Shown: piece after piece, positions 1 to 64,000 of the stretch | How positions within the stretch are numbered: position 1 is the stretch's first letter | Layout: each line of letters begins with the position of its first letter | Made by a program: the position numbers and the translations under genes | The notes under the pieces: model-generated | Told to the model about the DNA's origin: nothing | The model's database searches: none | The model's input: only the letters and a program-made list of their open reading frames with translations | Assembly (NCBI GenBank): GCA_964538275.1 | Contig: CAZIFW010000006.1 | Location: 5,826 to 69,825 of the forward strand | Length of the DNA stretch: 64,000 bases | Reading direction: 5' to 3' | DNA from: an uncultured Bacteriovoracaceae bacterium | GTDB lineage: Bacteria > Bdellovibrionota > UBA2428

Positions 1-601
1 AGGTGATCACGCGAGCTGCAAATGTAGAAGCATTGAAGCTGTGTTCTGCATAGAGAGTAAGTGAAGCATCAAATGCTTTTACGATGTCTTTGTGCGGAAC
101 TTCGCCAAAGCACATGTGAAAAAAGTTTTCTGCAAAAGATAAATCTTCGCGAGGTTCAATTATTTTTAAACCTTTTTTAATGCGGTAATCGTAAGCAATA
201 AGAGTGGGTGTTTTTGCAAGCAGGTTTAGTGACTTGTCGTAGTTTGTTTTGGGGCTGTTGTCCCAAATGCGCTCATCTTCAAGTCCGAGGTAGCTAACGC
301 CTGTGCGTACTGTGTCCATGGGGTGAGAGTGTTTAGGGTAAAGTTCAATCACCTTTTGGCAGTTTGCAGAAATTTTTCTGCGGCTACGTTCGGTTTTTTG
401 AAATTCTTCGAGTTGGGCTTTTGTTGGAAGTTCGCCGTGCCACATGAGGTAAGCAACTTCTTCGAAAGTACATTGATCAGCTAAGTCTTGAACAGGGTAA
501 CCGTGATAAACAAGGGCATTGATATCAGGCATAACTTTACTGATAGCGGTATCATCAACAACAACACCTTCGAGACCTTTTTTTACAATTGTTTCGCTCA
601 T
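1..601 (-). CDS. prpC: Citrate synthase family, probably 2-methylcitrate synthase. Only the N-terminal ~200 aa are in the window; the gene runs off the 5' edge.
   Basis: My own reverse-strand translation from the ATG at 599-601 gives MSETIVKKGLEGVVVDDTAISKVMPDINALVYHGYPVQDLADQCTFEEVAYLMWHGELP..., a typical citrate-synthase N-terminus. This ORF is not in the supplied track because it has no stop in the window. The prpC call follows from the neighbouring prpB and prpD. Confidence 0.75.
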   Translation of the reverse strand, partial: MSETIVKKGLEGVVVDDTAISKVMPDINALVYHGYPVQDLADQCTFEEVAYLMWHGELPTKAQLEEFQKTERSRRKISANCQKVIELYPKHSHPMDTVRTGVSYLGLEDERIWDNSPKTNYDKSLNLLAKTPTLIAYDYRIKKGLKIIEPREDLSFAENFFHMCFGEVPHKDIVKAFDASLTLYAEHSFNASTFAARVIT

Positions 602-742
602 ATGGCACGAAAGCCTATCCGAAGAGCCGCATTTGAAAAAGTGCAAAAAAGCAGGACTTGTCGAAAAGCTTCAAAACTGCGCTATCCCTGTATTGAATTG
701 ACCTTAAAGTTTGAGGTAGCTCCGCTACCTTTTTACCAGCTA

Positions 743-1237
743 TTATTTATGCGACTGGTCTAAGAGTGGAGTGTTGTCTATAGGAGTGGTGGGAGGAGTT
801 TTGGGGCCATTTTCAATTTTATTGAGTTCTTCTTTTTCAAAAATGTTGATAACGCGGTTGTCTCTTTTGGCTCTTAATTCTGCTTCTAGTTCAGGTTTTC
901 CTTGTTCTAGGTAATCCAGTTCTGAAGCCTCCAGGTCACTCAGCCCTTTTTCGTACTTTTTTGCAGCCAGTAGAGCTTCGCGTTGAGTACCGCCCCTTTT
1001 AAGTACGGCAAGTTCAGCTTCTTGTGCGGGGCTTTTGTACTTTGTGCTCATAAGCTTTAGAATTCGATTCTTCTTTTTAAAATCAGCGGCCATATTGGAA
1101 AGTACGGCAGATTCAGAGCTAGTATTCGCCTCAGTGCTATTGTTGGAATTAGAGATTTTTTGTCTCGAAGAGCAGTTTACTAAGAATAATATAGAGATAA
1201 AGAGCAAAGCCCGCATAAAAATAAGGATACCGGACAA
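743..1237 (-). CDS. Hypothetical lipoprotein, 164 aa.
   Basis: Signal peptide ending in the lipobox LVNC|SS. Ser/Asn-rich linker followed by a charged helical region. No recognisable domain. Confidence 0.5.
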   Translation of the reverse strand: MSGILIFMRALLFISILFLVNCSSRQKISNSNNSTEANTSSESAVLSNMAADFKKKNRILKLMSTKYKSPAQEAELAVLKRGGTQREALLAAKKYEKGLSDLEASELDYLEQGKPELEAELRAKRDNRVINIFEKEELNKIENGPKTPPTTPIDNTPLLDQSHK

Positions 1238-1339
1238 ATTCTTAAGCCGCTACAAACTTTGTTTTGTGTAGCATTCTGCAACGATTGTAAAGAGAAATTG
1301 CCTGGAGCGTTATAAGTTAAAGTTTTAGGGTAACTTCTT

Positions 1340-1837
1340 ATGTCGTTATCGTTCAAAGCTAAGCTTTTTTGTTTGTCTCTTTTTTTACCTACATTCATTT
1401 TTGCAAAAGATTTTGTCGTGAATGATTTAAAAAAACTCTCAGTGGAATTAACTAACGTCAAAGCCATTCATACTCTTAAGACTATACAGGGCACAGAGCT
1501 AAAACTTGTGGAAGTATATTTTGATGGAGTTATGCCCGTTGCTAATTTATATCTCATGACGGCTAGTAGAGAAAATATACAAAAAATCTGGGAAATACCC
1601 ACAACTGTATCCAGCATAACAAGTATTAAAGCAGAAGCGCTTGTAGGCGAAGATTTAAGTACAAACATTATTATTACTGGAACAAAACTCAAAAATAGTG
1701 TGGGTCCAGTTTTTCGTAATATCTCTATAAATATTCTTATCAGAGAAAATGATCATGCTTACGTCGTAGAAGGAAGAACGGTCACCGATAAAACAATTCC
1801 TTGGCCAAGTTCTGAGTTACAAGGAAGTATTAACTAA
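1340..1837 (+). CDS. Hypothetical secreted protein, 165 aa.
   Basis: N-terminal signal peptide (…FLPTFIFA|KD). Its end is convergent with, and overlaps, the 3' end of prpB. No known domain. Confidence 0.45.
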   Translation: MSLSFKAKLFCLSLFLPTFIFAKDFVVNDLKKLSVELTNVKAIHTLKTIQGTELKLVEVYFDGVMPVANLYLMTASRENIQKIWEIPTTVSSITSIKAEALVGEDLSTNIIITGTKLKNSVGPVFRNISINILIRENDHAYVVEGRTVTDKTIPWPSSELQGSIN

Positions 1838-2727
1838 ACCTTAAAATTAAAAAGGTTTTGGTCAAAATTGTTGTACTGATCGTATTCCAAAACCTCATAG
1901 AGTCTTTTGCGAGTTTGCATAGTGTCTAACAATCCCTCTTGGGTGCCTTTTTCGTGGATTTCTTTGAGACCCTTTTCAATAGCGCCCATCGCAATTCGGA
2001 AAGTGGTCATGGGGTAAATCACCATGTTGTAACCAAGGTTCGTGAGTTCAGTTGTAGTGAAAAGTCTAGATTTTCCAAACTCTGTCATGTTTGCAAGTAA
2101 CGGAACCTTGACTTCTTTTCTGAAGACTTCAAATTCTTTTTCGTTCGCTAAGGCTTCAGGAAAAATCATGTCTGCGCCAGCATCTACATATGCTTTAGCG
2201 CGTTCAATAGCTTTTTCTAAGCCTTCAACTCCGCGCGCATCTGTACGGGCACAAATTACAAAATCTGGGTTGCGACGACTTTTAGCAGCCGCGGCAATTT
2301 TTTGAACCATAGCTTGAACGCTTACAAGATCTTTGTTGTCCAAGTGGCCACAGCGCTTGGGGTTGATTTGGTCTTCGATGTGGCAAGAGCTAATTCCTGC
2401 ATCTTCCAACTCGCGTATACTACGAGCAGCGTTCATGGTTTCACCAAAACCTGTATCGGCATCAATCATTGTAGGAAGATTTGTACAGCGTGCTATATAT
2501 CGACCACGCTCAGTTACTTCGGAGAGAGTGGTTAACCCAATATCGGGAAAACCTAGGTCGTTAGAGATTCCTGCGCCAGAGATATAAACCCCTTCAAACT
2601 GTAGTTTTTCAACCATCAGGGCAATGTACGGAGACCATGCACCCACAAAGCGTTGAAGCTTGCCCGAAGCCAATGCTTTTTTAAGGTTAGGTTTTTGATT
2701 GTTGGAATCACGTACAAGCCATGTCAT
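1834..2727 (-). CDS. prpB: 2-Methylisocitrate lyase (PEP mutase / isocitrate lyase superfamily).
   Basis: Full-length match to PrpB-type enzymes: …GAWSPYIALMVEKLQFEGVYISGAGISNDLGFPDIGL…KRCGH…ICARTDA…. Confidence 0.9.
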   Translation of the reverse strand: MTWLVRDSNNQKPNLKKALASGKLQRFVGAWSPYIALMVEKLQFEGVYISGAGISNDLGFPDIGLTTLSEVTERGRYIARCTNLPTMIDADTGFGETMNAARSIRELEDAGISSCHIEDQINPKRCGHLDNKDLVSVQAMVQKIAAAAKSRRNPDFVICARTDARGVEGLEKAIERAKAYVDAGADMIFPEALANEKEFEVFRKEVKVPLLANMTEFGKSRLFTTTELTNLGYNMVIYPMTTFRIAMGAIEKGLKEIHEKGTQEGLLDTMQTRKRLYEVLEYDQYNNFDQNLFNFKV

Positions 2728-2797
2728 ATGGCTCAGTAATCTAGCAGAGAGAGTCTTGTAGCAAAAGGCCCCGCTTTGGGCTTCTAAAGGCTTAGAC

Positions 2798-5700
2798 TTA
2801 CTGAGCTAATGCAGCTTTACATTTAAAGAAGCCAGGGATTGAGCTAGGGCTGGAGGAATTTCTAATCCTAATGTCACGAGATCCTGGTGCAGCTACAAAA
2901 ACTTTGGGATCTTCACTTGTATAACTCGCTAGATTTTTTTCTAAGAGTCTAATGTGTTCTTTTTGAGCCTCAATCTGTGAGTCGATAGTAGCCTTTTGAA
3001 ACTCGGTGAGGGTTCCATTATTCTTGTGCTGCTCAAGAACTCCTAACTCGCGTTGTGCAGTATCGAGTTTTCTTTGAAGTTCTTCTCTTCGGTTGTCGTA
3101 GTTGTCGGAAATTTGTTTATCGGTACGAAGTGCGTGCATCGCATGAACATTTGCCTGCGGAACTAAAACGGATCGTACTTTTTTAAGCAGAGCTATCTTT
3201 GCTAAAAGTTCATCCGTAGCTGAGCTTTCATCATGGTAAGCAATGGCGTGGTTAACAAAAGCCAAAGCTTTGCTGTTGAGAGAGGGGTTGTCTTCTGTTT
3301 TTTTCATAAGCTCATTTAGAGTGGCTTTACGTAATTCCGTACTTTCTGCTTGATACAATTCTGCAGGATTGCTTCGTGGAGGAATTCCAAGGGCTACTTG
3401 CAGACTTTCAATCAGCCAAATTTCTGCGAAAATTTTTGAACTCAGTTTAGTATCTGCAATTCGAGTTTTTATTTTTTTCATGTAAGCACTGTTTTCTTTA
3501 TCAGCACTTTTTAAAAGTTCCTGTTGAGTAGCGCTAAGGTTGTCTTTGTCTTCACGCATGTCAGCTGCCCATTCCTTAAACTTAGCGTTGATGAATACAA
3601 TAGCATTAGGGTTTTCTTTTATAAGTGCAGCTAATTCCTGTTGATTGCCCCTTCTCCAAACCGAATATAGGTCATCTTGGTCTACTGAGTGGGCTTTCCT
3701 AATGTTTGAAGCCACAACTTCTAAATGGTCGTCTTCGTAAAACGTGGGGATTCCTCTCCATACGGGGCCCGTTTCAGATTCTGCTCTCACGTCAGAAGCT
3801 ACTCTTTGAACGTCACCTTCAATACTATCAAGAGCACTTTTAACGAAAGCTAAGTCTTGGCGAAACTCATTTGAAAGTATATTTATACTTAATTTTTTTT
3901 CACTGAGTTCTTGATTTTTTCTTTCAAGAATATCTTGTATCGCAATAGCGTTCAAAGAATCGCTTTCAATAGCAGCCTCAAGTTTTACTGTGCTCTTTTC
4001 TTTGATGGCCTCTTCTACAACTCTACTCATAGCCTCACGGCGTTCTTTGGAGGCTTGGCTTAGTTGAAAGCTCACAACTTCGCTTAGGTCTGCTCTTCCT
4101 GAAACAGTGATGGGATTTGAAAGATCGGGAGTTGTTTCTAATAGGCGTTTGGGGTCGTAATTGCCCACAAAGGAATTCAATGCGTCCTGCGCTATGGTTG
4201 CATTGTTGGTGTGTCTTTGAATATCGGCCGCAGAATTTTCATTAAAATGTTCTCCAGCAGCTAGAGAGCGTTCATTTGCTTGGGTGTTTGCTTCTGCCTC
4301 GCGACGTCGGATGAACTCATCGCGTGTTCTTTGTGTGGGAGTCATGTGATCTTCTGGAGCTCGAACAAAACCCTCAATCCGTGCAGCACGATCCAAAGCT
4401 ACTTGACGAGCGCTTGTTTGGTTGTCGTCACGATTCGCTTGAAGTATTTTTGGAGAGTCTTCTTCAAAGGTTTTAACTTCGGCAAGAAGTGAACGTGTGC
4501 GTTCTTTTTGAGTATTTGCCATTGTTTTAGCTTCTGTCTCAAGGCGAGTGAGTCTTTCGGCGGGTTTGTAGCCTAAAATTCTTTCTTTCACATGTGTAAC
4601 TTCTGCTTTAGCTGCAGCTTCTTCTTTAGCAAGAGTCTCGTTTAAAGATCTAGCTTCTGCGAGTTGTTGCTTTAGTCTTTCACTGGCTAATTTGGGAATT
4701 CTTTCTGCAAGTTTGCTGTGAGCTTCAAGAGCTACAAGCTTAACTTTATTTTGAGCAACTTTAGCAGCTGCTTGAGTATGAATTTTTTCTTTTTCTGCAA
4801 GAAGTGTCCACGCCTCTTTTTCGTAATCGCTCATATTTGTTGTACTGAGGTACCTGTTGACGGTGCTTGTTGATGGTTTTCTACCACCATTCAAATAGGG
4901 GATAACGTTTGTACGAAGAGTCTCCATGCTAGTGGCTGTGTCCGTGTGCTTTTTGTATTCGTTGTAAGCTTCAACGGCTTCATCTTTTTTTGCTTTTAAA
5001 ACAGCTGCTTGTTCTTTGCTAAGAGCCTCCTCAGCTTTATTGTTTTCTTTTAGAAAAGCATCTACTTCTGCTACAAGGCCTTGAGCTTTGGTGCGAAGTG
5101 CTTTGCTCACTTTGTATTCTAGTTCTGTGCGAGCCTCTTCTGCGGCTTTCATTGCAAAAGCAAGGTCATTTTGATTTTTAGCGAGTTCAGCTTGTAGAAC
5201 TCCAAGTGAATTTCTGCGTACTTTTTGGTATTTGATTTTTATAATGTCTCCCAAGGCAGAAAAACGAACATTAAAACCTGCATCCTCTAAGCGATTTTGC
5301 ATCCAACTAAATTTTGTTCTCAGATCAGCGATTTTAGCGTCGAGTTCAGCGAGTTCAGCACGAGCCAAGCCGTGTGGAGTTTGAGCTAAGGCCTTTCTTC
5401 TAGCTTCCATTTTGTTCATAAGCTTGTAAGCGCCTTGGAGTAGTAAGAATGTTGTTCCAAGCATTCCGCTTGCAATCGCTAACATGAGTCCGTTACTAAG
5501 AGCTGGATCCTCGTCTTCAATTTCTATCTCTAGATCATTGAGAGTTTCATTCGCAATAAGTTCTTGTTTTGTTTCAAGTGCTTTAGGGTCTTCGGGGGTA
5601 GGATTGTTTTGTTGTTTTAGATAAGCTACGAATTCTTCATCCGTCACAATTGTTGCCTTTGGAGCATTGAGAACGGCTTTATCAATTTCTGCTTCTTCTT

Positions 5701-6079
5701 CAGGAGTAAGAGGTATGGCTTTAACAGCTTTAGAGACATCTACCTCTTGGCTGCTTGCTGCGGGAGAAGTAGTTGATGTTGTAGGAGTTGGGCTAGGAGT
5801 TGGAGGGGTGATTGCAAGATTTCTTGCTGGAGGTGTTTCAATAATTTTTGGAGCTTCTGACGCTGGGCTTGGAGTTGTTGAGGCATCCTTTTTCTTAGAC
5901 TTGAACAATCGGTCTAAGAGGCCAACCTTTGGTTTTTTCTCAGTCTTTGGAGTTGTAGCATCGTCTTTCTTTTTACGTTGAAAAAAACTGATTCCAGGAT
6001 TTGTATCTCTAGCCTGCAAGGGGCTTAATTGACCCACAATAAAGGCTATAAAAAGAACGGTACGTACCAAGCTCTGCAT
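2798..6079 (-). CDS. Very large (1093 aa) secreted or membrane-anchored coiled-coil protein of unknown function.
   Basis: N-terminal signal peptide, a Pro/Thr/Ser/Lys-rich low-complexity linker (TPPTPSPTPTTSTTSPAASS), one hydrophobic TM-like segment (LMLAIASGMLGTTFLLLQGAY), then roughly 850 aa of heptad-like, Ala/Glu/Lys/Leu-rich sequence. It lies between prpD/DUF503 and prpB. Confidence 0.6.
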   Translation of the reverse strand: MQSLVRTVLFIAFIVGQLSPLQARDTNPGISFFQRKKKDDATTPKTEKKPKVGLLDRLFKSKKKDASTTPSPASEAPKIIETPPARNLAITPPTPSPTPTTSTTSPAASSQEVDVSKAVKAIPLTPEEEAEIDKAVLNAPKATIVTDEEFVAYLKQQNNPTPEDPKALETKQELIANETLNDLEIEIEDEDPALSNGLMLAIASGMLGTTFLLLQGAYKLMNKMEARRKALAQTPHGLARAELAELDAKIADLRTKFSWMQNRLEDAGFNVRFSALGDIIKIKYQKVRRNSLGVLQAELAKNQNDLAFAMKAAEEARTELEYKVSKALRTKAQGLVAEVDAFLKENNKAEEALSKEQAAVLKAKKDEAVEAYNEYKKHTDTATSMETLRTNVIPYLNGGRKPSTSTVNRYLSTTNMSDYEKEAWTLLAEKEKIHTQAAAKVAQNKVKLVALEAHSKLAERIPKLASERLKQQLAEARSLNETLAKEEAAAKAEVTHVKERILGYKPAERLTRLETEAKTMANTQKERTRSLLAEVKTFEEDSPKILQANRDDNQTSARQVALDRAARIEGFVRAPEDHMTPTQRTRDEFIRRREAEANTQANERSLAAGEHFNENSAADIQRHTNNATIAQDALNSFVGNYDPKRLLETTPDLSNPITVSGRADLSEVVSFQLSQASKERREAMSRVVEEAIKEKSTVKLEAAIESDSLNAIAIQDILERKNQELSEKKLSINILSNEFRQDLAFVKSALDSIEGDVQRVASDVRAESETGPVWRGIPTFYEDDHLEVVASNIRKAHSVDQDDLYSVWRRGNQQELAALIKENPNAIVFINAKFKEWAADMREDKDNLSATQQELLKSADKENSAYMKKIKTRIADTKLSSKIFAEIWLIESLQVALGIPPRSNPAELYQAESTELRKATLNELMKKTEDNPSLNSKALAFVNHAIAYHDESSATDELLAKIALLKKVRSVLVPQANVHAMHALRTDKQISDNYDNRREELQRKLDTAQRELGVLEQHKNNGTLTEFQKATIDSQIEAQKEHIRLLEKNLASYTSEDPKVFVAAPGSRDIRIRNSSSPSSIPGFFKCKAALAQ

Positions 6080-6235
6080 GCCTACAGTTTATCGATCTTT
6101 GAGGTCTCAGCTTGCGTTAAATCAGCATTAAAAGCATTTTTATTCGTATCTAGCAAAATACAGGTGTTAAAATATTAAACAGATCTTAACAGTCTAGCGC
6201 CTTATAAAACGAGTTGGCATGTGCCTATAAGCTGT

Positions 6236-6526
6236 TTAGTCAAAGCGCTGAAATTCTGTGTCTTCGCTCACAACTCGGGCTGCAGAGTTTTTATCTACAA
6301 ACTCTAAAAGCTTTTGCATATGTTTTTGAGCGTTTTCTAAATCTACTGAACAAAAAGCAAGGCCTACTTCGCATTTCTCTAAATCTGCAAAACTGCCCAC
6401 TTCGCTAAGATATAAACGGTGTTGTCTTTGGAGTTTGTCTGAAAGAGTTTCTATGAGTCTACGTTTTTCTTTTAAGTCTTCGTTGCCCCAGAAATCCAAA
6501 ATTATTTTGGCTGAGGCAACGATCAT
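6236..6526 (-). CDS. DUF503 family protein (YlxP-like), 96 aa.
   Basis: MIVASAKIILDFWGNEDLKEKRRLIETLSDKLQRQHRLYLSEVGSFADLEKCEVGLAFCSVD… follows the DUF503 consensus (…LkeKR.iv…rlr..fn.svaEv…lwqra.iG.a.vs.d…). It starts 17 nt after the prpD stop. Confidence 0.7.
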   Translation of the reverse strand: MIVASAKIILDFWGNEDLKEKRRLIETLSDKLQRQHRLYLSEVGSFADLEKCEVGLAFCSVDLENAQKHMQKLLEFVDKNSAARVVSEDTEFQRFD

Positions 6527-6543
6527 TTGTTTTCCTACTAAAA

Positions 6544-8055
6544 TTAAAAAATTCCGCGAGTGTCGCGAGTTGCTTTTTCAAGTTTGTTTACGGGGACTGT
6601 TACGTTTAATTGGCAAATATCTTCCCAGCTAAGTGTAGGGAGTTTTTCAATAAGGGCCAAGAAACGATCTTGTTCTGCAGGGTCAACAATTCCAGTCGTA
6701 AGAGTTTTAAACTTGTGAACATAGTTAGGACGCGTGAATGGTTTTGCTCCAGCAGGGTGTGCGTTTGCGCGTGCCAATTCGTCTACAATCTTTTCGCCAT
6801 TCTTAAGTTTTATTTCTACGCGAGCTCCGAACGCTTTTTTAGCAGGATCCGAATCGTGGTAGCGTTTTGTCCATTCAGCATCTTCTTGGGTAGAAATTTT
6901 ATTCCAAAGTGCAACAGTTGTAGGACGATTTGCTCTTTCTGGAGTGTAGCTGTCAACGTGGTGCCAAGTTCCATCTTCAAGCGCAACTGCGAAGATATAC
7001 ATAATGCTATGATCAAGAGTTTCGCGAGATGCTTTGGGGTCAAACTTTTGAGGATCGTTTGCTCCTGTTCCAATGACGTAGTGAGTGTGGTGACTGGTGT
7101 GAAGAACAACGGATTCAATCTCGCTTACATTTTTTACGCGTTCACGCATTTTGAATGCAAGGTCGATAAGAGCTTGCGCTTGATATTCCGCAGAGTGTTC
7201 TTTGGTATAAGTTTCAAGAATGGCGCGTTTAGCTTCGCCTAGTTCAGGCAAGGGTACGTCGTAACTCGCTTTAGGGCCGTCGAGCATCCAGCTAATGACA
7301 GAATCTTCTCCTTCGTAAATGGGAGAGGGGCTTTTCTCTCCGCGCATCGCACGGTCTACGGCTTCTACAGCGAGTTTAGTTCCGTGAGCAGGAGCATAAG
7401 CTTTCCAACTAGAAATTTCGCCTTTGCGCGACTGACGAGTAGCAAATGCAACGTGCACCGCTTGTTGAATCGCTTGATAAGTTACTTCGGTGCTGAGTCC
7501 TAGCATGGTGCAAATTCCCGCAGCACATGCAGGCGCTAAGTGAGCGATGTGATCTTTTTTGTGCTGGTGCAAGCAAATTGCTTTTACAAGATTTACATGA
7601 AGTTCATAAGCAGTTGCGATACCTCTTAAGAGATCGGCACCATTTTTTCCGGTTTGTTGTGCCACTGCTACAAGAGCTGGGATGCTGTCGCCAGGGTGAG
7701 AGTAGTCAGCCGCTAGAAAGGTGTCGTGCATGTCGAGTTCGCGAACGGCGGTGCCGTTAGCCCATGTTGCCCATTCCGCATCAAATTTTTGATCGTTTGA
7801 AACTCCAAAAACTGTTGCGCCTTTAGTGCGTGGATGTGCGAGTGCTTGAGTTCTTGCGTTGGCAACAGGTGTGCGATTGATGGCAGCGAGTGCGACAGAA
7901 GCGTTGTCGATCATTCGGTTTCCAATCATTTCTACCACTTCAGGAATGAGAGCTACGGGATCTGTTGCAACCACAGCCATTTTCCATGCAAGTTGATTTT
8001 CGCGAGAAAGAGGAACTTTTGACGGATAAACTTTTACATTATGAAGCTTCATATG
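6544..8055 (-). CDS. prpD: 2-Methylcitrate dehydratase (MmgE/PrpD family).
   Basis: Full-length MmgE/PrpD similarity. The track ORF extends to 8106. I prefer the internal start [10 protein letters not shown]… at 8055 because the first 17 codons look like overextension. Confidence 0.8.
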
Positions 8056-8251
8056 GCTCTTTTGTAGCTGAGAGTCAGCAGCCCTGCAAATGAACAAAGG
8101 TGCCATGTTCCATTGCTAACTTGCTTACTACGATGCTTGGGTTGAGCTCTAAGGCTTAAGTGCCACTCTGAAGCTTTGTGCACATAGTCATTCGCAGTAT
8201 AAGTCTTAAGCTTGGGGTGTCCCCACTGCCAGCAGTTGCTAAGATAAGAGT

Positions 8252-8734
8252 GTGCTGCAACGACTCGCTGTGTTTTTCCTTTTGTTCGCCTCGTGTTCGA
8301 TAAGTGGTCCTCTGCGTGAAGATCGCTCTGCAGCGAATTACTTTTTCCCGGCGCCTCAAACATCGTGGACTAAACTTAATCCTACTGAGGGGATAGAGAT
8401 TCTATACCAAGATAAAAAAGGCGCGCTCTTGAGCGTAAGCTCAATTTGCGGTCGCTATGAAGAAGCGAGTTTAGAAACACTTGCGCGATCGGCACTTTCT
8501 CCCATCGTTGCATTCAAAGATAAAAATATAACGACGTTTCAATTGGATGGACGTGAGGCTTTTCAAATTTTTGGTGAAGGCAAGGTTGATGGAGTGCCTG
8601 TGCAAATTGATTTTGTAGCTTGGCGCAAAGACGATTGTCTTTTTGATTTTTCAGTACAAGCTTCTCCTACACTACAGGCACAATCGAGGGCGGATTTTCT
8701 TAATATGCTTAAGAAGTTCCGATATCCACAGTGA
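8252..8734 (+). CDS. Hypothetical lipoprotein, 160 aa. First gene of the mla operon.
   Basis: Lipobox LFASC|S. Its stop overlaps the mlaE start (8731), which suggests translational coupling. Confidence 0.5.
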   Translation: MLQRLAVFFLLFASCSISGPLREDRSAANYFFPAPQTSWTKLNPTEGIEILYQDKKGALLSVSSICGRYEEASLETLARSALSPIVAFKDKNITTFQLDGREAFQIFGEGKVDGVPVQIDFVAWRKDDCLFDFSVQASPTLQAQSRADFLNMLKKFRYPQ

Positions 8735-9537
8735 GAGCCGTTTTAAACTGGAAGAAGAATGTATTCTTCAGTGTTCGTGATTTGCTATTAGAAATAGGCT
8801 CGTATTCCATGATGGTAGCGCAAAGTGCGCGCGTTTGGATGCGTCGTCCTCCGAGTCTTAGTCAGCTCACCTACGAAATTAATACTCTTGGAGTACAATC
8901 ATTTTTAATTGTATTCGTTGCGGCTTTATCAACGGGTTTGGTTTTAGCAATTCAATTTGGTTTTGGTCTCGAACGTTTCGGGGCGAAATATTATGTTCCA
9001 AAAATTGTCGCTATCTCTATCTGTCGTGAGTTGGGTCCTATCTTTACTGCTCTTATGTTGGCTGGGCGAGTGGGTGCCGGTATGGCAGCAGAAATTGCTT
9101 CTATGAAAGTGACCCAACAAATTGATGCAATCCGTGCGTTAGGAACTGATCCCATTCAAAAAGTTGTAGCGCCAAAAATTGTTGCACTCATGATAGCAAC
9201 GCCTTTTTTAACATTGCTTGCCGATATGGTGGGTATCTTTGGGGGCATGCTTGCTTCCTCTTCTCAGTTAGGCCTAGCGCCCCATGATTACTTTTTTAAG
9301 TCATTTGAAATTATCACTTGGCGCGATGTGAGTGGTGGTTTGATAAAAGGCTTAGTTTTTGGATTCATTATAGCTTCTGTGAGTTGTCATGAGGGAATGA
9401 ATGCCAAAGGTGGTACCTTGGGTGTGGGGCTGGCAACCACCAATGCCGTAGTAAAGTCTTCAATTGTTGTTTTAATCTTCGATTTTATTTTAACAAAACT
9501 TCTCTGGCTCGCCGAGCACGCGTTGACAAAGGGTTGA
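8731..9537 (+). CDS. mlaE: Phospholipid/ABC transporter permease MlaE.
   Basis: Multi-TM MlaE/YrbE family sequence: …LGVQSFLIVFVAALSTGLVLAIQ…ICRELGPIFTALMLAGRVGAGMAAEI…. Confidence 0.85.
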   Translation: MRAVLNWKKNVFFSVRDLLLEIGSYSMMVAQSARVWMRRPPSLSQLTYEINTLGVQSFLIVFVAALSTGLVLAIQFGFGLERFGAKYYVPKIVAISICRELGPIFTALMLAGRVGAGMAAEIASMKVTQQIDAIRALGTDPIQKVVAPKIVALMIATPFLTLLADMVGIFGGMLASSSQLGLAPHDYFFKSFEIITWRDVSGGLIKGLVFGFIIASVSCHEGMNAKGGTLGVGLATTNAVVKSSIVVLIFDFILTKLLWLAEHALTKG

Positions 9538-9540
9538 TCG

Positions 9541-18364: not shown

Positions 18365-19822
18365 TTAGGATTTTGAAGAATAAATTGTTTTGTGAGGGGC
18401 GCAAAATGCCCATGTAATGGCGGGGGCTTCGGCTCCAAGTCCCGCGAGCCCGCGACCTCCGTAAGGGAGGGCATCTATGCGCACAGAACTGGGAGCATTT
18501 AAGCTGATTCCGCCGTAATCTAAATTTTTCGCTTCAGAGAGAGTGCTTTCGTCTGATGAAAAGACTCCACATTGCAAACGATGCGGAAGCGCATTTGCAA
18601 ATTCTGTAAAGTGAGCAAAGTCTTTGGCTTTTATTAAATTTAATACGGGAGCAAAGATTTCTTCTTTGAGAAGTTTTTCCGAAGGATTCTCTACAAGAGT
18701 GGGTGCTACAAAGTTGGGAATCTCTACGCCATTACTTCTGTGTAAAGTAGCGCCTTGTTTTTTAGCGTCGCTAAGAATTTTTTCAATACGATTTTGAGAT
18801 TCTTCATCAATCACACTGGAGCAGAGAGTTTTTTCGTCCCAAGTTTTTCCAATTGCAAAATTTTGCGTGAATTCCTGCATGAGCGAACGCGCTTCCTCAA
18901 AGTGATCTTGATGAACAAAAAGATTTTGCGCAGAAATACAACTTTGTCCGGCAAAAGAATAAGCACTTGCCGCTATAGCTTGTAGGGCTTTTTTGAACTT
19001 TTCGCCTTCAAGTTTTTCAATGTAAATCGGAGCTGCTCCGCCGAGTTCTAGAACGCAGGGACCACGGAATTTTTTTTGAATATCCCAGCCCACCTGAGCC
19101 GACCCTGTGAAACTCACAGCTTCTACGCGGGGGTCCTCTAAAAGTTTCCAAAAACATTCGTGATTCATGGGTAAAAAAGCCAAGAGACCTGCGGGTAATT
19201 TTGCGGCGTGAAGGATGTCAACAAGAGCGAGACCGCTCAGTTGCCCCTTAGAGGACGGTCTCCAAACAAAGGGAGCTCCTGCCAAAATAGCGGGCGCAAT
19301 TTTATGAAGGCTTAAGTTGAGGGGGAAATTAAAGGGGGTGGCACCCACAATAATTTTTCGTGGAACAGGAAAACTGTGACCTTTAAGACTCGCAGTTGGA
19401 GGCGCATGCATGTCGAGTGGGGAGTTTAAAAGTTTTTGTCCCCATTCAAGAGTGGCGTCCAAAGTAAGAACGCAACGTTCGCATTCAACCCGCGCGAGGG
19501 ACAGAGGTTTGTGAACCTCCATTGAAAGTATTTGCACTAAGTTATCGAAATTCTTTAAAAATTCAGCTCTAACTCGCTTCAGGCACTCGATGCGTTCAAC
19601 AAGTGGAAAGTAACCCTTTAAGATTTGATTGTGAGTTAGAAGCATCCCCTCAAGGCTTTGCTCAAGAGTTTGCAGGTCTTCTGGGGAGCTGGAGAGTTGA
19701 CTCAGTTCCCAGCTTTCAAAATTTTGAAGAAGCGGATTCCAGAGTTTTTTTAGATAAAAGCTTTCTGGTCCGTTCAAGCTCAAGAAGTGTCCCAAGGTGT
19801 AAATGCCCAAACGTCTAGCCAT
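18365..19822 (-). CDS. NAD(P)-dependent aldehyde dehydrogenase family protein.
   Basis: ALDH motifs VLELGGAAP and FAGQSCISAQNLFVH (catalytic Cys). The track ORF extends to 20017 and would then overlap the divergent gene at 19978. I chose the start MARRLGIYTLGH… at 19822 for ALDH-typical length; this is uncertain. Confidence 0.75.
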   Translation of the reverse strand: MARRLGIYTLGHFLSLNGPESFYLKKLWNPLLQNFESWELSQLSSSPEDLQTLEQSLEGMLLTHNQILKGYFPLVERIECLKRVRAEFLKNFDNLVQILSMEVHKPLSLARVECERCVLTLDATLEWGQKLLNSPLDMHAPPTASLKGHSFPVPRKIIVGATPFNFPLNLSLHKIAPAILAGAPFVWRPSSKGQLSGLALVDILHAAKLPAGLLAFLPMNHECFWKLLEDPRVEAVSFTGSAQVGWDIQKKFRGPCVLELGGAAPIYIEKLEGEKFKKALQAIAASAYSFAGQSCISAQNLFVHQDHFEEARSLMQEFTQNFAIGKTWDEKTLCSSVIDEESQNRIEKILSDAKKQGATLHRSNGVEIPNFVAPTLVENPSEKLLKEEIFAPVLNLIKAKDFAHFTEFANALPHRLQCGVFSSDESTLSEAKNLDYGGISLNAPSSVRIDALPYGGRGLAGLGAEAPAITWAFCAPHKTIYSSKS

Positions 19823-19977
19823 TAAAGGGCATTTAAACCCTTGTTGGGGCCAATTACAATTACACTCAAACACTCTCATGGGTGGATGTGGCATGCATAG
19901 CAAGGCAAAGTGCTGGCCGCGCCTTATATTCCTAGATAATTCGAGCATATCGCGATAAAATACCCTTTGGACATTCC

Positions 19978-20859
19978 ATGCTTGCACCAGACACACTCGA
20001 GAAGACGCTCGAATCACTCACAGCCTTTTTGAAACAGGTCGAAGATCCATCTAAAGATGATTGGGATCCTATAGAGTTAGGAATGTGGGTTGCTAAGCTT
20101 GAATACCCTGCACTCGACGTGCCTGCCCAAGTTAAAATATTTCGCGAAACTTTAAAAACTGCTCTTTCTGAGTTTCCAAAAGAGGCTTCAGTAAAAGATA
20201 AGTCTAAATTTGTTCTCACTATTTATCGCGACATCCTAGGTTTTCAGGGTGATACAACAAATTATTACAACGTTAAAAACTCATTTATGAACGATGTGTT
20301 GGTTCGCCGCAAAGGGATTCCTATCACATTAAGTTTAGTCTTTATGGAAATGTGTCGCGCGGTTGAACTTAAAGCAGCGGGCATTAGTTTTCCTGGTCAC
20401 TTTTTAGTTAAAATCTTGGATCAAGATCAAGATAAAGATCACGACGAAGAGTGGTTTGTTGATACCTTTGATGGTGCAAAGATTTTGAGTCTTGAAGAAT
20501 GTAAACAGCGTCTTGAAACTTGGACAAAAGGCATGATTCCTTTTGGTCCCGAAGCTTTAAAAATTGCTCATCCGCGCGAAATCGTTTCTAGAATGTTGCG
20601 TAACTTGCGAGCTATTTATTTTGAAAAAGAAGATCTCACACGTTTGTATTGGGTGCTGACGGCTCTTGCAGAACTTTGCCCACAAGAACGCGTTGAATCT
20701 TTACGTGAACGAGCATTCCTCTTTGCACGTATGGGCCGATACCGAGCTGCCATACAAGATCTTCGTACCGTTATTAAATCTTCTTCGAGTTTGCATAATC
20801 GCGACCATCTAGAGAAGATTTTGCGCTACTTTGAGCTTCAAAAAGAAGTTACCAATTAG
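19978..20859 (+). CDS. Transglutaminase-like/TPR protein (SirB1/YchA-like family).
   Basis: Conserved core VLVRRKGIPITLSLVFMEMCRAVELKAAGISFPGHFLVKI followed by a helical TPR-like C-terminal half. Confidence 0.6.
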   Translation: MLAPDTLEKTLESLTAFLKQVEDPSKDDWDPIELGMWVAKLEYPALDVPAQVKIFRETLKTALSEFPKEASVKDKSKFVLTIYRDILGFQGDTTNYYNVKNSFMNDVLVRRKGIPITLSLVFMEMCRAVELKAAGISFPGHFLVKILDQDQDKDHDEEWFVDTFDGAKILSLEECKQRLETWTKGMIPFGPEALKIAHPREIVSRMLRNLRAIYFEKEDLTRLYWVLTALAELCPQERVESLRERAFLFARMGRYRAAIQDLRTVIKSSSSLHNRDHLEKILRYFELQKEVTN

Positions 20860-20928
20860 ACTTTAAATTAAACAAATATTTACCAAAGCTTCATATTTCT
20901 ATGATTTGAACGGGTTCAAAATAGAAGC

Positions 20929-21351
20929 ATGTTTAACAAGATATCAAAATTAGTCTTTGCCGTTTTTTTCTGTATGCCTCTTTTTGCAGAGGAAGAAGCA
21001 GCCCCCCTTCAAAATAATGAAAACGTTTCGGTTGAAGATCAAAAAGATCGGATTCAAGAAAACGTTGGAGAAAGAAAAGAAAAACGAGAAGAGCGTAGAG
21101 AGCTTAGACAAGAAAAAAGAAAAGAGCGTCAAGCTAATCGTCAGGAGCGTAGGGAACTTCGCCAAGAAAACCGTAAAGAACGAAGAGAAAATAGACAAGA
21201 AAATCGTCAAGAACGAAGAGAAGATCGCCAGGAAAATCGACAAGCAAGACAAGAAAGCCGCGAGGGGCGGCAAATTGCTCGACAAGCTAGTCGTCAAGAG
21301 AACAGGTCTCTTCGACAGAGCGATCGTCAATCGAGACGATCCGGCAGATAA
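20929..21351 (+). CDS. Secreted low-complexity protein built from ERRE/NRQE charged repeats.
   Basis: Signal peptide MFNKISKLVFAVFFCMPLFA|EEE, then about 90 aa of …ERRELRQEKRKERQANRQERRELRQENRKERRENRQENRQERREDRQENRQ…, encoded by degenerate tandem DNA repeats. Confidence 0.5.
   Translation: MFNKISKLVFAVFFCMPLFAEEEAAPLQNNENVSVEDQKDRIQENVGERKEKREERRELRQEKRKERQANRQERRELRQENRKERRENRQENRQERREDRQENRQARQESREGRQIARQASRQENRSLRQSDRQSRRSGR
21060..21330 (+). repeat. Degenerate 15–18 nt tandem repeats (cgtcaagaacgaagagaa-like) inside the CDS at 20929-21351.
   Basis: Direct repetition of caagaaaa(c/t)cg(t/a)ca(a/g)gaacg units is visible in the DNA. The resulting biased composition creates spurious overlapping ORFs in all three local frames. 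Confidence 0.6.
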
Positions 21352-21359
21352 GATTCATT

Positions 21360-22124
21360 TTATTCGTTTTGAAGTTTAATTATTAAACTTGTCACTAAGA
21401 GCACTACAACCACAACAAGAATGGGGCGTACAATTTTAGAAGTATGCTTGCTTGCGGCCTGACTTCCAAAAAAAGCTCCCACCACCATAGCGGCCCCTGT
21501 TGTGAGGCCAAGTTTCCAGTGCACATAACCTCCTAAAGAAAAGCTCACGAGTGCTGTACCTGCAGAAAAGGTATTCGCTAATTTAGAAAGTGTAAGAGCG
21601 TGAAGGAGTGGAAGCTTTGCCACTAAAAGCAGGGCAAGGAGCATAAAGGTTCCGCCTCCTGGCCCAAAGGCACCATCATAAGCTCCCACAAAAAAAGCCG
21701 AAGAAAATGCCGCAAGACTTAAGTTTTTAGGAGCGCGGATGCGTTCTTTGATCAAAAGATCTTTTTTAAAAATAATCCAAAGAATGACAGGGCTCATTAA
21801 GAGAAGACCCCAGGCAAAATACTGAGGTGGGATAAAAGGAGTAATCTTGGAGCCAGACCAGCTACCAAGGGCAATGACTAGACAGAAGCTCATTCCTTCT
21901 TTGATGTTGATTTTGTTATGGCGCTGATAAATTAAGAAGGCGGTGAAAGCGCCCAAGGTACCTACAATCTTATTGGTGCCCACTGCATGAGCGGGATCGA
22001 TGAGGTTGAGGGTAAGAAACGGCAAGGTTATAAGCCCACCGCCACCGGCGATGGCATCAATAAATCCGGCCACAAGGCCTACAAGGAGAGCGCTAAGCAC
22101 CTCTGGATAGATATCCTTAGTCAC
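21360..22124 (-). CDS. TauE/SafE (DUF81) family sulfite/anion exporter-like membrane protein.
   Basis: Two-repeat 4+4 TM layout with the glycine-rich motifs GFIDAIAGGGGLITLP and GAYDGAFGPGGGTFM. Confidence 0.8.
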   Translation of the reverse strand: MTKDIYPEVLSALLVGLVAGFIDAIAGGGGLITLPFLTLNLIDPAHAVGTNKIVGTLGAFTAFLIYQRHNKINIKEGMSFCLVIALGSWSGSKITPFIPPQYFAWGLLLMSPVILWIIFKKDLLIKERIRAPKNLSLAAFSSAFFVGAYDGAFGPGGGTFMLLALLLVAKLPLLHALTLSKLANTFSAGTALVSFSLGGYVHWKLGLTTGAAMVVGAFFGSQAASKHTSKIVRPILVVVVVLLVTSLIIKLQNE

Positions 22125-22187
22125 CTTTACGGTCTATTGAATTAACTCGACATAAATAGCCCGAATGGCTACCTTTTAGTTCGTTTT

Positions 22188-23156
22188 ATGGCATCCAAAA
22201 CTAAAAGCAAAAAAGTCACAAAATCACCCGCAAAAACTCCTACTAAGAAAACAATTCTAACTGCGCCCAAGACACTCGCTATGCCCAGCTTTGAATTGAA
22301 AGTGGGTTTGGCAGAGATGCTTCGCGGAGGCGTGATTATGGATGTTGTAACTCCAGAGCAAGCAAAAATTGCAGAAGCCTCAGGCGCGGTAGCGGTGATG
22401 GCTCTTGAGCGCGTACCTTCTGATATTCGCAAAGAAGGTGGAGTGGCGCGTATGAGCCCTCCAGAACTTGTAGAAAAAATTATGAAAGCTGTGAGCATTC
22501 CTGTCATGGCGAAATGTCGCATTGGCCACTTCGCAGAAGCACAAGTGCTGGAAGCCATCGGTGTAGACTTTATCGATGAGAGCGAAGTGCTTACTCCTGC
22601 TGACGATGAATTTCATATTGCAAAAAATAACTTCCGCGTTCCATTTGTTTGCGGATGCAAAAACTTAGGTGAAGCGCTTCGTCGTATTGGCGAAGGTGCT
22701 GCTCTTATTCGCACTAAAGGTGAGCCAGGAACTGGAAACGTTGTTGAAGCGGTAAGACACCTTCGTCAAATCAATCAAGATATTAAACGCGTGATGATGC
22801 TCGATGAGAGCGAGCTCATGACCGAAGCCAAAAACTTAGGAGCTCCTTACGAACTTCTTTTGAAAGTTCGAAAATATGGAAAACTTCCAGTGCCTAACTT
22901 TGCAGCAGGTGGCGTAGCAACTCCCGCTGACGCAGCCCTTTGTATGCAACTCGGAGCTGAAACTGTGTTCGTAGGATCGGGAATTTTTAAATCTGATTCT
23001 CCCGAAAAGTTTGCACGCGCAATTGTTCGTGCGGTGGCTGGCTTTGACCGTCCAGAAGAAGTGCTTGCAGCATCTAAGGGATTATCTGCAGCGATGCGTG
23101 GTCTTGAAATCAAAACCATTCCTGAATCTGAAAAAATGTCAGAACGCGGTTGGTAA
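22188..23156 (+). CDS. pdxS: Pyridoxal 5'-phosphate synthase lyase subunit PdxS, with a ~30-aa Lys-rich N-terminal tail.
   Basis: Core …[50 protein letters not shown]…. N-terminal tail [28 protein letters not shown]. An alternative start at M32 (nt 22281) would remove the tail. Confidence 0.9.
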
Positions 23157-23187
23157 TTCCTAGCTTAGTCTTGAAAAGAGTTGATAG

Positions 23188-23730
23188 ATGCGCGTAGGAA
23201 TTTTAGCCGTCCAAGGTTGCGTAGAGCCCCACAGAAAACATGTTGAAGCCTTAGGTGCACAACTCGTTGAAGTTCGTCGCAGCGAAGATTTTGAATCCAT
23301 TGATGCCTTGATACTTCCCGGGGGTGAGAGCACCACCATGCTTAAGCTCATTGAACATTTTGGAATTTGGGATGACCTCTTGAAAGCTTCCAAAGTAATT
23401 CCTTTTTGGGGAATCTGCGCCGGAAGTATTTTGATGGCAAAAAAAGTTTCTGATCCTGCTCAAAAATCTTTGGGCATTATGGACATCGACATTCAACGCA
23501 ATGGCTATGGACGTCAGTTAGACAGTGCACAAGTGAAGTTAAACAACTACGAAGTGGCTTTTATACGCGCCCCTATAGTGTCTCGCTCGGGTGAAGAGTG
23601 CGATGTGCTTGCACGCTACAAGGGCGATCCTGTTTGGATTCAAGAAGGCATGCATATGATTTCTACCTTTCATGCAGAGCTTAACACTGAAGCTCCCTCT
23701 CCTTTTCATCGTGCTTTTTTAGTTCTTTAA
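23188..23730 (+). CDS. pdxT: Pyridoxal 5'-phosphate synthase glutaminase subunit PdxT.
   Basis: MRVGILAVQGCVEPH…LILPGGESTTM…GICAG… with the class-I GATase Cys triad context. Confidence 0.9.
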   Translation: MRVGILAVQGCVEPHRKHVEALGAQLVEVRRSEDFESIDALILPGGESTTMLKLIEHFGIWDDLLKASKVIPFWGICAGSILMAKKVSDPAQKSLGIMDIDIQRNGYGRQLDSAQVKLNNYEVAFIRAPIVSRSGEECDVLARYKGDPVWIQEGMHMISTFHAELNTEAPSPFHRAFLVL

Positions 23731-23733
23731 CTT

Positions 23734-24711
23734 TTATTTTGATGAATCGTTAAAACCCATGAGATGAAAACCTAGGGTAGGCCAGTTCTCATCCTTCATC
23801 CGAGCCTGAATGTAGTCTTCGAATTTAACATCGCCCGTTACTTTGGCTTCACTGCTTGCATGGCGGAGGTAGAGTTCCCCGTCTTTTTCTATAATAAAAC
23901 CTTGGTGTGTAACCATAACGAAGGTCTCTTTGGTTGATCGTTCATTCTTTACTAAATTAAAAAGAACCACGCGTTCTTCCAAGAGCTTCTCCTTGACGGA
24001 ATTTTCTAGAAGATTTTTCAAAGGGACATATTTAAGTTTGCCTAGTTCGCTGACTACTTGGTTGGGGCCGATTTGTTTGAGTTCTCTTTTTTTGGCATCG
24101 TAGCGGGGATCTTGCGGATCTAGGGCATCAATTTTTTCATTTAGCCAAGCCTGTGTATCAATCCATTTTCTGCGCTCAGGAGCATCGGCAAAAAATTCTG
24201 TGGTGATATCGCGTAAGAATCCTTTTTTAATAACGTTCGGTACCCAGTGTAGAGATGTAAAATGATTGCGATTGCTGTAGCAAACTTCGTTTGCATTACA
24301 GTACTTGATTTCGCGAAAGGTTTTTAAAAAGTCGCTAAATTCTGCAGAAGAATTAGAAAGACTCATGGCTAAAACAACTTCAACAAAAGTTGTGCAGTCA
24401 AAAACGTCTAAGCGGGTGAGGGGTTTGGTATCATAAGCACCAAAGGCACTTTCGCCGCAAGGGCCCCACTCAAAGGGACGGTCAAGAAGGGCTTCGCTTA
24501 CGAACAAAAGTCGATCGCGCTTTTCTTCGATATCTGCGGACTTTTTAAGAAGAAATTTAATCTCTTCTACGCTTTCACTGGGAATGGCATTTAGAGCTGA
24601 GCTTATTGAGAGCAGGTTTAGGATTAGGAAGGGGTGACTGAGCTTCTTAAGGAATGCCATATTGTGCAGCGCATAATACAGGTCCATGCACTGAGGGTCA
24701 AGAATTCTCAT
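23734..24711 (-). CDS. DUF1460-like (amidase/transglutaminase-like fold) protein.
   Basis: Signal-like N-terminus. Motif RLDVFDCTTFVEVVLAMSL resembles the conserved DC(S/T)xFVE core of DUF1460 proteins. Assigned from memory, with low certainty. Confidence 0.4.
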   Translation of the reverse strand: MRILDPQCMDLYYALHNMAFLKKLSHPFLILNLLSISSALNAIPSESVEEIKFLLKKSADIEEKRDRLLFVSEALLDRPFEWGPCGESAFGAYDTKPLTRLDVFDCTTFVEVVLAMSLSNSSAEFSDFLKTFREIKYCNANEVCYSNRNHFTSLHWVPNVIKKGFLRDITTEFFADAPERRKWIDTQAWLNEKIDALDPQDPRYDAKKRELKQIGPNQVVSELGKLKYVPLKNLLENSVKEKLLEERVVLFNLVKNERSTKETFVMVTHQGFIIEKDGELYLRHASSEAKVTGDVKFEDYIQARMKDENWPTLGFHLMGFNDSSK

Positions 24712-24757
24712 TGGCTCTTAAATCAACTTAAAATGGCAGCTGAGCTTTGGTGACTCG

Positions 24758-25498
24758 GTGCATGGTGGGTATAAGGCTCTTATGGTGCAATTCAAAAAGG
24801 CTTTAACTGTATTTTCTTTTTCACTGGCATTTGCCCTCAGCGCTGAAGGCGTTCAGGAGGGAAAACTTGGGGATTATCCCGAGCTGCTGGCACAGTACGA
24901 AGAGAAGGTTTTGGATTCCTTATCCGCTATGGCAGATAAAATTATCATTAGCGCATGGATGAGTCTGTCTAAAAATAATGTTGAAGCTTTTAATAATTTT
25001 TTGGGTGGATCACTCAAAGATGAACTCGCTGACAAAGATAAGTTCGAGACCTTTAAAGATTCTATGGGTCTCGATGCAGCCGACGGGCCATGGAACTCTG
25101 CTGTCGTAGGAGTTGAACTTTTAAAGGGAGAAGAAGATAAGCAAAATCTTAGTATGTTAGTTCTGATCGAATATCTTCCCGAAAATGACCCAGCTAAGAG
25201 GGTGATGTATCGAATTGTGCTTCAAGGGCCAATAACTGCCAAGGAGGGCGAAGTCATTAAAGATGATTTTGCTGCCATGAATAGAACAGAAGTTAAAAAC
25301 CTTAAAATAGTTCAAATTGAGTCGAGTAAAAAAGCAGCAAAGCTAAGCCCGCTTGAAGAAAGCATAATGAAAGAAGCAGGAGTGAGTGGTTTGGAAAATA
25401 TCCCGACGCTACAGATTGATCCAGAATCGCTCGAAGAGCCCCAACAAAAGCCTTCAAGTAAAAAGCCTATGAATGGAGCTCGTTACGACCAGGCTTAG
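24758..25498 (+). CDS. Hypothetical secreted protein.
   Basis: Signal peptide. The likely real start is MVQFKKALTVFSFSLAFALSA at about 24782. Acidic, with no known domain. Confidence 0.45.
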   Translation: MHGGYKALMVQFKKALTVFSFSLAFALSAEGVQEGKLGDYPELLAQYEEKVLDSLSAMADKIIISAWMSLSKNNVEAFNNFLGGSLKDELADKDKFETFKDSMGLDAADGPWNSAVVGVELLKGEEDKQNLSMLVLIEYLPENDPAKRVMYRIVLQGPITAKEGEVIKDDFAAMNRTEVKNLKIVQIESSKKAAKLSPLEESIMKEAGVSGLENIPTLQIDPESLEEPQQKPSSKKPMNGARYDQA

Positions 25499-25510
25499 GC
25501 GTTGGATGCT

Positions 25511-26227
25511 TTAGAAATAGAACTTTAAGAAAGCTTTGCTGAAAATCCCTTTTAGGTATTCCGCTTGTTCTACGGGTTTGCCATCTACGTTATCAAAAGT
25601 TTTTTCGCCAAGCTTGTTCATCGCATAGCCCACTTGGAAGTGAAGTGAAGCGCCTTCGCCCCAGCTCCATCCTGCTCCGCCTGCAATATGACCGCGATAG
25701 AAAGGGCCGCTTTGCTTTTGAGTCTCACGAGGACTTTTGTAAGCTGTAATTGTGATATCTCCTAGAGCTGCACCTAAGGCAAGTTCGGCTTCGGGAGCCC
25801 ATCCCTTTTTAATCCAACGATAACGAACAATACCCATAATAGGAATAAGACGGTACTTGGCTTCATCGTAGATTTTAGATCCGTTGATTCCAAAATCTCT
25901 AAAGTTTTGAGTCTTGAAATAGTCCAAACCTGCAGAGAGTCCGATTTCGATATTGCGAGTAATTCCGTAAGAAGCTTCAAGTCCAAATCCTAGAGGAATT
26001 TGGAAACGCATTTCTTGTCGGGCACCTTCAGACTCAGAAGTGTAGGGACTGCTAAATGGATAAATTGTTTCTGTGTAAAAACCTACTCCAAAAACACCTT
26101 TGCCTCCGATGGGAGTTACAGCATCTGCAGCATTTGCAGTGGCTTGAAAGCGTGGAGTTTCTTGAGCCCAAGCTGTTGAAATCAAAAGCAGTCCGAGACT
26201 AACGATACGTGCGCGGTGAAATCCCAT
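25511..26227 (-). CDS. Outer-membrane beta-barrel protein (OmpA/OmpW-like small porin fold).
   Basis: Signal peptide, alternating hydrophobic beta-strand pattern rich in Gly/Tyr, and a C-terminal …FLKFYF aromatic terminus. Confidence 0.55.
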   Translation of the reverse strand: MGFHRARIVSLGLLLISTAWAQETPRFQATANAADAVTPIGGKGVFGVGFYTETIYPFSSPYTSESEGARQEMRFQIPLGFGLEASYGITRNIEIGLSAGLDYFKTQNFRDFGINGSKIYDEAKYRLIPIMGIVRYRWIKKGWAPEAELALGAALGDITITAYKSPRETQKQSGPFYRGHIAGGAGWSWGEGASLHFQVGYAMNKLGEKTFDNVDGKPVEQAEYLKGIFSKAFLKFYF

Positions 26228-26307
26228 GTCTCAAGGATAAGCCATGCATTGCCACAGGGCACGAGGCTCCTTGTCATGAATTTGTCGCTACACGGGAGGG
26301 GGCTTTA

Positions 26308-26799
26308 TCAAAGCTTACATTCTTGCTGCTTGTTGGAATTTGCCCAAAATTTGGCAGCCTTTTGGTCGTAGCACCATCCGGCACTTGAGTTGGCCTCAAT
26401 TCCAAGGCAAGGGTTTTCTGGAATATAAGTACAAGCAGTGACTGCTTGGCTAACTTTAAATGGATTGTGTGGGATTTTGTCGCTTAAAAATTGTTTTTCA
26501 TTTGAAGTGGGAATTTGAGCGTTACGACAAGGAGCGTTTTTTCCGTGAGTGATGTCGTTTGAATTGAGTTGTTCAACATGAATGGGGGTTTCAAGTGTGG
26601 CCCCACAGCGGATAAGCATATTCATTTTTTGGAGCTCTAGGCTGGTCCTGACTGCGCCTAGTATACCTTGAGTGCTTGCGGTACGAGCAGTGTTTTCGAG
26701 TTGAGTAAATTGAGGCAAAACGCCTGCGCTGAGCGAAGAAAAAATTACCAGAGATGAAATAGTTTCAAGAGTAGAAAAACCTTTCTTCGTTTGAGTCAT
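26308..26799 (-). CDS. Type IV pilin / T2SS pseudopilin-like protein.
   Basis: Class-III signal KKG|FSTLETISSLVIFSSLSAGVL with Glu at +5. Four Cys in the C-terminal globular part. Confidence 0.55.
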   Translation of the reverse strand: MTQTKKGFSTLETISSLVIFSSLSAGVLPQFTQLENTARTASTQGILGAVRTSLELQKMNMLIRCGATLETPIHVEQLNSNDITHGKNAPCRNAQIPTSNEKQFLSDKIPHNPFKVSQAVTACTYIPENPCLGIEANSSAGWCYDQKAAKFWANSNKQQECKL

Positions 26800-26925
26800 A
26801 AGTTAATTTTAGCAATTAGATTGTTAAGATTTGGTTAATAAAATTGTAAAGATTCGCATTTAAAAGCTTATTTTTTAATTCACTCAACAGAAGATAGACA
26901 CAGCTTCACTCAATGAAGAGAAAAA

Positions 26926-27507
26926 CTACCACTGAATCGTTTTATTGTTTTCAATCCATTTTAGAATTTCCTTGCTGGCAACAAAAGAAATCCCATGAAA
27001 GATAACTCGTTTTCTGTCGTTGTTAGCACTCAATATTCGAGCTTCAAAACTAACATCTAACATTGTTTTTTTATCAGTAAGGTGTACGGTGCAATAAGTG
27101 AAAGGTAGGCTTTCGGGAACAGCTTCTTTTAAGAGTGCGCCACCTGCTGAAAGATTTAAAGTTTCAACTTTAAAACTCATATCGTTTTTCTTAAATTCAA
27201 TGCTAACTTTACAATCCAAACGAAAATGCTTTCGACGTTCAGCTTCACGTTTTTCCTCTCGAATGATTTTAATGGAATCTTGAATAGCGGCCTTTTCTTT
27301 AGGGCTACTTGTGAAGAGCGTATTGTGAGCAATGAACTCGGGTGGTTGATCGTTCTTTTGGATAAACCACGTTGCTTGCTCGTCAGGACTAAGCATTGCT
27401 AAAAAAAAGTGGGCAGAATCTTCGCCTAAGACTTTTATTTTTACGCGTTCATCACTCGAGCTACTAAAACACCACACACTTGTATCTTCTTGAGTCATAC
27501 AGAGCAT
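26926..27507 (-). CDS. PilZ-domain (c-di-GMP-binding) protein.
   Basis: RRKHFRLDCKVSIEF (RxxxR) and LSAGGALL (D/NxSxGG) PilZ motifs in the C-terminal half. Confidence 0.65.
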   Translation of the reverse strand: MLCMTQEDTSVWCFSSSSDERVKIKVLGEDSAHFFLAMLSPDEQATWFIQKNDQPPEFIAHNTLFTSSPKEKAAIQDSIKIIREEKREAERRKHFRLDCKVSIEFKKNDMSFKVETLNLSAGGALLKEAVPESLPFTYCTVHLTDKKTMLDVSFEARILSANNDRKRVIFHGISFVASKEILKWIENNKTIQW

Positions 27508-27601
27508 TTATCGGTGTTTGGGACAAAAAATGTATACAGTGTCTAACGTTTATTCGACACTTTTGTTCTGTAAAGTACTTATAACTTAATCTGATAATAT
27601 T

Positions 27602-28225
27602 TTGACTCGGCATTCATTTTGCACACATGCAAGCATGAAAAAGTTGCCCGTGCGTGGAAAGAATCAGTTTGCTTTGAGGGTTTCCTCTGGTTTCAATCAA
27701 GGAGCCTTAATTACCCTCTCTAAAAAGAAGTCGGTGCTTGGCCGTAGCTTCAGAGCAGCAGTTCCTTTAGAAGACGAAAAAGCTTCTCGAGAGCACACGC
27801 AAATCCTAAACGAAAACGGAAAGTTTTACGTTTCTGATATGGGCTCTACCAACGGCACCTATTTAAATAATGAATTAATTTCTGCTCGCCGCGAACTCAA
27901 AGCAGGCGATCTCATTCGTATTGGAAGCAGCGTGTTTCGTTTTGAAACTCTAAGCTCTAAAGGAATGGAACTCAGTGAACGTTGGAAAAACGCTACCAGT
28001 GTTATCCCACGAGCAAGCTTTAGTTTTGAAGAGCTTTCTAAAATTCAACCTGACAAGTATCGTTTTATTAAACGCAATGTTCGTAAGATTCGTCGAGCAG
28101 TCGATTATTTACATACATTAACTCTGAGTGAAATGGAATTGTTTTTTGTGAAGTTAGAACTTGGTGCTACCAAGTTTTTCTTCAAATTTCACAAAACCCT
28201 CGAACGCATGCGTATTTTGAAATAA
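27602..28225 (+). CDS. FHA-domain protein.
   Basis: FHA core LGRSFRAAVPLEDEKASREHTQILNENGKFYVSDMGSTNGTYLNNELI (GR…SR.H…G..y.l.DlgStNGT). The probable true start is MKKLPVRGK at 27635. Confidence 0.7.
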   Translation: MTRHSFCTHASMKKLPVRGKNQFALRVSSGFNQGALITLSKKKSVLGRSFRAAVPLEDEKASREHTQILNENGKFYVSDMGSTNGTYLNNELISARRELKAGDLIRIGSSVFRFETLSSKGMELSERWKNATSVIPRASFSFEELSKIQPDKYRFIKRNVRKIRRAVDYLHTLTLSEMELFFVKLELGATKFFFKFHKTLERMRILK

Positions 28226-28236
28226 CTCGATTAGAC

Positions 28237-30207
28237 TTATTCAGGATAAGTGAGAGCTTTTTCGTACGCCTTGTCTCGGTTTATTATTCCACCCGTACGA
28301 GTGTTAAGTCTTGGAGTCGTTAGTTCTACAGAGGAATCCAAAATTTCTTTAATTTGAGTAATGTTTAGCTTAGGTCGAAGAGTAAGAATTTCGGAAATCA
28401 CTAAAGAAATGTAGGGTGTGGAATATGAAGTGCCACTTACTTTTATGGCGTTGCGATTTGTATCCATTACGCTAACATCACGAGCTAAACCCGCGTAGTC
28501 GACGTTGGGGCCTTCTCCAAATGTATCTATCAGTTTCCCTTCTTGATCTATTCCACCTACTGAAATGATGTTGGGTAGCTTAAAGGAAGCAGGGTAGAAG
28601 TGAAGGTCTTTTTCACCTTCATTGTCATTACCGGCCCCCGCAACAAATATCAAATCAGGATTCTCCTTTATGAGTCTTCTCCAATGATCTGAAGCTTTAG
28701 GTTCACTCGATCCAAAGCTCATATTTACAACTCGAATAAGTTTATCAGGATTATTTTTGTTCCAGTTCCTAATGTAGTCGATTGCTCTTTGATGTTGTGA
28801 AAAAGTTTGTTCACTAAGTTCAAATTGTACTTTTATAGGCAGAATTTGAACATGCTTGCTACCTTTGGCAATTACTTCAGAGACGTTGGAGCCATGGTAG
28901 TTACTTGGCCAAGAGTGTGCTGCGCCATTGTTGAGATTTGCATTGTAGCCAAGGTAGTCGTCTACATACCCATTTTTATCGTTATCAATTCCATCACCAT
29001 AGACTTCTTTTTCATTTACTGCAGAAGCCGCAAGCAAGTCTTGTCGAGAGTAATCGATACCGGTATCTATAACTGCTACAAAAGTGTTCTTTTGAATGTG
29101 GTCTTTGTATTTCTCATCGAACGAGCTTTCTGGTCTTGATATAAATGGGCTTTTAGTAGGCGACGGAACCTTTTCCAAATATGCAGCTAAGTTTCCAGCT
29201 TCGAGGGGAATCTCCTCTATTACAACTTCAGAATGTTCAAAAAATATTTTTGGACTTTTGCTGCCTTCAAATTCAAGTTCTTGGCCTCTTGTAAAATAGG
29301 GTGTTGCGACCGCGTTCGAGTCATATTGCAGAATCATTAAATTGTTATCTTTTTCGGAAGCAAAGGCTACGACAAATCCTTCATGCACATTTTTTACGAC
29401 ATTTTCGACCACTAAAAGGTTTTTGATTTTAGTATCACCAGATATAACTTTGTACTCGACGATTCGAGTGCCATCGGGTTCTTCGTAAGTGGCAGTCTTT
29501 TTGAATCCAACATCTTTGAGCCAGACTTTTTCGGGAAGCTCGTTTAGCCCTTTTGAAATCTTGAGCTCTTCAGCAAAATAGCTTGGGTCTTCGTTATAAA
29601 GCTCACCGAAACTTTCTTTTCTGGTTTCTTCTTTTTCCTTTTTTTCTTCCTCAATCGCTTCGGCATAATCCATTAAACTATTTGCATAAGCCGCAAGGCC
29701 TATTACGAATTTTCCACCTGATACAATGAGGCCAGGTCCATAATACAAGGTCGCCACTCCTGCTGCGCCACGAGTTAGCATTAATTTGTTACGCGAGCTA
29801 CTCGCAGTTGTCTCGGCACTTTTGACAAGAGCTTCGTCCCATTTGAGAAGGTGATAAAGTACTTCCCGTTGATTTTTATTTAGGCGAGCTAGAGTTTTTT
29901 TTGCAAAATTCGTAAGTGCACTTTTATCCACAGTCGTAAGCACTGTTCCGTCATTAGCGAGTGCTGCACTAAAGAGATGTTGGGTCTTAGGGGGCAAATC
30001 CTGAATCAAATGTTTTAACTGCGAAAGCTGAAAGTCACTGTTGCGACTTATGTTTCTAACCGCATGAGTCAGAGACAGTCGACACACCTTCGAGACTTTT
30101 GATTCCCAGGCACCGGCATTTGGAGTTAATACTAAGACTGCGACGACGCTCAAGCAGGAGTGAGCAAATCTCCTCCAGTGGTGATTAATGTGCGAAGCTC
30201 TTAGCAT
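28237..30207 (-). CDS. Secreted subtilisin-like serine protease (S8) with a ~340-aa N-terminal extension.
   Basis: Asp/His/Ser triad motifs VAVIDTGIDY, HGSNVSEVIA and GTSYSTPYISLVISEI, plus an N-terminal signal peptide. Confidence 0.8.
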   Translation of the reverse strand: MLRASHINHHWRRFAHSCLSVVAVLVLTPNAGAWESKVSKVCRLSLTHAVRNISRNSDFQLSQLKHLIQDLPPKTQHLFSAALANDGTVLTTVDKSALTNFAKKTLARLNKNQREVLYHLLKWDEALVKSAETTASSSRNKLMLTRGAAGVATLYYGPGLIVSGGKFVIGLAAYANSLMDYAEAIEEEKKEKEETRKESFGELYNEDPSYFAEELKISKGLNELPEKVWLKDVGFKKTATYEEPDGTRIVEYKVISGDTKIKNLLVVENVVKNVHEGFVVAFASEKDNNLMILQYDSNAVATPYFTRGQELEFEGSKSPKIFFEHSEVVIEEIPLEAGNLAAYLEKVPSPTKSPFISRPESSFDEKYKDHIQKNTFVAVIDTGIDYSRQDLLAASAVNEKEVYGDGIDNDKNGYVDDYLGYNANLNNGAAHSWPSNYHGSNVSEVIAKGSKHVQILPIKVQFELSEQTFSQHQRAIDYIRNWNKNNPDKLIRVVNMSFGSSEPKASDHWRRLIKENPDLIFVAGAGNDNEGEKDLHFYPASFKLPNIISVGGIDQEGKLIDTFGEGPNVDYAGLARDVSVMDTNRNAIKVSGTSYSTPYISLVISEILTLRPKLNITQIKEILDSSVELTTPRLNTRTGGIINRDKAYEKALTYPE

Positions 30208-30321
30208 AATGCGTGAGTATATTGTCTCATGTGATTCCTCAATAGGTGCTGATAAACTCTTAAAAACAGCTGTTTAACCTGTAAAAACTTTGAACAGCTG
30301 TCTAGCTTTGGAGTTATGGAT

Positions 30322-31383
30322 TTACTTGGAGTCTTTAATTTTTAACTGAAATTCACGCACGTTTTTATTGTGAGCTTTATAGTCTTCCGCAAAAACGTGA
30401 GAGCCATCCCCGCGACTTACAAAATACAAATAAGGTGTCGCTGCAGGGCTTAAAACAGCACGCAAGGCTTTTTCTCCAGGATTGCATATAGGTCCAGCGG
30501 GCAACTCAGGAACTTTATAGGTATTGAAAATACTAAAAGTTGTAAGATGTATGCGCTTTAAGTTTCCATCAAAGTTGGGCATTAATCCGTAAATTGTTGT
30601 GGGGTCAGACTGCAAAGGCATTTTGATTTTTAAACGATTCCAAAAAACAGATGCCACAAGCGGCTGTTCTTCTCCATTACCGCTTTCTTTTTCCACAACA
30701 GATGCCAAGGTAAGTAAGCGATGAAAGCCTAGGTCGTCTTTAGCCCAAGGGTGGCGGCTTAAAATATCGCGAGCTCGACCGTCAAATTGAGTAAGCATTT
30801 CTTGTACAACACTTCTTATAGAGTCGTATTTTTGAATAGAATAGGTTTCTGGAAATAGGTAACCCTCAAGACTCCTAAAGTTTTTAGTTCCTTCTTTTCC
30901 AGCAAGGTTATTTGCTTTAAGAATTTCTTCTTCGCTGGGTAAACGCATTTTTTTAAGAAGCTCAGGATCTTTCATAAGAGCATCGAACTCACTGGCTTTA
31001 AAGTATGGGAGCGTGCCCCACGCTGTGCGAATGTCCCAGCGATTGTAACCTTCTTTAACTAAGAGGTTGCGAGAAATTCCTTTGCCATCTGTAACTGCTT
31101 CTAAAATTTGCAATGAAGAAAGGGGCGGAGTGAGTTGGTATTCTCCCACTTTTACTTTTTTATCGAGTTTTAAAACGCGAGCCATAATTTTTGCTGGCAA
31201 TTCAGGAATTTCAATTTGTTGCTCCTTGAGTTTGCGTAAGATACTTCCAAAGCTACTACCAGGTGGAATATCAATGATCACCTCACCCTTAAGCGTTGGA
31301 TTGGGCTCTGATACAAAAGTGTGGTGAACATAAAAAGCGCCTGCGGCTAAGATAAGAAATACCAATGCAATAAATTTTTTCAT
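30322..31383 (-). CDS. mltG: Endolytic murein transglycosylase MltG (YceG-like).
   Basis: N-terminal TM helix and a YceG domain (…YLFPETY…, …QSDPTTIYG…). Overlaps ruvX by 4 nt. Confidence 0.85.
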   Translation of the reverse strand: MKKFIALVFLILAAGAFYVHHTFVSEPNPTLKGEVIIDIPPGSSFGSILRKLKEQQIEIPELPAKIMARVLKLDKKVKVGEYQLTPPLSSLQILEAVTDGKGISRNLLVKEGYNRWDIRTAWGTLPYFKASEFDALMKDPELLKKMRLPSEEEILKANNLAGKEGTKNFRSLEGYLFPETYSIQKYDSIRSVVQEMLTQFDGRARDILSRHPWAKDDLGFHRLLTLASVVEKESGNGEEQPLVASVFWNRLKIKMPLQSDPTTIYGLMPNFDGNLKRIHLTTFSIFNTYKVPELPAGPICNPGEKALRAVLSPAATPYLYFVSRGDGSHVFAEDYKAHNKNVREFQLKIKDSK

Positions 31384-31790
31384 TTTGCTTTCTCCAGTTG
31401 AAGGTTTTGAAAATAGTTTTGTAAAATAAGAGCTGCTGCGTTTGCGTGATTGTTTTTGCCTTTGGATTCCCAGCTCGTGAGCCGCTCATCTACCAAGATA
31501 ACTTCGAGTTTGAGTTTATCTTGGATTTCTTGGCTTAAATTACGAGCACCCAGTGAGGCCTCTGATTCTTCACCATTTGCTTTAAGTGGAAGGCCTAAGA
31601 TGATTTTCTCGGCTTCCCACTCAGCAATAATCTTTTGCAATTCCTTGTGATCGCTTTTTGAAAGCTTCCACGTGTTTTCAGCAGTCGCTCGACGTTCAAA
31701 ATAACTGCGAGGAGTGATCACCATGCCCTCGGGATCGGCACTTGCAAATCCTACAAAGCGCTGACCCCAGTCTAAGGCGATTAAACTCAT
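31380..31790 (-). CDS. ruvX: Putative pre-16S rRNA nuclease / Holliday-junction resolvase-like RuvX (YqgF).
   Basis: MSLIALDWGQRFVGFASADPEG…IILGLPL… is the YqgF/RNase H-like fold signature. Confidence 0.85.
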   Translation of the reverse strand: MSLIALDWGQRFVGFASADPEGMVITPRSYFERRATAENTWKLSKSDHKELQKIIAEWEAEKIILGLPLKANGEESEASLGARNLSQEIQDKLKLEVILVDERLTSWESKGKNNHANAAALILQNYFQNLQLEKAK

Positions 31791-31799
31791 CGAAGCTCC

Positions 31800-33497
31800 T
31801 TACTTAAAGAGATTCAACAATGGAGCTAAAACATTAAGCTTAGCGATGTCGTTAAAGGTAACGAAAAGAGCCAAGCTGATAAGCATAAAGAATCCTGTTG
31901 TTGCCCAGATTTCTATAAATTTAACGGGCATAGGGCGACGTATAATTCCTTCAATGATGAACAAGAGAATGTGACCACCGTCGAGTACGGGGAGTGGAAT
32001 TAAGTTCATAATTGCAAGGTTTAAGGAAATAAACGCTAGCATTTTGAGGAAATAATCTGCGCCAAGCTTAAGACTATCGCCGGCGATCTTTCCAATCATC
32101 ACAGGGCCGCCCATAGCTTTCATAGAAACTTTTCCGCTGATTAAGAGCCAGAAACTTTCTACAATTGAGCCCGACATGGCAACAGTTTTGTCCCACGCTA
32201 AACTCATACCATCCAAGAAACCTTTAGCTTTAACTTTTTCAAAGCTAGCTTCCGAGAAGCCAACAAACATAGCGCCAAGTTGAAATTTCTTTTCTTTGAT
32301 TTGTGTGACAGGGTTTTCGTGATCTACATGTTGAGGAACAAAAACGCCTTCCATCATGTTTCCATCGCGCAGCCATTTAAGATTTAAGCTGCCACCACTG
32401 CTTGCAGATTCCTGCAATTGATTTCGAAACTGAGAGAAGGTCCACATGGCTTTTCCATTGAGCTCTTTTAAGATATCGCCTTTTTGGAGGCCAAGTGTTG
32501 CAGCTGCTGAACCTTCAAGAACTTGAGTGATGAGCAAATGTGCGGGAACGAATCCGAACTTATTGAAGTCTGTTCCAGCCTCAGGAGTAAATTCAACAAT
32601 CTGAGGTTCTGCTACTTGTGATTCCGCTTCTAGTGAGATGGCACGCACGCTAAGCTTTAACGGCTTTTGTTCCGCAAGGGCTTTTGCAAAAGCTTTTTCA
32701 ATTTCATAACTAGAGTTAATTTCTTCGTTTAGATCGCCACCGTAATCAACGGTATCGATAACAAAGAAGGGCGCCTGTACTAGCTTTCCAAGCGCTGAAT
32801 CTTTAAGCGCAGTATAAAGCGGAGGGTAAGATTGGAATTCTACTCCTGGAAGAGTGAGGGCTTCGCGATCTAAACCCGTCATCGGATCTACAAGTTTGCC
32901 GCGAACAGCTTTAACTGTGAGTTGTTGGCGAATACCATCGCGATCGATATCTAGAACTACAGAGGGAGCATCGTTCATTCTTAAGAAGCGCTGTAGGTCT
33001 TGAAGTTCGCGCACTTCTTCGTCGTTCTCGCCCGCCTTAACGTGAAGAACTTTATCACCCGCTTGAACGCCTGCTACTTGAGCGGGACTGTTGGGATGTA
33101 CAAAGTGAATAACGGCACTAGGGCTGGGAAAACCCTTTGCAAAAAGAGCCCAGAAAACGAAGAAAGCCAAAATGAAGTTGGCCAAGGGGCCTGCAATCAC
33201 CACCGAAAAACGTTTCCAAAGAGGCATTTTACTAAAACTGCGATGTTGTTCTTCGGGAGCAATTTCTTCACGGGGGTCTTGGCCTAGAATTTTTACGTAG
33301 CCACCAAAAGGGATCCAGCTAAGAACATATTCGGTTTCACCGCGCACGAATCTAAAAATCTTATGGCCCATACCAATAGAAAAAGTTTGAACTTTCATGC
33401 CGCAAAGCTTTGCCACGTAAAAGTGACCAAACTCGTGAATAAAAATCAAAATTCCAAGAAGTAGAAGAATCCCAACTATGTAATACATTACCCCCAA
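31800..33497 (-). CDS. rseP: Site-2 protease RseP (M50, PDZ-containing).
   Basis: HEFGHF zinc motif in the first TM, two PDZ-like segments, and the C-terminal LDGG motif (NLIPLPVLDGGHILL). Confidence 0.85.
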   Translation of the reverse strand: MGVMYYIVGILLLLGILIFIHEFGHFYVAKLCGMKVQTFSIGMGHKIFRFVRGETEYVLSWIPFGGYVKILGQDPREEIAPEEQHRSFSKMPLWKRFSVVIAGPLANFILAFFVFWALFAKGFPSPSAVIHFVHPNSPAQVAGVQAGDKVLHVKAGENDEEVRELQDLQRFLRMNDAPSVVLDIDRDGIRQQLTVKAVRGKLVDPMTGLDREALTLPGVEFQSYPPLYTALKDSALGKLVQAPFFVIDTVDYGGDLNEEINSSYEIEKAFAKALAEQKPLKLSVRAISLEAESQVAEPQIVEFTPEAGTDFNKFGFVPAHLLITQVLEGSAAATLGLQKGDILKELNGKAMWTFSQFRNQLQESASSGGSLNLKWLRDGNMMEGVFVPQHVDHENPVTQIKEKKFQLGAMFVGFSEASFEKVKAKGFLDGMSLAWDKTVAMSGSIVESFWLLISGKVSMKAMGGPVMIGKIAGDSLKLGADYFLKMLAFISLNLAIMNLIPLPVLDGGHILLFIIEGIIRRPMPVKFIEIWATTGFFMLISLALFVTFNDIAKLNVLAPLLNLFK

Positions 33498-33654
33498 TCA
33501 TAGCGGACATAGGGGGATCGCAAAATACCCATAACGCCTTTTTTGAGGATCTAGCGCGGGCGGGGGCTCAAGCTAAGAAAAGCTTGATTTTCGATGTTTT
33601 CTTGTCGATTTTCATTAAGAACAACTCTGAATGGGGCATTGTCTATGAGGTTCG

Positions 33655-34500
33655 CTAGACAAAAATGAAATAGGCCAATGGCAGCGTAAAGGCCAAGCCA
33701 TCAATGCGATCTAAAAGACCACCGTGACCAGGCAGTAAATTTCCAGAATCTTTAACGCCTGATACGCGTTTGAAAAAGCTTTCTAGGAAGTCTCCACCCT
33801 GAGCAAGAGGGGCAGCAAAAAGAGTGAATAGCAAAATTTTAGTAAAAGGGATGGGATCAAATTTTAAAAGGTGCCATGCAATAGTAAAAATAGCAGCCGC
33901 AAGTGAAGAGCCAACAAGGCCTGCATAGGCGCCTTCCACAGTTTTCTTTGGAGAAACTAAAGGCCATAAAGGGCGGCGTCCATAACGACGACCCCAAATA
34001 TAGGCAGCAATGTCTCCTGCAAAAACAACAACGAGAGTAAGTAGAATAACTCCTTTGCCGTAGCTTGAAGAAGCTTTGGTTAAAAGAGGTGCGATAAATC
34101 CAAAAAGAAAGAAAATATAAAGAAGGCCTGCAAAGTAGAACGTGTATTCACGAAGCATGGCAGAGAGATCTTTTTCGTTTTTATCTCGGTCTGCAGCCAT
34201 GGTGTCTACTACAAGGAAAAATAAAGAGAGCACCCAAAAGAACCATATCCACTTAATGCCAACGCTGCCTTTTGCGTAACTGTCTACAATGGCTAAGCAG
34301 ATGGCTGCGATACCCATCATGCCGCGCAAAGATTTGGGACGCATATCAAAAATGCGGAGGTATTCAATCCAGCCGCGAAATGAAAGTATGCAAAGAAAAG
34401 CTACCAGCACAGGTGCAGGTAAACCAAAAAGAATCCACATTACGAGACCGGCTAAAGATAATCCCACAAGGGTACGTGTACGTGTCTCGGGGCTCATCAT
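33655..34500 (-). CDS. cdsA: Phosphatidate cytidylyltransferase CdsA.
   Basis: Multi-TM protein with the C-terminal CTP-transferase signature …SFFKRVSGVKDSGNLLPGHGGLLDRIDGL…. Confidence 0.85.
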   Translation of the reverse strand: MMSPETRTRTLVGLSLAGLVMWILFGLPAPVLVAFLCILSFRGWIEYLRIFDMRPKSLRGMMGIAAICLAIVDSYAKGSVGIKWIWFFWVLSLFFLVVDTMAADRDKNEKDLSAMLREYTFYFAGLLYIFFLFGFIAPLLTKASSSYGKGVILLTLVVVFAGDIAAYIWGRRYGRRPLWPLVSPKKTVEGAYAGLVGSSLAAAIFTIAWHLLKFDPIPFTKILLFTLFAAPLAQGGDFLESFFKRVSGVKDSGNLLPGHGGLLDRIDGLAFTLPLAYFIFV

Positions 34501-35264
34501 AGCGAAATTTCCTTTTGTTGTTCTAAGGGCTGTTCAATTTGTTGATCAGCTTTTTGAGAGATGCATCCAAAGCGACGGTCGCGCTGTGCAAAATGTTCGC
34601 AAGCTGTTTTAAGATCTGTTTCATTAAAATCGGGCCATAACTTTGAAGTGACATAGAATTCTGAATAGGCCGATTGCCATAACATAAAGTTAGACACTCT
34701 AAACTCACCGCTGGTTCTAATAATTAAGTCTGGGTCGAGTTGATTTGCTGTGTATAAATGCTGTGAAAATACTTCTTCGTTAATAGATTCAGCCGTAATT
34801 TCGCCACTGGCTACTTTTTTGGCGAGTTGTTGAGTGGCGTGAAGAATGTCGTCGCGGCCACCATAGCTCATCATAAAGTTCAAATTTAAACCGGTGTTAC
34901 TTTTAGAAAGCTCTACGCAGTTGCGAAGTTTTTCTTGCAAGATAGGGGGGGCCTTTTCCATATCGCCCAAAACTTTTACTTTCACGTTACTTGTGATGAG
35001 TTTTTGCATTTGGCGTTCAACAAACTTGTGCATCAAGTTCATTAAAAAATCGACTTCTTCTGTTGGGCGTTTCCAGTTTTCTGTTGAAAAACAAAATAGC
35101 GAAAGTGTTTTAATATCGAGTTCAATGGCAGCTTCAATAATGGAGATAACTTTGTCTGCGCCCTGAATGTGACCTTGCAGTCGCTTCCAACCACGCGAGT
35201 TGGCCCACCTTCCATTGCCATCCATAATAATGCCAACATGTTTGGGCCAGTTCAGCTCTGACAT
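34497..35264 (-). CDS. uppS: Ditrans,polycis-undecaprenyl-diphosphate synthase UppS.
   Basis: HVGIIMDGNGRWA, …FSTENWKRP… and RTSGE…SNFMLWQSAYSE motifs. Confidence 0.9.
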   Translation of the reverse strand: MSELNWPKHVGIIMDGNGRWANSRGWKRLQGHIQGADKVISIIEAAIELDIKTLSLFCFSTENWKRPTEEVDFLMNLMHKFVERQMQKLITSNVKVKVLGDMEKAPPILQEKLRNCVELSKSNTGLNLNFMMSYGGRDDILHATQQLAKKVASGEITAESINEEVFSQHLYTANQLDPDLIIRTSGEFRVSNFMLWQSAYSEFYVTSKLWPDFNETDLKTACEHFAQRDRRFGCISQKADQQIEQPLEQQKEISL

Positions 35265-35271
35265 CAGTTTT

Positions 35272-35820
35272 TTAAACCGTGAGGACTTCTTTGCTTTTCG
35301 CTTCTACGACAGAGTCAACTTGGGCGACGTACTCGTCTGTTATTTTTTGAACTTTGTCTTGGTTTGTTTTTTGAAGGTCTTCGCTTTGTGCTTTGTCTGC
35401 TTTAATTTGATCGTTCGCATCTTTACGAGCGCCGCGAATTGCTACTTTGCAATCTTCGCCTAATTTTTTAACTGTTTTCACAATTTCTTTACGACGATCT
35501 TCACTGAGTGCAGGAACGTTTAAGCGAATAAGTTTGCCGTCTACTTGCGGAGTAAGGCCAATGTTAGCAGCAATAATAGCTTTTTCTACAAGAGGAATCG
35601 CTGATTGGTCCCAGCAAGAAATTTGCAAGGTTTTTGCATCAGGCACCGCAACTTGGGCGATTTGTTTAAGAGGAGTGGGGGTGCCGTAGTAATCAACACG
35701 AACGTTGTCTACGAGACTAGGAGACGCACGACCCGTGCGTAATTTTACCATTTCGTTTTTGAGATTTTGGAGTGCTTTCTCCATTTTATCTTTTGATTCT
35801 GTAAAAATTAAATCGCTCAT
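35272..35820 (-). CDS. frr: Ribosome recycling factor.
   Basis: Full-length RRF (182 aa), …RTGRASPSLVDNVRVDYYGTPTPLKQIA…. Confidence 0.9.
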   Translation of the reverse strand: MSDLIFTESKDKMEKALQNLKNEMVKLRTGRASPSLVDNVRVDYYGTPTPLKQIAQVAVPDAKTLQISCWDQSAIPLVEKAIIAANIGLTPQVDGKLIRLNVPALSEDRRKEIVKTVKKLGEDCKVAIRGARKDANDQIKADKAQSEDLQKTNQDKVQKITDEYVAQVDSVVEAKSKEVLTV

Positions 35821-36629
35821 TATTTTTTTCTCCCTTTGCTCTTCGCCTTCGAAGGAGCCTTTTCTTTGCTAGGATTTTGACGAACAAACTCACTCTTGCA
35901 ATCGGTGCTGACAAGAGTTCCAATTTTTTTACCTTTTAAGAATTCAGCAATTGAGTTGGGTGTGCGGATGTTCAAGATCTGTATGGGTAATTTGTTATCC
36001 ATACAAAGACTGATAGCCGTACTGTCCATAACTTTTAAATTGCGATTGAGAACATCGATGTAGTTGATGCTTTTGAGCATCTCGGCTTTGGCAAACTTGC
36101 GCGGATCAGAGTCGTAAACTCCATCTACGTTGGTTGCTTTGATTAGAATATCGGCTTCAACTTCCATAGCTCTAAGAGCCGCCGCAGTGTCTGTTGAAAA
36201 GTAGGGGTTACCCGTTCCACTTGCAAAAATAACCACGCGGTTTTTTTCTAAGTGTCGAGTGGCACGACGACGAATGTAGGGTTCTACAACCTGTTCCATT
36301 CGAATCGCGCTTTGAACGCGCGTATCAATGTTGCGACGTTCAAGAGCATCTTGCAGTGCAAGTGCGTTGATACACGTTGCAAGCATTCCCATGTAGTCGC
36401 CGGTTGCGCGATCCATGCCCTTTTCAGAGCCTTGGATTCCGCGGAAAATGTTTCCGCCTCCCACGACAATTGCGATTTGAATGTTCATGGCCAAGACAGA
36501 TTGAATCTGATCGGCCATGAAATCCAATGTGAGCGCATCGAGTCCAAACTCCCGGTTGCCGGCTAAAGCCTCTCCCGAGAGTTTCAACAAGATACGTTTA
36601 TATGTTTTACCTGTTGCTGTGGGTGTCAT
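35820..36629 (-). CDS. pyrH: UMP kinase PyrH, with a ~25-aa Lys-rich C-terminal tail.
   Basis: [14 protein letters not shown]…[10 protein letters not shown]… core. C-terminal tail …[20 protein letters not shown]. Confidence 0.9.
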
Positions 36630-36642
36630 GCTTAACGGCAGT

Positions 36643-37296
36643 CTAGTTCATACCCGCTTGAGCGGCTACTTCGGCTGCAAAATCGTCAACTTTTTTCTCA
36701 AGACCTTCACCGAGTTCCCAACGAACAAAACGGCGAATCTTGATGTTTTCACCAATCTTAGCAATCATTTCTTGTAAAACTGTTTCTACAGTCTTGTCTG
36801 TGTCTTTCAAAAAGCTTTGCTTGAGCAGACAAACTTCGTCGTAATATTTCGACATTTTGCCTTCTACAATCTTCTCAGCAACAGCTTGAGGTTTTCCAGA
36901 CTTGATAGCTTGATCGAGCGCTATTTCTTTTTCTTTTGCTAAAACTTCTGCAGGAACTTCTTCGGGAAGAATGTAAGCAGGTTTGTTTGCTGCAATGTGC
37001 AAGCAAATGTCTTTAACAAAAACTTGGAACAATTCGTTTTGCGCAACGAAGTCAGTTTCAGAGTTTACTTCAAGTAGAACTCCAATTTTTCCGCCCGCAT
37101 GAATGTAAGAGCCGATAGCTCCTTCAGTTGCGATACGGCCCGCTTTTTTAGCAGCAGAAGCCAAACCTTTTTTACGAAGGACGTCTACGGCTTTGTCCAT
37201 GTCACCCGAAGTTTCTTCGAGAGCTTTTTTACAATCCAACATTCCTGCGCCTGTTTTTGTGCGCAGTTCACTTACCATTGATGCTGTAATTGCCAT
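36643..37296 (-). CDS. tsf: Elongation factor Ts.
   Basis: [28 protein letters not shown]… is the EF-Ts N-terminus. The track ORF (to 37341) would run into rpsB; the start at 37296 sits 2 nt below the rpsB stop. Confidence 0.85.
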
Positions 37297-37297
37297 C

Positions 37298-38173
37298 TTA
37301 GTTTTCCTCGTTAGTGCTCTTGATGCTGCGACGTTTTTCAACGTTTACAGTGCGGCCTTCGCGGTCAGTAGTAGATTTCAAGTCATCGCTAGACTTAGAA
37401 ACAGATGGAGTAGGAGCAACAGCAGCCGCTGCTACTGGAGCAGGAGTGCTTTCACGCTTATCAGAGAACGCTCTTACTTTTTCTTCGTGGATACGTGCGC
37501 CATCTAAGAAAGCGTCTGCAACTGCTGAAGCAAACAACTTGATAGATTTAAGAGCGTCATCGTTACCAGGAATTACGAAAGAAACGTCATCTGGATCACA
37601 GTTTGTGTCTGTGATTGCAATGATAGGGATCCCTAATTTCTTAGCTTCTTTAACAGCGTTATGTTCTTTCATAGGGTCGATGATGAAGATCGCTCCGGGA
37701 CGGTCTTTCATAGTGCGAACGCCCCCTAAGTTGCGAACGAGTCTTTCGTGTTCTTTATCAAATGCAGAGCGCTCTTTTGCAGAAAGTTGATCTGCAAGAC
37801 CAGATGCGATCTTGTCGTCGTGCTTTTGAAGAGAATCTAAACACGTTTGAATAGTAGGGAAGTTCGTAAGAGTTCCACCCAACCAACGCTCGTTAACATA
37901 AGGACATCCAGCGCGTTCTGCTTCTTCTTTAACTACGTCTTTGCACTGAGTTTTAGTTCCAACGAAAAGGATTTTTTTACCTTTTGCTGAAAGCTGAGTG
38001 ATGAACGTTAAAGCTTCGCGAGTAAGATGAACGGTTTTTTGCAAGTCGATGATGTAAATGCCGTTTCTGTCGCCGAAGATGTAGGGTTTCATTTTAGGGT
38101 TCCAACGGCTCTTTTGGTGACCGAAGTGTACGCCTGCCTCGAGGAGGTCTTTCATTGTAATTTGAGTTGCCAT
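37298..38173 (-). CDS. rpsB: 30S ribosomal protein S2, with an extended Ala/Pro/Ser/Lys-rich C-terminal tail.
   Basis: MATQITMKDLLEAGVHFGHQKSRWNPKM… is the canonical S2 N-terminus. A ~60-aa low-complexity C-terminal extension follows. Confidence 0.9.
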   Translation of the reverse strand: MATQITMKDLLEAGVHFGHQKSRWNPKMKPYIFGDRNGIYIIDLQKTVHLTREALTFITQLSAKGKKILFVGTKTQCKDVVKEEAERAGCPYVNERWLGGTLTNFPTIQTCLDSLQKHDDKIASGLADQLSAKERSAFDKEHERLVRNLGGVRTMKDRPGAIFIIDPMKEHNAVKEAKKLGIPIIAITDTNCDPDDVSFVIPGNDDALKSIKLFASAVADAFLDGARIHEEKVRAFSDKRESTPAPVAAAAVAPTPSVSKSSDDLKSTTDREGRTVNVEKRRSIKSTNEEN

Positions 38174-38419
38174 TTTTTTTCCTTTTGTCTCTGATACCTA
38201 AGTTCATTTCTGAACGTCAGACTGTGCTTTACAGCAGTGCAGTTTGCTTGGGGCAAATATCCAGAGGTCTAATCTCTACGTCCCGATGATCCGCCGCTGG
38301 GTTTAACTCTTGGGGCCACACACTCGTGCGAGTGGGGGGGCGGGTCCAAGGGCTCGGGTCGTATTCTATAAATATCCCAGCGTGTGTTGTCTGCCAGTAT
38401 TGATAGCCGAGCCCACCGA

Positions 38420-38530
38420 GGGGGTCAAATGAAAGGTGCCTAGCACCTTTTCACACGTTGCACCCCCCCCAAGGCATTTGCGAAATGGTACCTAGTTACT
38501 TTTGGAAGGCACCCGCTACCTTTTGAAGCC
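38420..38530. repeat. Cluster of short palindromic motifs in the rpsB/uvrC divergent intergenic region. It includes a perfect 20-nt hairpin (38432-38451) and a 'ccgctacctttt' motif shared with the 51001-51104 element.
   Basis: aaaggtgcctagcacctttt (38432-38451) is self-complementary. 'aaaggtgcc' and 'ccgctaccttttgaa' recur in the repeat elements at 40291-40346 and 51001-51104. C8 and G7CGGG homopolymer-like tracts flank the region. Confidence 0.45.
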
Positions 38531-38568
38531 TCTTTTACCCAAGAGCTAAAAACCGCTATTCTAGCGAT

Positions 38569-40290
38569 ATGCAGAGGCCTTTATTTGAAGAATTCATAGC
38601 CGCTGCACCCAAAACCCCCGGCTGTTATGTGATGAAGGATGAGGGCGGGACCATCATTTATGTGGGTAAAGCCAAGAACATCCGCAATCGCGTGATGAGT
38701 TATTTTCGCGATAACCTGAGCAGCCCCAAAACTCAGGTTCTGGTTTCTAAGATCAAGGCCATGGAGTTTTTGCAAACCGACACCGAAGTAGAGGCTTTGC
38801 TCTTAGAAAACACTCTCATTAAAAAGCATCGCCCTCGCTATAATATTCGTCTCAAAGACGACAAAACTTACCCCTATATTTGGATCGATACGCGCCACGA
38901 TTTTCCGCGCGCTTATTTTGCCCGCAAGCCTCAGGTGAGTGCGGGGGGCTTGTATTTTGGTCCTTACCCAAGTCCTTTTGCCTTGAGGCAACTTTTACAA
39001 TTGGCATCTAAAGCATTTCTATTGCGTGATTGTCGCGATAGCGAATTTGCCAACCGTTCTCGACCTTGTTTGAGCTATCAAATTGGCCAGTGCACGGCAC
39101 CCTGTGTGCAGTACGTAGACAAAGAAGCCTATCAGCAACAGGTAAATGAGTTTTTGCGTTTTCTTAAGGGCGAAAACGAAATCCTGCGCGATTTGTGGCA
39201 AGAGCAAATGGTCAAATCATCTGAGGCTATGAATTATGAGGATGCGGCTCGCTATCGAGATAGGCTTAAGGCCTTAGAGGATTTGCAAAAAGACCAGCGC
39301 GCGGTGGACCTGAACGACATGAAAAGCCGCGATGTGTGGTGTTACTGGCCCTTTGATTTCTTCACGAATAAGACTGAAGAAAAACAAGATTTTGATTTAT
39401 TACTTTTGCAGTTTCGCGATGGAAAATGGTGGGGGCGCAAGCATTTTCCAATACTCTTAGAAGATACAGAGTTAGATCGAGAAGCTTTTATCAGTTTAAT
39501 TTCTCGTTATTATTTGAAAGCAGATATCCCTTCAGAAGTTGTTGTTCCTACTGACTTTGATACAAACGAAACAAAAGTTTTAAGTGAGCTTCTTCGTATT
39601 GAAAGTGAAGCCCGTCAACATTTGCCCTTTGAGTTTGAAAAAGTTCTAACTGTGCAAACAGGTGATAAGTTATGGAAGATTTGGGATTTGGCTCTTTCGA
39701 ACGCGCGCTCAATGGGTGAGGAGCAAGGAAAAATCAGAGAGCGTCGTCGCGACTCTGTTCAACAGTTGGCAAAACTATTAAAAATTCCAACTCGCTTAGA
39801 GCGCATAGAGTGTTTGGATATTTCAAATTTTCAAGGGGCCGAAAACGTGGCTGCATGTGTGGTTTTTATCAATGGAAAAAAAGCACTGGATGAGTATCGA
39901 AACTTCATCATTAAAAGTGTGCAAGGCCAAGATGACTTTGGAAGTTTGCGCGAAGTTGTAAGACGGCGTTATGGAAAACCCGATAGTCCGCGTCCGGATT
40001 TGTTGATAGTAGATGGGGGCCGAGCACAGCTGGAAAGCGTTCAACTTGCCATGAAAGAAATGGATGTAAATTTTCCTGTGGTGGGATTGGCAAAAGCTCG
40101 CACAGCACGAGATTTTACTTCCTCAGAAGTGGAAGCTAGCTCTGAGCGCTTTTTCTTGCCGGGACAAAAGAATCCCAAAATTATTAAAGAACAATCTGTG
40201 TTGCGCTTAGTGACTGAGATTCGCGACGAAGCCCATCGTTTTGCTATCAGCTTTCACCGCAAACGCCGCGACCAAATCAACGAAGAGTAA
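38569..40290 (+). CDS. uvrC: Excinuclease ABC subunit C.
   Basis: GIY-YIG N-terminus (GCYVMKDEGGTIIYVGKAKNIRNR), a UvrBC-interaction region, and a C-terminal endonuclease/HhH region. Confidence 0.9.
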   Translation: MQRPLFEEFIAAAPKTPGCYVMKDEGGTIIYVGKAKNIRNRVMSYFRDNLSSPKTQVLVSKIKAMEFLQTDTEVEALLLENTLIKKHRPRYNIRLKDDKTYPYIWIDTRHDFPRAYFARKPQVSAGGLYFGPYPSPFALRQLLQLASKAFLLRDCRDSEFANRSRPCLSYQIGQCTAPCVQYVDKEAYQQQVNEFLRFLKGENEILRDLWQEQMVKSSEAMNYEDAARYRDRLKALEDLQKDQRAVDLNDMKSRDVWCYWPFDFFTNKTEEKQDFDLLLLQFRDGKWWGRKHFPILLEDTELDREAFISLISRYYLKADIPSEVVVPTDFDTNETKVLSELLRIESEARQHLPFEFEKVLTVQTGDKLWKIWDLALSNARSMGEEQGKIRERRRDSVQQLAKLLKIPTRLERIECLDISNFQGAENVAACVVFINGKKALDEYRNFIIKSVQGQDDFGSLREVVRRRYGKPDSPRPDLLIVDGGRAQLESVQLAMKEMDVNFPVVGLAKARTARDFTSSEVEASSERFFLPGQKNPKIIKEQSVLRLVTEIRDEAHRFAISFHRKRRDQINEE

Positions 40291-40346
40291 TGTCGAAAAG
40301 GTGCCATAGGGGTGTCGAAAAGGTCTCTGACGCCTAAATGACATTA
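40291..40346. repeat. Copy of an intergenic repeat element ('tgtcgaaaaggtgccaNaggggtgtcgaaaaggtctctgacgcctaaatgaca'), placed directly between the convergent uvrC and 40344..40622 stop codons.
   Basis: A 44/45-nt identity with 51055-51098 is visible. The terminal 'ggtctctgacgcctaaatgaca' also occurs inverted at 51001-51022. Confidence 0.6.
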
Positions 40347-40622
40347 TTGGGGGTCGCGGTCGAATACGTTCGGATTTGGCGCAAACTGTTTGTTGTCATC
40401 TTTGTAGAAGGGATTGTCTTTGCTAACGCGAATTTTTCTGGGGACATTCGCAGAATTTTCTTCTTTGTAAGGTTCTTGATTTTGTTTTTCTTGGAGTGTT
40501 TTTAAATCTGAAGTTGCAACACCGAGTGCAGTGGCTCCGTATTGTTGAGAATTCAGGAGAGACGAAAAGAAAAGGGTAGAAAAAAGACAAAACGCGTAGC
40601 GCATGGCGGCATAATCTAACAC
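40344..40622 (-). CDS. Small hypothetical secreted protein, 92 aa.
   Basis: Signal peptide (MRYAFCLFSTLFFSSLLNSQQ). Pro/Asn/Lys-rich. Confidence 0.35.
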   Translation of the reverse strand: MLDYAAMRYAFCLFSTLFFSSLLNSQQYGATALGVATSDLKTLQEKQNQEPYKEENSANVPRKIRVSKDNPFYKDDNKQFAPNPNVFDRDPQ

Positions 40623-40838
40623 TTATTATTTCAGTTTGGAATATGTGTTGAGTTCAGGTTTCTTTGAACTCGGCTGACACATTTGCAAAGGTTTTTACAG
40701 TTTATTTCTCACAGCTTAGGGAACTTCTTTGCTAGAAACATACTCGGAGGAAATAGAGGGGTATGAAAATGTTAAAGCGCCTAGTCGTGCATTTGTTTTT
40801 AAGAGTTGTTGTTTAGTTTAAAAAACTTACGACACAAA

Positions 40839-41612
40839 TTAGTAATTGTAGCTAACCATACCGAGCACGGTAAAGTAATTGCCGTCTCGGCCAAGTTTAC
40901 CTACAAGAATGTCAGCATCTGGCCAAAAGAGTAAATGATAACGAACATCGAGTCCTAAAAAGACTTTGTTCTTGTAAACATCAAACTCAAAACCACCGCC
41001 CACACTGCAACCAAAAGCTGTGGTGCTTACAACACTACCGGTAGCAAACTTATCCGCTACGCTGGGATCTACTCCCGTTGTGGTGGCCGATCCTTTAACG
41101 CCTTCTGATCGAAACATCATCAATCCGTTGAAGGCAAGGTAGGGGTTCATCAATGAAATTCCGCGAGGAAGGTTGTCGCGATCAAAGGCGTAGCGAACAC
41201 CCAAGCTCACTGGAATCATCACAGTATCCATACTGATATCGATGTTTGCTGTGCTGGTGTTTTGTTCGTTGTAACTTGTTTTGTGAGTGTAGTAACCCAC
41301 TCCCAATTCACCGCCCCACATTTTATCGAAGTAAAATACAAAGCGCAGGCCGAGGTTAAATCCGGCTGAGTTGGCGGCTCCCAGGTCTCCTGTGAATAAA
41401 CCAGTACCCATTAAAAAATTAGTTTGAAAAAATCTTCCAAAGTAGCGGCTTACTTCTTCGTCGAGTTGTACGGGATCACTTTCGAAAGCGCTGTAATCAT
41501 CGTACATGTTGGAGTTAATGCCCACTTGGGCATTTGCGGCAAATGATGCCCCCAAACACATTGTCGCCACAAAAGTCTTTACACAACTGCTTACGTATCT
41601 CCCCAAAACCAT
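40839..41612 (-). CDS. Outer-membrane beta-barrel protein (porin-like).
   Basis: Signal peptide (…LGASFAANA|Q), an amphipathic beta-strand pattern, and a C-terminal …VSYNY terminus. Confidence 0.55.
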   Translation of the reverse strand: MVLGRYVSSCVKTFVATMCLGASFAANAQVGINSNMYDDYSAFESDPVQLDEEVSRYFGRFFQTNFLMGTGLFTGDLGAANSAGFNLGLRFVFYFDKMWGGELGVGYYTHKTSYNEQNTSTANIDISMDTVMIPVSLGVRYAFDRDNLPRGISLMNPYLAFNGLMMFRSEGVKGSATTTGVDPSVADKFATGSVVSTTAFGCSVGGGFEFDVYKNKVFLGLDVRYHLLFWPDADILVGKLGRDGNYFTVLGMVSYNY

Positions 41613-41694
41613 ACATTTAGTATAGCCGTCTTAACGTGGAGACCAAAATTGGGACGCAAATTCCCAAACTCACAGTGTAAAGGCCCAAATTGTC

Positions 41695-42417
41695 GTGATA
41701 GCGTCACTGTTTATGGACAAGGAACTGACACCTTTTCAATCTAACGTATTAGAAATTTTAGAAAATCGCCGTTTTTGGACGATATTGGCAGGAGCTGCCT
41801 TTATTGTACTTGCGGTGGGTTTTGGCCGTTATTACAGCCAACAATCAGCCAAAAAGGCGGAACGAGTAGCTTCTGACAAGCTTTTCGCAATCGAAAAGGT
41901 TGAAGTAGAGGGACTGTCCCCGAGTTCCAGCATTTTCTCTCAAGACTTTATGAAAAAACGCTTGGAATGGGATGATGCAAAAAAAGCCAAGATTAAAGGC
42001 GAGCTGGAATCACTTATTGCTGAATTTCCCAAGACAGCCTCTGCTCAGTCTGCACGCATACGATTGGCTGCAATGTCGTATCAAGATTCAAACTTTGAGC
42101 AAGCCACAAAATACTTTGAAGAAGTTATTTCAAAGGGGACAAAAGATTTAGCAGACATTCCTTATTGGAGTGCAAAATTAGGTTTAGCTTATTTGTTGGA
42201 AACACAAAAAAAATATGACGAAGCGATTACACATTACAAAGATGTGGCTTCTGATGTTAAAAACCCACTGGCAGCTGAAGCGATGTTGTCACAAGTGAGA
42301 TCTTTAAAAGCAAGCGGCAAGCTTACTGAGATTGCTCCCATCATTGAAAAAATTAAAACTGAATTCGCGGGCACTTATTATGAATCCGCTGCACGCGCTT
42401 ACGAAAGCGCTCGGTAG
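41695..42417 (+). CDS. YfgM-like membrane-anchored TPR protein (ancillary SecYEG translocon subunit family).
   Basis: A single N-terminal TM helix (FWTILAGAAFIVLAVGFGRYY), then a TPR-like helical domain. Its position immediately upstream of bamB mirrors the yfgM–bamB synteny. Confidence 0.55.
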   Translation: MIASLFMDKELTPFQSNVLEILENRRFWTILAGAAFIVLAVGFGRYYSQQSAKKAERVASDKLFAIEKVEVEGLSPSSSIFSQDFMKKRLEWDDAKKAKIKGELESLIAEFPKTASAQSARIRLAAMSYQDSNFEQATKYFEEVISKGTKDLADIPYWSAKLGLAYLLETQKKYDEAITHYKDVASDVKNPLAAEAMLSQVRSLKASGKLTEIAPIIEKIKTEFAGTYYESAARAYESAR

Positions 42418-42426
42418 GTTATACGC

Positions 42427-43569
42427 ATGAAGTTGTTCTTATATGCAACTGCGCTATTAGCTGTATCGTGCACAACACTTCCTAAGGGCGCGTTGGATAC
42501 TTCGCGCTTTACAGGCATTGGCATGGTTGAGATTGAGCGCGATCCAAAGTTTGAGCGAGGTCCAGCTTTGGGTTCTTTTGCTTATCCCATTAAATTCAGT
42601 GATACCGATTATTTTGTAGGAACCTTAGGTGGTTCTTTTGGTCGTTTTCACACTCCAAGTGGAAGTTTTAAATGGAAAAAAACTTTTCGTGTGGGTGTAG
42701 CTTCGCGTCCAGCGATTAGAGGAAACCGAGTTTATATCAGCGCAATGGACGGTTTTGTATATGCCTACGATTTACAAAATGGTCGTCAAATTTGGAAAAA
42801 GAAACTGAGTGCAGAATCTCTTGGTAACTTGGTGATGGGAGAAGATTATCTCTACGTAGCTAGTTCGGATAATATTCTTTGGGCACTGAATGTTCAGACG
42901 GGCGATGAGCAATGGACTTTACGTCGTCCTTCTCCAAATGCTTCTTACTTTTGGTCCTTGCGTGGTAACACTGCGGGCGTATTGAGTGCTAACAAACAAA
43001 TTTTGTACCTAGGTTTTTCAGACGGCGTTGTAGTTGCTCTTAGAGCAAACAGCGGAGAAGTTATTTGGGAGCGAAGTTTTACGCGTCCAGGTCGCTTTCA
43101 AGATGCAGATACAGAACCTGTTTTATCTCCCGATGGCTCTACGCTTTACATAGCACTTCCAGATCATACGGTGCAGGTGCTTAGAACATCGGATGGTTCT
43201 TCTACAGATAGTTATCCGGATGCCTCTGGTTTTGTTCCCTATGTGAACTTCAAAGAAGGCACCATGATTTACACCACGCCAAACGGAACTGTTCGTAAGT
43301 ATCAGCTTTCTACTAAGAAGTTGCTGTGGGAGCTCAGTCTTAAGAAAAGTGGCATTGGTGTTGAGTTCTTTGATCTTAATAATGGTGAACTGTTGATGAC
43401 CTCAACTCACTTTGGACTTCATTTGATTGATTCTAAAACAGGTAAAATGTTGGGCGAGCATTATTTGGGCGAAGGCACATTGGCGCGTCCTATATCGGAT
43501 GGGTCGCGTGTTTTTGTAATGACGGGTCGTGGTCGTTTAGCGTTCTTAAAGATTAACAAAAAGATTTAG
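42427..43569 (+). CDS. bamB: Outer-membrane protein assembly factor BamB (PQQ-like beta-propeller lipoprotein).
   Basis: Lipobox LAVSC|TT. Repeated 'G.VYa.d..tG..lW' beta-propeller blades (…GFVYAYDLQNGRQIWKK…, …ILWALNVQTGDEQW…, …GVVVALRANSGEVIWER…). Confidence 0.75.
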   Translation: MKLFLYATALLAVSCTTLPKGALDTSRFTGIGMVEIERDPKFERGPALGSFAYPIKFSDTDYFVGTLGGSFGRFHTPSGSFKWKKTFRVGVASRPAIRGNRVYISAMDGFVYAYDLQNGRQIWKKKLSAESLGNLVMGEDYLYVASSDNILWALNVQTGDEQWTLRRPSPNASYFWSLRGNTAGVLSANKQILYLGFSDGVVVALRANSGEVIWERSFTRPGRFQDADTEPVLSPDGSTLYIALPDHTVQVLRTSDGSSTDSYPDASGFVPYVNFKEGTMIYTTPNGTVRKYQLSTKKLLWELSLKKSGIGVEFFDLNNGELLMTSTHFGLHLIDSKTGKMLGEHYLGEGTLARPISDGSRVFVMTGRGRLAFLKINKKI

Positions 43570-43578
43570 GACTTTCTT

Positions 43579-44049
43579 ATGAATAAACTTTTTTCACTCG
43601 TTGCTTTAACTTTAGTTTTTGTTGCGCCCGTTCAGGCTGAGAGCGATTACGATTCTATTCGCAGTTGTTTAAATGCTTGGGGTACTCACCCATTCCCTAA
43701 AGACAAAAGCCGTGCGGATAAAGTACTCAGTCCAAGTGTGAAGGTTTTGGGAATTGGTGGCCGAGACATTGAAGATGCAAACGTCACTGAAAAAGCTTCT
43801 CTTGTTTTAATTAAACCGAGCGTGAATGTGTTGAGCAAATCTACTTTTAGACTTACAAACCCCAAAGGTTGGTACTGTCTCAAAGGTACGGTTGCTGTAC
43901 TTGGTAAAGCTGAATTCATACTTCATTGCAAAGCTAAGATGGCCACAAATAATGGAGATGTAGCAGTGCTCGGCAAAAACGAAAATCAAGAGGGCGGCGT
44001 AGCAGTTCTTGGGTCTATTCGCGTAAAAACAATCGGCGACTGTAACTAG
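43579..44049 (+). CDS. Hypothetical secreted protein, 156 aa, with internal VAVLGK repeats.
   Basis: Signal peptide (…FVAPVQA|ES). GTVAVLGKAEF, GDVAVLGKNEN and GGVAVLGSIRV repeats. Confidence 0.4.
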   Translation: MNKLFSLVALTLVFVAPVQAESDYDSIRSCLNAWGTHPFPKDKSRADKVLSPSVKVLGIGGRDIEDANVTEKASLVLIKPSVNVLSKSTFRLTNPKGWYCLKGTVAVLGKAEFILHCKAKMATNNGDVAVLGKNENQEGGVAVLGSIRVKTIGDCN

Positions 44050-44070
44050 CTTTTTTGTATAGAGCGTAGC

Positions 44071-44189
44071 GCCTTGGCGAGTGAGCAAAACTTTTTAGAT
44101 CACTAAAGGGGGCATGGCCCCCTCTCTTAAGTGCTTTGCACTTAATTCACTCCCTATTGATCTAAAAAGTTTTGCTCACACGCCAAGGC
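44071..44189. repeat. 119-nt element with 32-bp near-perfect terminal inverted repeats (31/32) enclosing two small hairpins. Candidate MITE-like element, structured RNA or terminator.
   Basis: Left arm gccttggcgagtgagcaaaactttttagatca (44071-44102). Right arm tgatctaaaaagttttgctcacacgccaaggc (44158-44189). Internal gggggcatggccccc and aagtgctttgcactt palindromes. Followed by cttttgcccttt. Confidence 0.6.
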
Positions 44190-44275
44190 TTTTGCCCTTT
44201 CCAAATTGCTTTGGATTTTTACTTTGGAGAAGAAAATTGCTTACTGTAGCGGATGATGGGTTTTTCCCTTAAACT

Positions 44276-45301
44276 ATGATCATGATTGAGAGTGGCACGG
44301 GATGGGCCGGGAAACTTCAGGATCGTCCTTCATTTATACTCTCTTGGGGTAAAAGCAAAGAAAACCCATCTCTCTTTTACGATCTAGCATCTCTGACAAA
44401 AGTTATAGTCACGGGTTCTCTACTTTTAGAGCTTTGTATGGAGCTCAAAAAAACTATCGAAGAATTCAAAGAACTCACACTCGATACTTTTTTGCCTCAA
44501 TCATCTGTATCGCTCTCTAAGCTCAAAGTGGGCGAAGTATGGGAGCATCGTGCCGGATTAAAATCACACTTTTTACTTGATCCCCTAAAGTCAAGAAATG
44601 CATTTTCCGGAACTCGCGCACAATTATGGACGTATGTTTTAGATCAAATTTCACAGCAAGGAATGAGTTCTAACAAAGACTGCGTATACTCTGATTTAGA
44701 CTTTTGGGTACTCGGTGCGCTTTTAGAAACACATTATAAAAAAGATCTTAAAGAACTTTGGCAGGATTACAAAAAAAAGTATTCATTGCCTTCAAATGAT
44801 CTCGTCTATGGTCCGATCATGGAAGATGTTGTCGCAACTGAGACTCGTCACCCTATAGGGATAGTGAACGACGACAATGCTTGTTTTATGCAAGGCATTG
44901 CGCCCCACGCAGGTTTGTTTGCAACAGTCGAAGCTGTTTGGGAATGGATGCTTTTGATGCAATTCCACTATGATAAAAACCCAGCTCTTCAGAGTTTTTT
45001 TGTGCCTCAAGGCGATAATCGTTTTTGGTGTGGATGGGATCGTCCAAGTGAAGAACTTAGCCAAGCGGGCGAGGGGGCTCCTCGCGAGGAAGTGCTGGGG
45101 CATCTTGGATATACGGGAACAGCGCTTTGGTGGGATCCGGTCACACGTTGGGGTGGAGTATTGTTAACCAATAGAGTTTATCCCTCTCATACAGAGGCGA
45201 GTAGAGAAGAAGTTAAAGCCCTTCGAATTAAGTTTTTTAGTTTGTTGTGGCATTCAAACAAAGACGAACTTTGGGCAGCCCTTCAGCAAGAGATAACTTA
45301 G
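44276..45301 (+). CDS. Beta-lactamase-family serine hydrolase (class C / esterase-like).
   Basis: S-x-x-K active-site motif LASLTKV near the N-terminus, a Y-x-N-like motif (VYSDLDF), and overall PBP/beta-lactamase-like length. Confidence 0.6.
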   Translation: MIMIESGTGWAGKLQDRPSFILSWGKSKENPSLFYDLASLTKVIVTGSLLLELCMELKKTIEEFKELTLDTFLPQSSVSLSKLKVGEVWEHRAGLKSHFLLDPLKSRNAFSGTRAQLWTYVLDQISQQGMSSNKDCVYSDLDFWVLGALLETHYKKDLKELWQDYKKKYSLPSNDLVYGPIMEDVVATETRHPIGIVNDDNACFMQGIAPHAGLFATVEAVWEWMLLMQFHYDKNPALQSFFVPQGDNRFWCGWDRPSEELSQAGEGAPREEVLGHLGYTGTALWWDPVTRWGGVLLTNRVYPSHTEASREEVKALRIKFFSLLWHSNKDELWAALQQEIT

Positions 45302-45691
45302 TTATTTTTTTCTTCTTAGTTTTATAGAACCATCAGGACGTTGATTTTTAGATTTGAAGCGCTCAGAAGTGATGCCATTTTTTTTGGGGTTTTTTAAATG
45401 ACCCCTTTCGTGGGCGCGCTGACGCCACCTCAAAAAAGATGAACTCTTGAGCTGCATGCGCATAAAAATCACAACATCATCGGGTTTGAGTCCAAATTGT
45501 TTTTCTATCAATTCAAAAGGAGTACGGTCTTCTAGAGCCATACTGATAATACGGTCGTAGTCTGATTCGGGAATGCGAGCGATACGATCTTTTCTGTTCA
45601 CATCATTCACATAAACAAAAATAGAGACATTCTTCGAATAGGATTTAACTCGCTTTAAATCCCCATTGAAGGAAAAAGAGAACACATGCAC
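45302..45691 (-). CDS. DUF2805 (TIGR03643-like) small conserved protein with a Lys/Arg-rich C-terminal tail.
   Basis: DYDRIISMALEDRTPFELIEKQFGLKPDDVVIFMRMQLKSSSFLRWRQRAHERG matches the DUF2805 core (…riiemAWeDRTPFeaIe.qFGl.e..Vi.lMR.el.pssFr.WR.Rv…). Confidence 0.55.
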   Translation of the reverse strand: MHVFSFSFNGDLKRVKSYSKNVSIFVYVNDVNRKDRIARIPESDYDRIISMALEDRTPFELIEKQFGLKPDDVVIFMRMQLKSSSFLRWRQRAHERGHLKNPKKNGITSERFKSKNQRPDGSIKLRRKK

Positions 45692-45701
45692 TCTGTGATC
45701 T

Positions 45702-46394
45702 ATGCAAGAAGCAACGAAGTGGGTTACTCGCCAGAGGTGGGAACATGTTCAATTTTTACACTTCACTGGGGCTGCCGAAGTGGTTCGGTCAGTGCTTCCG
45801 AAAGAGCTCGAGCTTGATTGTTGGCAAAATGAAGCTGTTCTCTCTGTTGTTCCGTTTCGAATGACTCGCGTGCGATTTCCTGGAGTTCCATCAATTCCAG
45901 TTTTATCTAATCTTTGGGAACTCAATTTACGAACGTATGTTAAGTATAAAAGTCAGAGAGGGGTTTATTTTTTTACACTTGAAAGCAGCAATCCTTTGGC
46001 GACATGGGTGGCGCGTACTTTTTTTTCACTTCCCTATGCAAATTCAAAACTCCAAGTGAATAAGGCTCATCAAGATAACTTTCACACAATTCATAGAAGA
46101 GGAAATCTGAGTTGTGAAATTGTATGCGACTTGAAGAGCGGCGTTGAGTTTATAAAAAATGACTTTTCGGATTGGGCGACCGAACGCTATTGTCTTTTTA
46201 ATGTGAAAAAAAATAAGGTTTATAGGGGAACAGTCTTTCATAATCCTTGGAAGTTAAACGCTTTAGAGGTGAAAAAGTTTGAAGGAAACTTTCTTTCATT
46301 AGTGCCAAATGCGGATAGTTTCAAACTGTATGCATCCAGCTATTGTCGTTTGATTGACGTAAGTTTTAAAGCCTTTGAAATCATGGGTACTTAA
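45702..46394 (+). CDS. DUF2071 (COG3361) family protein.
   Basis: WEHVQFLHFTGAAEVVRSVLPKELELD…AVLSVVPFRMTRVRFPGVP…ELNLRTYVKY…GVYFFTLESSNPLATWVARTFFSLPYANSKL follows the DUF2071 consensus as recalled from memory. Confidence 0.55.
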   Translation: MQEATKWVTRQRWEHVQFLHFTGAAEVVRSVLPKELELDCWQNEAVLSVVPFRMTRVRFPGVPSIPVLSNLWELNLRTYVKYKSQRGVYFFTLESSNPLATWVARTFFSLPYANSKLQVNKAHQDNFHTIHRRGNLSCEIVCDLKSGVEFIKNDFSDWATERYCLFNVKKNKVYRGTVFHNPWKLNALEVKKFEGNFLSLVPNADSFKLYASSYCRLIDVSFKAFEIMGT

Positions 46395-46474
46395 ACCTGA
46401 TTGAACTGCAAAATGGCGAGCTATTTTGGAGCTTTTTTGCTTTAGTCTTAACTTAAAATTGACGATAAGTAAGG

Positions 46475-48106
46475 GTGCTTGGCTTCTCCTTTTTTATCTT
46501 AGAAAAGAAAGTTTTTTTTCTTAGATACTTCATATTTATAGCGGGATCTTTCTTGTTTTCGCTTCAGACTAACGCTGTGATTTGCAGACATGCTTTGGGA
46601 GTAGAAGGATCCGAAAACGGCGGAGCTTCTAATCCTACAAGCAAAGCTACAACCTCTAGGCCCGATGATTTAAAAACAGCAGTGAATCCTTATGGTGATG
46701 GTTTCGTGCGAGAAGCCCATGAGACTGAGCGCGAAGGGCAGCTATACAATGTAAATGAAAATTTTAATTCCAAAGTTGATGAAAAAGGCAATCCTAGAAA
46801 AGACGGGCGCTACTTATTTGTAGTCGCGCGAGATATCGATGGAGTTCGTCGCATCATGGTTGTTCCACGCTTTGATTTTGATAGAGCCGATGGAAAATTT
46901 TTGAGCACACATCGCTCTATGTTTAGAAAATATCGCGACGTTTTTGGTCCCACTCCCTCTATTGAAGTTATGGGAGAAATTGAAATTAATGCGGGAACTG
47001 TGGTGTCTTACAATAATAAAGCGGGTACGGGTTATGATCCCAAAGAGGCCGAAGACCCTCATTTGTTTGAACAAAGAAAAGCTATTGCTGAGTCTATGGG
47101 AATTGATTTGTCTAAAGCTGATCGAGTTGTGAATTATACTCCCATAGCTATTGAGGCCGAAAAAAATAAAGAAAAAGCCCGAATCCCAGGGAGGCACATT
47201 GAAGAAGAAGAATTTGTTGTGAGAATGAAATTGCTCTACGAGCAGCCCATCTTACGCGAAATGATTCAGAAGCAAGATAATTTAGTTCAGCGAGCCTATG
47301 CGCTCTTTCCTCAAAATATAGAAAAAAATCCCAAGCGTATTTTTAATTTCAAAGAAGAGCCCCTTTTATCCTTAGGCATTCCACTCTTGGAGCAAGGGAA
47401 TTTAGAAATGACTACAAGTCTCTCCCAGGATCATGGAGCGGGAACAATGATGGCAAATATGCTAATTAACAATAACTCGGGAGCTTTACCATTTGCTAAG
47501 TACTTAGATAATTTTGAAAAACTTGTCCTTTATTTAGAGGCTAAAAAAGACGGTAAGACTTTAAGCGTACCCGATTGGACCAAAGATCAAAGTGATCTTC
47601 CTTCTCGATATTTAGCTCAGCATGCTCAAAGCGGCGAAAAAACTGTAAATGACACCAGACAAAAAATCTTAATGGCAGAAGGTCGACCGGATCCTTTGGA
47701 ACCAGAAAAGAATTTAAAAATCCTTAATTGGTCGCTTACTCCAGGTGAAAAGCATTACTTAACTTCTGATGAAAAAAGAAATGAGATTATAAATGCGCAA
47801 CTACTTTTAGAAGAATTGCGTGAACGCTTTGGTATTACTAAAGATCGCGGTGGACCTTTTGATTACAAAAAGTTTTCAGAAACTATGCGTTTTGATGAAG
47901 ATAATGGATTTACAGAAGACCACATAGCGAACAAAATGATTTACGATTTACTCATGGAAAGTGAGCGCTCCGGGGGGCAACCCCTTAAACTGTACGATGA
48001 AATGTCTAAATCAGCTGAAGCTGCTCCAGAAGACGACATGTATATGAATCCTCTTCCCTCTACTGTGGTAGGTGCTTATCTGAGGATCTTAGGTATTCGG
48101 CCTTAG
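46475..48106 (+). CDS. Hypothetical secreted protein, 543 aa.
   Basis: Signal-like N-terminus (…KKVFFLRYFIFIAGSFLFSLQTNA|V). No recognisable catalytic motifs. AT-rich gene. Confidence 0.5.
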   Translation: MLGFSFFILEKKVFFLRYFIFIAGSFLFSLQTNAVICRHALGVEGSENGGASNPTSKATTSRPDDLKTAVNPYGDGFVREAHETEREGQLYNVNENFNSKVDEKGNPRKDGRYLFVVARDIDGVRRIMVVPRFDFDRADGKFLSTHRSMFRKYRDVFGPTPSIEVMGEIEINAGTVVSYNNKAGTGYDPKEAEDPHLFEQRKAIAESMGIDLSKADRVVNYTPIAIEAEKNKEKARIPGRHIEEEEFVVRMKLLYEQPILREMIQKQDNLVQRAYALFPQNIEKNPKRIFNFKEEPLLSLGIPLLEQGNLEMTTSLSQDHGAGTMMANMLINNNSGALPFAKYLDNFEKLVLYLEAKKDGKTLSVPDWTKDQSDLPSRYLAQHAQSGEKTVNDTRQKILMAEGRPDPLEPEKNLKILNWSLTPGEKHYLTSDEKRNEIINAQLLLEELRERFGITKDRGGPFDYKKFSETMRFDEDNGFTEDHIANKMIYDLLMESERSGGQPLKLYDEMSKSAEAAPEDDMYMNPLPSTVVGAYLRILGIRP

Positions 48107-48205
48107 TCTGGCATCTTAACAAAAGCCTCCAAGCTTCATTCAGTAAAGAAAATGAGTCGAAAAAACGTCGCTTTAGGATAAAGTTTTTCCTACATATCTG
48201 GCACA

Positions 48206-49738
48206 ATGAAAGTAGAGATAAAAGCCATGGAAAGCGCTAAAACAACACAACAAACGATAAATCAGCATTGGGTTCACTTCGTTGCAATTGGGGGCACGGG
48301 AATGGGCGCACTCGCAAGTTTATTTAAATCTCTGGGGGCCAAAGTGACTGGAAGTGATGGCCCAATCTATCCTCCCATGAGTTTATTTTTAGAAGCTCAA
48401 AAAATCCCACTCGCGCAAAGCTACGGTGAAGAGAATTTACAAGGATCAAGGTGGGGGTTTTCAGAGGCACATCCGAGTATTGTCATAATTGGAAATGCGA
48501 TTTCAAAAACCAATTTAGAAGCTCAAGCTGTAGAAAAGCTTGCTGCTCAAAGTAAATTACGCCGAATGAGCTTTCCTGAAGCCATTGGTGAATTCATGAT
48601 TCAAAAACGCACAAGTCTTGTGGTTGCGGGCACTCACGGAAAAACAACAACAACTTCTTTGCTAGCGTGGGCATGCGAAGTTTTAGGAAATGACCCAGGC
48701 TTTTTTATTGGTGGAATACCTAAAAACTTTGAAAGTGGCTCTCGAATGGGTACGGGAGTTTTTGCTAGCGAAGGTGATGAATACGATACCGCTTATTGGG
48801 ATAAGGGGTCTAAATTTTTACACTACAGACCAACATGGGTTTTAGGAACGGGCATTGAATTTGATCATGCGGATATTTATACATCTGTGGAGCAAATTGA
48901 AGAAAGTTTTTTAAAACTGGTGCCACTCACGGCAGAAGGCTGGCTTTTGATTGATCGTGTATCGGCACCTAAAGTTTCTAGCGTTGAGAAAATTGAAAAT
49001 GCCCTCAAAAAAATTGGCAAAAAATGTTTTCGCTACGGCGAAGATCCGGACTCCCCCTTCTCGTTGATGGGTTGGGAGCGTTGTCCGCTTCCATGGAATG
49101 AGCGTTCTTTTGGATTAAAGTTTCAAGTCAGTATTCATGGAGAAAAACACACTTTTGTAAGCCCCATGGTGGGCCGTCATAACTTATTAAATGCTTTAGG
49201 TGTAATGGGTGTGTTGCATTCCGCGGGTGTTTTAAAAAAGATTTCTGATTTTCAAGAAGTTTTACAAACATTCAAAGGCGTTACGCGTAGACAAGATATC
49301 TTACTTGAAAGTGAAAATTTTATCTTGATGGATGATTTTGCTCATCATCCAACAGCTATTAAAGAAACAATACAAGCAGTCAAGGAACGCTTTCCTCAGT
49401 ATTCTCTTGCTGCTTTTTTTGAGCCGCGTTCTGCAACTTCAGCTCGCAATACAATGTATGCAGATTTTGTAAAATCTTTTTCTGCAGCCGATGCAGTGTT
49501 TATTCAAGAAGCTACAAAAGTAAATGTTCCTGAGGCCGAACGTTTAAAAGTTCACGATCTTGTAAGAGAAGTTATTGGACGTGGTAATACAGAGTTTGCA
49601 AGCAGTAAAAAAACGATTGAAGAACTCGCTGCTGAATTTATAAATTGGAAAAGTAAAAAAGAAAAAGTTCTAGCTTTGGTTATGTCGAATGGAGCTTTTT
49701 CGGGCTTAAATAAAAAATTACTCGAGTTGGTCAAATAG
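48206..49738 (+). CDS. mpl: UDP-N-acetylmuramate:L-alanyl-gamma-D-glutamyl-meso-diaminopimelate ligase (murein peptide ligase Mpl).
   Basis: HFVAIGGTGMGALA…VTGSD, GTHGKTTTTSLLA and DEYDTAYWDKGSKFLHYRP. The C-terminal VMSNGAFSGLNKKLLELV closely parallels E. coli Mpl (…DEYDCAFFDKRSKFVHYCP…, …MSNGGFGGIHQKLL…). It is isolated from the dcw cluster, which also argues for Mpl rather than MurC. Confidence 0.8.
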   Translation: MKVEIKAMESAKTTQQTINQHWVHFVAIGGTGMGALASLFKSLGAKVTGSDGPIYPPMSLFLEAQKIPLAQSYGEENLQGSRWGFSEAHPSIVIIGNAISKTNLEAQAVEKLAAQSKLRRMSFPEAIGEFMIQKRTSLVVAGTHGKTTTTSLLAWACEVLGNDPGFFIGGIPKNFESGSRMGTGVFASEGDEYDTAYWDKGSKFLHYRPTWVLGTGIEFDHADIYTSVEQIEESFLKLVPLTAEGWLLIDRVSAPKVSSVEKIENALKKIGKKCFRYGEDPDSPFSLMGWERCPLPWNERSFGLKFQVSIHGEKHTFVSPMVGRHNLLNALGVMGVLHSAGVLKKISDFQEVLQTFKGVTRRQDILLESENFILMDDFAHHPTAIKETIQAVKERFPQYSLAAFFEPRSATSARNTMYADFVKSFSAADAVFIQEATKVNVPEAERLKVHDLVREVIGRGNTEFASSKKTIEELAAEFINWKSKKEKVLALVMSNGAFSGLNKKLLELVK

Positions 49739-49746
49739 GGGGCTAA

Positions 49747-50580
49747 TTGAAAAAATTTCGAGCGTCTGAACTTTCTGGACAAGGTACGCTTGAATATATT
49801 TTATTAACTGCTCTTGTTGTTGGCATTGTAATGACAGCTTTCAACGGACCCTTGCGTCGCTTTCTTGCAACCTATCAATCGCGCCAAACTGAATACACAA
49901 ATGTTATGACCCAAAGAAACATGGGTATACCTATGGGATGGTTTGGTGGAAATTATGCCAACCCTGGCGGTGGACCGGGAGCTACTGGAGGCGCAACTGC
50001 TGGTGCTGATCCTGGAGCTGACCCAGCTGATACTCCACCCCCCACGGGTGCAGGAGAGGTTACTCCTCCTGCAGTAGCAGGCACAAATGGCCAAGCTGGA
50101 GATGGTGCAAATCCACCTGAAGGACCAACAGGATATGCAGGTCCTGGTGGCGCAGGAGCAGGCCCGAATAACTCACTTTTAAGTCCGTCAGACACCCGAA
50201 CAGCTGCAAATACACGCGGAGGCAGAGGGGGGCGAACGACTGCGGGTGAAGGAGATGAAGAAGGTACACAAGAGGGTGGCTCTACTGCAAGAACAGGCGG
50301 CTTGCCTGCAAACAGAGCGGGCTCTGGTTCTATAGAAGATGAAGATGAGCAGGCACCTCCAAATGAAACAGAAGAAGAAAAACAAGCACGCGTTCGCCGA
50401 GCAGAAGAGGGCGAAACTTTAAAGCAAGCAGAGGGCTTGTATGGGCCAACTACGCGACGTGTTCGCGAGGGCTCCTGTGGGGATTTGGATTTAAAGGTTA
50501 TCTTGCAAATTGCATTTGTAATTGGTCTTTTCTTTTTGTTGGCAAGTATGCTTTTTCAAAAACGTGGGCGTGGCGATTAA
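49747..50580 (+). CDS. Flp-pilin-like N-terminus fused to a ~200-aa Gly/Pro/Ala/Thr-rich disordered region and a C-terminal TM helix. TTG start in the ORF track.
   Basis: N-terminal …ELSGQG|TLEYILLTALVVGIVMTAF resembles the Flp/Tad prepilin G/xxxxEY motif. The core GGGPGATGGATAGADPGADPADTPPPTGAGE… is low complexity. The C-terminal segment VILQIAFVIGLFFLLASMLF is hydrophobic. It starts 8 nt after the mpl stop. Confidence 0.5.
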   Translation: MKKFRASELSGQGTLEYILLTALVVGIVMTAFNGPLRRFLATYQSRQTEYTNVMTQRNMGIPMGWFGGNYANPGGGPGATGGATAGADPGADPADTPPPTGAGEVTPPAVAGTNGQAGDGANPPEGPTGYAGPGGAGAGPNNSLLSPSDTRTAANTRGGRGGRTTAGEGDEEGTQEGGSTARTGGLPANRAGSGSIEDEDEQAPPNETEEEKQARVRRAEEGETLKQAEGLYGPTTRRVREGSCGDLDLKVILQIAFVIGLFFLLASMLFQKRGRGD

Positions 50581-50634
50581 CTGTCGTTACTATAAGCATG
50601 AAACATTCTAAAATTTAGCTCAGAGGAGTATAAC

Positions 50635-50994
50635 GTGAAAAAAATATTAGCATTGTTATTTGTTTTATCTGGGACTTCACTTGCAATTGCAGAAGAGGGT
50701 GGACCTAAAGGAAAGAATTTTGAAGAAGCCAAGGCTCACGCTTTAAAGATGCTTGATGCAAGAACAAAGGCGCTTCAGGAAGCAAAGACTTGTATAAGTG
50801 CGGCTAAATCACATGACGATTTAAAAAAATGTCATGAAACTATGAAAGAACATCGTAAAGAATTTAAAGAGTCTCGCCAAGAGTTTCGAGAAGAGCGCAA
50901 AGAAAAGCGTGAAGAGTGGAAAAACAAACGCAAGGAATGGAAAGAAAGTCGTGGAAAAGACGCCCCTCCTCCTCCACCTGAAGGCGAAGAATAA
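50635..50994 (+). CDS. Small secreted charged-helix protein (KEKREE / REE repeats), periplasmic Spy/CpxP-like in composition.
   Basis: Signal peptide (MKKILALLFVLSGTSLAIA|EE). Two Cys, then …KEHRKEFKESRQEFREERKEKREEWKNKRKEWKESRGKDAPPPPPEGEE. Confidence 0.5.
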   Translation: MKKILALLFVLSGTSLAIAEEGGPKGKNFEEAKAHALKMLDARTKALQEAKTCISAAKSHDDLKKCHETMKEHRKEFKESRQEFREERKEKREEWKNKRKEWKESRGKDAPPPPPEGEE

Positions 50995-51000
50995 TATAAA

Positions 51001-51104
51001 TGTCATTTAGGCGTCAGAGACCTTTTTGACCACCCTCCGCTACCTTTTTAACAATGTCGAAAAGGTGCCAGAGGGGTGTCGAAAAGGTCTCTGACGCCTT
51101 TTTT
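51001..51104. terminator. Long imperfect palindrome (22-bp stem with one G·U, ~45-nt loop) followed by a T-tract. Probable intrinsic terminator between convergent genes, and a member of the same repeat family as 40291-40346.
   Basis: Left arm aggcgtcagagacctttttgac (51009-51030) pairs with right arm gtcgaaaaggtctctgacgcct (51077-51098). Followed by tttttgctttt. The loop contains ccgctacctttttaa and tgtcgaaaaggtgcca motifs. Confidence 0.6.
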
Positions 51105-51108
51105 GCTT

Positions 51109-51873
51109 TTAAGCTAAATGAATTTTCTTTGCGCTAATATCGAGCGCCCAAAAACAAATATCTTCAGGGCTTTTAGAGGTTTTTTCATTCTTCTCAAAAT
51201 TAAATAAGAAAGAGTTAAAGTCATCTTTGAGTTCTTCTGAGAGAGGATTGAGATCAATTTGTTGTAATAGCTTTTGATTGCTTTCTTTATTAAGAAAAAA
51301 CAAACGGCTACCAGGAGCAATTTGCATAGATTTTCTTTTTTCAGCTTCAATCACCTCAGGGGGTGTCCACTGTCGACGTTCAAAATTACGAGTAAAAAGC
51401 AAAGGAGCAACCCCGTGAGTGGCTTCTTCCCATTTCAAAGTAGAAATATGTAGGTTTGCTATAAAAATGCGAGCCTTTGGATCTTCGGCAGGCGAAAACT
51501 CAGAAAGTATATTTTCAAGTGCTAGAGCGGGGGTGCTCTCTGCCTTATCAAAAAAAGTTCTCCCTTGCAGAAGTAAATAGGTTTGAAAGAGTGATGTGCT
51601 CAAACCATAAGAGTGAACGCTGAAGTAAAAAAGCCAAAGATTGGTTTTTTTACTGTTAAGGAAAAAGTCAAAACCCTCTGCACGGTTTTGTTCGCCGGGT
51701 ATGTAGCGGCTTAAGAACTCAATGCCTTGAACTTGAGGAAATCTATTTTGTGTTACGAGTCCCTGAATTTGTTTGGCAATTTTTTCAGTGATACTAAGCT
51801 CTTTTTGTAAGCTTAAAAGTTTGCTCTCTAAAATCTTAAGGCGTTGTTCTACTTCGTCGGAATCAAAACTCAT
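51109..51873 (-). CDS. Degenerate SpoIIE/PP2C-like phosphatase-fold protein (possible pseudo-phosphatase) with an N-terminal coiled coil.
   Basis: GFDFFLNSKKTNLWLFYFSVHSYGLSTSLFQ aligns with PP2C/SpoIIE 'GDyfD…l.igDVSGHGv.Aal'. ATHGVAPLLFTR aligns with AGHppPLl.r. IAPGSRLFFLNKE aligns with l.pGD.lllyTDG. EDICFWALDI aligns with DDiTllvl. The metal-binding Asp of DVSGHG is replaced (SVHSYG). Overlaps the rsmB stop by 4 nt. Confidence 0.4.
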   Translation of the reverse strand: MSFDSDEVEQRLKILESKLLSLQKELSITEKIAKQIQGLVTQNRFPQVQGIEFLSRYIPGEQNRAEGFDFFLNSKKTNLWLFYFSVHSYGLSTSLFQTYLLLQGRTFFDKAESTPALALENILSEFSPAEDPKARIFIANLHISTLKWEEATHGVAPLLFTRNFERRQWTPPEVIEAEKRKSMQIAPGSRLFFLNKESNQKLLQQIDLNPLSEELKDDFNSFLFNFEKNEKTSKSPEDICFWALDISAKKIHLA

Positions 51874-53036
51874 TCTTTTATAATAACCCAGCCTGTGATT
51901 TCTTCAGAATTATCCGCAGACAGTTCGGCACGAAAAGATGGCGTAGAGTTTAAAATTTGATTGATGTGTTGGACTTCTGACGGGTCACTGCTGCAAATAG
52001 AGACACAAAGAAGTCCGTTTTTTGTCAGACGCTGAGAAGCATTTTTTATAATACGTTCCTGAAGCTTAAAAAGATTATCATCGCTTTGTGACCAATCCTT
52101 AATGAGTAAGTCAGGGCGGGAAGCGAGAGTTCCTAGTCCAGTGCAAGGTAGGTCAGCTAAAATAACTTCAAAGTTTCCTTCTAGGTTAGGATGTTGATCG
52201 CTCCAGTCATGAAGTAATGTTTTTGCTTTCTCATTGAGTCCCCAGATTGAAATATTTTCCTCTAAGCGCTGCATGCGTTTGAACTTTGCCTCTACGGCAA
52301 CGGCGCTGGAAACTTGAGGAGCTTTATTGAGGAGTGCTATGAGTTTTCCGCCAGGAGCGGCACAAGCATCCAGCAAGCGAGGAGCGGGCATATTTTTTAT
52401 TCTTTGTGATATCTCATCTACCCAAAGAGCAGATGCTCGACTGATAGCAAGATGAGTTCCTGATTTAAAAGTCTTTGGTTCAATTACGTGCCATGCTCCT
52501 GCTTTGTCGAGACATGAAATACCTGCCTCAGGACGCTGAATGATTTTATCTGCAAAACGTTTTTGAATATCTTCATGCTTAGCCCAGCGCTGGGAAAGAC
52601 TAGGGCCCAATATTTTTTGAGAACTCAATTCGTTTAGAATTTGTTCTTTATCTCGCAGAACGCGTCTAAAAAAAGCATTCGAAAGAGCTGAGGTATGAGC
52701 TCCAAAAAAACTTTTAGAGGCTTCTACCCAAGCATGGGTAAGTTGAGCAATGTTTTCTTCCCTGCGAGTAAGCAAAGACGCAAAAGCCAATCTCCAAAGA
52801 TCTTCGAGTTCTTCAGGTTTGAGCTTTTTAGGGGTGAATGCGTTTAAAGATTTTATAAAAATATGCTCAAAGCGATATGCCATCAGCAAAAAATCAAGCT
52901 CAGAGGGGCTAAGTTCATGAATCTTTCGATAATCATCAATTAGCTCGTCGAGTGTAAGCTGAAGAGTTCTTTTTTCTTTTAAGCGATGCTGCGGAAGCAG
53001 TCGCAAGAGCGACGGAGCGACGACCGTTTTGGGCAT
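51870..53036 (-). CDS. rsmB: 16S rRNA (cytosine-C5)-methyltransferase, RsmB/Sun (NOL1/NOP2) family.
   Basis: SAM motif LDACAAPGGKLIALL and catalytic region ILADLPCTGLGTLASRPDLL. Confidence 0.8.
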   Translation of the reverse strand: MPKTVVAPSLLRLLPQHRLKEKRTLQLTLDELIDDYRKIHELSPSELDFLLMAYRFEHIFIKSLNAFTPKKLKPEELEDLWRLAFASLLTRREENIAQLTHAWVEASKSFFGAHTSALSNAFFRRVLRDKEQILNELSSQKILGPSLSQRWAKHEDIQKRFADKIIQRPEAGISCLDKAGAWHVIEPKTFKSGTHLAISRASALWVDEISQRIKNMPAPRLLDACAAPGGKLIALLNKAPQVSSAVAVEAKFKRMQRLEENISIWGLNEKAKTLLHDWSDQHPNLEGNFEVILADLPCTGLGTLASRPDLLIKDWSQSDDNLFKLQERIIKNASQRLTKNGLLCVSICSSDPSEVQHINQILNSTPSFRAELSADNSEEITGWVIIKE

Positions 53037-53042
53037 GCTTTT

Positions 53043-53384
53043 TTATACATCAGAATCGAGTTCAGGGCTCGAAGCAATTCGTTGGGTAGCCCCTAAATCT
53101 GTAGGATTTTGCTTTTGAAGGGCACGTTCCATCTTTTTATTCACTCTACGAAGAACAATATTTTTGGATTCAAGCACTATCATCTCAATAATAAAGAAGA
53201 TGGAGGATAGGATTGCTCCAGCAAGAGCGGCTAACAACAAGACTTGCCATTTTGCAGTTGGCTCAGTGGTGTAATTTATTAAATTTACGGTCATCAAGTC
53301 GTTGTTTTGGGTCGCAAAAGTGACACAAAACGATACTAAAGCAATAAAAAGGAGAGCCCAGAATCCTAGCTTGAGAGCCTTCAT
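53043..53384 (-). CDS. LapA-like (DUF1049) inner-membrane protein.
   Basis: Two TM helices separated by a short loop (…LLFIALVSFCVTFATQN…VLLLAALAGAILSSIFFII…), then a charged tail. Matches the LapA/YciS topology. Confidence 0.55.
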   Translation of the reverse strand: MKALKLGFWALLFIALVSFCVTFATQNNDLMTVNLINYTTEPTAKWQVLLLAALAGAILSSIFFIIEMIVLESKNIVLRRVNKKMERALQKQNPTDLGATQRIASSPELDSDV

Positions 53385-53407
53385 GAGATTTATTCTAACA
53401 TGTTCTC

Positions 53408-53944
53408 TTAGGTATAGGCTTTAAGGTAAGTGTCAAAATCTTTAAAATATTTAATGAGTTCTTGGAAAATTGTGAGGTTGTGAGCAGGAAGCATTTTAGC
53501 CTCTGCCAAAATCGGCATAAAGTTTGTATCTCCGCCCCAGCGTGGAAGCACATGGAAGTGTAAGTGTTCGTGAATGCTTGCTCCACCCGCTTTACCCATA
53601 TTGAGACCAATGTTAAGTCCCTGCGGTTTAACTTTGTCCATCAACAAATCCACACAAGCTTTCATGCAGGCTTGTAAATCGTCCCAAGCCTCGCCTTTTA
53701 AATCAGGGAGCATAGCGATGTGGCCATGGGGAATAATTAACAGATGGTTTGGATTATAGGGAAAGCGGTTCATAACGACGTAGCAATGCTTTGATTGATA
53801 GAGCTTGAGAGTTTCTTCGTTACAAGGGGCAGTACTTAATTCACAAAAAACACATTCGGCATCTTCTTCACGCTTTGAGTACTTACGAATATGTTCAAGT
53901 CTCCAGGGTGCCCAGAGACGTTCGATCTTAGTAGAGTCTTCCAT
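53408..53944 (-). CDS. HIT-superfamily nucleotidyl hydrolase/transferase (GalT-like / Ap4A-metabolising branch).
   Basis: N-terminal APWRLEHIR, Cys-cluster CVFCEL, and histidine triad HEHLHFHVLPRW. Confidence 0.7.
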   Translation of the reverse strand: MEDSTKIERLWAPWRLEHIRKYSKREEDAECVFCELSTAPCNEETLKLYQSKHCYVVMNRFPYNPNHLLIIPHGHIAMLPDLKGEAWDDLQACMKACVDLLMDKVKPQGLNIGLNMGKAGGASIHEHLHFHVLPRWGGDTNFMPILAEAKMLPAHNLTIFQELIKYFKDFDTYLKAYT

Positions 53945-54007
53945 ATCTGTTATCTTAGCAGGCTAAGTCTCTTCACTTAAGCATCTTTCTTAAAAACTAG
54001 TTTATCT

Positions 54008-56206
54008 CTAGTTATTTTCTTCAATATTTTGAATCCAATCATGAATAATTTGGGTAGCTTTTAGGTCTACTCTATTACTGGAAATGGGAGGCATTCGAAT
54101 ATTTTTGTTTGAAGAATGTGTTCTTTGAAAAATTGAGCTCAGAGAAGGATCTCCAGCTTTCACTCTGTAAGGCATGTAGGTGTCCTCAAATCTGTCTTGA
54201 ATGCTTGGAACGTTTATAATGTTCATGTCTTGAGTAGCAATATGATACCTAAAATCCATTTGGCCTGGCGCGGGACCACTTGCACTGTGACAGCTGGTAC
54301 AATTTGCAGCCAAGTAACTTTTACTTCTTAGCTCTAGCGAAGCTCCAGACAAATACGGGTTCACAAGACTTTGGTACTGAAACACGCTTCCTATATTTCT
54401 ACTGAAGAGATTGTTGTTTTTCATACGCTCTAAAAAATTAGTCGCTAAGTCGGATGAATTATTAAGCTGTCCGGTATGAGCTCCTAGAACAAAGCCTGCA
54501 GACATGTTGTGGCATACAAGACAATTATTTCTGCTGGGATAATTCCACTTTAAAGGAACTTCTTTAGAAGAAAGTAAAAGTTCTTCCTCGGGAGTCGCCT
54601 TTACTAAAAGTTCCTCCGTGAGTTCTCCGTCTAAAAGAAAAGCTTCGTTTTGTTCGTCATTCCACTTGTAGGTGTAGCCTCTCCATCCTTCTGTGTGATG
54701 AAAGAGAACTCTTGTTTCTAGTCTTTTAGTGCGGCCATTCGCTAAAGGGATTTGAAAATGTTTTATAAAATAAGTGCCTACGGGAAAGCTCCATTCGGTG
54801 CGAGGAGTAAACCCAATTTTACCTACACTGGGTAGAGCCATCCAACGTGATTTTTCTGCACCATCCGACCAAAGAGGAGAGTTGACGGAATATTTTTCTA
54901 AGCCCTCAACAGGTGTAAGTGTTTCAAGATTTGAGAAAAAACCAGCTTCTGAAAGTTTTTCAGGAATTGCCATTTGATTGTTAGGCTGAGTTTCTTTTTT
55001 TTCTCTAAGTTTATAAATACTGCCGGTATGACTAATTACGTAAAGCTCGCCTTGTAGATCTTGAGCAAAAGAACTGGGTTGAGATATTTGAGCAATTTCA
55101 AAATTAGCTAAACCAATGGTGTCGTTGTGTTTTAAAGCCCATATTTGGCCTGATACGTAGTCTCCGTAAATATAGTGTCGTTTGAGCTTAGGCATGAGGT
55201 TACCGTTGTAAACGTAACCTCCTGTTATGCTTCTTCCAGGATTGTGAGCGTATTCCCATACAGGCTTTACAAAAGAGTCTTGAGTGAGATTCTCAGGGTT
55301 GTTGTGGTTGGTGCTGGCTTCGAATATTCGCCAGCCATAGTTTTTTGCCTTTTGGATAATGTTGATTTCTTCGAGTCTATTTTGCCCCACATCTGCTAGC
55401 CAAAGTTGCTGAGTTTCTTTATCAAAAGAAAAACGCCAAGGGTTGCGTAGTCCTAGCGCCCAAATCTCGGGGCGATAATTTGCTTGAGAAGTAAAAGGAT
55501 TATCATTTGGTATTGAGTATGTGTTTTGATTATTAACATCAATGCGCAAAATTTTGCCCCAGAGGGATTCAGTGTTTTGAGAGTTATTAAAAGGGTCTCC
55601 AGCTCCACCTCCATCACCCACACCGATGTAAAGCATTCCGTCGGGTCCGAAAGAAATCATACCGCCGTTATGGTTAGTATACTCTCTAAAGTCTTTTCTA
55701 ATTTCTAAAATAACTTCATTAAAGTTTGGGTCAGCAATTAGGGGATTTGTTAGAGAACGGCGCATGCGCGCAATGGCTAGTCGAACGGGATTATCAGCGG
55801 TATAGGAAACATAAAAATAACCACTTGTTTCATAGTCGGGAGCAAAGGCTAGGCCGAGTAGTCCCATTTCGCCACCTTGCTGAGAAACTTTGTTTCTTAA
55901 ATTGGCAAAATTTTGTGAAGAGGCATTTGTATTAGGTCGCTTTGTAACAAGTTTTATAACTCCACTTTGTTCAACAACGTAGAAGTTTTCTTCCTGCTCA
56001 GATGCTTGGGTCATAAAAATCGGCTGATTGAATCTGATTCCCGTGAAAGCATCGCTTAGTTCTACTTGAGAGGAATCAGGCGCATTGAGCGGAAACTTAG
56101 AGCTCTTGGGCCTGAACGGACTTTGAGCCAATGAGTTTTGAGAAATCAGTAGAATCGATAAGCAAATAAGTAAAAACTTAGAAATTTTCATGTGTAGCTT
56201 CCTCAT
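54008..56206 (-). CDS. PQQ-dependent soluble sugar (glucose/sorbosone) dehydrogenase beta-propeller fused to a C-terminal di-haem c-type cytochrome domain.
   Basis: Signal peptide. GSDH motifs …[28 protein letters not shown]… and …YGWRIFE…. Two CxxCH motifs (NCLVCHN, NCTSCHS) in the C-terminal ~250 aa. Confidence 0.8.
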   Translation of the reverse strand: [732 protein letters not shown]

Positions 56207-57506
56207 TTAAATTAAGCGTGTATTCTTCAAAAAAATTATCTTCAACATTTCCGGTTTTAATTGTTCTTAAGAGAAGTACATTTCCATTCGGTTTAAAACT
56301 TGGAAAGCTAATGCCCTCGTTTTCTTTCATGCCGGCAAACTCCCAAGTTGCTCCGTCTTCAATGCGGGTGATGTATGCGCCCAAGTTTACTTTTTGGCTT
56401 TCGTTTGTGGCTATATAGGTAACAAATTTATTATCATAGCTAAAATCTACTTTGCTTGTTCGAGTACCTAGATCAAGTACTGATTGGCAGGTCTTATCTA
56501 GGGTGTTTACTTTTATGATATGTGTTGTGTGAGTGCCTTCTGGGCCGAAGAGGTAGCCTCCAATCATTGTTCCGTCTTTTGAGAGAATGGGAGTAGATGC
56601 TTTTAAGTTGGGGCAGAGTAAAGTTTTGTTACCAATCGGAGTTATCGTATTTTCAGTTTCGTTAAATGAGAAATCTTTGTAGGCAACTTCAAGGCTCCAT
56701 GCCGTAATCACTCTGTAAGTGTTTGCCTCCAATATCCCAATAGACTGATATTGATCAGACATTTCGTCGTCTTGGTAGATAGGTGAAATGTTTAAAGCGT
56801 TAGAGGGGTTTTCAAAAATACTTTGGGCATTGAAAAACCTAAGTCGAGTGGGAAGGGTTAAAAAGCGAGCGTCTGGTGAGGCAATAAGATCAAAAGCACC
56901 TTGAAAGGGAATCTCTTTTAAATTTAGCGTATCAAAGAGATATGTTTTATCTCCCGTATAATAAGATTGAAAAACATCATTAACAGGTCGACTGTAATAG
57001 CCAATCTTTCGAGGTATTCGAATTTTTTTAAGCTCTATTATTTCAGCTTCGAGAGCTTTTTTTGTTAGGGAATTAAGAGGGGAAATAGAAATAGCTGTAT
57101 TGCACTGAGATTTGAGAAGTGAAAAAAGTTCCTTAAGTGTTGGACCTTCTTTAAAGCCTGGAACAAGTGATCCACAAATTCTTGATTTCTTAAAAAGTGA
57201 AATCGAAGGGTAATGATGAAAAAATCCTAACTTTATAAAATTCTCAGAAGCCTCAATAAGTGGAAATTTAGAATTTAATAATGGATTTAAGGGGTCGTTG
57301 ACTACTAAGAGTTTTATTTTATTCGCTTTGGCTAGAATTTTGATACCTTTAAGGCCCTCTTTAGACAAAGGCATGGCTTCGGATACTGCATAGACAAGAG
57401 TGAGGGGTTCGTTATGAGTAATTTTTTGGAATTCAGACCACGTTAGCGTTTTGCCATGAGCAAATTGAAAGATGAGTAGAAAGAAAAGTAAGAGTTTTTT
57501 CATCAC
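56178..57506 (-). CDS. Hypothetical secreted protein, 442 aa. Its 3' end overlaps the start of the PQQ-dehydrogenase gene by 29 nt.
   Basis: Signal peptide MMKKLLLFFLLIFQFAHG|K. No recognisable motifs. The C-terminal half has a beta-rich pattern. AT-rich. Confidence 0.45.
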   Translation of the reverse strand: MMKKLLLFFLLIFQFAHGKTLTWSEFQKITHNEPLTLVYAVSEAMPLSKEGLKGIKILAKANKIKLLVVNDPLNPLLNSKFPLIEASENFIKLGFFHHYPSISLFKKSRICGSLVPGFKEGPTLKELFSLLKSQCNTAISISPLNSLTKKALEAEIIELKKIRIPRKIGYYSRPVNDVFQSYYTGDKTYLFDTLNLKEIPFQGAFDLIASPDARFLTLPTRLRFFNAQSIFENPSNALNISPIYQDDEMSDQYQSIGILEANTYRVITAWSLEVAYKDFSFNETENTITPIGNKTLLCPNLKASTPILSKDGTMIGGYLFGPEGTHTTHIIKVNTLDKTCQSVLDLGTRTSKVDFSYDNKFVTYIATNESQKVNLGAYITRIEDGATWEFAGMKENEGISFPSFKPNGNVLLLRTIKTGNVEDNFFEEYTLNLNEEATHENF

Positions 57507-57623
57507 TCATAATTTTGCTTCACATTCATAAACTTACAAGACGCAGCTTGTGAAAATTAAAAATGGGACACAGGATAAGATCCTGCATCCCTTCTAGAAA
57601 GTTAAATAAAACTTACAATCGCT

Positions 57624-59186
57624 TTATTTAGAAGTGGGCGGAGTTGTAGTTTTAATTGCGCTAGCTTCAGCTGGTTCTGCATTGTTGTATTGGTTTCTGT
57701 GATAAGCAGTAAAATTGATCTGTCCATCGGAATAACCACTTAAGCTTAATTCGCTAATTGTCCAGGCTCCGTCTATACAATTGGCTGATGGGAGCCCTTT
57801 CAGATTATTTTCACCGGATATTCCTAGGTAAACGGAATAATCATTAGCCGAACAAGTTCCTGAAATTGAGTAATTGTTAACGTTATTGTCGTCAATGTTG
57901 GCAGGAGTTGTGATTGTGACTTCTGGTCTAACTGTATTTTTAATAAATGAATCCGTTTTAACTGAAGAGATACCCATAGGATTGGTGTGGGTAACGCTTA
58001 CAGAAACTTCTCCATCCGCAATGTCAAGGGCATCGGAACCTTCATCGGCCAAGTTTAAGTAAGTACGCCATATACCACCACTAGGTGCTTTTGAGTTTCC
58101 ATTACAAGCAGGATCAGCGTTGTTTGCGTTACAGAGATATTCTTCACAGTCTAGTACTTGTGTATTTCCAGCGACAGTTAAACTTACATTTTCGGTTCCA
58201 ATAAATTCACAATATCCAGATATTTGGTAACTTCCGATGTTTTCATTATCAAGTGTAGCATCTTCAAGTTCGTCATCATCGAGTTCAAACTCTACATTTG
58301 GAGTTGGAATTCTTCTTGGATTGTAAAGATATATTCCGCTATTGCCATCTCTCACTCGAGCTAGAACTGTAAAGAATTCGTTTTGGCCAACAGTTAATCC
58401 ACTTACATTTAAATATGGATCTCTACCTTTAGATGTTGGAGGGTTTATTTCTTCTTCAGTTTGCCAGTTTACTAAAAGGTTGTTTCCAGTAATGGCATTC
58501 GCTAGGGCAACTGTGTCGAGTTGGTTTTTGTTAAGCGCTTTTACAACTTTATACTCGATTGGAGAAGGGCCTACATTGTTTATATATGCTCTTGTCCAGT
58601 TGAGAGTCACACCACCAGCAATAATTTCTTGGAAAAATAGTCCGCCTTTTCCTACGGTTGGTGAATCATTTGTGAGAGTCGTCACAGTTCTTAGATCTAA
58701 AACTTCACCGTCATCACATTCAGGTACACCACGACTTATGGGAGCGCAGTAATCTCTGTAATAAATTGCAAAATAGTATTGGGTATCTGGAGTCAAATTA
58801 CTTGCTCCTGCGGTGTATTTTTCCAATTCTGTGTCGAATTGAAAGTTATTGTTAGGTTCCCAATCGACTACAACAAATGGGCCCACTGTTGGATCTGTGT
58901 TGGTAATTTCATTCGCAGAATTTAAATTCTGTATAACGCTTACGCCTGAAGCTGTTGCGCCGACAATTCTGAAATCATAAGTGGCAGTTGCTCCCTTAAG
59001 TCCAGTGTTGGGCGATGCCCACTGTACGTTAACGCTGTTGGGACTTAGGTTACCAAAGTCGATATTGCTACCAAAGTTGTTGGTAACTGAGTTAAGTGCT
59101 TTTGCTGCGTCACTGCAGCCTTGAAGTAAAAGACCCAAGGCCAAAGCAACTCCATAAAAAGACAATTTATATTTTTTAAAATTCAT
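57624..59186 (-). CDS. Hypothetical lipoprotein, 520 aa, with Ig/FN3-like beta-sandwich character.
   Basis: Lipobox LLQGC|SD. Asn/Thr/Gly-rich beta-sandwich-like repeats. No catalytic motifs. Confidence 0.5.
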   Translation of the reverse strand: MNFKKYKLSFYGVALALGLLLQGCSDAAKALNSVTNNFGSNIDFGNLSPNSVNVQWASPNTGLKGATATYDFRIVGATASGVSVIQNLNSANEITNTDPTVGPFVVVDWEPNNNFQFDTELEKYTAGASNLTPDTQYYFAIYYRDYCAPISRGVPECDDGEVLDLRTVTTLTNDSPTVGKGGLFFQEIIAGGVTLNWTRAYINNVGPSPIEYKVVKALNKNQLDTVALANAITGNNLLVNWQTEEEINPPTSKGRDPYLNVSGLTVGQNEFFTVLARVRDGNSGIYLYNPRRIPTPNVEFELDDDELEDATLDNENIGSYQISGYCEFIGTENVSLTVAGNTQVLDCEEYLCNANNADPACNGNSKAPSGGIWRTYLNLADEGSDALDIADGEVSVSVTHTNPMGISSVKTDSFIKNTVRPEVTITTPANIDDNNVNNYSISGTCSANDYSVYLGISGENNLKGLPSANCIDGAWTISELSLSGYSDGQINFTAYHRNQYNNAEPAEASAIKTTTPPTSK

Positions 59187-59394
59187 AAGCTCCTCCGCTT
59201 TAAATAGATTAGAGATTGCTTTGATAATTGGTAGTTCAAATTAAAACTTCTAAAGAATGTTACGCTGCGCAGCTAGTTTTTAAGATGCTTATTCATCTTA
59301 AATTAATAATCAAAAATAGCCTTCTATGTAATATGTCATCTTAGTTGTGTGTAGCTGGGAGATTAAAAAATCTAAAAAACAAGGGGAATGAAGC

Positions 59395-60132
59395 GTGAAA
59401 CAATTTAAATTTTTAACATTAGGTTTAGTATTGAGCGGAGCATTGGTGACTTCTCAGGTGCATGCACTTGGAAAAAACACCACCAATACTGGATCGAGTT
59501 CTCAGGTAAGCAGCAATATGCAAAACTTCTTGCTGAGCTTGGGACTTTTCTACGCTAAGACAAATCCGCAAGTGGGTCCTATTTTAACTTCACTTGGAAT
59601 TAACACACCCGCTGATCTTAATAATTTTCTTAAAGGCGATAAAAACGGCTCAAATATTCAAGATATTATTACAAATGCAGCTATACAGTATGCGTTTAGC
59701 AATCCACAATATGCAGGTCTTTTTGATCAAATGGGAGTTACGGACTTTGCAAGTTTAAAGGCTCTGTTAACTTCTGGAGGCGGTGGCGCTAATCAGCAGC
59801 TGTTGCTGAATCTTGCTTTTAATTACATGCAAGGAAATTCTAATTATCAGTCTTGGCTTTCGCAGTTAGGGGTGAACGATGCGAGTGACTTGCAGGGACT
59901 TTTGTCCGGAACAGGTGATCAAACAGATTTGATGGCTGTTGTTTTGAATTTTGCAATGATTTACGCTCAGGCCAATCCTCAGTACGCACCTTATATTATG
60001 TTGATCAACATATTACTAAATAATCAGTCTTCTGGAATTGTAGACATAGCAAATCCATTCTTAGGTTCATTTGAGGGCTTAAGCAATGCAGAGATTAAAC
60101 GTGTTCAAGCTGCTAAAAAGTTAAAACTGTAA
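59395..60132 (+). CDS. Secreted protein built from about four ~40-aa 'NPQY…LGV.D..DL..LL' repeats.
   Basis: Signal peptide (…VHA|LG). Repeats …AKTNPQVGPILTSLGINTPADLNNFL…, …FSNPQYAGLFDQMGVTDFASLKALL…, …GNSNYQSWLSQLGVNDASDLQGLL…, …AQANPQYAPYIM…. Confidence 0.5.
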   Translation: MKQFKFLTLGLVLSGALVTSQVHALGKNTTNTGSSSQVSSNMQNFLLSLGLFYAKTNPQVGPILTSLGINTPADLNNFLKGDKNGSNIQDIITNAAIQYAFSNPQYAGLFDQMGVTDFASLKALLTSGGGGANQQLLLNLAFNYMQGNSNYQSWLSQLGVNDASDLQGLLSGTGDQTDLMAVVLNFAMIYAQANPQYAPYIMLINILLNNQSSGIVDIANPFLGSFEGLSNAEIKRVQAAKKLKL

Positions 60133-60220
60133 ATCATTTAGAAAATGACTCGCAATGAATCACATCTTCAATAGAAAACAGTCTATTGAACAGAAGTGGT
60201 GGGCTCTAAAAAAGAGCTCG

Positions 60221-61273
60221 CTACTTCTGCAGATTTATTTGCATCTGGTAGTGAGCGGGTAACAACATCGGTACTAAGCCTTGAAAGGGATGAAGCTGAT
60301 CTAAGATGCGCTCCATAGGATTTGCATCTGTAGTGAGCTGACCTAAAATCCCGCCAATATTTCTTTTGGGTCGAGGTAGTCGCACAACTTTAAGATCACC
60401 GAGTTTTTTGTCGTCTTGAAGCCATTTGATGGCATCTTTAGGACCACCGTTTTTATCTACAAGTCCCAATTTTAAGGCCTGTTCACCCGTCATGATGCGA
60501 CCATCTGCTACTTCACGAAGTTTTTCGAGCGGGATTTTTTCAGAGCGAGTTTTAGCAATGTCCATAATGAATTGCTCATGCACTTCTTTAAGCAAATTTT
60601 CTAAGTAGCTGCGTTCTTCGGGAGCTAATTCGCGAAATGGAGATCCAACATCTTTCATTTTTCCTGATTTAATCGTGACAGGTTTTAATTTTGCCCAAGT
60701 TGCTAGACCTTCCATATTGAAAAATTGAAAAATTACTCCAATGGAGCCAGTTGTGGTTCCAGGAAGTGCATATATATCATCACAGGCAGCGGCCAAGTAG
60801 TAACCACCACTTGCGGCAACATCGCCCATACTGCAAACAATCGGAATAGTTTTCTTAAGCTCTAGTACGCGCATAAATAAGTCTTGAGTGGGGGCCACCG
60901 AGCCTCCTGGAGAGTTGATATAAACCAAAAGACCTTTAACCTTTTTCTCTTTTACACCTTCTTCAATTTCATCAAGAGCATCAAAAATATCTTCACGAGA
61001 TCCCATGATGACACCTTCGATATTCAGTTGAGCTATAACTTCGTCTGAAGACTTTAAGGAGCCTGTTCGAATAATGCGAGGATCAAAACTTTCAAAAAAA
61101 TTAAAGGTTCTATCTAAGCTAAAATATGTTGTGAGAGAACAAGATCCCACTACAAGAAGCGTGATTAAGCCAGTAAAGATCCAAGGAAGAACACGAGGTT
61201 GCTCAGGTGAGGAATTGTACATTCTGTAAAAATAACCCTTAAAAGCACCTTTCTCAAATACATTGCCTCTCAT
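60221..61273 (-). CDS. sppA: Signal peptide peptidase SppA (S49, 36K type).
   Basis: N-terminal TM helix and the catalytic Ser region MGDVAASGGYYLAAACD. Confidence 0.8.
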   Translation of the reverse strand: MRGNVFEKGAFKGYFYRMYNSSPEQPRVLPWIFTGLITLLVVGSCSLTTYFSLDRTFNFFESFDPRIIRTGSLKSSDEVIAQLNIEGVIMGSREDIFDALDEIEEGVKEKKVKGLLVYINSPGGSVAPTQDLFMRVLELKKTIPIVCSMGDVAASGGYYLAAACDDIYALPGTTTGSIGVIFQFFNMEGLATWAKLKPVTIKSGKMKDVGSPFRELAPEERSYLENLLKEVHEQFIMDIAKTRSEKIPLEKLREVADGRIMTGEQALKLGLVDKNGGPKDAIKWLQDDKKLGDLKVVRLPRPKRNIGGILGQLTTDANPMERILDQLHPFQGLVPMLLPAHYQMQINLQK

Positions 61274-61336
61274 TCTTATGGCTCAGCAAAAAAAGGACTT
61301 TGACGCCCTTGTTTAGAGTCGTTAATCTAGCTGCTT

Positions 61337-62233
61337 ATGGAAAAACTTGATCGAATTCGCGTAGCTACCTTGCAATATTTTATTCGTCCAGTATCTACTT
61401 ACGAGCAGTTTTTTGATCAAGTTGCGGGATTAGTAGAAACTGCGGCCGACTATAAATGCCACCTTTTAGTATTTCCCGAATACTTTACCGTTCAACTTCT
61501 TACGCTAGGTGAAATTAAAAAGCCTATTAAAGAACAGGTGCGTGATCTTGCTAAGCAATCTTCTCGTTTTGTTGAAAGTATGAAGACTCTCGCTAAAAAA
61601 AGCAAAATGTATATTGTTGCTGGAACAATTCCTGTATTTGATGAAAAAACTGGCGAGCTTATTAATCGTTGCCACTTTTTTAGTCCGGCGGGTGATGTAG
61701 GTGTTCAAGATAAACTTCACATGACTCGCTTTGAAAAAGAAGATTGGATTGTAAGCCCAGGAAAGCGCTTTAAAGTTTTTGATACCAACTTTGGAAAAGT
61801 CGCAATTGCGATTTGTTACGATGTCGAATTTCCTGAACTTGCTCGTACCGCAGCTCGAGCGGGTGCGACTGTGTTAATCGTACCAAGTTGCACGGATGAT
61901 CGCCAGGGTTACTTACGTGTACGTTACTGTGCACAAGCTCGCGCTATTGAAAACCAAATGTATGTTATTCATTCTTCTACTGTTGGCTCGCTCCCGATGG
62001 TGCCTGCGGTTTCTTTGAACTACGGTCAAGCCTCTATTTTAACTCCGAGTGACTTTGCCTTTTCTAGAGATGGTGTTTTGGCTGAAGGAATTCCAAATCA
62101 AGAGACAATGGTAATCGGGGAATTAAATCTAAAACTAATTGAAGATAGTCGTGCTTCTGGCACAGTACTTCCTTTGCTTGATAGCCAACTTACCGCAGAA
62201 TTTACGCGAGAAGTGGATTTGGTAACGTTCTAA
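61337..62233 (+). CDS. Carbon–nitrogen hydrolase (nitrilase superfamily) amidohydrolase.
   Basis: E-K-C triad contexts: …LLVFPEYF… (Glu), …FSPAGD…HMTRFEKE… (Lys region) and VAIAICYDVEFPELAR (Cys). Confidence 0.8.
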   Translation: MEKLDRIRVATLQYFIRPVSTYEQFFDQVAGLVETAADYKCHLLVFPEYFTVQLLTLGEIKKPIKEQVRDLAKQSSRFVESMKTLAKKSKMYIVAGTIPVFDEKTGELINRCHFFSPAGDVGVQDKLHMTRFEKEDWIVSPGKRFKVFDTNFGKVAIAICYDVEFPELARTAARAGATVLIVPSCTDDRQGYLRVRYCAQARAIENQMYVIHSSTVGSLPMVPAVSLNYGQASILTPSDFAFSRDGVLAEGIPNQETMVIGELNLKLIEDSRASGTVLPLLDSQLTAEFTREVDLVTF

Positions 62234-62919
62234 TGCCCTCTAAGAAGTTTCGAGTACGACGTACTGAAGAAAAAGATATTCCTGCGTTGATTGATATTTG
62301 TAAATTGGTTTATCCAGACAGTCCCGCGTGGTCTGAAGCTCAGCTCTTATCGCATCAAAAAGTTTTTTCTGAAGGACAGCTTGTTGCTGAATCTGTAGAG
62401 ACTGGAAAAATAGTAGGTTTTGCGGCTTCATTGATTGTGAATTGGGACGACTATGAGTGGGTCACTCCTTGGCGTGATTTTACTGACGGAGGAATGTTTA
62501 CAAATCATGATCCTGTGCAGGGTCGCACGTTGTACGGAGCGGAGATTATGGTAGACCCGAGTTGCCAGGGTACAGGATGTGGCAAGGCTTTATATGTGGC
62601 CCGACAAGAATTGGTTGAGCACCTTAAATTAGTTCGTATTCGTGCAGGAGCGCGCTTAAGAAGTTACCATAAATACTCTTCTAAAATGAGTGCTGAAGAT
62701 TATGTAAAGCAAGTGGTGAATGGAAAGTTGATAGATAAAACTTTAACTTTCCAACTCAAGCGAGGTTTTCACGTGTTAAAGGTAATATCAAATTATCTGC
62801 GGCACGACCCAGAAAGTTTGGGATATGCCGCAGTGATTGAGTGGATTAATCCCAAAGAAGCTAGCGAGCGACACTATGAACAACTTAAGAAAAGCCCTTA
62901 CTTCATACTGCCGTCGTGA
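62233..62919 (+). CDS. GNAT-family N-acetyltransferase. Its start overlaps the C-N hydrolase stop.
   Basis: Acetyl-CoA-binding-type segment …MVDPSCQGTGCGKALYVARQELV… (Q/RxxGxG/A). Translationally coupled to the upstream hydrolase. Confidence 0.6.
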   Translation: MPSKKFRVRRTEEKDIPALIDICKLVYPDSPAWSEAQLLSHQKVFSEGQLVAESVETGKIVGFAASLIVNWDDYEWVTPWRDFTDGGMFTNHDPVQGRTLYGAEIMVDPSCQGTGCGKALYVARQELVEHLKLVRIRAGARLRSYHKYSSKMSAEDYVKQVVNGKLIDKTLTFQLKRGFHVLKVISNYLRHDPESLGYAAVIEWINPKEASERHYEQLKKSPYFILPS

Positions 62920-63998
62920 TGAGTCCACAAGTGCTTGGGCCATGAATGTATAATGATCCTTTTCTTTTCGTGATCTATTGCAAAATAAATTCTCTTTTTA
63001 TTACTTAGTTTTATGTGCGGCCATGCAATGTAAGTAGTGCCTTCAAAGACAAAGCTTCTCTCTTCTTGAGCGATTAATTTTTCTTTCGTAACGCTTGTTT
63101 CGTCAAAGGCTATATCAAGACCGGTTAATTGTTTAAACAAGGCAGCTTTGCTTTCAAGATTCTTGGGCGCACCTTGTTTCCAAAGGATGTGCCACAAGCC
63201 TGTGAGTGAAGAATAAATTTCTTGGCTTAACTCTAAGTCTCGAGCATCAGAAACAGATAGAGAGTCTAATTGTTTTTGGGCCTGAGCGTTGATTGCGAAA
63301 GAATTTGGATGAAGAGCAGATGCAAAGGCAACGGCATTTTTTACACTGCTTATTCCCTGGACTTCAAGTTCTCTAAGCCGTTGCAATTCTGCTTCACTTA
63401 AAGTACCTGCACGTTCTAAAGAAAGTATTCTTTCACGAAGAGAGTTCTCTGCGGATTTACTACTATGAAGTTTGATCTCTAATGCTGCGATTTTCTGGTC
63501 TTTAAGAGTAATTTCATCTGCTGCAATTTCAAGAGCTTTGTCTTCGGCTAAGCGCAGTTGTTCAGCTTGATGTTGAGCTAACTCTTTTTCAAGTTTTTCA
63601 ATGCGAAGTCTTTGTTCTTCGACTTTAGCCCTAAGGCTCTCGGATTCAGTATTGTTAGGGTGTAGGGCGCTTTCTGTGCTCAGGTTTTGATTCAATGTGG
63701 AATCTACATCGGGTGTTGCTTCATCAGGCGTTCCAAGAGCAGTTTCTTCAGTTAATAGGACTTGAGCACTTTTAGCAGAATTATCATGCATTCCTTTCAT
63801 TCTTAAATATGTAGCTTTGTGAACAAGGTCGATAAGCTTTGCATGTTCAATAAAATCTATCAAAGTTCTATTAAGACCATTCAATATTAAAGGATCTGAA
63901 AGTCCATTTTTTAAATGTTTTGGTGAATATATAAAATTATTAAAGTGATCCAGTAAGAGCAAAACTGGTTGTCCGTCTTCAATCTCTGCAAGTAGCAT
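62898..63998 (-). CDS. Hypothetical coiled-coil protein. Its start lies 2 nt from the window edge and the true N-terminus may lie beyond it.
   Basis: Long Glu/Leu/Lys/Ala-rich heptad region (…LRAKVEEQRLRIEKLEKELAQHQAEQLRLAEDKALEIAADE…). Confidence 0.4.
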   Translation of the reverse strand: MLLAEIEDGQPVLLLLDHFNNFIYSPKHLKNGLSDPLILNGLNRTLIDFIEHAKLIDLVHKATYLRMKGMHDNSAKSAQVLLTEETALGTPDEATPDVDSTLNQNLSTESALHPNNTESESLRAKVEEQRLRIEKLEKELAQHQAEQLRLAEDKALEIAADEITLKDQKIAALEIKLHSSKSAENSLRERILSLERAGTLSEAELQRLRELEVQGISSVKNAVAFASALHPNSFAINAQAQKQLDSLSVSDARDLELSQEIYSSLTGLWHILWKQGAPKNLESKAALFKQLTGLDIAFDETSVTKEKLIAQEERSFVFEGTTYIAWPHIKLSNKKRIYFAIDHEKKRIIIHSWPKHLWTHHDGSMK

Positions 63999-64000
63999 AT

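Follow-up and report, generated by a model that had tools for sequence, protein, structure and literature searches.

The window, by which we mean the whole 64,000-nucleotide stretch of DNA analysed here, carries near its first position the genes for three enzymes of the methylcitrate pathway, all on the minus strand. The prpC gene (positions 1-601) encodes the 2-methylcitrate synthase; it is cut by the window edge after its first 200 codons, which match the Pfam family Citrate_synt, and the full-length protein (375 amino acids, taken from the identical contig L001) reaches 609 bits on NF010636 (cut-off 479). The methylisocitrate lyase gene prpB (1834-2727) is identified by TIGR02317 (432.9 bits, cut-off 354.4), and prpD (6544-8052) encodes a 2-methylcitrate dehydratase of the MmgE/PrpD family (PF03972 and PF19305). 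Judged by profile scores, this PrpD is of the actinobacterial-type subfamily: it is NF042438-like, with 829 bits on that profile of the high-GC Gram-positive PrpD type, a value below the equivalog cut-off of 950, and it attains only 91 bits against the enterobacterial type (TIGR02330, cut-off 458). The 5' end of prpD had originally been placed at 8055; both this start and a longer open reading frame up to 8106 were rejected in favour of the ATG at 8052 (MKLHN...), since relatives conserve the sequence ahead of 8052 as non-coding DNA and gene callers pick this codon.

In the methylcitrate pathway, PrpC forms 2-methylcitrate from propionyl-CoA and oxaloacetate, PrpD converts it into 2-methyl-cis-aconitate, aconitase yields 2-methylisocitrate, and PrpB releases pyruvate and succinate; an aconitase serving the enzymes of the window would be encoded elsewhere. 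The prpDBC operons of Corynebacterium glutamicum likewise comprise these three enzymes in the D-B-C order, and the prpBCDE operon of Salmonella enterica and E. coli provides the same PrpB, PrpC and PrpD chemistry in a different gene order. In contrast to the latter, neither prpE nor a gene for a PrpR-type regulator adjoins the prp cluster of the window. The three enzymes are under very strong purifying selection (dN/dS between 0.014 and 0.021, with 0.014 for prpB in the comparison with the related genome L004), and the pathway is therefore presumably intact. PrpB is 99% identical to its L004 counterpart, and PrpD is 98% identical to the proteins of L004 and L087.

As the original prediction had noted, the three prp genes are not contiguous, and the genes that it had listed between them are all present: 3.8 kb separate prpD from prpB, and 1.2 kb lie between prpB and prpC. 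The first interval holds, on the minus strand, a DUF503 (YlxP-like) gene (6236-6526), whose 96-amino-acid product is matched over its full length by PF04456 (48.3 bits, cut-off 22.4), and a gene of about 3.3 kb (2798-6079) for an orphan protein of 1093 residues, hereafter CC, which is predicted to be all-alpha and anchored in the inner membrane. From prpD through DUF503 and CC to prpB, all genes point the same way and are spaced by 17, 156 and 70 nt. The second interval holds the plus-strand orf165 (1340-1837), which encodes 165 amino acids with a signal-peptide-like N-terminus and converges on prpB so closely that the two stop codons overlap by a few bases, and a lipoprotein-like orphan gene on the minus strand (743-1216); the hydrophobic signal of its 157-residue product ends in a conserved Cys-Ser-Ser and is followed by a charged helical region. 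Divergent from prpD stand the lipoprotein gene orf160 and the genes for MlaE, MlaF and MlaD (8252-11086, plus strand), a block that is syntenic in all genomes of the clade described below.

Compact relatives and clade-restricted genes

The synteny comparison covered 81 loci with a related prpD, and the best PrpD relatives stem from Bdellovibrionota, Bacteriovoracaceae and Bacteriovoracia metagenome-assembled genomes, which assigns the window to an uncultured, Bacteriovoracia-like member of the Bdellovibrionota. Compact clusters prevail among them: the gap between prpD and prpB is at most 150 nt in 51 of 62 loci, and that between prpB and prpC at most 200 nt in 36 of 47. In the nearest outgroup (L007; 76% PrpD identity), prpD, prpB and prpC are 3 and 39 nt apart and are succeeded by QueH. 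This compact arrangement, found also in L008, L011, L019 and Pseudobdellovibrio L043, has the same three enzymes on one strand in the D-B-C order, an NF042438-like PrpD, and gaps of 3-100 nt; in many relatives the start codon of prpB directly adjoins the stop codon of prpD, and prpD is preceded by a Shine-Dalgarno sequence of the AGGAG type.

The interleaved layout, in contrast, is confined among the 81 prpD loci to a clade of four genomes, namely that of the window, L004, L085 and L087, in each of which CC lies between prpD and prpB although the protein has diverged to 30% identity (the L087 contig ends inside CC). The original prediction had taken the layout to imply insertion events, and this reading has held up: the compact order is common in relatives, no ancestral and widespread interleaving with inserts of known function came to light, the inserted genes are restricted to the clade, and orf165 occurs in the window genome only. 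Just three homologues of CC were found, two of them among about 15 billion proteins and one, a fragment, through its neighbour gene. Orthologues of the lipoprotein-like gene are limited to L004 (70% identity) and L085 (49%), again between prpB and prpC, and its product has no match in Pfam, NCBIfam, PHROGs or PADLOC. A DUF503 gene directly behind prpD is present in the window, L004, L087, L005 and L006, and absent from L085. An HMM search of all open reading frames in 87 loci recovered no further CC, lipoprotein-like or prpD-adjoining DUF503 copies. In both L005 and L006, synteny is lost directly behind DUF503, and the order of gains and losses is therefore only partly resolved; the tree of the clade was drawn solely from PrpD, MlaE and orf160 identities.

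For orf165, the absence from L004 and L085, a GC content of 0.34 where the window averages 0.415, and a single homologue (60% identity) in an unrelated context (L086) point to a recent insertion specific to the window genome; the GC content of CC equals the window mean. Such a low-GC gene in a source that appears to be metagenome-derived might raise the suspicion of a chimeric contig or of spurious open reading frames. This explanation is refuted by independent assemblies, since the interleaved layout is identical in three Logan assemblies and recurs, with diverged sequence, in a JGI contig, an NCBI metagenome-assembled genome and a fourth Logan contig. Furthermore, every inserted open reading frame is under purifying selection or has homologues: dN/dS is 0.026 for DUF503, 0.12 for the lipoprotein-like gene and 0.15 for CC.

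The 1093-residue orphan protein

The CC protein begins with a signal-peptide-like segment (residues 1-23; 6011-6079, minus strand) that contains a hydrophobic stretch (residues 3-22) in the hydropathy profile, ends in ...PLQA|R, and is conserved in P0002 and P0003, the latter labelled Bdellovibrionota bacterium at NCBI. Residues 24-195 (5495-6010) form a Pro/Thr/Lys/Glu-rich region with 21 prolines and 20 threonines and an acidic end (EIEIEDEDP); it is predicted to be disordered (pLDDT below 50) and periplasmic, and it shares only 40% identity, with gaps, with L004, a comparison in which no indels occur after residue 150. A single predicted transmembrane helix follows (residues 196-217; 5429-5494); its Kyte-Doolittle value of about 1.6 is borderline, yet the segment is helical in the AlphaFold model and conserved in P0003. 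Its acidic flank before and basic flank after (KLMNKMEARRK) indicate, by the positive-inside rule, an N-out, C-in orientation, so that the all-alpha remainder (residues 218-1093; 2801-5428) would be cytoplasmic. In the model, a beta-hairpin (269-284) precedes long helices at 289-396, 418-460, 467-502, 506-572 and 581-636, the longest reaching 108 residues, and the part from 665 to 1054 is built of shorter ones; the confidence of the AlphaFold models is modest (pLDDT 62 and 70; pTM 0.28 and 0.37). The conserved motifs comprise YSWxxNRL, PYLNGGxKPS, SEIWLIESLQ and a C-terminal GFxK..C.

Hydropathy and the positive-inside rule make a type-I protein of the inner membrane the most likely reading of CC: a cleaved signal peptide would be followed by a disordered periplasmic tail rich in Pro and Thr, then by the single transmembrane helix, and finally by a cytoplasmic helical scaffold of about 875 residues. 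The architecture first proposed thus stands with respect to the N-terminal hydrophobic segment, the Pro/Thr-rich region and the single hydrophobic helix. The additional claim of about 850 residues of coiled coil was too generous: about 375 residues of the model lie in very long helices, its C-terminal half is made of shorter ones, and a crude heptad scan finds a strong pattern over only about 190 residues. Nor does the description as an envelope coiled-coil protein fit a large helical domain that is predicted to face the cytoplasm.

The all-alpha fold, the long modelled helices and the Pro/Thr-rich spacer, together with top Foldseek matches to MukB, spectrin and chemoreceptor helices, all of them weak, might suggest a member of an established coiled-coil class, be it SMC/MukB-like, a surface fibril like the streptococcal M protein, or an envelope spanner like TolA or TonB. 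We consider such membership very improbable, because CC has neither a Walker A motif nor a match to the Pfam family SMC_N, lacks an LPXTG motif, and would place its helical domain on the side of the membrane opposite to that of TolA and TonB. Profile searches (Pfam, NCBIfam, PHROGs, PADLOC) and both sequence and profile searches of the PDB gave no match, and in Foldseek no hit had an E-value below 0.07, with query-normalised TM-scores of 0.19 or less; hence, the fold comparison proposed earlier (SMC-like, M-protein-like or tether) assigned CC to no family.

Start regions and transcription units

The three prp genes share an element at their starts. The sequence GCCATATG occurs only three times on both strands of the 64 kb, and all three copies coincide precisely with prp start codons; the motif is kept in L004 and L087, and that of L085 is similar. 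Upstream of prpC (602-630, minus strand), a -10-like TAGGCT (612-617) lies 10 nt before the ATG, and the 8-mer GCCATATG runs from 606 into the start codon (601-599). At prpB (2728-2760), GACTCTC is followed by TAGATT (2738-2743), again 10 nt before the ATG, and then by GCCATATG. The prpD region (8053-8090), conserved in L004, L087 and L085, has the same GACTCTC and reads TTGCAG, 17 nt, TACAAA (8061-8066) and 8 nt up to the ATG, which lies within GCCATATG. No Shine-Dalgarno sequence was found at any of these three starts, in contrast to the compact clusters. Given that the prpB and prpC boxes stand 10 rather than 6 nt before the ATG and that the TACAAA of prpD is weak, the shared element may be something else than a promoter or initiator.

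The inserted genes begin differently. DUF503 starts 17 nt after prpD, with a Shine-Dalgarno sequence (AGGA) at a distance of 6 nt from its ATG, so that it is probably co-transcribed with prpD. CC and the lipoprotein-like gene are not preceded by a Shine-Dalgarno sequence; the latter has a -10-like TATCCT 7 nt before its ATG. In the DUF503-CC intergenic region (6080-6235, minus strand), next to a conserved AT-rich inverted-repeat block, TAAACT (6086-6091) is positioned exactly 6 nt before the CC start codon, and this -10-like box is kept in three genomes (TAAACT in L004, TAAAAT in L085). Its position suggests a leaderless signature that would be common in this lineage: in sequence-based statistics on about 100 open reading frames, a TANNNT peak 6 nt before start codons was seen in 10 of 58 frames of the window and in 12 of 49 of the clade loci; the counts are only 1 of 83 for other Bacteriovoracia and 5 of 102 for Bdellovibrio, where Shine-Dalgarno sequences prevail. 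Actinobacteria and Deinococcus are bacteria rich in leaderless genes, and in sequence statistics the window resembles them in its TANNNT peak about 6 nt upstream of starts and its weak use of Shine-Dalgarno sequences. A literature search found no description of such a signature for Bdellovibrionota.

It had been claimed that the separated prp genes cannot form a single transcript. This impossibility does not follow, since four of the genes are co-directional with short gaps and a convergent gene is no physical block to read-through; separate transcription units for the prp genes and CC are nevertheless plausible in view of the start-region features. A promoter upstream of prpD could still drive one long transcript through DUF503, CC and prpB, with the inserts as co-expressed passengers, and in relatives without orf165 this transcript would run on through the lipoprotein gene and prpC. 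A conserved block in the orf160/prpD divergent region (8196-8225, minus strand), in which the palindrome TGGGGACACCCCA (8213-8225) overlaps a promoter-like GGGACA-16-TATACT, would suit such an operon. So would the intergenic regions of the window, where a consensus scan gave no convincing intrinsic terminator and the folds are no more stable than those of shuffled sequence. We regard a single operon as unlikely, however, because conserved -10-like boxes precede CC, prpB, the lipoprotein-like gene and prpC, all four lacking a Shine-Dalgarno sequence, the leaderless signature is lineage-wide, orf165 converges on prpB in the window genome, and in L085 a strong 13-bp hairpin (z = -4.6) stands directly after prpD, at the position equivalent to the DUF503-CC intergenic region.

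Gene gain and a possible tie to propionate metabolism

The reading that we prefer, with a probability of about 0.65, is that the three genes of the window descend from a compact prpD-prpB-prpC operon, a form retained by most relatives, and that lineage-specific genes separated it step by step. DUF503, dependent on its Shine-Dalgarno sequence, would have been gained behind prpD, CC between DUF503 and prpB, the small lipoprotein-like orphan between prpB and prpC, and latest of all, in the window genome only, the low-GC secreted-protein gene orf165 on the opposite strand. Each prp gene no longer has the Shine-Dalgarno sequence or translational coupling that relatives show and bears its own copy of a similar start element, in which G[A/T]GCCATATGA comes after a -10-like box; CC has a conserved -10 box of its own. 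Such interleaving may have been tolerated because genes in this lineage often seem to be transcribed singly as leaderless or near-leaderless mRNAs. The role of CC would then be lineage-specific and unconnected with propionate, and the interleaving looks like ordinary gene gain rather than a demonstrated new system.

The original prediction had also considered a functional link between propionate metabolism and CC, for which no positive evidence emerged. According to such a proposal, the methylcitrate enzymes would have CC, the small lipoprotein and perhaps also DUF503 as partners, which selection retains in the cluster; these might, for instance, form a membrane scaffold or tether that keeps the detoxification of propionyl-CoA close to the envelope, the site at which odd-chain or branched lipids and amino acids from prey come in. 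The retention of the CC slot at 30% identity and the co-occurrence of CC and the lipoprotein-like gene, which flank prpB wherever both slots are readable (three genomes), are compatible with a functional tie; the genes also share one strand with short gaps, and the prpD-DUF503 pair persists in L005 and L006, where prpB and prpC are gone. Nevertheless, the whole neighbourhood of more than 20 kb is syntenic in the clade, from the M32 peptidase and DHH genes through Mla, prp, QueH and DUF1304 to a GGDEF gene, and the conserved position of CC therefore carries little information. The inserted genes, whose evolution is 10-25 times faster than that of the enzymes (CC in comparison with PrpD), lack the start motif common to the prp genes and contain no domain pointing to metabolism; CC has its own -10 box, and most genomes with this prp cluster hold none of the inserted genes. 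Hence, we consider a shared functional module improbable.

Gene gain without a metabolic tie to CC is also in line with what is found at the same junctions in other Bdellovibrionota. The member of the DUF503 family in Bacillus subtilis, YlxP, is encoded in the nusA-infB-rbfA operon, in contrast to the pairing with prpD conserved in five genomes here; no function of this family was found in the literature, the papers retrieved giving only passing mentions. In loci of the Bdellovibrio bacteriovorus type (L016, L017, L022, L044, L071) and in L013 and L023, the D-B and B-C junctions are interrupted as well, by unrelated genes that include, as in the window, some on the opposite strand whose products are secreted or lipoprotein-like, and none of these inserts is homologous to CC, the lipoprotein-like gene, orf165 or DUF503. 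Those of L013 and L023 consist of two small open reading frames and a convergent lipoprotein-like gene of 329 codons, and in B. bacteriovorus (L017 and L044) 7.4 kb of mixed-strand genes lie between prpB and prpC.

Layout of the interleaved prp locus and its relatives

Read in the 5' to 3' direction, the minus strand of window positions 1-8106 begins with prpD (6544-8052), which is followed after 17 nt by a DUF503 gene (6236-6526), after another 156 nt by an orphan ORF of 1093 codons (2798-6079; hereafter the big gene), after a 70-nt gap by prpB (1834-2727), then by a lipoprotein-like ORF of 157 codons (743-1216) and, 141 nt further on, by the first 200 codons of prpC (1-601). A plus-strand ORF of 165 codons (orf165; 1340-1837) runs convergently towards prpB, and the stop codons of the two genes overlap. 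The ORFs of the interleaved layout described in the original prediction were all found in that order, and the layout is present in independent assemblies. The prp genes are not contiguous: prpD and prpB lie 3.8 kb apart, and prpB and prpC are separated by 1.2 kb with the convergent gene between them. An assembly artefact was ruled out, since the locus is identical in three independent assemblies and occurs in a diverged version in three further genomes.

The prp genes encode unremarkable methylcitrate-pathway enzymes. PrpB scores 432.9 bits with TIGR02317 (equivalog cut-off 354.4) and covers profile positions 4-284 of 285. PrpC is represented in the window by only 200 amino acids (291 bits); the full-length protein, taken from a contig identical to the window locus (L001), reaches 609 vs. 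479 with NF010636 and 512 vs. 421 with TIGR01800. PrpD contains both MmgE/PrpD domains (PF03972, N-terminal, 205 bits; PF19305, C-terminal, 145 bits), and its closest model is that of the actinobacterial PrpD type (NF042438). It scores below both equivalog cut-offs (NF042438, 829 vs. 950 bits; TIGR02330, 91 vs. 458 bits), and the name prpD therefore reflects family membership and linkage to the other two prp genes. Translation of prpD starts at the ATG at 8052, since the DNA immediately before it is conserved in a non-coding form in the relatives. DUF503 is a known family (PF04456, 48.3 bits vs. a gathering threshold of 22.4; profile positions 1-85 of 88 covered), and its pairing with prpD is unusual but conserved here.

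Among 185,579 species representatives, a set that excludes the window's own genome, the closest PrpD proteins were those of Bdellovibrionota, Bacteriovoracaceae and Bacteriovoracia MAGs, with the best match at 82% identity. The window proteins were compared by tblastn with 81 related prpD loci. In 51 of 62 related loci prpD and prpB lie no more than 150 nt apart, and in 36 of 47 no more than 200 nt separate prpB from prpC; such compact loci have an AGGAG-type Shine-Dalgarno motif at prpD, and the prpB ATG typically abuts the prpD stop. The nearest outgroup (L007; 76% PrpD identity) possesses a compact prpD-prpB-prpC cluster followed by QueH, which is also the next gene after the prp cluster in the window lineage. 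Compact D-B-C is hence probably the ancestral state, given its prevalence in the related loci and the compact outgroup with the same QueH neighbor. The prpDBC operons of Corynebacterium have the D-B-C order as well, and the window shares it with them.

Three clade relatives carry versions of the interleaved locus. In L004 (a JGI contig; PrpD 98% identical) the order is prpD-DUF503-big gene-prpB-lipoprotein-prpC, without orf165; L087 (a Logan contig; PrpD 98%) shows prpD-DUF503-big gene and ends inside the big gene; and L085 (NCBI MAG GCA_041391385.1; PrpD 89%) has prpD-big gene-prpB-lipoprotein-prpC, without DUF503. Apart from DUF503 in two more distant loci (L005 and L006; see below), profile searches of all ORFs of 87 loci and the window found no further copies of these three genes (big gene, lipoprotein-like gene and DUF503). 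The synteny comparison, with its compact relatives and clade-restricted inserts, supports the proposal that the prp genes were split by insertion, and the arrangement is a derived form of the prpDBC operon that is restricted to this clade. The locus illustrates how orphan genes erode an operon and reveals no new system. As such, it is a clean and datable example of operon dismantling, with an ancestral prpDBC cluster invaded by orphans and a similar start element at each enzyme gene, set in a lineage apparently reliant on leaderless mRNAs.

Two more distant loci (L005 and L006; PrpD 82% identical) retain prpD-DUF503, after which synteny gives way to unrelated genes (RluA-like, GDSL lipase and a zeta-toxin-like giant). 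The adjacency of prpD and DUF503 (gaps of 7-26 nt; DUF503 at 11520-11810 in L005 and 2501-2791 in L006) is kept there, though prpB and prpC are no longer nearby, a hint that PrpD and DUF503 may be specific partners. The literature on DUF503/ylxP and on the methylcitrate pathway in Bdellovibrio yielded nothing pertinent. A 1509-aa gene downstream in L005 was considered as a diverged big gene and rejected; it encodes a zeta-toxin/phosphoesterase protein. In L085, the prpB stop is missing and the frame stays open across the spacer and on into the lipoprotein gene (13395-14855; 486 aa; no gene called), which may reflect either a genuine stop loss or fusion or an error in sequencing.

Genes at the prp junctions and other variable spots

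The inserts are lineage-specific and were acquired at different times, as judged from their genome-by-genome distribution and from the GC content and homologue context of orf165. This gene is missing from L004 and L085 (the L087 contig stops short of the position), has a GC content of 0.34 vs. a window mean of 0.415, and its sole homologue (60% identity) lies on an unrelated contig, surrounded by genes for CorA, thymidine kinase and trypsin. The GC content of the big gene equals the window mean; it is therefore not a recent foreign arrival. Marks of mobile elements at the inserts were sought with a tRNA scan of the window and as integrase or transposase genes and flanking direct or inverted repeats, and none were found. 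PHROGs and PADLOC gave no matches for the inserts, the tandem repeats contained nothing relevant, and Rfam returned zero matches over the whole window. The lipoprotein-like protein belongs to no described family. A Cys-Ser-Ser sequence following its hydrophobic region is conserved in all three orthologues; the residue at position -1 is N in the window, S in L004 and Q in L085, and the classical lipobox [LVI][ASTVI][GAS]C fits the L004 protein only.

The prp clusters of Bdellovibrio bacteriovorus-type loci and of two related loci (L013 and L023) are interrupted as well, but the genes at their junctions differ from those in the window. In the Bdellovibrio bacteriovorus-type loci, prpD and prpB lie 0.3-0.7 kb apart, and mixed-strand genes occupy 3-7.4 kb between prpB and prpC; L013 and L023 possess two small ORFs at the former junction and a convergent 329-aa lipoprotein-like gene at the latter. 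Both junctions are recurrent landing sites that receive different genes each time, so that an argument for function based on position is weakened. A functional link between propionate metabolism and the big protein, which the original prediction had offered as the alternative to insertion, finds no positive support.

The small ORFs of L013 (3839-4487) and L023 (4373-5021) overlap, encode 99 and 119 aa and, by eye, resemble a nucleotidyltransferase/HEPN-type toxin-antitoxin pair. In L087, a GFA-family gene (7813-8241; glutathione-dependent formaldehyde-activating-like, a weak match) is inserted between prpD and the divergent orf160; with PrpD 98% identical, it is another lineage-specific insertion at this locus. 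Past MlaD, one of the genes divergent from prpD, the window carries an orphan ORF of 575 aa and a Methyltransf_11 gene (11230-13767) ahead of an ADP-ribosyl-exotoxin-like gene (13832-14662). The two genes are absent at this position in L004, and a VWA-domain gene takes their place in L087; this is therefore another variable spot.

Anatomy and relatives of the 1093-residue protein

Residues 3-22 of the big protein are hydrophobic and end in ...PLQA|R. The stretch from 24 to 195, with abundant Pro, Thr, Lys and Glu, is predicted to be disordered and diverges fast (40% identity to L004), and residues 196-217 form a hydrophobic helix preceded by EIEIEDEDP and followed by five basic residues; the Pro/Thr-rich part is flanked by the predicted signal peptide and the predicted transmembrane helix. 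According to the positive-inside rule, the acidic run before and the basic residues after the helix would place the N-terminus outside and the C-terminus inside, with the helical domain of about 875 residues in the cytoplasm. AlphaFold modeled the full-length protein with a pLDDT of 62 (80-92 across residues 350-550), and a re-run on the C-terminal 434 aa reached 70. The model contains a small β-hairpin (269-284), five very long helices within 289-636 and shorter helices in the C-terminal half. About 850 residues of coiled coil had been predicted originally; a crude scan detected a strong heptad pattern in about 190 residues, more than in shuffles, and the larger figure is not borne out. Conserved, non-repetitive motifs (YSWxxNRL, PYLNGGxKPS, SEIWLIESLQ and, near the C-terminus, GFxK..C) speak for a defined fold and against a rod without features.

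Foldseek searches against the PDB returned only generic long-helix matches (MukB, spectrin, chemoreceptors) with E-values of at least 0.07 and low TM-scores. Three known types of protein with long helices were considered and rejected. In SMC/MukB proteins, an ABC-type ATPase head (Walker A, SMC_N) flanks the coiled coil, whereas the big protein is without such a head: it has no Walker A motif and no SMC_N or other Pfam match at E = 10, and MukB was matched by Foldseek with E = 0.07 and a TM-score of 0.15. M-proteins are surface fibrils with a C-terminal LPXTG sortase anchor and a continuous heptad coiled coil; the big protein lacks both, with its strong heptads limited to the residues found in the crude scan, and its host is diderm. 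TolA/TonB-like spanners have an N-terminal membrane anchor and periplasmic long helical or Pro-rich and C-terminal domains, whereas the charges flanking the helix of the big protein would make its helical domain cytoplasmic.

Word-indexed queries against 5.8 billion clusters, run both with the protein alone and as a three-sequence profile, recovered only the big protein itself and one homologue (P0002), and an exhaustive phmmer (HMMER) search of 1.84 billion representatives yielded no homologues besides P0002 (75% identity) and P0003 (30%). The fragment in L087 (53% identity) was reached via its DUF503 neighbor. Scans of metagenome contigs with full-length and C-terminal alignments provided no additional homologues, no meaningful match came from Pfam (E up to 10), NCBIfam, PHROGs or PADLOC, and sequence and profile searches of the PDB were empty. 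The protein belongs to no described family. Its gene is nevertheless a real one under constraint: dN/dS is 0.15 vs. L004, 0.14 vs. L087 and 0.30 vs. L085 (with dS saturated for L085), and the alignment with L004 contains no indels past residue 150; its dN is 10-25 times that of PrpD. The big protein adds to the large, rapidly evolving and lineage-restricted membrane proteins of Bdellovibrionota. The practical significance of the finding is modest.

Start signals and the transcription of the prp genes

Besides operon erosion, the start motif of the prp genes and a leaderless signature are worth following up. The 8-mer GCCATATG has three occurrences in the 64-kb window, both strands counted, and these lie on the minus strand at the start codons of prpD (8050-8057), prpB (2725-2732) and prpC (599-606). 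More broadly, the three sites share the consensus G[A/T]GCCATATGA and a block of the CTCT...TA(C/G)A type upstream of it. The motif is conserved in L004 and L087, similar in L085, and absent from the inserted genes; prpD, prpB and prpC have no Shine-Dalgarno motif.

Among the 57-58 window ORFs used for start-signal statistics, TANNNT peaks 6 nt upstream of the start (10 of 58; background about 1.3 per position), a position at which such a peak is the classic footprint of leaderless mRNAs. The same peak is present in the clade loci L004, L085 and L087 (12 of 49), and Shine-Dalgarno motifs are weak in both sets. In other Bacteriovoracia (1 of 83) and in Bdellovibrio (5 of 102) TANNNT is seldom found at 6 nt and Shine-Dalgarno motifs dominate. 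This pattern suggests that leaderless mRNAs are widespread in the window's lineage; nothing pertinent was found in the literature on leaderless mRNAs in Bdellovibrio. A -10-like box precedes the ATG of the big gene by exactly 6 nt (TAAACT in the window and L004, TAAAAT in L085), and such boxes lie 7 nt before the lipoprotein-like gene, 8 nt before orf165 and 10 nt before prpB and prpC. A weaker box (TACAAA) is located 8 nt before prpD. The DUF503 gene, 17 nt behind prpD, instead has an AGGA Shine-Dalgarno motif. A scan for consensus promoters and terminators gave site numbers no higher than in shuffled sequence, and the RNA folds of the window's intergenic regions were no more stable than those of shuffles.

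From these start signals, prpD and DUF503 may form one transcription unit, while the big gene, prpB, the lipoprotein-like gene (perhaps with prpC) and orf165 would each have their own promoter. It had been claimed that the prp genes cannot form a single transcript; that they are separate units is plausible. The repeated start element could allow co-regulation without an operon, and a gene-by-gene organization may have made insertions between the prp genes harmless. If so, leaderless gene-by-gene transcription would relax selection for compact operons, and GCCATATG would be a candidate cis-regulatory signal of a regulon. A bolder reading combines the big protein and the lipoprotein, possibly with DUF503, into an envelope scaffold coupled to the methylcitrate enzymes, the prp genes being co-regulated through a -10-like box and GCCATATG on near-leaderless mRNAs rather than as an operon. 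Such a scaffold with its start element would represent a new way to organize a metabolic pathway in a lineage of predatory bacteria, and we give this combination rather less than one chance in ten.

In the divergent region between orf160 and prpD, the perfect palindrome TGGGGACACCCCA (8213-8225) overlaps a promoter-like GGGACA-16-TATACT sequence (8196-8223). The block is conserved in L004 and L085 and may therefore be an operator. As a shared prp operator TGGGGACACCCCA was dropped, since no further copy precedes the other prp genes. Directly 3' of prpD in L085, the relative without DUF503, lies a strong 13-bp hairpin, AACAGCCGTCTAG...CTAGACGGCTGTT (9890-9925; z = -4.6 for the region vs. shuffles); its counterpart in the window, at about 6150-6190, is weak and AT-rich.

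Follow-up and report, generated by a model that had tools for sequence, protein, structure and literature searches.

A lineage-specific 119-nt inverted repeat with concerted arm evolution between two Bdellovibrionota genes, a candidate long-stem terminator

A ~199-nt insert separates two same-strand genes in an uncultured Bacteriovoracaceae bacterium, and at its core lies a 119-nt inverted repeat (44071-44189) that folds into the strongest RNA hairpin of the window, that is, of the whole 64-kb stretch of DNA analyzed. A second species carries the element at this very locus, and between the two species its arms have changed in step. We read it as a long-stem intrinsic terminator or 3′-end hairpin that would uncouple the gene for a 156-aa protein from a downstream hydrolase gene, with arms evolving in concert, and on the sequence comparisons set out below we give this reading about an even chance of being right.

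Inverted-repeat detection and RNA folding place the left arm of the long stem at 44071-44105 and the right arm at 44155-44189, both on the + strand. The 32-nt arm described in the earlier note indeed matches the opposite strand with a single mismatch, where shuffled sequences give an expectation of 0 matches, and the full inverted repeat is somewhat longer, with arms of 35 nt in which 33 of 35 positions pair (94% complementary) and 49 nt between them. The 119-nt RNA is predicted to fold into a long stem around two small hairpins that meet in a three-way junction. Both of these internal hairpins had been proposed from the sequence and both appear in the fold, the first (44107-44123, + strand, core GGGGGCATGGCCCCC) with a G+C-rich stem of 6-7 bp and a 3-nt loop, and the second (44127-44145, + strand, core AAGTGCTTTGCACTT) with an 8-bp stem and a TTT loop. 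The fold reaches -71.2 kcal/mol (z = -13.9), and none of 200 dinucleotide shuffles was as good. When the entire 64-kb window was scanned for folds in 120-nt steps of a sliding frame, the element ranked first of ~4,260 frames (z -8.2), followed by the hairpin near 51001 (z -6.5), all others going no further than about -4. The fifth most stable 120-nt fold, at 60151-60270 of the window (-46.8 kcal/mol, z -3.8), consists of two adjacent hairpins, one of them a 17-bp stem around CTAAAAAAG.

The base of the long stem is G+C-rich (GCCUUGGCG/CGCCAAGGC) and is directly followed on its 3′ side by UUUU, encoded by a TTTT that abuts the stem at 44190-44193 and continues into GCCCTTTCC; this is the U-rich stretch reported previously. 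The tract is confined to the + strand, the minus-strand continuation past the element (GCUACGCUCUAUAC) having none, which agrees with the direction of both flanking genes. These genes, at 43579-44049 (+) and 44276-45301 (+), lie on the same strand as originally described, and the element starts 21 nt past the TAG stop (44047-44049) of the upstream one. The upstream gene encodes the 156-aa protein, for which a Pfam search matched no family. Its description as a small secreted protein holds, as the N terminus, read directly from the sequence, is a typical Sec signal peptide (MNKLFSLVALTLVFVAPVQA followed by E). The protein has 55 homologues, one of them named as a Bdellovibrionota MAG protein, and is conserved in Bdellovibrionota. 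The downstream gene encodes a beta-lactamase-family serine hydrolase (PF00144), whose conserved start, judging from the aligned relatives, is probably the ATG at 44282. The row formed by a TPR_21 protein, a BamB-like protein, the 156-aa protein and the PF00144 hydrolase is kept in all relatives fetched. Beyond the hydrolase gene, a DUF2805 gene (-) and a DUF2071 gene (+) lie before a 543-aa gene (45302-46394 in the window and 1141-2233 in contig L040); this pair is found only in the window species, with L034, L035 and L039 lacking it, and represents a second indel in this small region.

Comparison of the spacers delimits the inserted DNA. Between the 156-aa and hydrolase genes, the spacer measures 226 nt in the window (44050-44275) and only 24-60 nt in eight related lineages, all of which lack the element (33 nt in L034, 30 nt in L035, 34 nt in L036, 24 nt in L037, 30 nt in L041, 27 nt in L042-L045, and 60 nt, with no hairpin, in L046). 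In L034, whose protein is 91% identical to that of the window, the entire short spacer aligns with the left flank of the element (44050-44070) and homology returns at TAAACT, so that the window has ~199 extra bases at 44071-44269 (+ strand, boundaries +/-3 nt). On the left, this insert begins exactly where the left arm has its outer end; on the right, it extends 80 nt past the right arm.

Cluster look-ups returned only three lineages close to the window at this locus. In the SRR29353002 lineage, a 40.9-kb contig (L038) stops 52 nt past the 156-aa gene, ending in TAGC GCCTTGGCAACTCAGCAGAGTTTTTTAGAT, and a second contig (L039) begins 123 nt before the hydrolase gene with ATCTAAAAAACTCTGCTGAGTTGCCAAGGC TTTTGCCCTTTCC; together they carry the same element at the same locus as the window. 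Their arms are perfectly complementary over all 30 nt read, and the contig ends imply a further match, to at least 31 nt, an arrangement that a k-mer assembler could not cross. This second carrier species shares ~78-82% coding DNA identity with the window. The window species, L034 and L038/L039 are in fact about equally distant from one another (78-85% coding nucleotide identity), and a neighbor-joining tree of 3.1 kb, ((window, L034), L038) with 84.5% bootstrap, is close to a trichotomy, with 43 supporting sites against 35 and 29 for the alternatives. By this comparison the element is older than the split of at least two species, and either L034 lost it or the locus departed from the species tree.

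The changes between the two versions of the element are fully compensated. The window and L038/L039 arms differ at 6 of 30 positions (9, 11, 13, 18, 20 and 21), or 20%, and all six differences are matched on the other arm, none of the 30 pairs having changed on one side only. When the register was slid by 1-3 columns as a control, 0-2 double changes were counted, compared to six in the true register. Watson-Crick pairs fill 59 of the 60 pair cells and G-U pairs none, with no broken pair in L038/L039 and one (A-A) in the window, and the outer eight and inner nine positions of the stem are invariant between both species. The comparative sample consists of two element versions, the L038/L039 loop having been lost at the contig break, and this support therefore pertains to the stem and not to the internal hairpins. 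An orthologous, compensated element in a second species indicates that a near-perfect stem has been maintained and is not recent. The earlier suggestion that such a long and well-conserved stem betrays recent mobility does not stand, given that the element occupies the same locus in a species only ~78-82% identical, with arms that are a fifth diverged yet still paired.

Conservation extends past the stem. A first block (44187-44215, + strand, GGCTTTTGCCCTTTCCAAATTGCTTTGG) is 100% identical in the pairwise alignment of the two carriers, window and L039, and the next 25 nt are only ~60% identical. The GGC of the stem base and the TTTT tract belong to it, as do GCCCTTTCC and a weak hairpin, TCCAAA-TTGC-TTTGGA (44200-44215), and TTTTT comes next (44216-44220). 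Taken by itself, this weak hairpin does not reach significance (-4.6 kcal/mol, z -0.1). A second block (CTGTAGCGGATGATGGGTTTTTCCCTTAAACT, 44244-44275, + strand), identical at 30 of 32 positions in the same alignment, ends in the TAAACT box, 6 nt before the conserved ATG of the hydrolase gene, and may be the promoter region of that gene. The arrangement TAARCT-N6-ATG was found in all relatives (L034-L037, L039, L041 and L046, the last with TAGACT), which suggests that the hydrolase gene carries a start signal of its own, with the insert as new upstream sequence. In each of these lineages, as in the window (44270-44284 from the box through the ATG at 44282), the distance is exactly 6 nt and no Shine-Dalgarno sequence accompanies it, as would suit a -10 box from which a leaderless mRNA is transcribed. 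On the other side of the element, no conserved promoter was visible, the left flank differing between species.

Two further readings of the insert were rejected. A small open reading frame (44114-44272, 52 aa) starts inside hairpin 1, and a 1-nt indel between species breaks its frame; GCGGATGA, a stretch of the conserved block inspected by eye as a sigma-28-like promoter, was dropped because it has no convincing -35 element. General signal scans of 36000-55000 of the window counted 14 sigma-70-like promoter matches, which is fewer than the 29.5 +/- 5.9 in shuffles, and 21 simple terminator-like sites, not enriched over the 20.1 expected. Scans for E. coli-type signals thus seem uninformative for the window organism.

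According to the reading we favor, a long-stem terminator, ~199 nt of non-coding DNA with the inverted repeat as its core would have entered a former 24-60-nt spacer in a small Bdellovibrionota clade. The + strand transcript would then form a 31-35-bp stem whose G+C-rich base is followed by UUUU, and this hairpin would act both as an intrinsic terminator and as 3′-end protection for the mRNA of the 156-aa gene. The hydrolase gene would be uncoupled, its expression then depending on sequences within the conserved right-hand portion of the insert, and any read-through transcripts would contain a long perfect double-stranded stem of the kind cut by RNase III. One arm would have been copied repeatedly from the other at the DNA level, by template switching at quasi-palindromes, with selection on the hairpin possibly adding to the effect.

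Several features argue for termination: the element is the strongest fold in the window, TTTT abuts the stem on the sense strand only, and the whole lies 21 nt after a stop codon. A G+C-rich stem base abutting a U-tract on the transcribed strand, just past a stop, is what Rho-independent terminators display, including long-stem and bidirectional ones, and this combination is conserved in both carriers. However, the element departs from a compact terminator hairpin (stem of ~5-14 bp, loop of 3-8 nt) in its 31-35-bp stem and its 49-nt branched loop holding two hairpins, and a consensus terminator scan did not call it. The U-tract is short, with 4 U followed by GCCC, which also speaks against termination, as does the chance-level count of simple terminator-like sites given above. 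Unlike the usual Rho-independent terminator, moreover, it is newly inserted into an otherwise tightly spaced gene row.

The second-ranking hairpin of the window provides a useful comparison. This hairpin (51009-51099, -61.5 kcal/mol, T6 after it) lies between 50635-50994 (+) and 51109-51873 (-), and the same site was located in three relatives (12098-12188 in L034, 5725-5820 in L039 and 10395-10445 in L035). The more distant L035 has a plain textbook bidirectional terminator at this position, while L034 and L039 have elaborated versions, that of L039 being rearranged with a different apex hairpin. Since the 51009 hairpin replaces a classical terminator of a relative, oversized terminator hairpins do occur in this lineage. 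Between the window and L034, a 15-nt shell of the hairpin with three mismatches is exactly exchanged between the arms, while the 33-nt core keeps its orientation; this exchange looks like the footprint of a nested inversion or of template switching.

The two elements had been described as unrelated in sequence but alike in context. The first part holds, as 241 of 2000 shuffles score as well as the alignment of the arms, and membership of the 44071 element in a 51009 family was rejected, a local alignment being no better than shuffles. The shared context survives only loosely, the 51001 hairpin lying between convergent genes and being part of a dispersed repeat. A 47-nt copy of that repeat, 98% identical to 51053-51099, begins at the uvrC stop, again between convergent genes (40289-40345 in the window, 2740-2771 in L034 and 1-29 in L001). 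In L034, the 33-nt segment on the uvrC side (bounded by ATGTC and GACAT) has the opposite orientation and lacks a 22-nt unit containing TGTCGAAAAGGT; L038 lacks the uvrC-side segment entirely, and L034 has two occurrences of the outer arm of the 51009 hairpin. From these sequences, the 51009-type repeat is possibly a REP- or MITE-like family acting as terminators.

The question of why the arms stay paired bears directly on the function of the element. As reported in PMC8794818, PMC5941160 and PMC8604942, template switching creates stems and maintains or repairs them, gives multi-base compensatory changes, homogenizes arms and inverts spacers. The dominance of Watson-Crick pairs, in 59 of 60 cells and with no G-U, points to a DNA-level symmetry rather than to RNA-only selection, and the clade offers precedents for exchange at the DNA level in the 15-nt shell swap of the 51009 hairpin and the 33-nt inversion after uvrC. 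The arms may be kept complementary by arm copying in replication, by selection, or by both, and, judging from the pattern of changes, the maintained pairing most likely comes mainly from arm-to-arm copying. The invariant outer eight and inner nine stem positions, together with the conserved tail, suggest an additional functional constraint. Near-perfect arms, multi-base compensated differences with no G-U intermediates, and arm swaps and spacer inversions in neighboring hairpins of the clade are all shared with described template-switch hairpins (Monttinen and Loytynoja 2022, PMC8794818; Lavi et al. 2018, PMC5941160). What those studies describe, however, are short inverted repeats and stems within genes, those for rRNA among them, whereas the stem here is exceptionally long and the mechanism would be deduced from two sequences only.

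Carried to its end, this argument yields a rather unlikely alternative, in which the element is a neutral palindrome, made and kept perfect purely by template switching and tolerated in a non-essential spacer with no RNA or DNA function. Pure DNA-level homogenization could hold the arms together with no function at all, and the literature (PMC8794818; PMC5941160; PMC8604942) backs template switching as a mechanism. The entirely Watson-Crick complementarity with no G-U fits, as do the perfection of the L038/L039 arms over at least 31 nt, which explains the contig break, the swapped arms and short inverted segments seen in further hairpins of this clade, and the apparently harmless loss of the element in L034. 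Neutrality accounts less well for the invariance of the outer eight and inner nine stem positions and of the 29-nt block after the stem next to a neighboring spacer that is ~40% diverged, which suggests a constraint on sequence as well as on pairing. The U-tract also stands exactly where a terminator needs one, and on the sense strand only. A related scenario, which we consider doubtful, is that the 44071 element and the 51009-type hairpins would be self-homogenizing palindromes, long hairpins both created and kept perfect by template switching in replication, which came to serve as new terminators and so divided an ancestral operon.

An unlikely origin, of about the same standing as the scenario just described, is a MITE-like non-autonomous transposon with 32-35-bp terminal repeats that landed in the spacer and has since become fixed or lost its mobility, an influence on termination being incidental. 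In size and architecture, the element does resemble Correia, ERIC and RUP-type elements. It is moreover present in the window species and L038/L039 and absent from L034, L035, L036, L037, L041, L042-L045 and L046; this polymorphism at orthologous sites, with L034 lacking the element while grouping with the window and L038 having it, is one point in favor of an origin by insertion, as is the fact that the inserted DNA starts right at the outer limit of the left arm. On the right, however, the insert runs on for 80 nt beyond the repeat, which is thus not terminal there, and no target-site duplication was found at the arm ends or insert ends in comparison to the empty sites of L034, L035, L036, L037 and L041, sites at most ~80% identical in which a very short duplication could be hidden. 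Furthermore, ends bound by a transposase would be expected to hold their sequence, whereas these arms are 20% diverged with full compensation.

Copy number, in the sequences covered here, also speaks against a transposon. Neither the 64-kb window nor ~90 kb of related loci held a further copy (32-nt arm with 3 mismatches; BLAST of the element), leaving a single locus in these sequences, although a low number of copies may lie elsewhere in the source genome. The 19-nt arm core was scanned against 596 Gb of 185,579 species genomes, 241 M metagenome records and viral contigs, giving 7, 20 and 3 matches, respectively; each was an isolated match of 19-23 nt in an unrelated taxon, lacked a partner arm and was dismissed as chance. 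A degenerate arm pattern, built from positions common to both species, had 0 matches in viral contigs, blastn of the full 226-nt spacer (44050-44275) returned nothing from plasmid or phage collections, and no insertion sequence with matching sequence was found by exact-word search or BLAST with the element itself as query. In a k=31 assembly graph, identical copies elsewhere would break contigs within ~30 nt; metagenome contigs continue unbranched for 75 nt and 52 nt past the edge of the element, which, assuming k=31, argues against such copies in those genomes. The earlier note had held that a single copy with no transcript end and no flanking duplication would leave an over-engineered terminator. 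Its checks for extra copies, for a target-site duplication and for an Rfam family all came out negative, and by that measure the over-engineered terminator or a structured RNA is what is left.

Known families of small mobile repeats lead to the same comparison. Correia/NEMIS elements of Neisseria, ERIC/IRU of enterobacteria and RUP of Streptococcus pneumoniae are likewise ~120 nt long, intergenic, with long inverted ends, present or absent among relatives and co-transcribed with flanking genes, as the 44071 element would be from its position, and their transcripts form a hairpin that may be a substrate of RNase III or may stabilize mRNA. In contrast, these families count tens to hundreds of copies with defined target duplications, while the present element has one locus in the sequences covered, no duplication, repeats that do not bound the inserted DNA, and arms that covary between species. 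REP doublets (REPINs/BIMEs, mobilized by RAYT transposases) are similar in forming a long intergenic hairpin from two inverted units, often at gene ends, but they are highly repeated and each unit is a small G+C-rich palindrome. The REP/REPIN assignment was rejected, the element occupying a single locus in the window and related loci and its arm having no internal G+C-rich palindrome; the dispersed 51009-type repeat appears to be the better REPIN-like candidate. An integron attC site (RYYYAAC ... GTTRRRY) was likewise rejected, the ends here being GCCTTGG...CCAAGGC in a syntenic gene row and not a cassette array, and retron and invertible-switch readings were rejected on sequence and context.

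It is distinctly unlikely that the element is a stand-alone structured RNA, either a 3′-UTR-derived small RNA ending at the U-rich tail or an attenuator of the hydrolase gene with alternative inner hairpins. The three-way junction with its U-rich 3′ tail and the conserved block directly after the stem would suit such an RNA. Against it, Rfam gave 0 matches at the gathering level in the whole window, and no conserved promoter is visible upstream. At relaxed thresholds, miRNA-precursor models and a plastid 3′-UTR hairpin reached 32-38 bits, compared to gathering scores of 51.5-90 (79-90 for the miRNA-precursor models), and these are generic long-hairpin matches. A perfect stem of 31-35 bp is also atypical of trans-acting bacterial small RNAs.

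All short-read metagenome assemblies carrying the element break within it. In SRR29353002, both contigs stop after exactly 30 nt of their arm, which is what a k=31 graph should give for a perfect repeat no shorter than 31 nt. Window-species contigs from four metagenomes end at 44145 (L001) or start at 44137 and 44138 (L002 and L003) and at 44162 (L040), so that they break at varying points, within the loop or the right arm and away from the junctions of arm and loop, which suggests coverage loss at a strong hairpin as the simpler cause. A DNA-level site such as a cruciform or a protein-binding or recombination site, for example an invertible switch flipping the 49-nt center, would suit a long, nearly perfect inverted repeat in which contigs from four samples break, but is very improbable, as the differing break points fit coverage loss better than two orientations, no recombinase gene lies nearby, and covarying arms are unlike a protein operator.

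The practical value of these results is limited to one locus in one small clade of uncultured or poorly studied Bdellovibrionota. The covariation observed here, six double changes in a long stem with no G-U, is of a kind that can arise by DNA-level arm copying, which cautions against taking compensatory changes as proof of RNA function. If the self-homogenizing scenario were true, template switching would have left direct footprints in the exact exchanges of arm segments and the small inversions that distinguish sister species. If instead the long-stem terminator reading is right, a single ~200-nt insertion would have split a packed gene row into separate transcription units, bringing at once a stop signal for the 156-aa gene and new upstream sequence for the next gene.

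Follow-up and report, generated by a model that had tools for sequence, protein, structure and literature searches.

A family of inner-membrane proteins with a class III-like signal, genetically coupled to an Mpl-like ligase in Bdellovibrionota

Introduction

Class III signal peptides are treated as a hallmark of type IV filament subunits. The protein that we describe here, X, compares most directly with the Flp/Fap pilins of the Tad system (PF04964), which share with it a short basic leader that terminates in Gly, the G/XXXXEY motif (PMC5430801), and a hydrophobic helix of ~21 residues. Flp pilins are about 44–90 aa long and have no further membrane segment, whereas X is 277 aa long, adds a second transmembrane (TM) helix at residues 249–272 and about 140 aa of disordered loop, and in the loci examined is always found behind an Mpl-like ligase and never beside tad genes. 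The Flp/Fap pilins of Bdellovibrio-like organisms belong to the same phylum as X and are presumably processed by the same enzymes, PilD or TadV. [quoted passage not shown] In B. bacteriovorus, Flp1 is processed by PilD (bioRxiv 10.64898/2026.07.08.737194). Thus, prepilin peptidases competent for Flp-type substrates exist in the phylum, be it PilD acting on Flp1 or TadV in Bacteriovorax and Halobacteriovorax.

The pseudopilins TadE, TadF, and TadG are longer than Flp and carry an N-terminal G-Q-x-x-V-E-[FY] motif that is processed by TadV. X is likewise longer than Flp and has a similar type of N-terminal motif, but no tad gene was found around it in the ORF scan, it lacks a folded C-terminal domain, and ends in a TM helix; the TadE model (PF07811) gave no match to X at E ≤ 10 and was absent from the families matched by 40 members of the X family. 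The best Pfam match of X is instead to the archaeal class III signal proteins (PF04021), a group that includes the Epd-type pilins, of which a G|Q junction is typical. X differs from these archaeal proteins in being bacterial, in having a C-terminal TM anchor and no globular ligand-binding domain, and in scoring below the gathering threshold of the model. The class III signal is defined by a leader of 6–26 aa ending in Gly, a hydrophobic tract of ~21 residues, and Glu at +5, and it is also found on the sugar-binding “bindosome” proteins of Sulfolobus, which are not classical-pilus proteins (PMC4471445).

By analogy only, X can also be set beside LpoA/LpoB, TonB, and TolA, which are membrane-anchored, have a long flexible low-complexity segment potentially reaching peptidoglycan, and have a genetic link to cell-wall metabolism. 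Unlike them, X has no terminal globular effector domain and has both ends in the same membrane, and we detected no sequence similarity of X to any of them.

We analyzed a 64,000-nt stretch of DNA (hereafter the window) in which an earlier note had drawn attention to X, proposing for it either an unusual pilin-like fibre or adhesin or a membrane-hairpin protein with a disordered loop. We found neither an Mpl partner nor an architecture of the X type described in the literature.

Results

The N terminus of X carries a class III-type signal

Gene X, for a class-III-signal membrane hairpin protein, lies at positions 49747–50580 on the forward strand and encodes 277 aa from a TTG start, as the earlier note had reported. 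The TAG stop codon of the Mur-ligase gene in front of it is at 49736–49738 and is followed by the 8 nt to the TTG that had been noted before, with an in-frame TAA (49744–49746) immediately 5′ of the TTG. A Shine-Dalgarno-like AGGGGG (49737–49742, forward strand) lies 4 nt 5′ of the TTG and overlaps the ligase stop codon, and comparable purine-rich runs are seen in two related loci (TAGGAGG in L002 and TAGGGGG in L008). No promoter-like or terminator-like site was found in the gap between the two genes.

The first 11 residues of X (M1–G11, MKKFRASELSG; 49747–49779, forward strand) form a leader with 3 basic residues that ends in a conserved Gly at −1; across the family, leaders have a median length of about 12–13 aa. 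The leader is followed by Q12–F32 (QGTLEYILLTALVVGIVMTAF; 49780–49842, forward strand), a stretch of exactly 21 mainly hydrophobic residues resembling the α1-N segment of pilins; Glu occupies position +5 and Tyr +6, and N-G-P comes next. We refer to it as TM helix 1, and AlphaFold2 (AF2) predicts a helix at residues 12–31 with a pLDDT of 80–85. The likeness to Flp/Tad prepilins noted before is thus borne out by the basic leader, the tract, and the Glu+5/Tyr+6 pair, and the proposed G/xxxxEY motif is indeed present; the cut, however, was placed one glycine too late, since the register fits G11|QGTLEY17 and not G13|TLEY.

X has everything that the sequence definition of a class III signal asks for, namely a leader within 6–26 aa ending in Gly, the tract, and Glu+5, and in G11|QGTLEY17 with its hydrophobic stretch it also has the pattern by which Flp/Fap pilins are recognized. 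The curated profile gives a less firm answer. The Class_IIIsignal model (PF04021) matches residues 11–29 of X with E = 2.9e-4 and 21.1 bits, just under the gathering score of 23.7 bits, and it matches 10 of 40 family members at E ≤ 0.01 (best E = 1.4e-5). Of the leader and tract residues, G11, Q12, E16, Y17, and L19 are each conserved in at least 90% of these 40 sequences. When all 64 kb were scanned in six frames for G-x4-E-[hydrophobic] followed by a hydrophobic tract, only the X site and one other were returned, the second of which stops after 20 aa. Taken with the profile matches, this makes a chance resemblance unlikely.

A disordered loop separates two conserved membrane-associated ends

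Downstream of TM helix 1, X continues into a predicted, putatively periplasmic helix extension (residues 33–54) and a signature motif, Q56-x3-G-I-P-x2-W-F66 (49912–49944), which together occupy 49843–49950 on the forward strand. Across 40 sequences Q56, P62, W65, and F66 never vary, at least 90% of the sequences keep G60 and I61, and AF2 places helices at 33–54 and 63–66. Residues 69–208 (49951–50370, forward strand) then make up an acidic loop rich in Gly, Ala, Pro, and Thr. These four residues account for 64% of the loop and hydrophobic residues for 8 of its 140 positions, and AF2 returns coil of low pLDDT for residues 67–208. A disordered region of ~200 aa had been proposed; the span between the TM helices is indeed about 215 aa, but the disorder proper covers about 140 aa. 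The sequence of the loop is not conserved, whereas the distance from one TM helix to the other is (213 ± 15 aa in 63 family members). The GC content of the DNA encoding the loop reaches 54–58%, against 36–42% around it, and no tandem DNA repeats were found in the loop region. Reverse-strand open reading frames (ORFs) within this GC-rich stretch were considered and dropped as unsupported.

Beyond the loop, a charged amphipathic helix (residues 209–231, EEEKQARVRRAEEGETLKQAEGL; 50371–50439, forward strand) is predicted with a pLDDT of about 75 and is conserved among close homologues. It is followed by a juxtamembrane motif, G-S-C-G-D-L-D (50470–50490, forward strand), whose Cys244 is near-invariant, being present in at least 90% of the A2 members; a distant subfamily has F-D-W-W in place of the Cys motif. 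X ends in TM helix 2 (residues 249–272), a short basic tail (RGRGD), and the stop codon, all within 50491–50580 on the forward strand. The second hydrophobic helix was thus correctly called by the earlier reader, with Kyte-Doolittle values up to 2.64 and a pLDDT of about 85, and together with the basic tail it is the best-conserved block among close homologues. The AF2 models have low overall confidence (pTM 0.16 and 0.27), and we used them for the boundaries of helices and disorder alone. A Foldseek search of the X model against the PDB returned 0 matches and hence no structural homologue, and a sequence profile search of the PDB returned low-complexity noise only. A salt bridge between Glu16 and Lys250 was considered and dropped, because the two residues would lie at opposite faces of the membrane in the topology that we arrive at below.

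X founds an undescribed protein family and has a sister family

A search of 1.84 billion representative sequences gave 55 matches at E < 1e-3, almost all of them full-length and 255–308 aa long. A second, word-indexed search added little because its candidate list was saturated by low-complexity words. The family comprises about 45 clusters at 50% identity, with 10 close homologues of X, and its architecture is fixed throughout. All labelled source records are metagenomes or metagenome-assembled genomes marked Bdellovibrionota or Bdellovibrionales, and in the clusters that we looked up all members were metagenomic singletons.

Annotation models recognize little in these proteins. With X itself, NCBIfam gave no match and Pfam gave PF04021 alone, below threshold; across the family, NCBIfam gave nothing beyond weak, sub-threshold pilin-like matches at the N terminus, and the weak matches among members are to Flp_Fap, Flp1_like, GspG, TafF, and ArlF. 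The Flp/Fap model PF04964 itself did not match X at E ≤ 10 and matched 1 of 40 family members (E = 2.4e-4). We conclude that X is the founding example of an undescribed and unannotated family of inner-membrane proteins of uncultured, Bdellovibrio-like bacteria.

A sister family, Y (P0047, P0054, P0056, and P0058–P0063), is of similar size (270–306 aa) and shares with X a class III motif (GQxxxEYIL), a low-complexity loop, and a C-terminal TM helix. Y differs from X in its juxtamembrane CLLExGELP, which contains a Cys pair, in its C terminus (GGQxxQISK), and in having no linkage to mpl; a divergently transcribed TPR gene lies upstream of Y and an HDOD gene downstream.

X is coupled to an Mpl-like ligase and is repeatedly fused to it

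The gene directly in front of X (48206–49738, forward strand) encodes a Mur ligase of 510 aa that matches the Pfam models Mur_ligase, Mur_ligase_M, and Mur_ligase_C. Its best NCBIfam match is mpl (TIGR01081), with 290 bits against 240 bits for murC, and both scores are under the equivalog cut-offs of their models (388.7 bits for mpl), which leaves the protein short of an equivalog-level assignment as Mpl. In a ligase tree it belongs to a clade that has diverged from annotated Mpl proteins along a long branch, and we call it Mpl-like.

X lies directly 3′ of this ligase in seven unfused loci (the window, L001, L002, L005, L006, L008, and L011), with its start 6–44 nt behind the Mpl-like gene; the member in L011 is the farthest from X of the window, at 18% identity. 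In 11 further lineages the two are joined in a continuous Mpl::X ORF, ten times at full length and once truncated. The ligase tree calls for at least two fusion events and has two unfused ligases nested within a fusion clade, and fusions have been retained across about 50% divergence of the ligase. The genetic coupling of X to the Mpl-like ligase, fusions included, is obligatory. This context is decisive for how X is read and was absent from the earlier note.

In the wider surroundings lies a β-lactamase-fold gene, and no tad genes among the ORFs scanned

Upstream of the ligase, at 44276–45301 on the forward strand, lies a gene for a β-lactamase-fold serine hydrolase (PF00144; SxxK = SLTK) whose N terminus is without a signal peptide. 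In L001, L005, L011, and L013 this gene is directly upstream of mpl and abuts or overlaps it. The synteny of the lineage is in fact wider than mpl-X and runs TPR-bamB-bla-mpl-X, so the adjacency of mpl and X, taken alone, could reflect lineage-wide gene order and not shared function. Downstream of X, at 50635–50994 on the forward strand, is a gene for a small Lys/Glu-rich protein of 119 aa with a Sec-type signal for secretion and no family match in Pfam or NCBIfam. It is a neighbor of X in close relatives only (L001, L002, L003, L004, and L008); its absence from L005 and L006 led us to drop it as an obligate partner of X.

Among the 58 window ORFs scanned with Pfam or NCBIfam, none is a tad, cpa, or A24/prepilin-peptidase gene; four further ORFs were judged by eye only. 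No tad or pil machinery gene lies beside X in 9 related loci with flanking sequence. Elsewhere in the window there is an ORF resembling a type IVa prepilin, with PilZ and FHA genes as neighbors. It had been suggested that a genome without a TadV-type peptidase, together with cytoplasmic localisation, would refute the earlier reading of X, but the lack of TadV is not a valid refutation in this phylum, because Bdellovibrio lacks TadV and its PilD nevertheless processes Flp1.

Discussion

X as a proposed Mpl-coupled membrane hairpin

We tentatively favor the reading that X is an Mpl-coupled hairpin of the inner membrane, probably cut by PilD or TadV. X is co-expressed with the Mpl-like murein-peptide ligase, either from an adjoining gene or as a single Mpl::X polypeptide. 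The fusions place the N terminus of X in the cytoplasm, and they argue strongly for a topology in which the loop is periplasmic and the C-terminal tail is again cytoplasmic. Of the two roles proposed earlier, the membrane hairpin with a disordered loop is the one favored by this topology and by the conserved C-terminal helix and tail. A prepilin peptidase, PilD or TadV, could cut after Gly11 at the cytoplasmic face, and in the fusions a cut after the Gly would free soluble Mpl and would thereby account for fusion being tolerated and having recurred. The C-terminal helix would block extraction into a filament, so that mature X would remain in the inner membrane, its WF motif and its extended flexible acidic loop facing peptidoglycan.

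Some observations sit less well with this hairpin. Four Arg residues follow TM helix 1 on the side proposed to be periplasmic; this is hard to square with the positive-inside rule and counts against the hairpin model. The cytoplasmic parts of X would be small, about 10 aa and about 8 aa, and with such tiny parts a physical contact between X and Mpl is hard to picture when the two are unfused. We know of no precedent for a prepilin-type leader of 470–520 aa, as the fusions would have, and this counts against cleavage.

Possible roles for X are read from its setting; the homology searches pointed to none. By guilt by association, X may work alongside Mpl and the putatively cytoplasmic β-lactamase-fold peptidase of the operon in turning over or recycling the cell wall; it could plausibly be a tether or sensor reaching into the periplasm, or form a small oligomeric conduit through which murein peptides pass.

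Alternatives to a cleaved hairpin

It is possible, though we consider it doubtful, that the hairpin and its coupling to Mpl are as described but that the motif is never cut, being a relic or a convergent helix that serves as a plain signal-anchor by which X tethers Mpl at the inner membrane, covalently so in the fusions. Prepilin leaders are 6–26 aa long (PMC4471445), as against about 500 aa in the fusions, and the survival of the fusions across so much ligase divergence suggests that the linkage is useful and not just tolerated. The sub-threshold score with PF04021 and a window scan that found no peptidase gene near X also fit an uncut motif. A generic anchor, however, would have no use for Gly at −1, Gln at +1, Glu at +5, and Tyr or Trp at +6, and all 10 full-length fusions retain them, as do at least 90% of the unfused members. 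In addition, most members are unfused and their cytoplasmic parts give little surface for holding Mpl, and the two unfused ligases inside the fusion clade indicate that the covalent link is dispensable.

We consider it quite unlikely that X is instead a minor pilin-like subunit of a Tad or type IV filament, docking through its α1-N segment as a basal anchor, terminator, or regulator, with the linkage to mpl incidental. The complete G/XXXXEY motif with its hydrophobic tract would suit such a subunit, as would the weak pilin-like matches in the family and the flp genes that occur apart from tad in BALOs (PMC5430801). In locus L015, a Y gene and an Flp1_like gene are 3.4 kb apart, and the type-IVa-prepilin-like ORF near the PilZ and FHA genes of the window also lends this reading some weight. 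However, the TM helix and basic tail at the C terminus, both highly conserved, should prevent extraction into a filament, AF2 predicts no globular pilin domain, the 9 loci with flanking sequence show no tad or pil genes beside X, and there would be no explanation for why X is linked, and in places fused, to a cytoplasmic Mur ligase. The fibre or adhesin of the earlier proposal fares no better: X is ~4 times the size of Flp and has its anchor at the wrong end, and a role as a pilus fibre is unlikely given that C-terminal anchor and the lack of tad genes among the scanned window ORFs.

The C terminus of X also invites comparison with sorting signals of the MYXO-CTERM, GlyGly-CTERM, or PEP-CTERM style, since GSC-GDLD with its near-invariant Cys244, the TM helix, and the basic KRGRGD superficially resemble the tripartite layout of such signals, and one family member faintly matches a MYXO-CTERM-anchored family (E = 0.21). 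An intramembrane protease would then remove this end and leave a lipid-anchored or released surface protein. We regard this as very unlikely: no NCBIfam sorting-signal model matched at E ≤ 0.1, the distant subfamily has FDWW and no Cys, and we saw nothing resembling a sortase gene in the examined loci. Among the 1.84 billion representatives the C-terminal block is confined to the X family, its sister Y, and two short fragments, and it did not appear as a tag common to different cargo proteins.

The reading frame is genuine and starts at the TTG, which is the only start codon 5′ of the motif in the window, L002, L006, and L008 and which had been flagged earlier as in need of checking. Codons 2–38 of X are under purifying selection, with 14 synonymous and 2 non-synonymous changes against L002 and 12 and 3 against L008, and dN/dS against L008 is 0.06 in the N-terminal part, 0.11 in the loop, and 0.03 in the C-terminal part. 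The rarity of TTG as a start codon, the short 4-nt spacer, and one gene caller’s choice of an internal ATG for the L008 orthologue (P0003) might be taken to mean that the true start is the ATG at codon 39 or that the ORF is no gene, but such an artefact is practically excluded by the excess of synonymous changes, by the motif encoded in frame 5′ of the called ATG and behind a TTG in L008, and by the retention of the motif family-wide, even in members 16–18% identical to X and in fusions, which can do without a start codon at this point. The substitutions in codons 2–38 and the conserved motif likewise effectively dispose of a start downstream of the Flp-like motif, on which the earlier note would have abandoned its reading.

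Implications for cell-wall recycling

Returning to the Mpl-coupled hairpin, the X family would put a class III signal on a bacterial protein that is not part of a filament and is welded genetically to a cytoplasmic enzyme of cell-wall recycling. If the Gly|Gln bond is cut, prepilin peptidases would gain a class of substrate outside pili, and in the fusions they would also mature an enzyme. If it is not cut, the α1-N helix of pilins would have been re-used as an ordinary membrane anchor. A further-reaching proposal, which we put forward as an unlikely one, is that the hairpin, which stands unfused in the organism of the window, is the missing membrane part of a Bdellovibrionota-specific module for murein-peptide salvage, a sensor or small oligomeric conduit that would couple periplasmic peptidoglycan fragments to Mpl; if true, bacteria would here be putting the type IV pilin signal to a metabolic use outside filaments. 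Whether or not the Gly|Gln bond is cut, X points to a new membrane-bound participant in the turnover of peptidoglycan in predatory or Bdellovibrio-like bacteria, which must remodel cell walls to complete their life cycle.

The gene for X and its start codon

Protein X is a 277-aa product encoded on the forward strand at 49747–50580, and its reading frame opens with TTG. The upstream gene, which encodes an Mpl-like Mur ligase, ends with TAG at 49736–49738, so that the gap to the TTG is 8 nt; the TTG directly follows an in-frame TAA (49744–49746), with AGGGGG 4 nt 5′ of the TTG. The only other in-frame candidate is ATG codon 39, which falls within the hydrophobic helix. In the window and in three related metagenomic loci (L002, L006, and L008), no start codon other than TTG occurs in the interval from the upstream stop to the N-terminal motif, and this TTG sits 6–8 nt past the ligase stop. 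In another relative, L005, a TTG is found 11 codons ahead of the Gly(−1) of the motif. Public gene calls disagree on where X orthologues begin: P0003 (L008, 4454–5278) is called from an internal ATG and loses the signal, and the DNA upstream of that ATG encodes LKKFRASALSGQGTLEY in frame, while P0010 (L005, 3980–4927) is called from an upstream GTG, which gives it a 41-aa “leader,” and is probably over-extended.

Over codons 2–38, X shows 14 synonymous and 2 non-synonymous codon differences from L002 and 12 and 3, respectively, from L008. Compared with L008, dN/dS is lowest in the C-terminal part (0.03), intermediate in the N-terminal part (0.06), and highest in the loop (0.11). From the start codons in four loci and this purifying selection, we conclude that X is a real gene and that its N-terminal motif is translated from the TTG 8 nt after mpl, the start that the earlier note had wanted checked. 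No promoter-like or terminator-like site was found between the Mpl-like gene and X in the window. The loop-coding DNA has a local GC content of 54–58% compared with a background of 36–42%, and no DNA repeats were found in it.

X carries a class III-type signal

The N-terminus of X reads MKKFRASELSG, then QGTLEYILLTALVVGIVMTAF, then NGP. A class III signal peptide consists of a hydrophilic leader of 6–26 aa that ends in Gly, followed by a mostly hydrophobic stretch of 21 residues that Glu5 interrupts (Berry & Pelicic, PMC4471445), and X has all of these sequence features, given a cut after Gly11. The Pfam model PF04021 (Class_IIIsignal) matches residues 11–29 with E=2.9e-4, slightly below its gathering score, and a six-frame motif scan of the whole window returned the X site and one spurious 20-codon ORF. 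Thus, the earlier proposal of a Flp/Tad-like prepilin N-terminus with a hydrophobic helix stands, but the cut it placed after Gly13 (G|TLEY) does not, because Glu would then be at +3 and the G/XXXXEY register would be broken; the register is G11|QGTLEY. Among 40 family members, 10 match PF04021, one matches Flp_Fap, and one matches Flp1_like, and NCBIfam gives weak N-terminal pilin-type matches only (GspG, TafF, and ArlF).

Architecture of X and its family

Behind the first helix, Gly, Ala, Pro, and Thr make up 64% of residues 69–208, 8 of these 140 residues are hydrophobic, and AlphaFold2 renders residues 67–208 as coil with low pLDDT. A charged helix (209–231) and a very hydrophobic helix (249–272) follow, and the disordered region and C-terminal hydrophobic helix read from the sequence beforehand are both borne out. 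X had no match among solved structures searched by sequence and by fold.

A first search gave 10 homologues with 43–100% identity, and those labeled by organism are all Bdellovibrionota MAGs. When 1.84 billion representative proteins were then searched exhaustively with a profile, 55 matched at E<1e-3, 29 of them at E<1e-10, almost all 255–308 aa long and matching end to end, so the architecture is family-wide. In a 40-sequence alignment, Q56, P62, W65, and F66 are invariant, and G11, Q12, E16, Y17, L19, G60, I61, and C244 are conserved at ≥90%. The signature runs from a basic leader through G|Q-x3-E-Y-x-L, the first membrane helix, and Q-x3-GIP-x2-WF to the low-complexity loop, G-C-x-D/N-x-D/N, the second membrane helix, and G-[RK]-G-x-K. 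The loop varies in sequence, and the inter-helix spacing is conserved (213 ± 15 aa, 63 members); pooled loops contain 23% Gly, 11% Ser, 9.5% Ala, 8% Asp, and 7.5% Glu, and their net charge averages −7. A Cys-less “FDWW” subtype includes the X of L011, which is 18% identical to that of the window. No functional name or cultured-organism name was found among family members.

X is coupled and fused to an Mpl-like ligase

In all unfused loci recovered (the window, L001, L002, L005, L006, L008, and L011), X lies directly 3′ of the Mpl-like ligase gene, which in the window is at 48206–49738 (+). Against NCBIfam, the window ligase scores 290 bits for mpl and 240 bits for murC, both under the equivalog cut-offs, and we therefore call it Mpl-like; its relatives carry the name Mpl in source records. 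The ligase is ~510 aa long compared with ~460–470 aa in annotated Mpl proteins, and a long branch divides its clade from Nitrospina and Deltaproteobacteria proteins annotated as Mpl. The ligase may act on a different substrate from classical Mpl.

We found 10 distinct full-length Mpl::X fusions of 745–805 aa (P0029, P0032, P0103, P0108, P0117, P0126, P0127, P0134, P0138, and P0139) and an eleventh, P0019 (L014), that ends at a contig end. The fusion ORFs in L010 and L013 are uninterrupted, with no internal stops. All 10 full-length fusions keep Gly(−1), Gln+1, Glu+5, and Tyr/Trp+6 as well as GIP..W[FV], the Cys motif, and the second membrane helix; in GIP..W[FV], P0032 departs at one position (GTP), as does P0138 (final V). 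In a neighbor-joining tree of the ligase domain, nine fusions group together in a clade that has two unfused ligases within it, and P0029 falls elsewhere. This branching indicates that fusion took place at least twice and was reversed at least once. Synteny in the lineage reaches beyond mpl-X (TPR-bamB-bla-mpl-X), so that the fusions carry more weight as evidence than gene adjacency by itself. The anatomy of X and its genetic coupling to the Mpl-like ligase are solid, and they were unexpected.

In the relatives L001, L005, L011, and L013, a β-lactamase-fold hydrolase gene is directly 5′ of mpl, and in L005 and L011 it overlaps the mpl start. The window counterpart, a β-lactamase/PBP-fold protein (44276–45301, +), has SLTK as its SxxK motif and weak PBP4B similarity; lacking a signal peptide, it is probably cytoplasmic and could possibly trim murein peptides there. 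Between it and mpl, at 45302–48106, the window has three genes that are extra relative to L001, L005, L011, and L013: TIGR03643/DUF2805 (−), DUF2071 (+), and an orphan of 543 aa. The orphan, which L002, L003, and L008 share, has a hydrophobic segment at its N-terminus and matches no family. On the other side of X, a gene for a secreted Lys/Glu-rich protein (50635–50994, +; 119 aa, two Cys, a PPPPPEGEE tail, no family match) is kept in close relatives only.

Other genes of the window

An AmiA-like N-acetylmuramoyl-L-alanine amidase-like protein (23734–24711, −; PF07313) and MltG/YceG (30322–31383) are further cell-wall turnover machinery. A 276-aa protein (13832–14662, +) with a lipoprotein-like N-terminus (…LLLSAC) and a match to ADP-ribosyltransferase exoenzyme/ART toxin domains (E=7e-11) is possibly a secreted toxin-like effector. 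For four large ORFs, Pfam gave nothing at E≤1e-4: 1093 aa (2798–6079, −), 575 aa (11230–12957, +), 442 aa (56178–57506, −), and 366 aa (62898–63998, −).

Topology and processing

Mpl chemistry is cytoplasmic, using ATP and UDP-MurNAc, so the fusions put the N-terminal end of X on the cytoplasmic side, and with two membrane helices the loop is then periplasmic and the basic tail cytoplasmic. This argues strongly that X is a hairpin (N-in, loop-out, C-in), and of the roles suggested earlier, a membrane hairpin with a disordered loop is the one we favor. A prepilin peptidase would cut X after Gly11, and in Mpl::X this cut would set Mpl free and leave the fusion neutral, which would fit both the recurrence and the reversal of fusion. 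Nearly as likely, X is an uncleaved anchor that tethers Mpl.

Prepilin peptidases are present in the phylum as PilD or TadV: TadV is found in Bacteriovorax and Halobacteriovorax, and Bdellovibrio is without it (PMC5430801), yet Bdellovibrio PilD processes Flp1 (bioRxiv 10.64898/2026.07.08.737194). The lack of a TadV in the genome, which the earlier note named, together with cytoplasmic localisation, as a refutation, would therefore refute nothing. In the window, a 163-aa ORF (26308–26799, −) without a Pfam match starts MTQTKKG|FSTLETISSLVIF, which by its sequence is a classic type IVa prepilin/pseudopilin N-terminus (G|F-x3-E). Together with its PilZ-domain and FHA-domain neighbors (26926–27507, −, and 27602–28225, +), it makes a PilD-type peptidase and regulation of type IV filaments probable in this organism.

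Relation to known systems and possible role

The nearest known proteins are Flp pilins, TadE/F pseudopilins, and class III-signal proteins of archaea (among them the bindosome proteins, which do not form filaments), and X has only the signal in common with these three groups. The signal aside, X is unlikely to be a Flp pilin or a pilus fibre subunit, or the unusual pilin-like fibre or adhesin once suggested: it is ~4x too long, lacks a globular pilin domain and any Pfam match to PF04964 or PF07811, and its best-conserved block is the C-terminal membrane anchor. Pfam or NCBIfam scans of 58 window ORFs (4 more were judged by eye only) returned no Tad/Cpa component or A24 peptidase, and none was found among neighboring genes in nine related loci. 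Nor is the C-terminal block likely to be a generic sorting tag, since among the 1.84 billion representatives it occurs only on proteins of the same architecture (the X family, family Y, and two fragments), its Cys is missing in one subfamily, and no NCBIfam C-terminal sorting-signal model matches the window X or family members.

Family Y (P0060, L015 4044–4964; P0063, L016 10001–10855; and P0047, P0054, P0056, P0058, P0059, P0061, and P0062) is a sister family that has the size and architecture of X: its class III motif is GQxxxEYIL, and a low-complexity loop leads to a membrane helix at the C-terminus. Unlike X, it has a CLLExGELP/Cys-pair motif, a GGQxxQISK C-terminus, and no mpl linkage; its gene is preceded by a divergently oriented TPR gene and followed by an HDOD gene, and in L015 it is 3.4 kb from a 63-aa Flp1_like gene. 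No counterpart to the architecture, Mpl linkage, and fusions of X is described in the libraries and literature searched. Given family Y, a class III signal, a disordered loop, and a C-terminal anchor look like a recurring design in these bacteria. By association, X may act in peptidoglycan turnover or recycling, and its acidic flexible loop of constrained length and invariant WF motif would be turned to the sacculus.

Follow-up and report, generated by a model that had tools for sequence, protein, structure and literature searches.

REPs replicate as hairpin-forming doublets, of which singlets are the remnants (PMC3116915). REPs at 3' ends act as terminators and stabilizers (bioRxiv 10.64898/2026.03.23.713779). 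A REP/REPIN family has tens to hundreds of copies per genome and a cognate RAYT (Y1 transposase) that is usually flanked by repeats. A second group of comparable elements is that of the MITEs, of which the Correia/NEMIS elements of Neisseria are small, non-coding and bounded by long terminal inverted repeats. MITEs of this type can supply terminators and RNase III substrates. The third comparable system is the ordinary bidirectional terminator, with a stem of 5 to 14 bp and a loop of 3 to 8 nt. A full-text literature search returned no paper that describes REPs in Bdellovibrionota.

Here, we describe a repeat found at two loci, A and B, in 64,000 nt of DNA (the window) from an uncultured Bacteriovoracaceae bacterium of the Bdellovibrionota (GenBank assembly GCA_964538275.1, contig CAZIFW010000006.1, positions 5,826 to 69,825; genome G+C about 41%). 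We favor, with a probability of roughly 0.55, the reading that this is a low-copy, lineage-restricted REPIN/MITE-like repeat of an uncultured Bdellovibrionota genus, in which the doublet is an intrinsic terminator and the singlets are decayed halves. The element adds a new family to a well-known type of repeat. Its membership of the RAYT-associated REP class is not established, because a single unit is no palindrome, about 73 kb of the genome yielded two loci, and the window ORFs that were scanned or annotated include no RAYT.

Results

A head-to-head doublet between two convergent genes

Locus B is a 91-nt imperfect palindrome at 51009-51099. It is a head-to-head doublet whose two 45-nt arms (51009-51053 and 51055-51099) are 82% complementary in an inverted-repeat search and are separated by a 1-nt spacer, the center base 51054. 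The base of the stem consists of 22 contiguous base pairs (51009-51030 with 51078-51099) that include a single G·U (T51027 with G51081), as an earlier, sequence-only reading of this DNA had proposed. That reading had also suggested folding the element, which yields a strong hairpin with z scores of about -11: the RNA fold reaches -63.3 kcal/mol on the plus strand (z = -10.9) and -62.6 kcal/mol on the minus strand (z = -11.9), against about -26 kcal/mol for shuffles, none of which (0 of 200) was equally stable. The corresponding DNA fold has -35.9 kcal/mol (z = -9.9).

The position of this palindrome between two convergent genes and the T-run that follows it, both pointed out before, are confirmed here. 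The gene on the left (50635-50994, plus strand) ends with a stop codon at 50992-50994, 15 nt from the palindrome, and encodes a Lys/Glu-rich protein of 119 aa with a hydrophobic N-terminus that suggests a signal peptide. On the right, 10 nt away, is the stop codon (51109-51111) of a 254-aa gene (51109-51873, minus strand), which matches no Pfam family and closes an operon that also encodes an RsmB-like methyltransferase. T6 at 51099-51104 lies directly 3' of the stem and would be the U-tract for the plus-strand transcript of the 119-aa gene. The plus strand thus has the anatomy of an intrinsic terminator, namely a G+C-rich hairpin followed within 1 to 2 nt by a U-tract (UUUUUUGCUUUU). On the minus strand of the window, the sequence past the hairpin is UAAAUGAC, with no U-tract. 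Locus B, with its 45-bp imperfect stem, was not reported by a consensus terminator scan, and a strict scan of the intergenic DNA of the window found only one other perfect-stem terminator.

In this very compact genome, 8 of the 12 convergent gene pairs of the window are spaced by -22 to +24 nt, and the four wider junctions include those that hold locus A (53 nt) and locus B (114 nt). Another convergent junction, between the genes at 59395-60132 and 60221-61273, contains two strong hairpins at 60150-60228 (fold z = -7.2). One of them has a 16-bp stem (CAGAAGTGGTGGGCTC...GAGCTCGCTACTTCTG). The region has no U-tract, and both hairpins are unrelated to the element at loci A and B.

Four short-read Logan contigs of the same organism, from three samples, end 17 to 25 nt within the stem of locus B (L005 at 6042, L006 at 4854, L008 at 10799 and L009 at 1611, corresponding to window 51026-51075). 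These ends approach from both sides and mark an assembly breakpoint at B. Loci A and B have no 30-mer in common, so the breaks suggest strain variation, extra copies or coverage loss, among which they cannot discriminate. A weak promoter-like match (TTGACC, 18 nt, AACAAT; 9 of 12 bases) lies inside the left arm at 51026-51055 and is directed through the center of the palindrome, and the mirror arm has TCGACA, about 18 nt and GACATT; promoter-like matches in this region are fewer than expected by chance. Rfam has no family for the element, either in the whole window at gathering scores or in 38000-51400 at E ≤ 1.

The repeat unit and its single copy after uvrC

The unit that makes up the doublet is 45 to 55 nt long and consists of two 22-nt tandem sub-repeats, each formed by TGTCGAAAAGGT plus 10 nt. 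An alignment of seven units places an invariant AAAAGGTCTCTGACGCCT at the unit end, followed by TAAATGACAT or a T-run. The right unit of B (51055-51099, plus strand) carries TGTCGAAAAGGT at 51055-51066 and 51077-51088, 22 nt apart. The left unit (50999-51053, minus strand) has both sub-repeats on the other strand, at 51020-51031 and 51042-51053, and the tail ATGTCATTTA at 51000-51009. An HMM built from the seven units recovers the right unit at E = 3e-16 and the left unit, which is 84% complementary to 40291-40345, at E = 1.7e-14. The 21-mer GTCGAAAAGGTCTCTGACGCC has three occurrences in the window at no more than one mismatch, against 0.00 expected.

Locus A (plus strand, 40290-40344) consists of one 55-nt unit, ATGTC...GACAT, with the two copies of TGTCGAAAAGGT starting at 40291 and 40313 (40291-40302 and 40313-40324). 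It fills the 53-nt gap between the stop codon of uvrC (40288-40290), which it abuts, and that of a small conserved ORF (40344-40346). The uvrC gene (38569-40290, plus strand) has the Pfam UvrC domains. The convergent small ORF (40344-40622, minus strand) encodes a hydrophobic N-terminus and is conserved in three lineages; translation probably begins at the Met of residue 7 (about 40604). We find that the right half of B indeed recurs after uvrC, as the sequence-only reading had recognized, with 46 of 47 bases identical between the right arm and 40289-40335. Of the two copies of ggtctctgacgcctaaatgaca that it had listed, the inverted one stands at 51001-51022, and the direct one lies at 40322-40343 instead of 40325-40346, a shift of 3 nt.

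Single units are not palindromic themselves. Locus A has no significant hairpin (z = -1.3 against shuffles) and no T-run and is half an element, and the copy on contig L004, described below, also folds no better than shuffles (z = -0.6). Hairpin and U-tract, the anatomy of a terminator, are absent from both. The idea that the element is reused as a terminator is supported by the anatomy of the doublet at B, whereas the uvrC copy is no terminator-like hairpin.

All loci in the window and in the closest relative (contig L010) lie between stop codons, and the L004 copy begins 5 nt past the stop codon of cutA, so that the element is extragenic throughout. The ATGTC...GACAT unit at locus A is flanked by TA on both sides in the window and by AAG and TAC in L010, and locus B has no such flanks. 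No consistent target-site duplication was seen across loci, the TA flanks being found only at locus A of the window.

Presence, absence and opposite halves in related genomes

Comparison contigs were fetched via UvrC and the 254-aa protein and represent four genomes or lineages. These are the JGI contig L010 (UvrC 97% identical); L011 and L004, two contigs of the congeneric MAG ABC2.20 (UvrC 85%); L012 (UvrC 87%); and L017 to L019 (254-aa protein 83% identical), of which L018 shares one sample with L012. Contig L013 (UvrC 78%) differs in gene context and carries no copy.

At site B, L010 has the same palindrome, with TAAAAAA (A6) on its left and TTTTT (T5) on its right. Hairpin and U-tract are thereby present on both strands, and the locus looks like a bidirectional intrinsic terminator. 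ABC2.20 has no element at this junction, which instead holds an ordinary bidirectional terminator, AAAAAAGGCAGCTGAG-ataatac-CTCAGCTGCCTTTTTT, with a 7-nt loop, a folding energy of -31 kcal/mol and z = -6. The B region of L017 to L019 contains no copy, and its gene order differs.

At site A, L010 has a 33-nt element in the same place and in the opposite orientation. Its reverse complement is identical at every base (33/33) to the window unit without one of the 22-nt sub-repeats, and the two genomes thus keep opposite halves of the element at one site. There is no element after uvrC in ABC2.20 (L011), and in L012 the stop codons of uvrC and the small ORF are 2 nt apart. Orthologous sites are therefore seen empty in relatives, with flanks too diverged for exact boundaries.

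ABC2.20 does carry one arm elsewhere. On its other contig, L004, a lone arm lies directly after the stop codon of cutA and matches the left arm of L010 at 41 of 46 bases. This copy at an unrelated locus, together with empty orthologous sites in two related lineages, argues that the repeat is more than a local duplication, the outcome that would have spoken against the family proposed by the sequence-only reading. The L004 arm (7204-7256) has the cutA stop on one side and, on the other, a gene for a class I methyltransferase that is encoded on the same strand. Read from the GTG at 7265, the longest frame possible for this gene shares sequence with the arm, which may therefore supply the gene's 5' end or leader.

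The window differs from its relatives in other intergenic and genic segments. The DUF2805 and DUF2071 genes at 45302-46394 are also on Logan contigs of the same organism and are missing at that position in L010 and L011; ABC2.20 is also without a 543-aa gene. An insertion of about 190 nt relative to L010 (15455-15489) and L011 lies at 44056-44270 of the window, where it separates a 156-aa gene from a gene of the beta-lactamase family. It contains an unrelated 119-nt palindrome (44071-44189) with 35-nt arms that are 94% complementary and two inner hairpins (-88 kcal/mol, z = -7.6). CTTTT(T)G occurs on both sides, and Rfam returned only generic hairpin models below threshold. This insertion may represent another MITE-like element, or else a gene for a small RNA.

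Unit sequences exceed the neutral background

The neutral background was taken from uvrC, the Mur ligase gene and the 254-aa gene, at their four-fold degenerate sites. At these sites, identity is 39 to 48% between the window and L010 and 29 to 42% between the window and ABC2.20, which is near saturation. Unit identity overall is 89 to 100%: the B arms of the window and L010 are identical at 42 of 45 bases, site A at 33 of 33, and the ABC2.20 arm from the unrelated cutA/methyltransferase junction shares the 41 of 46 bases given above with the left arm of L010. Such values, against 29 to 48% at neutral sites, indicate that the primary sequence of the unit is under selection and maintained, or has recently spread between lineages. 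The same follows from the terminator of ABC2.20 at B, which differs in sequence: an ordinary terminator needs its shape alone.

The three differences per arm between the B arms of the window and L010 amount to a reciprocal swap of GGGGTGTCG and GGGTGGTCA. This exchange of arm variants points to recombination between arms.

Copy number

Run over 178 kb of sequence in all, the HMM finds only two loci in the window, A and B, at E < 1e-13, and it yields no further copy in the remainder. The two loci are also all that occurs in about 73 kb of the source genome, a span that includes 8.7 kb to the left of the window, taken from Logan contigs of the same organism and without a copy. The sequence-only reading had counted at least three loci. 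Its third, at 38420-38530, is not a copy, as it combines one short fragment (38513-38527; HMM E = 25) with an unrelated conserved hairpin. That hairpin (38432-38452, AAAGGTGC-CTA-GCACCTTT) contains the aaaggtgcc sub-motif that had been assigned to the family. We reject the assignment, since the hairpin falls in an rpsB-upstream region conserved in four relatives and 93.5% identical in one of them.

This rpsB-upstream region (38174-38470, minus strand) is itself non-coding. Its 93.5% identity is to L010, against about 45% at neutral sites, and conservation extends to L011, L012 and L013. Of the 34 pairs in the RNAalifold prediction, 5 show compensatory changes. Rfam gave no match, not even with a cut-off of E ≤ 1, and the region is a candidate for an rpsB leader or another structured RNA in this clade. 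In the adjoining stretch between rpsB and uvrC, L010 carries a gene with a YkuD domain (8903-9979), in place of which the window has an unrelated 78-nt segment (38470-38547) that contains the 12-mer CCGCTACCTTTT.

Exact copies of CCGCTACCTTTT lie at 722, 38513 and 51037, all of them intergenic, and their recurrence may mark degenerate fragments of the element. Three such candidates, all on the plus strand, can be named. The first, CTCCGCTACCTTTTTACCA at 719-737, matches the inner left arm of B at 18 of 19 bases; 0 of 300 shuffles score as high, and the HMM gives E = 1.6 (711-738). The second is CCGCTACCTTTTGAA at 38513-38527, within the 78-nt segment that stands in place of the YkuD gene. The third, AAAAAGGACTTTGACGCCCTTGTT at 61290-61312, matches the outer right arm plus T-run at 19 of 23 bases, with a local alignment above that of all shuffles and an HMM E of 1.2 (61291-61307). 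We count these fragments as weak evidence because they were picked after a search of the whole window. The window also contains five tandem 33-nt repeats, which probably encode an Arg/Lys/Glu-rich repeat, at 21073-21225 in the 500-nt gap between 19978-20859 and 21360-22124.

A 21-mer scan of 185,579 species genomes, among which the source genome is not included, gave four matches. One is a true relative, ABC2.20 (GCA_041391385.1), with one intact core. The other three are chance matches within coding sequence (V-K-K-V-S-D-A) in unrelated phyla. A metagenome scan with the same 21-mer returned nothing, not even L010, which carries it. The intact core was found in none of the other 185,578 species genomes as a copy of the element, nor in viral contigs or the plasmid and phage collections, and the same collections yielded no further core match that could represent a parent insertion sequence with the ends of the element. 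No transposase or RAYT domain was found among the window ORFs that were scanned or have Pfam annotation. One ORF (13832-14662) matches ADP-ribosyltransferase exoenzyme families (PF03496, 6.8e-11; PF01129, 2e-6) and is toxin-like.

Discussion

A doublet as probable terminator and singlets as putative decayed halves

Under our preferred reading, the 91-nt hairpin made by the two head-to-head units at locus B would terminate both convergent genes. The G+C-rich stem base and U-tract, together with the A-tract in L010, make it most likely that this hairpin ends transcription, and comparison with L010 and ABC2.20 indicates that the doublet has the position and the flanking tracts expected for a terminator. 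Protection of the 3' ends of the convergent transcripts may be a further effect of the long stem. Locus A and the cutA copy of ABC2.20 would be decayed halves of doublets, in agreement with the published view of REP singlets as doublet remnants (PMC3116915). The simplest account of site A is that an ancestor had a doublet there and that the left arm was later lost in one lineage and the right arm in the other. Arm deletion probably took place between copies of the short direct repeat ATGTC or GACAT, both found at the ends and center of the doublet. Units that are conserved well beyond neutral sites and change position from genome to genome also suggest sequence-specific maintenance or spread, which could be transposition by an enzyme not found here, or gene conversion or exchange between copies. 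The proposal of a dispersed REP/BIME- or MITE-like family stands as far as a repeated palindromic element at gene 3' ends is concerned; about 73 kb of this genome yielded two loci, and no transposase was found among the window ORFs scanned or annotated. Against our reading are this low copy number, the missing transposase, the lack of a consistent target-site duplication, the non-palindromic unit, the overlong stem and the absence of a U-tract on the minus strand.

Copying in place and other readings

The similarity between loci could have arisen without mobility. A long terminator hairpin would have originated in place at the junction of the 119-aa and 254-aa genes, and pieces of it would have been copied by rare ectopic gene conversion or duplication, so that the similarity reflects recent copying. 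The very low copy number, the distance of just 10.7 kb between A and B and the lack of a transposase among the window ORFs all fit this account. So does the outer stem GGCGTCAGAG, which resembles the stem of the ABC2.20 terminator at the same site, GGCAGCTGAG, at 7 of 10 bases, with A6 and T6 flanks common to both. However, ABC2.20 lacks the element at A and B and yet has a 41/46 arm on another contig, despite near-saturated neutral sites. Local copying alone is insufficient for this pattern, which needs inter-lineage transfer or strong sequence-specific selection, and we regard this account as unlikely.

We hold it equally unlikely that the repeat represents a replicating palindromic element of Bdellovibrionota of a type not yet described. 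Such an element would have 22-nt tandem sub-repeats that bind a protein in place of REP hairpins, would be kept at low copy by a non-RAYT enzyme and would provide bidirectional terminators for an extremely compact genome. Its arms would recombine, a feature suggested by the reciprocal swap of arm variants between two genomes.

The regularity of the sub-repeats may point to function at the level of DNA. Four 12-bp sites (TGTCGAAAAGGT) spaced 22 bp apart, two per orientation, could be bound by a dimeric or tetrameric protein such as a regulator, nucleoid protein or recombinase, with the hairpin as a by-product of symmetry. The spacing is exactly 22 bp on both B arms and at locus A, the primary sequence is kept far above the neutral level, and stem mismatch positions are kept between genomes rather than repaired. 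Yet the sites are gained and lost among close relatives, halves persist alone, the element is always at gene 3' ends and is replaced by an ordinary terminator at the same junction, and no candidate binding protein is linked to it. We consider a binding array improbable.

Less probable still is that the element acts chiefly on RNA, with the stem of a read-through transcript being cut by RNase III or blocking 3' exonucleases and thereby setting the levels of the flanking mRNAs. The 22-bp uninterrupted stem inside a 45-bp imperfect stem would suit this role, as would two precedents: the Correia/NEMIS hairpins of Neisseria are RNase III substrates, and REPs stabilize upstream mRNA. Against it, the U-tract at the stem base and, in L010, the flanking A-tract and T-tract are the specific signature of intrinsic termination. 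A role in RNA processing or stability is compatible with our preferred reading and does not exclude it.

We reject a transposon bounded by A (plus strand) and the left unit of B (minus strand), which form 55-nt inverted repeats 10.7 kb apart, because the intervening housekeeping genes are syntenic in element-free relatives, no transposase was found among the window ORFs scanned or annotated and A is reversed in L010, and likewise an invertible switch at A, whose 23-nt core is too small and whose two orientations are accounted for by a decayed doublet. To our knowledge, the element has no defining motif or linked gene of integron attC sites, dif/Xer, parS or CRISPR repeats.

If our preferred reading is true, relatives of predatory bacteria with very compact genomes also have hairpin repeats whose sequence is kept between species and which can take the role of ordinary terminators. 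Opposite halves at one site in two genomes would be a clean natural example of the origin of singlets from a doublet. Current views of REPs and MITEs would be left unchanged. The use of the element lies mainly in annotation, for terminators and assembly breaks, and in the lead it offers to an enzyme or protein that recognizes TGTCGAAAAGGT.

Comparison with known systems

Like ordinary bidirectional terminators, the element at B has a G+C-rich stem base and A-tract and T-tract flanks and starts 10 to 15 nt past both stop codons, and the same junction holds such a terminator in ABC2.20. Unlike them, it has a stem of about 45 bp with internal loops, its sequence is repeated elsewhere and conserved between species, and in the window a proper U-tract is found on the plus strand only.

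The element appears to differ from MITEs in that no consistent target-site duplication was seen, no parent insertion sequence was found in the collections searched and the copy number is low. Like the Correia/NEMIS elements, it is small and non-coding, with long terminal inverted repeats (45-nt arms, 82% complementary), and it adjoins genes and is present or absent among relatives.

Unlike a REP, its unit is not palindromic and is built from two 22-nt tandem sub-repeats, with a 1-nt spacer between units. Unlike REP/REPIN families, its copy number appears very low, with two loci in about 73 kb, and the window ORFs that were scanned or annotated include no RAYT. The likenesses are that the element is extragenic and at gene ends, that two inverted conserved units fold into a hairpin of about 100 nt at locus B in both the window and L010, that single units resemble decayed remnants, and that conservation across species goes beyond the neutral level. 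As with REPs, the element may act as a terminator or stabilizer at 3' ends.
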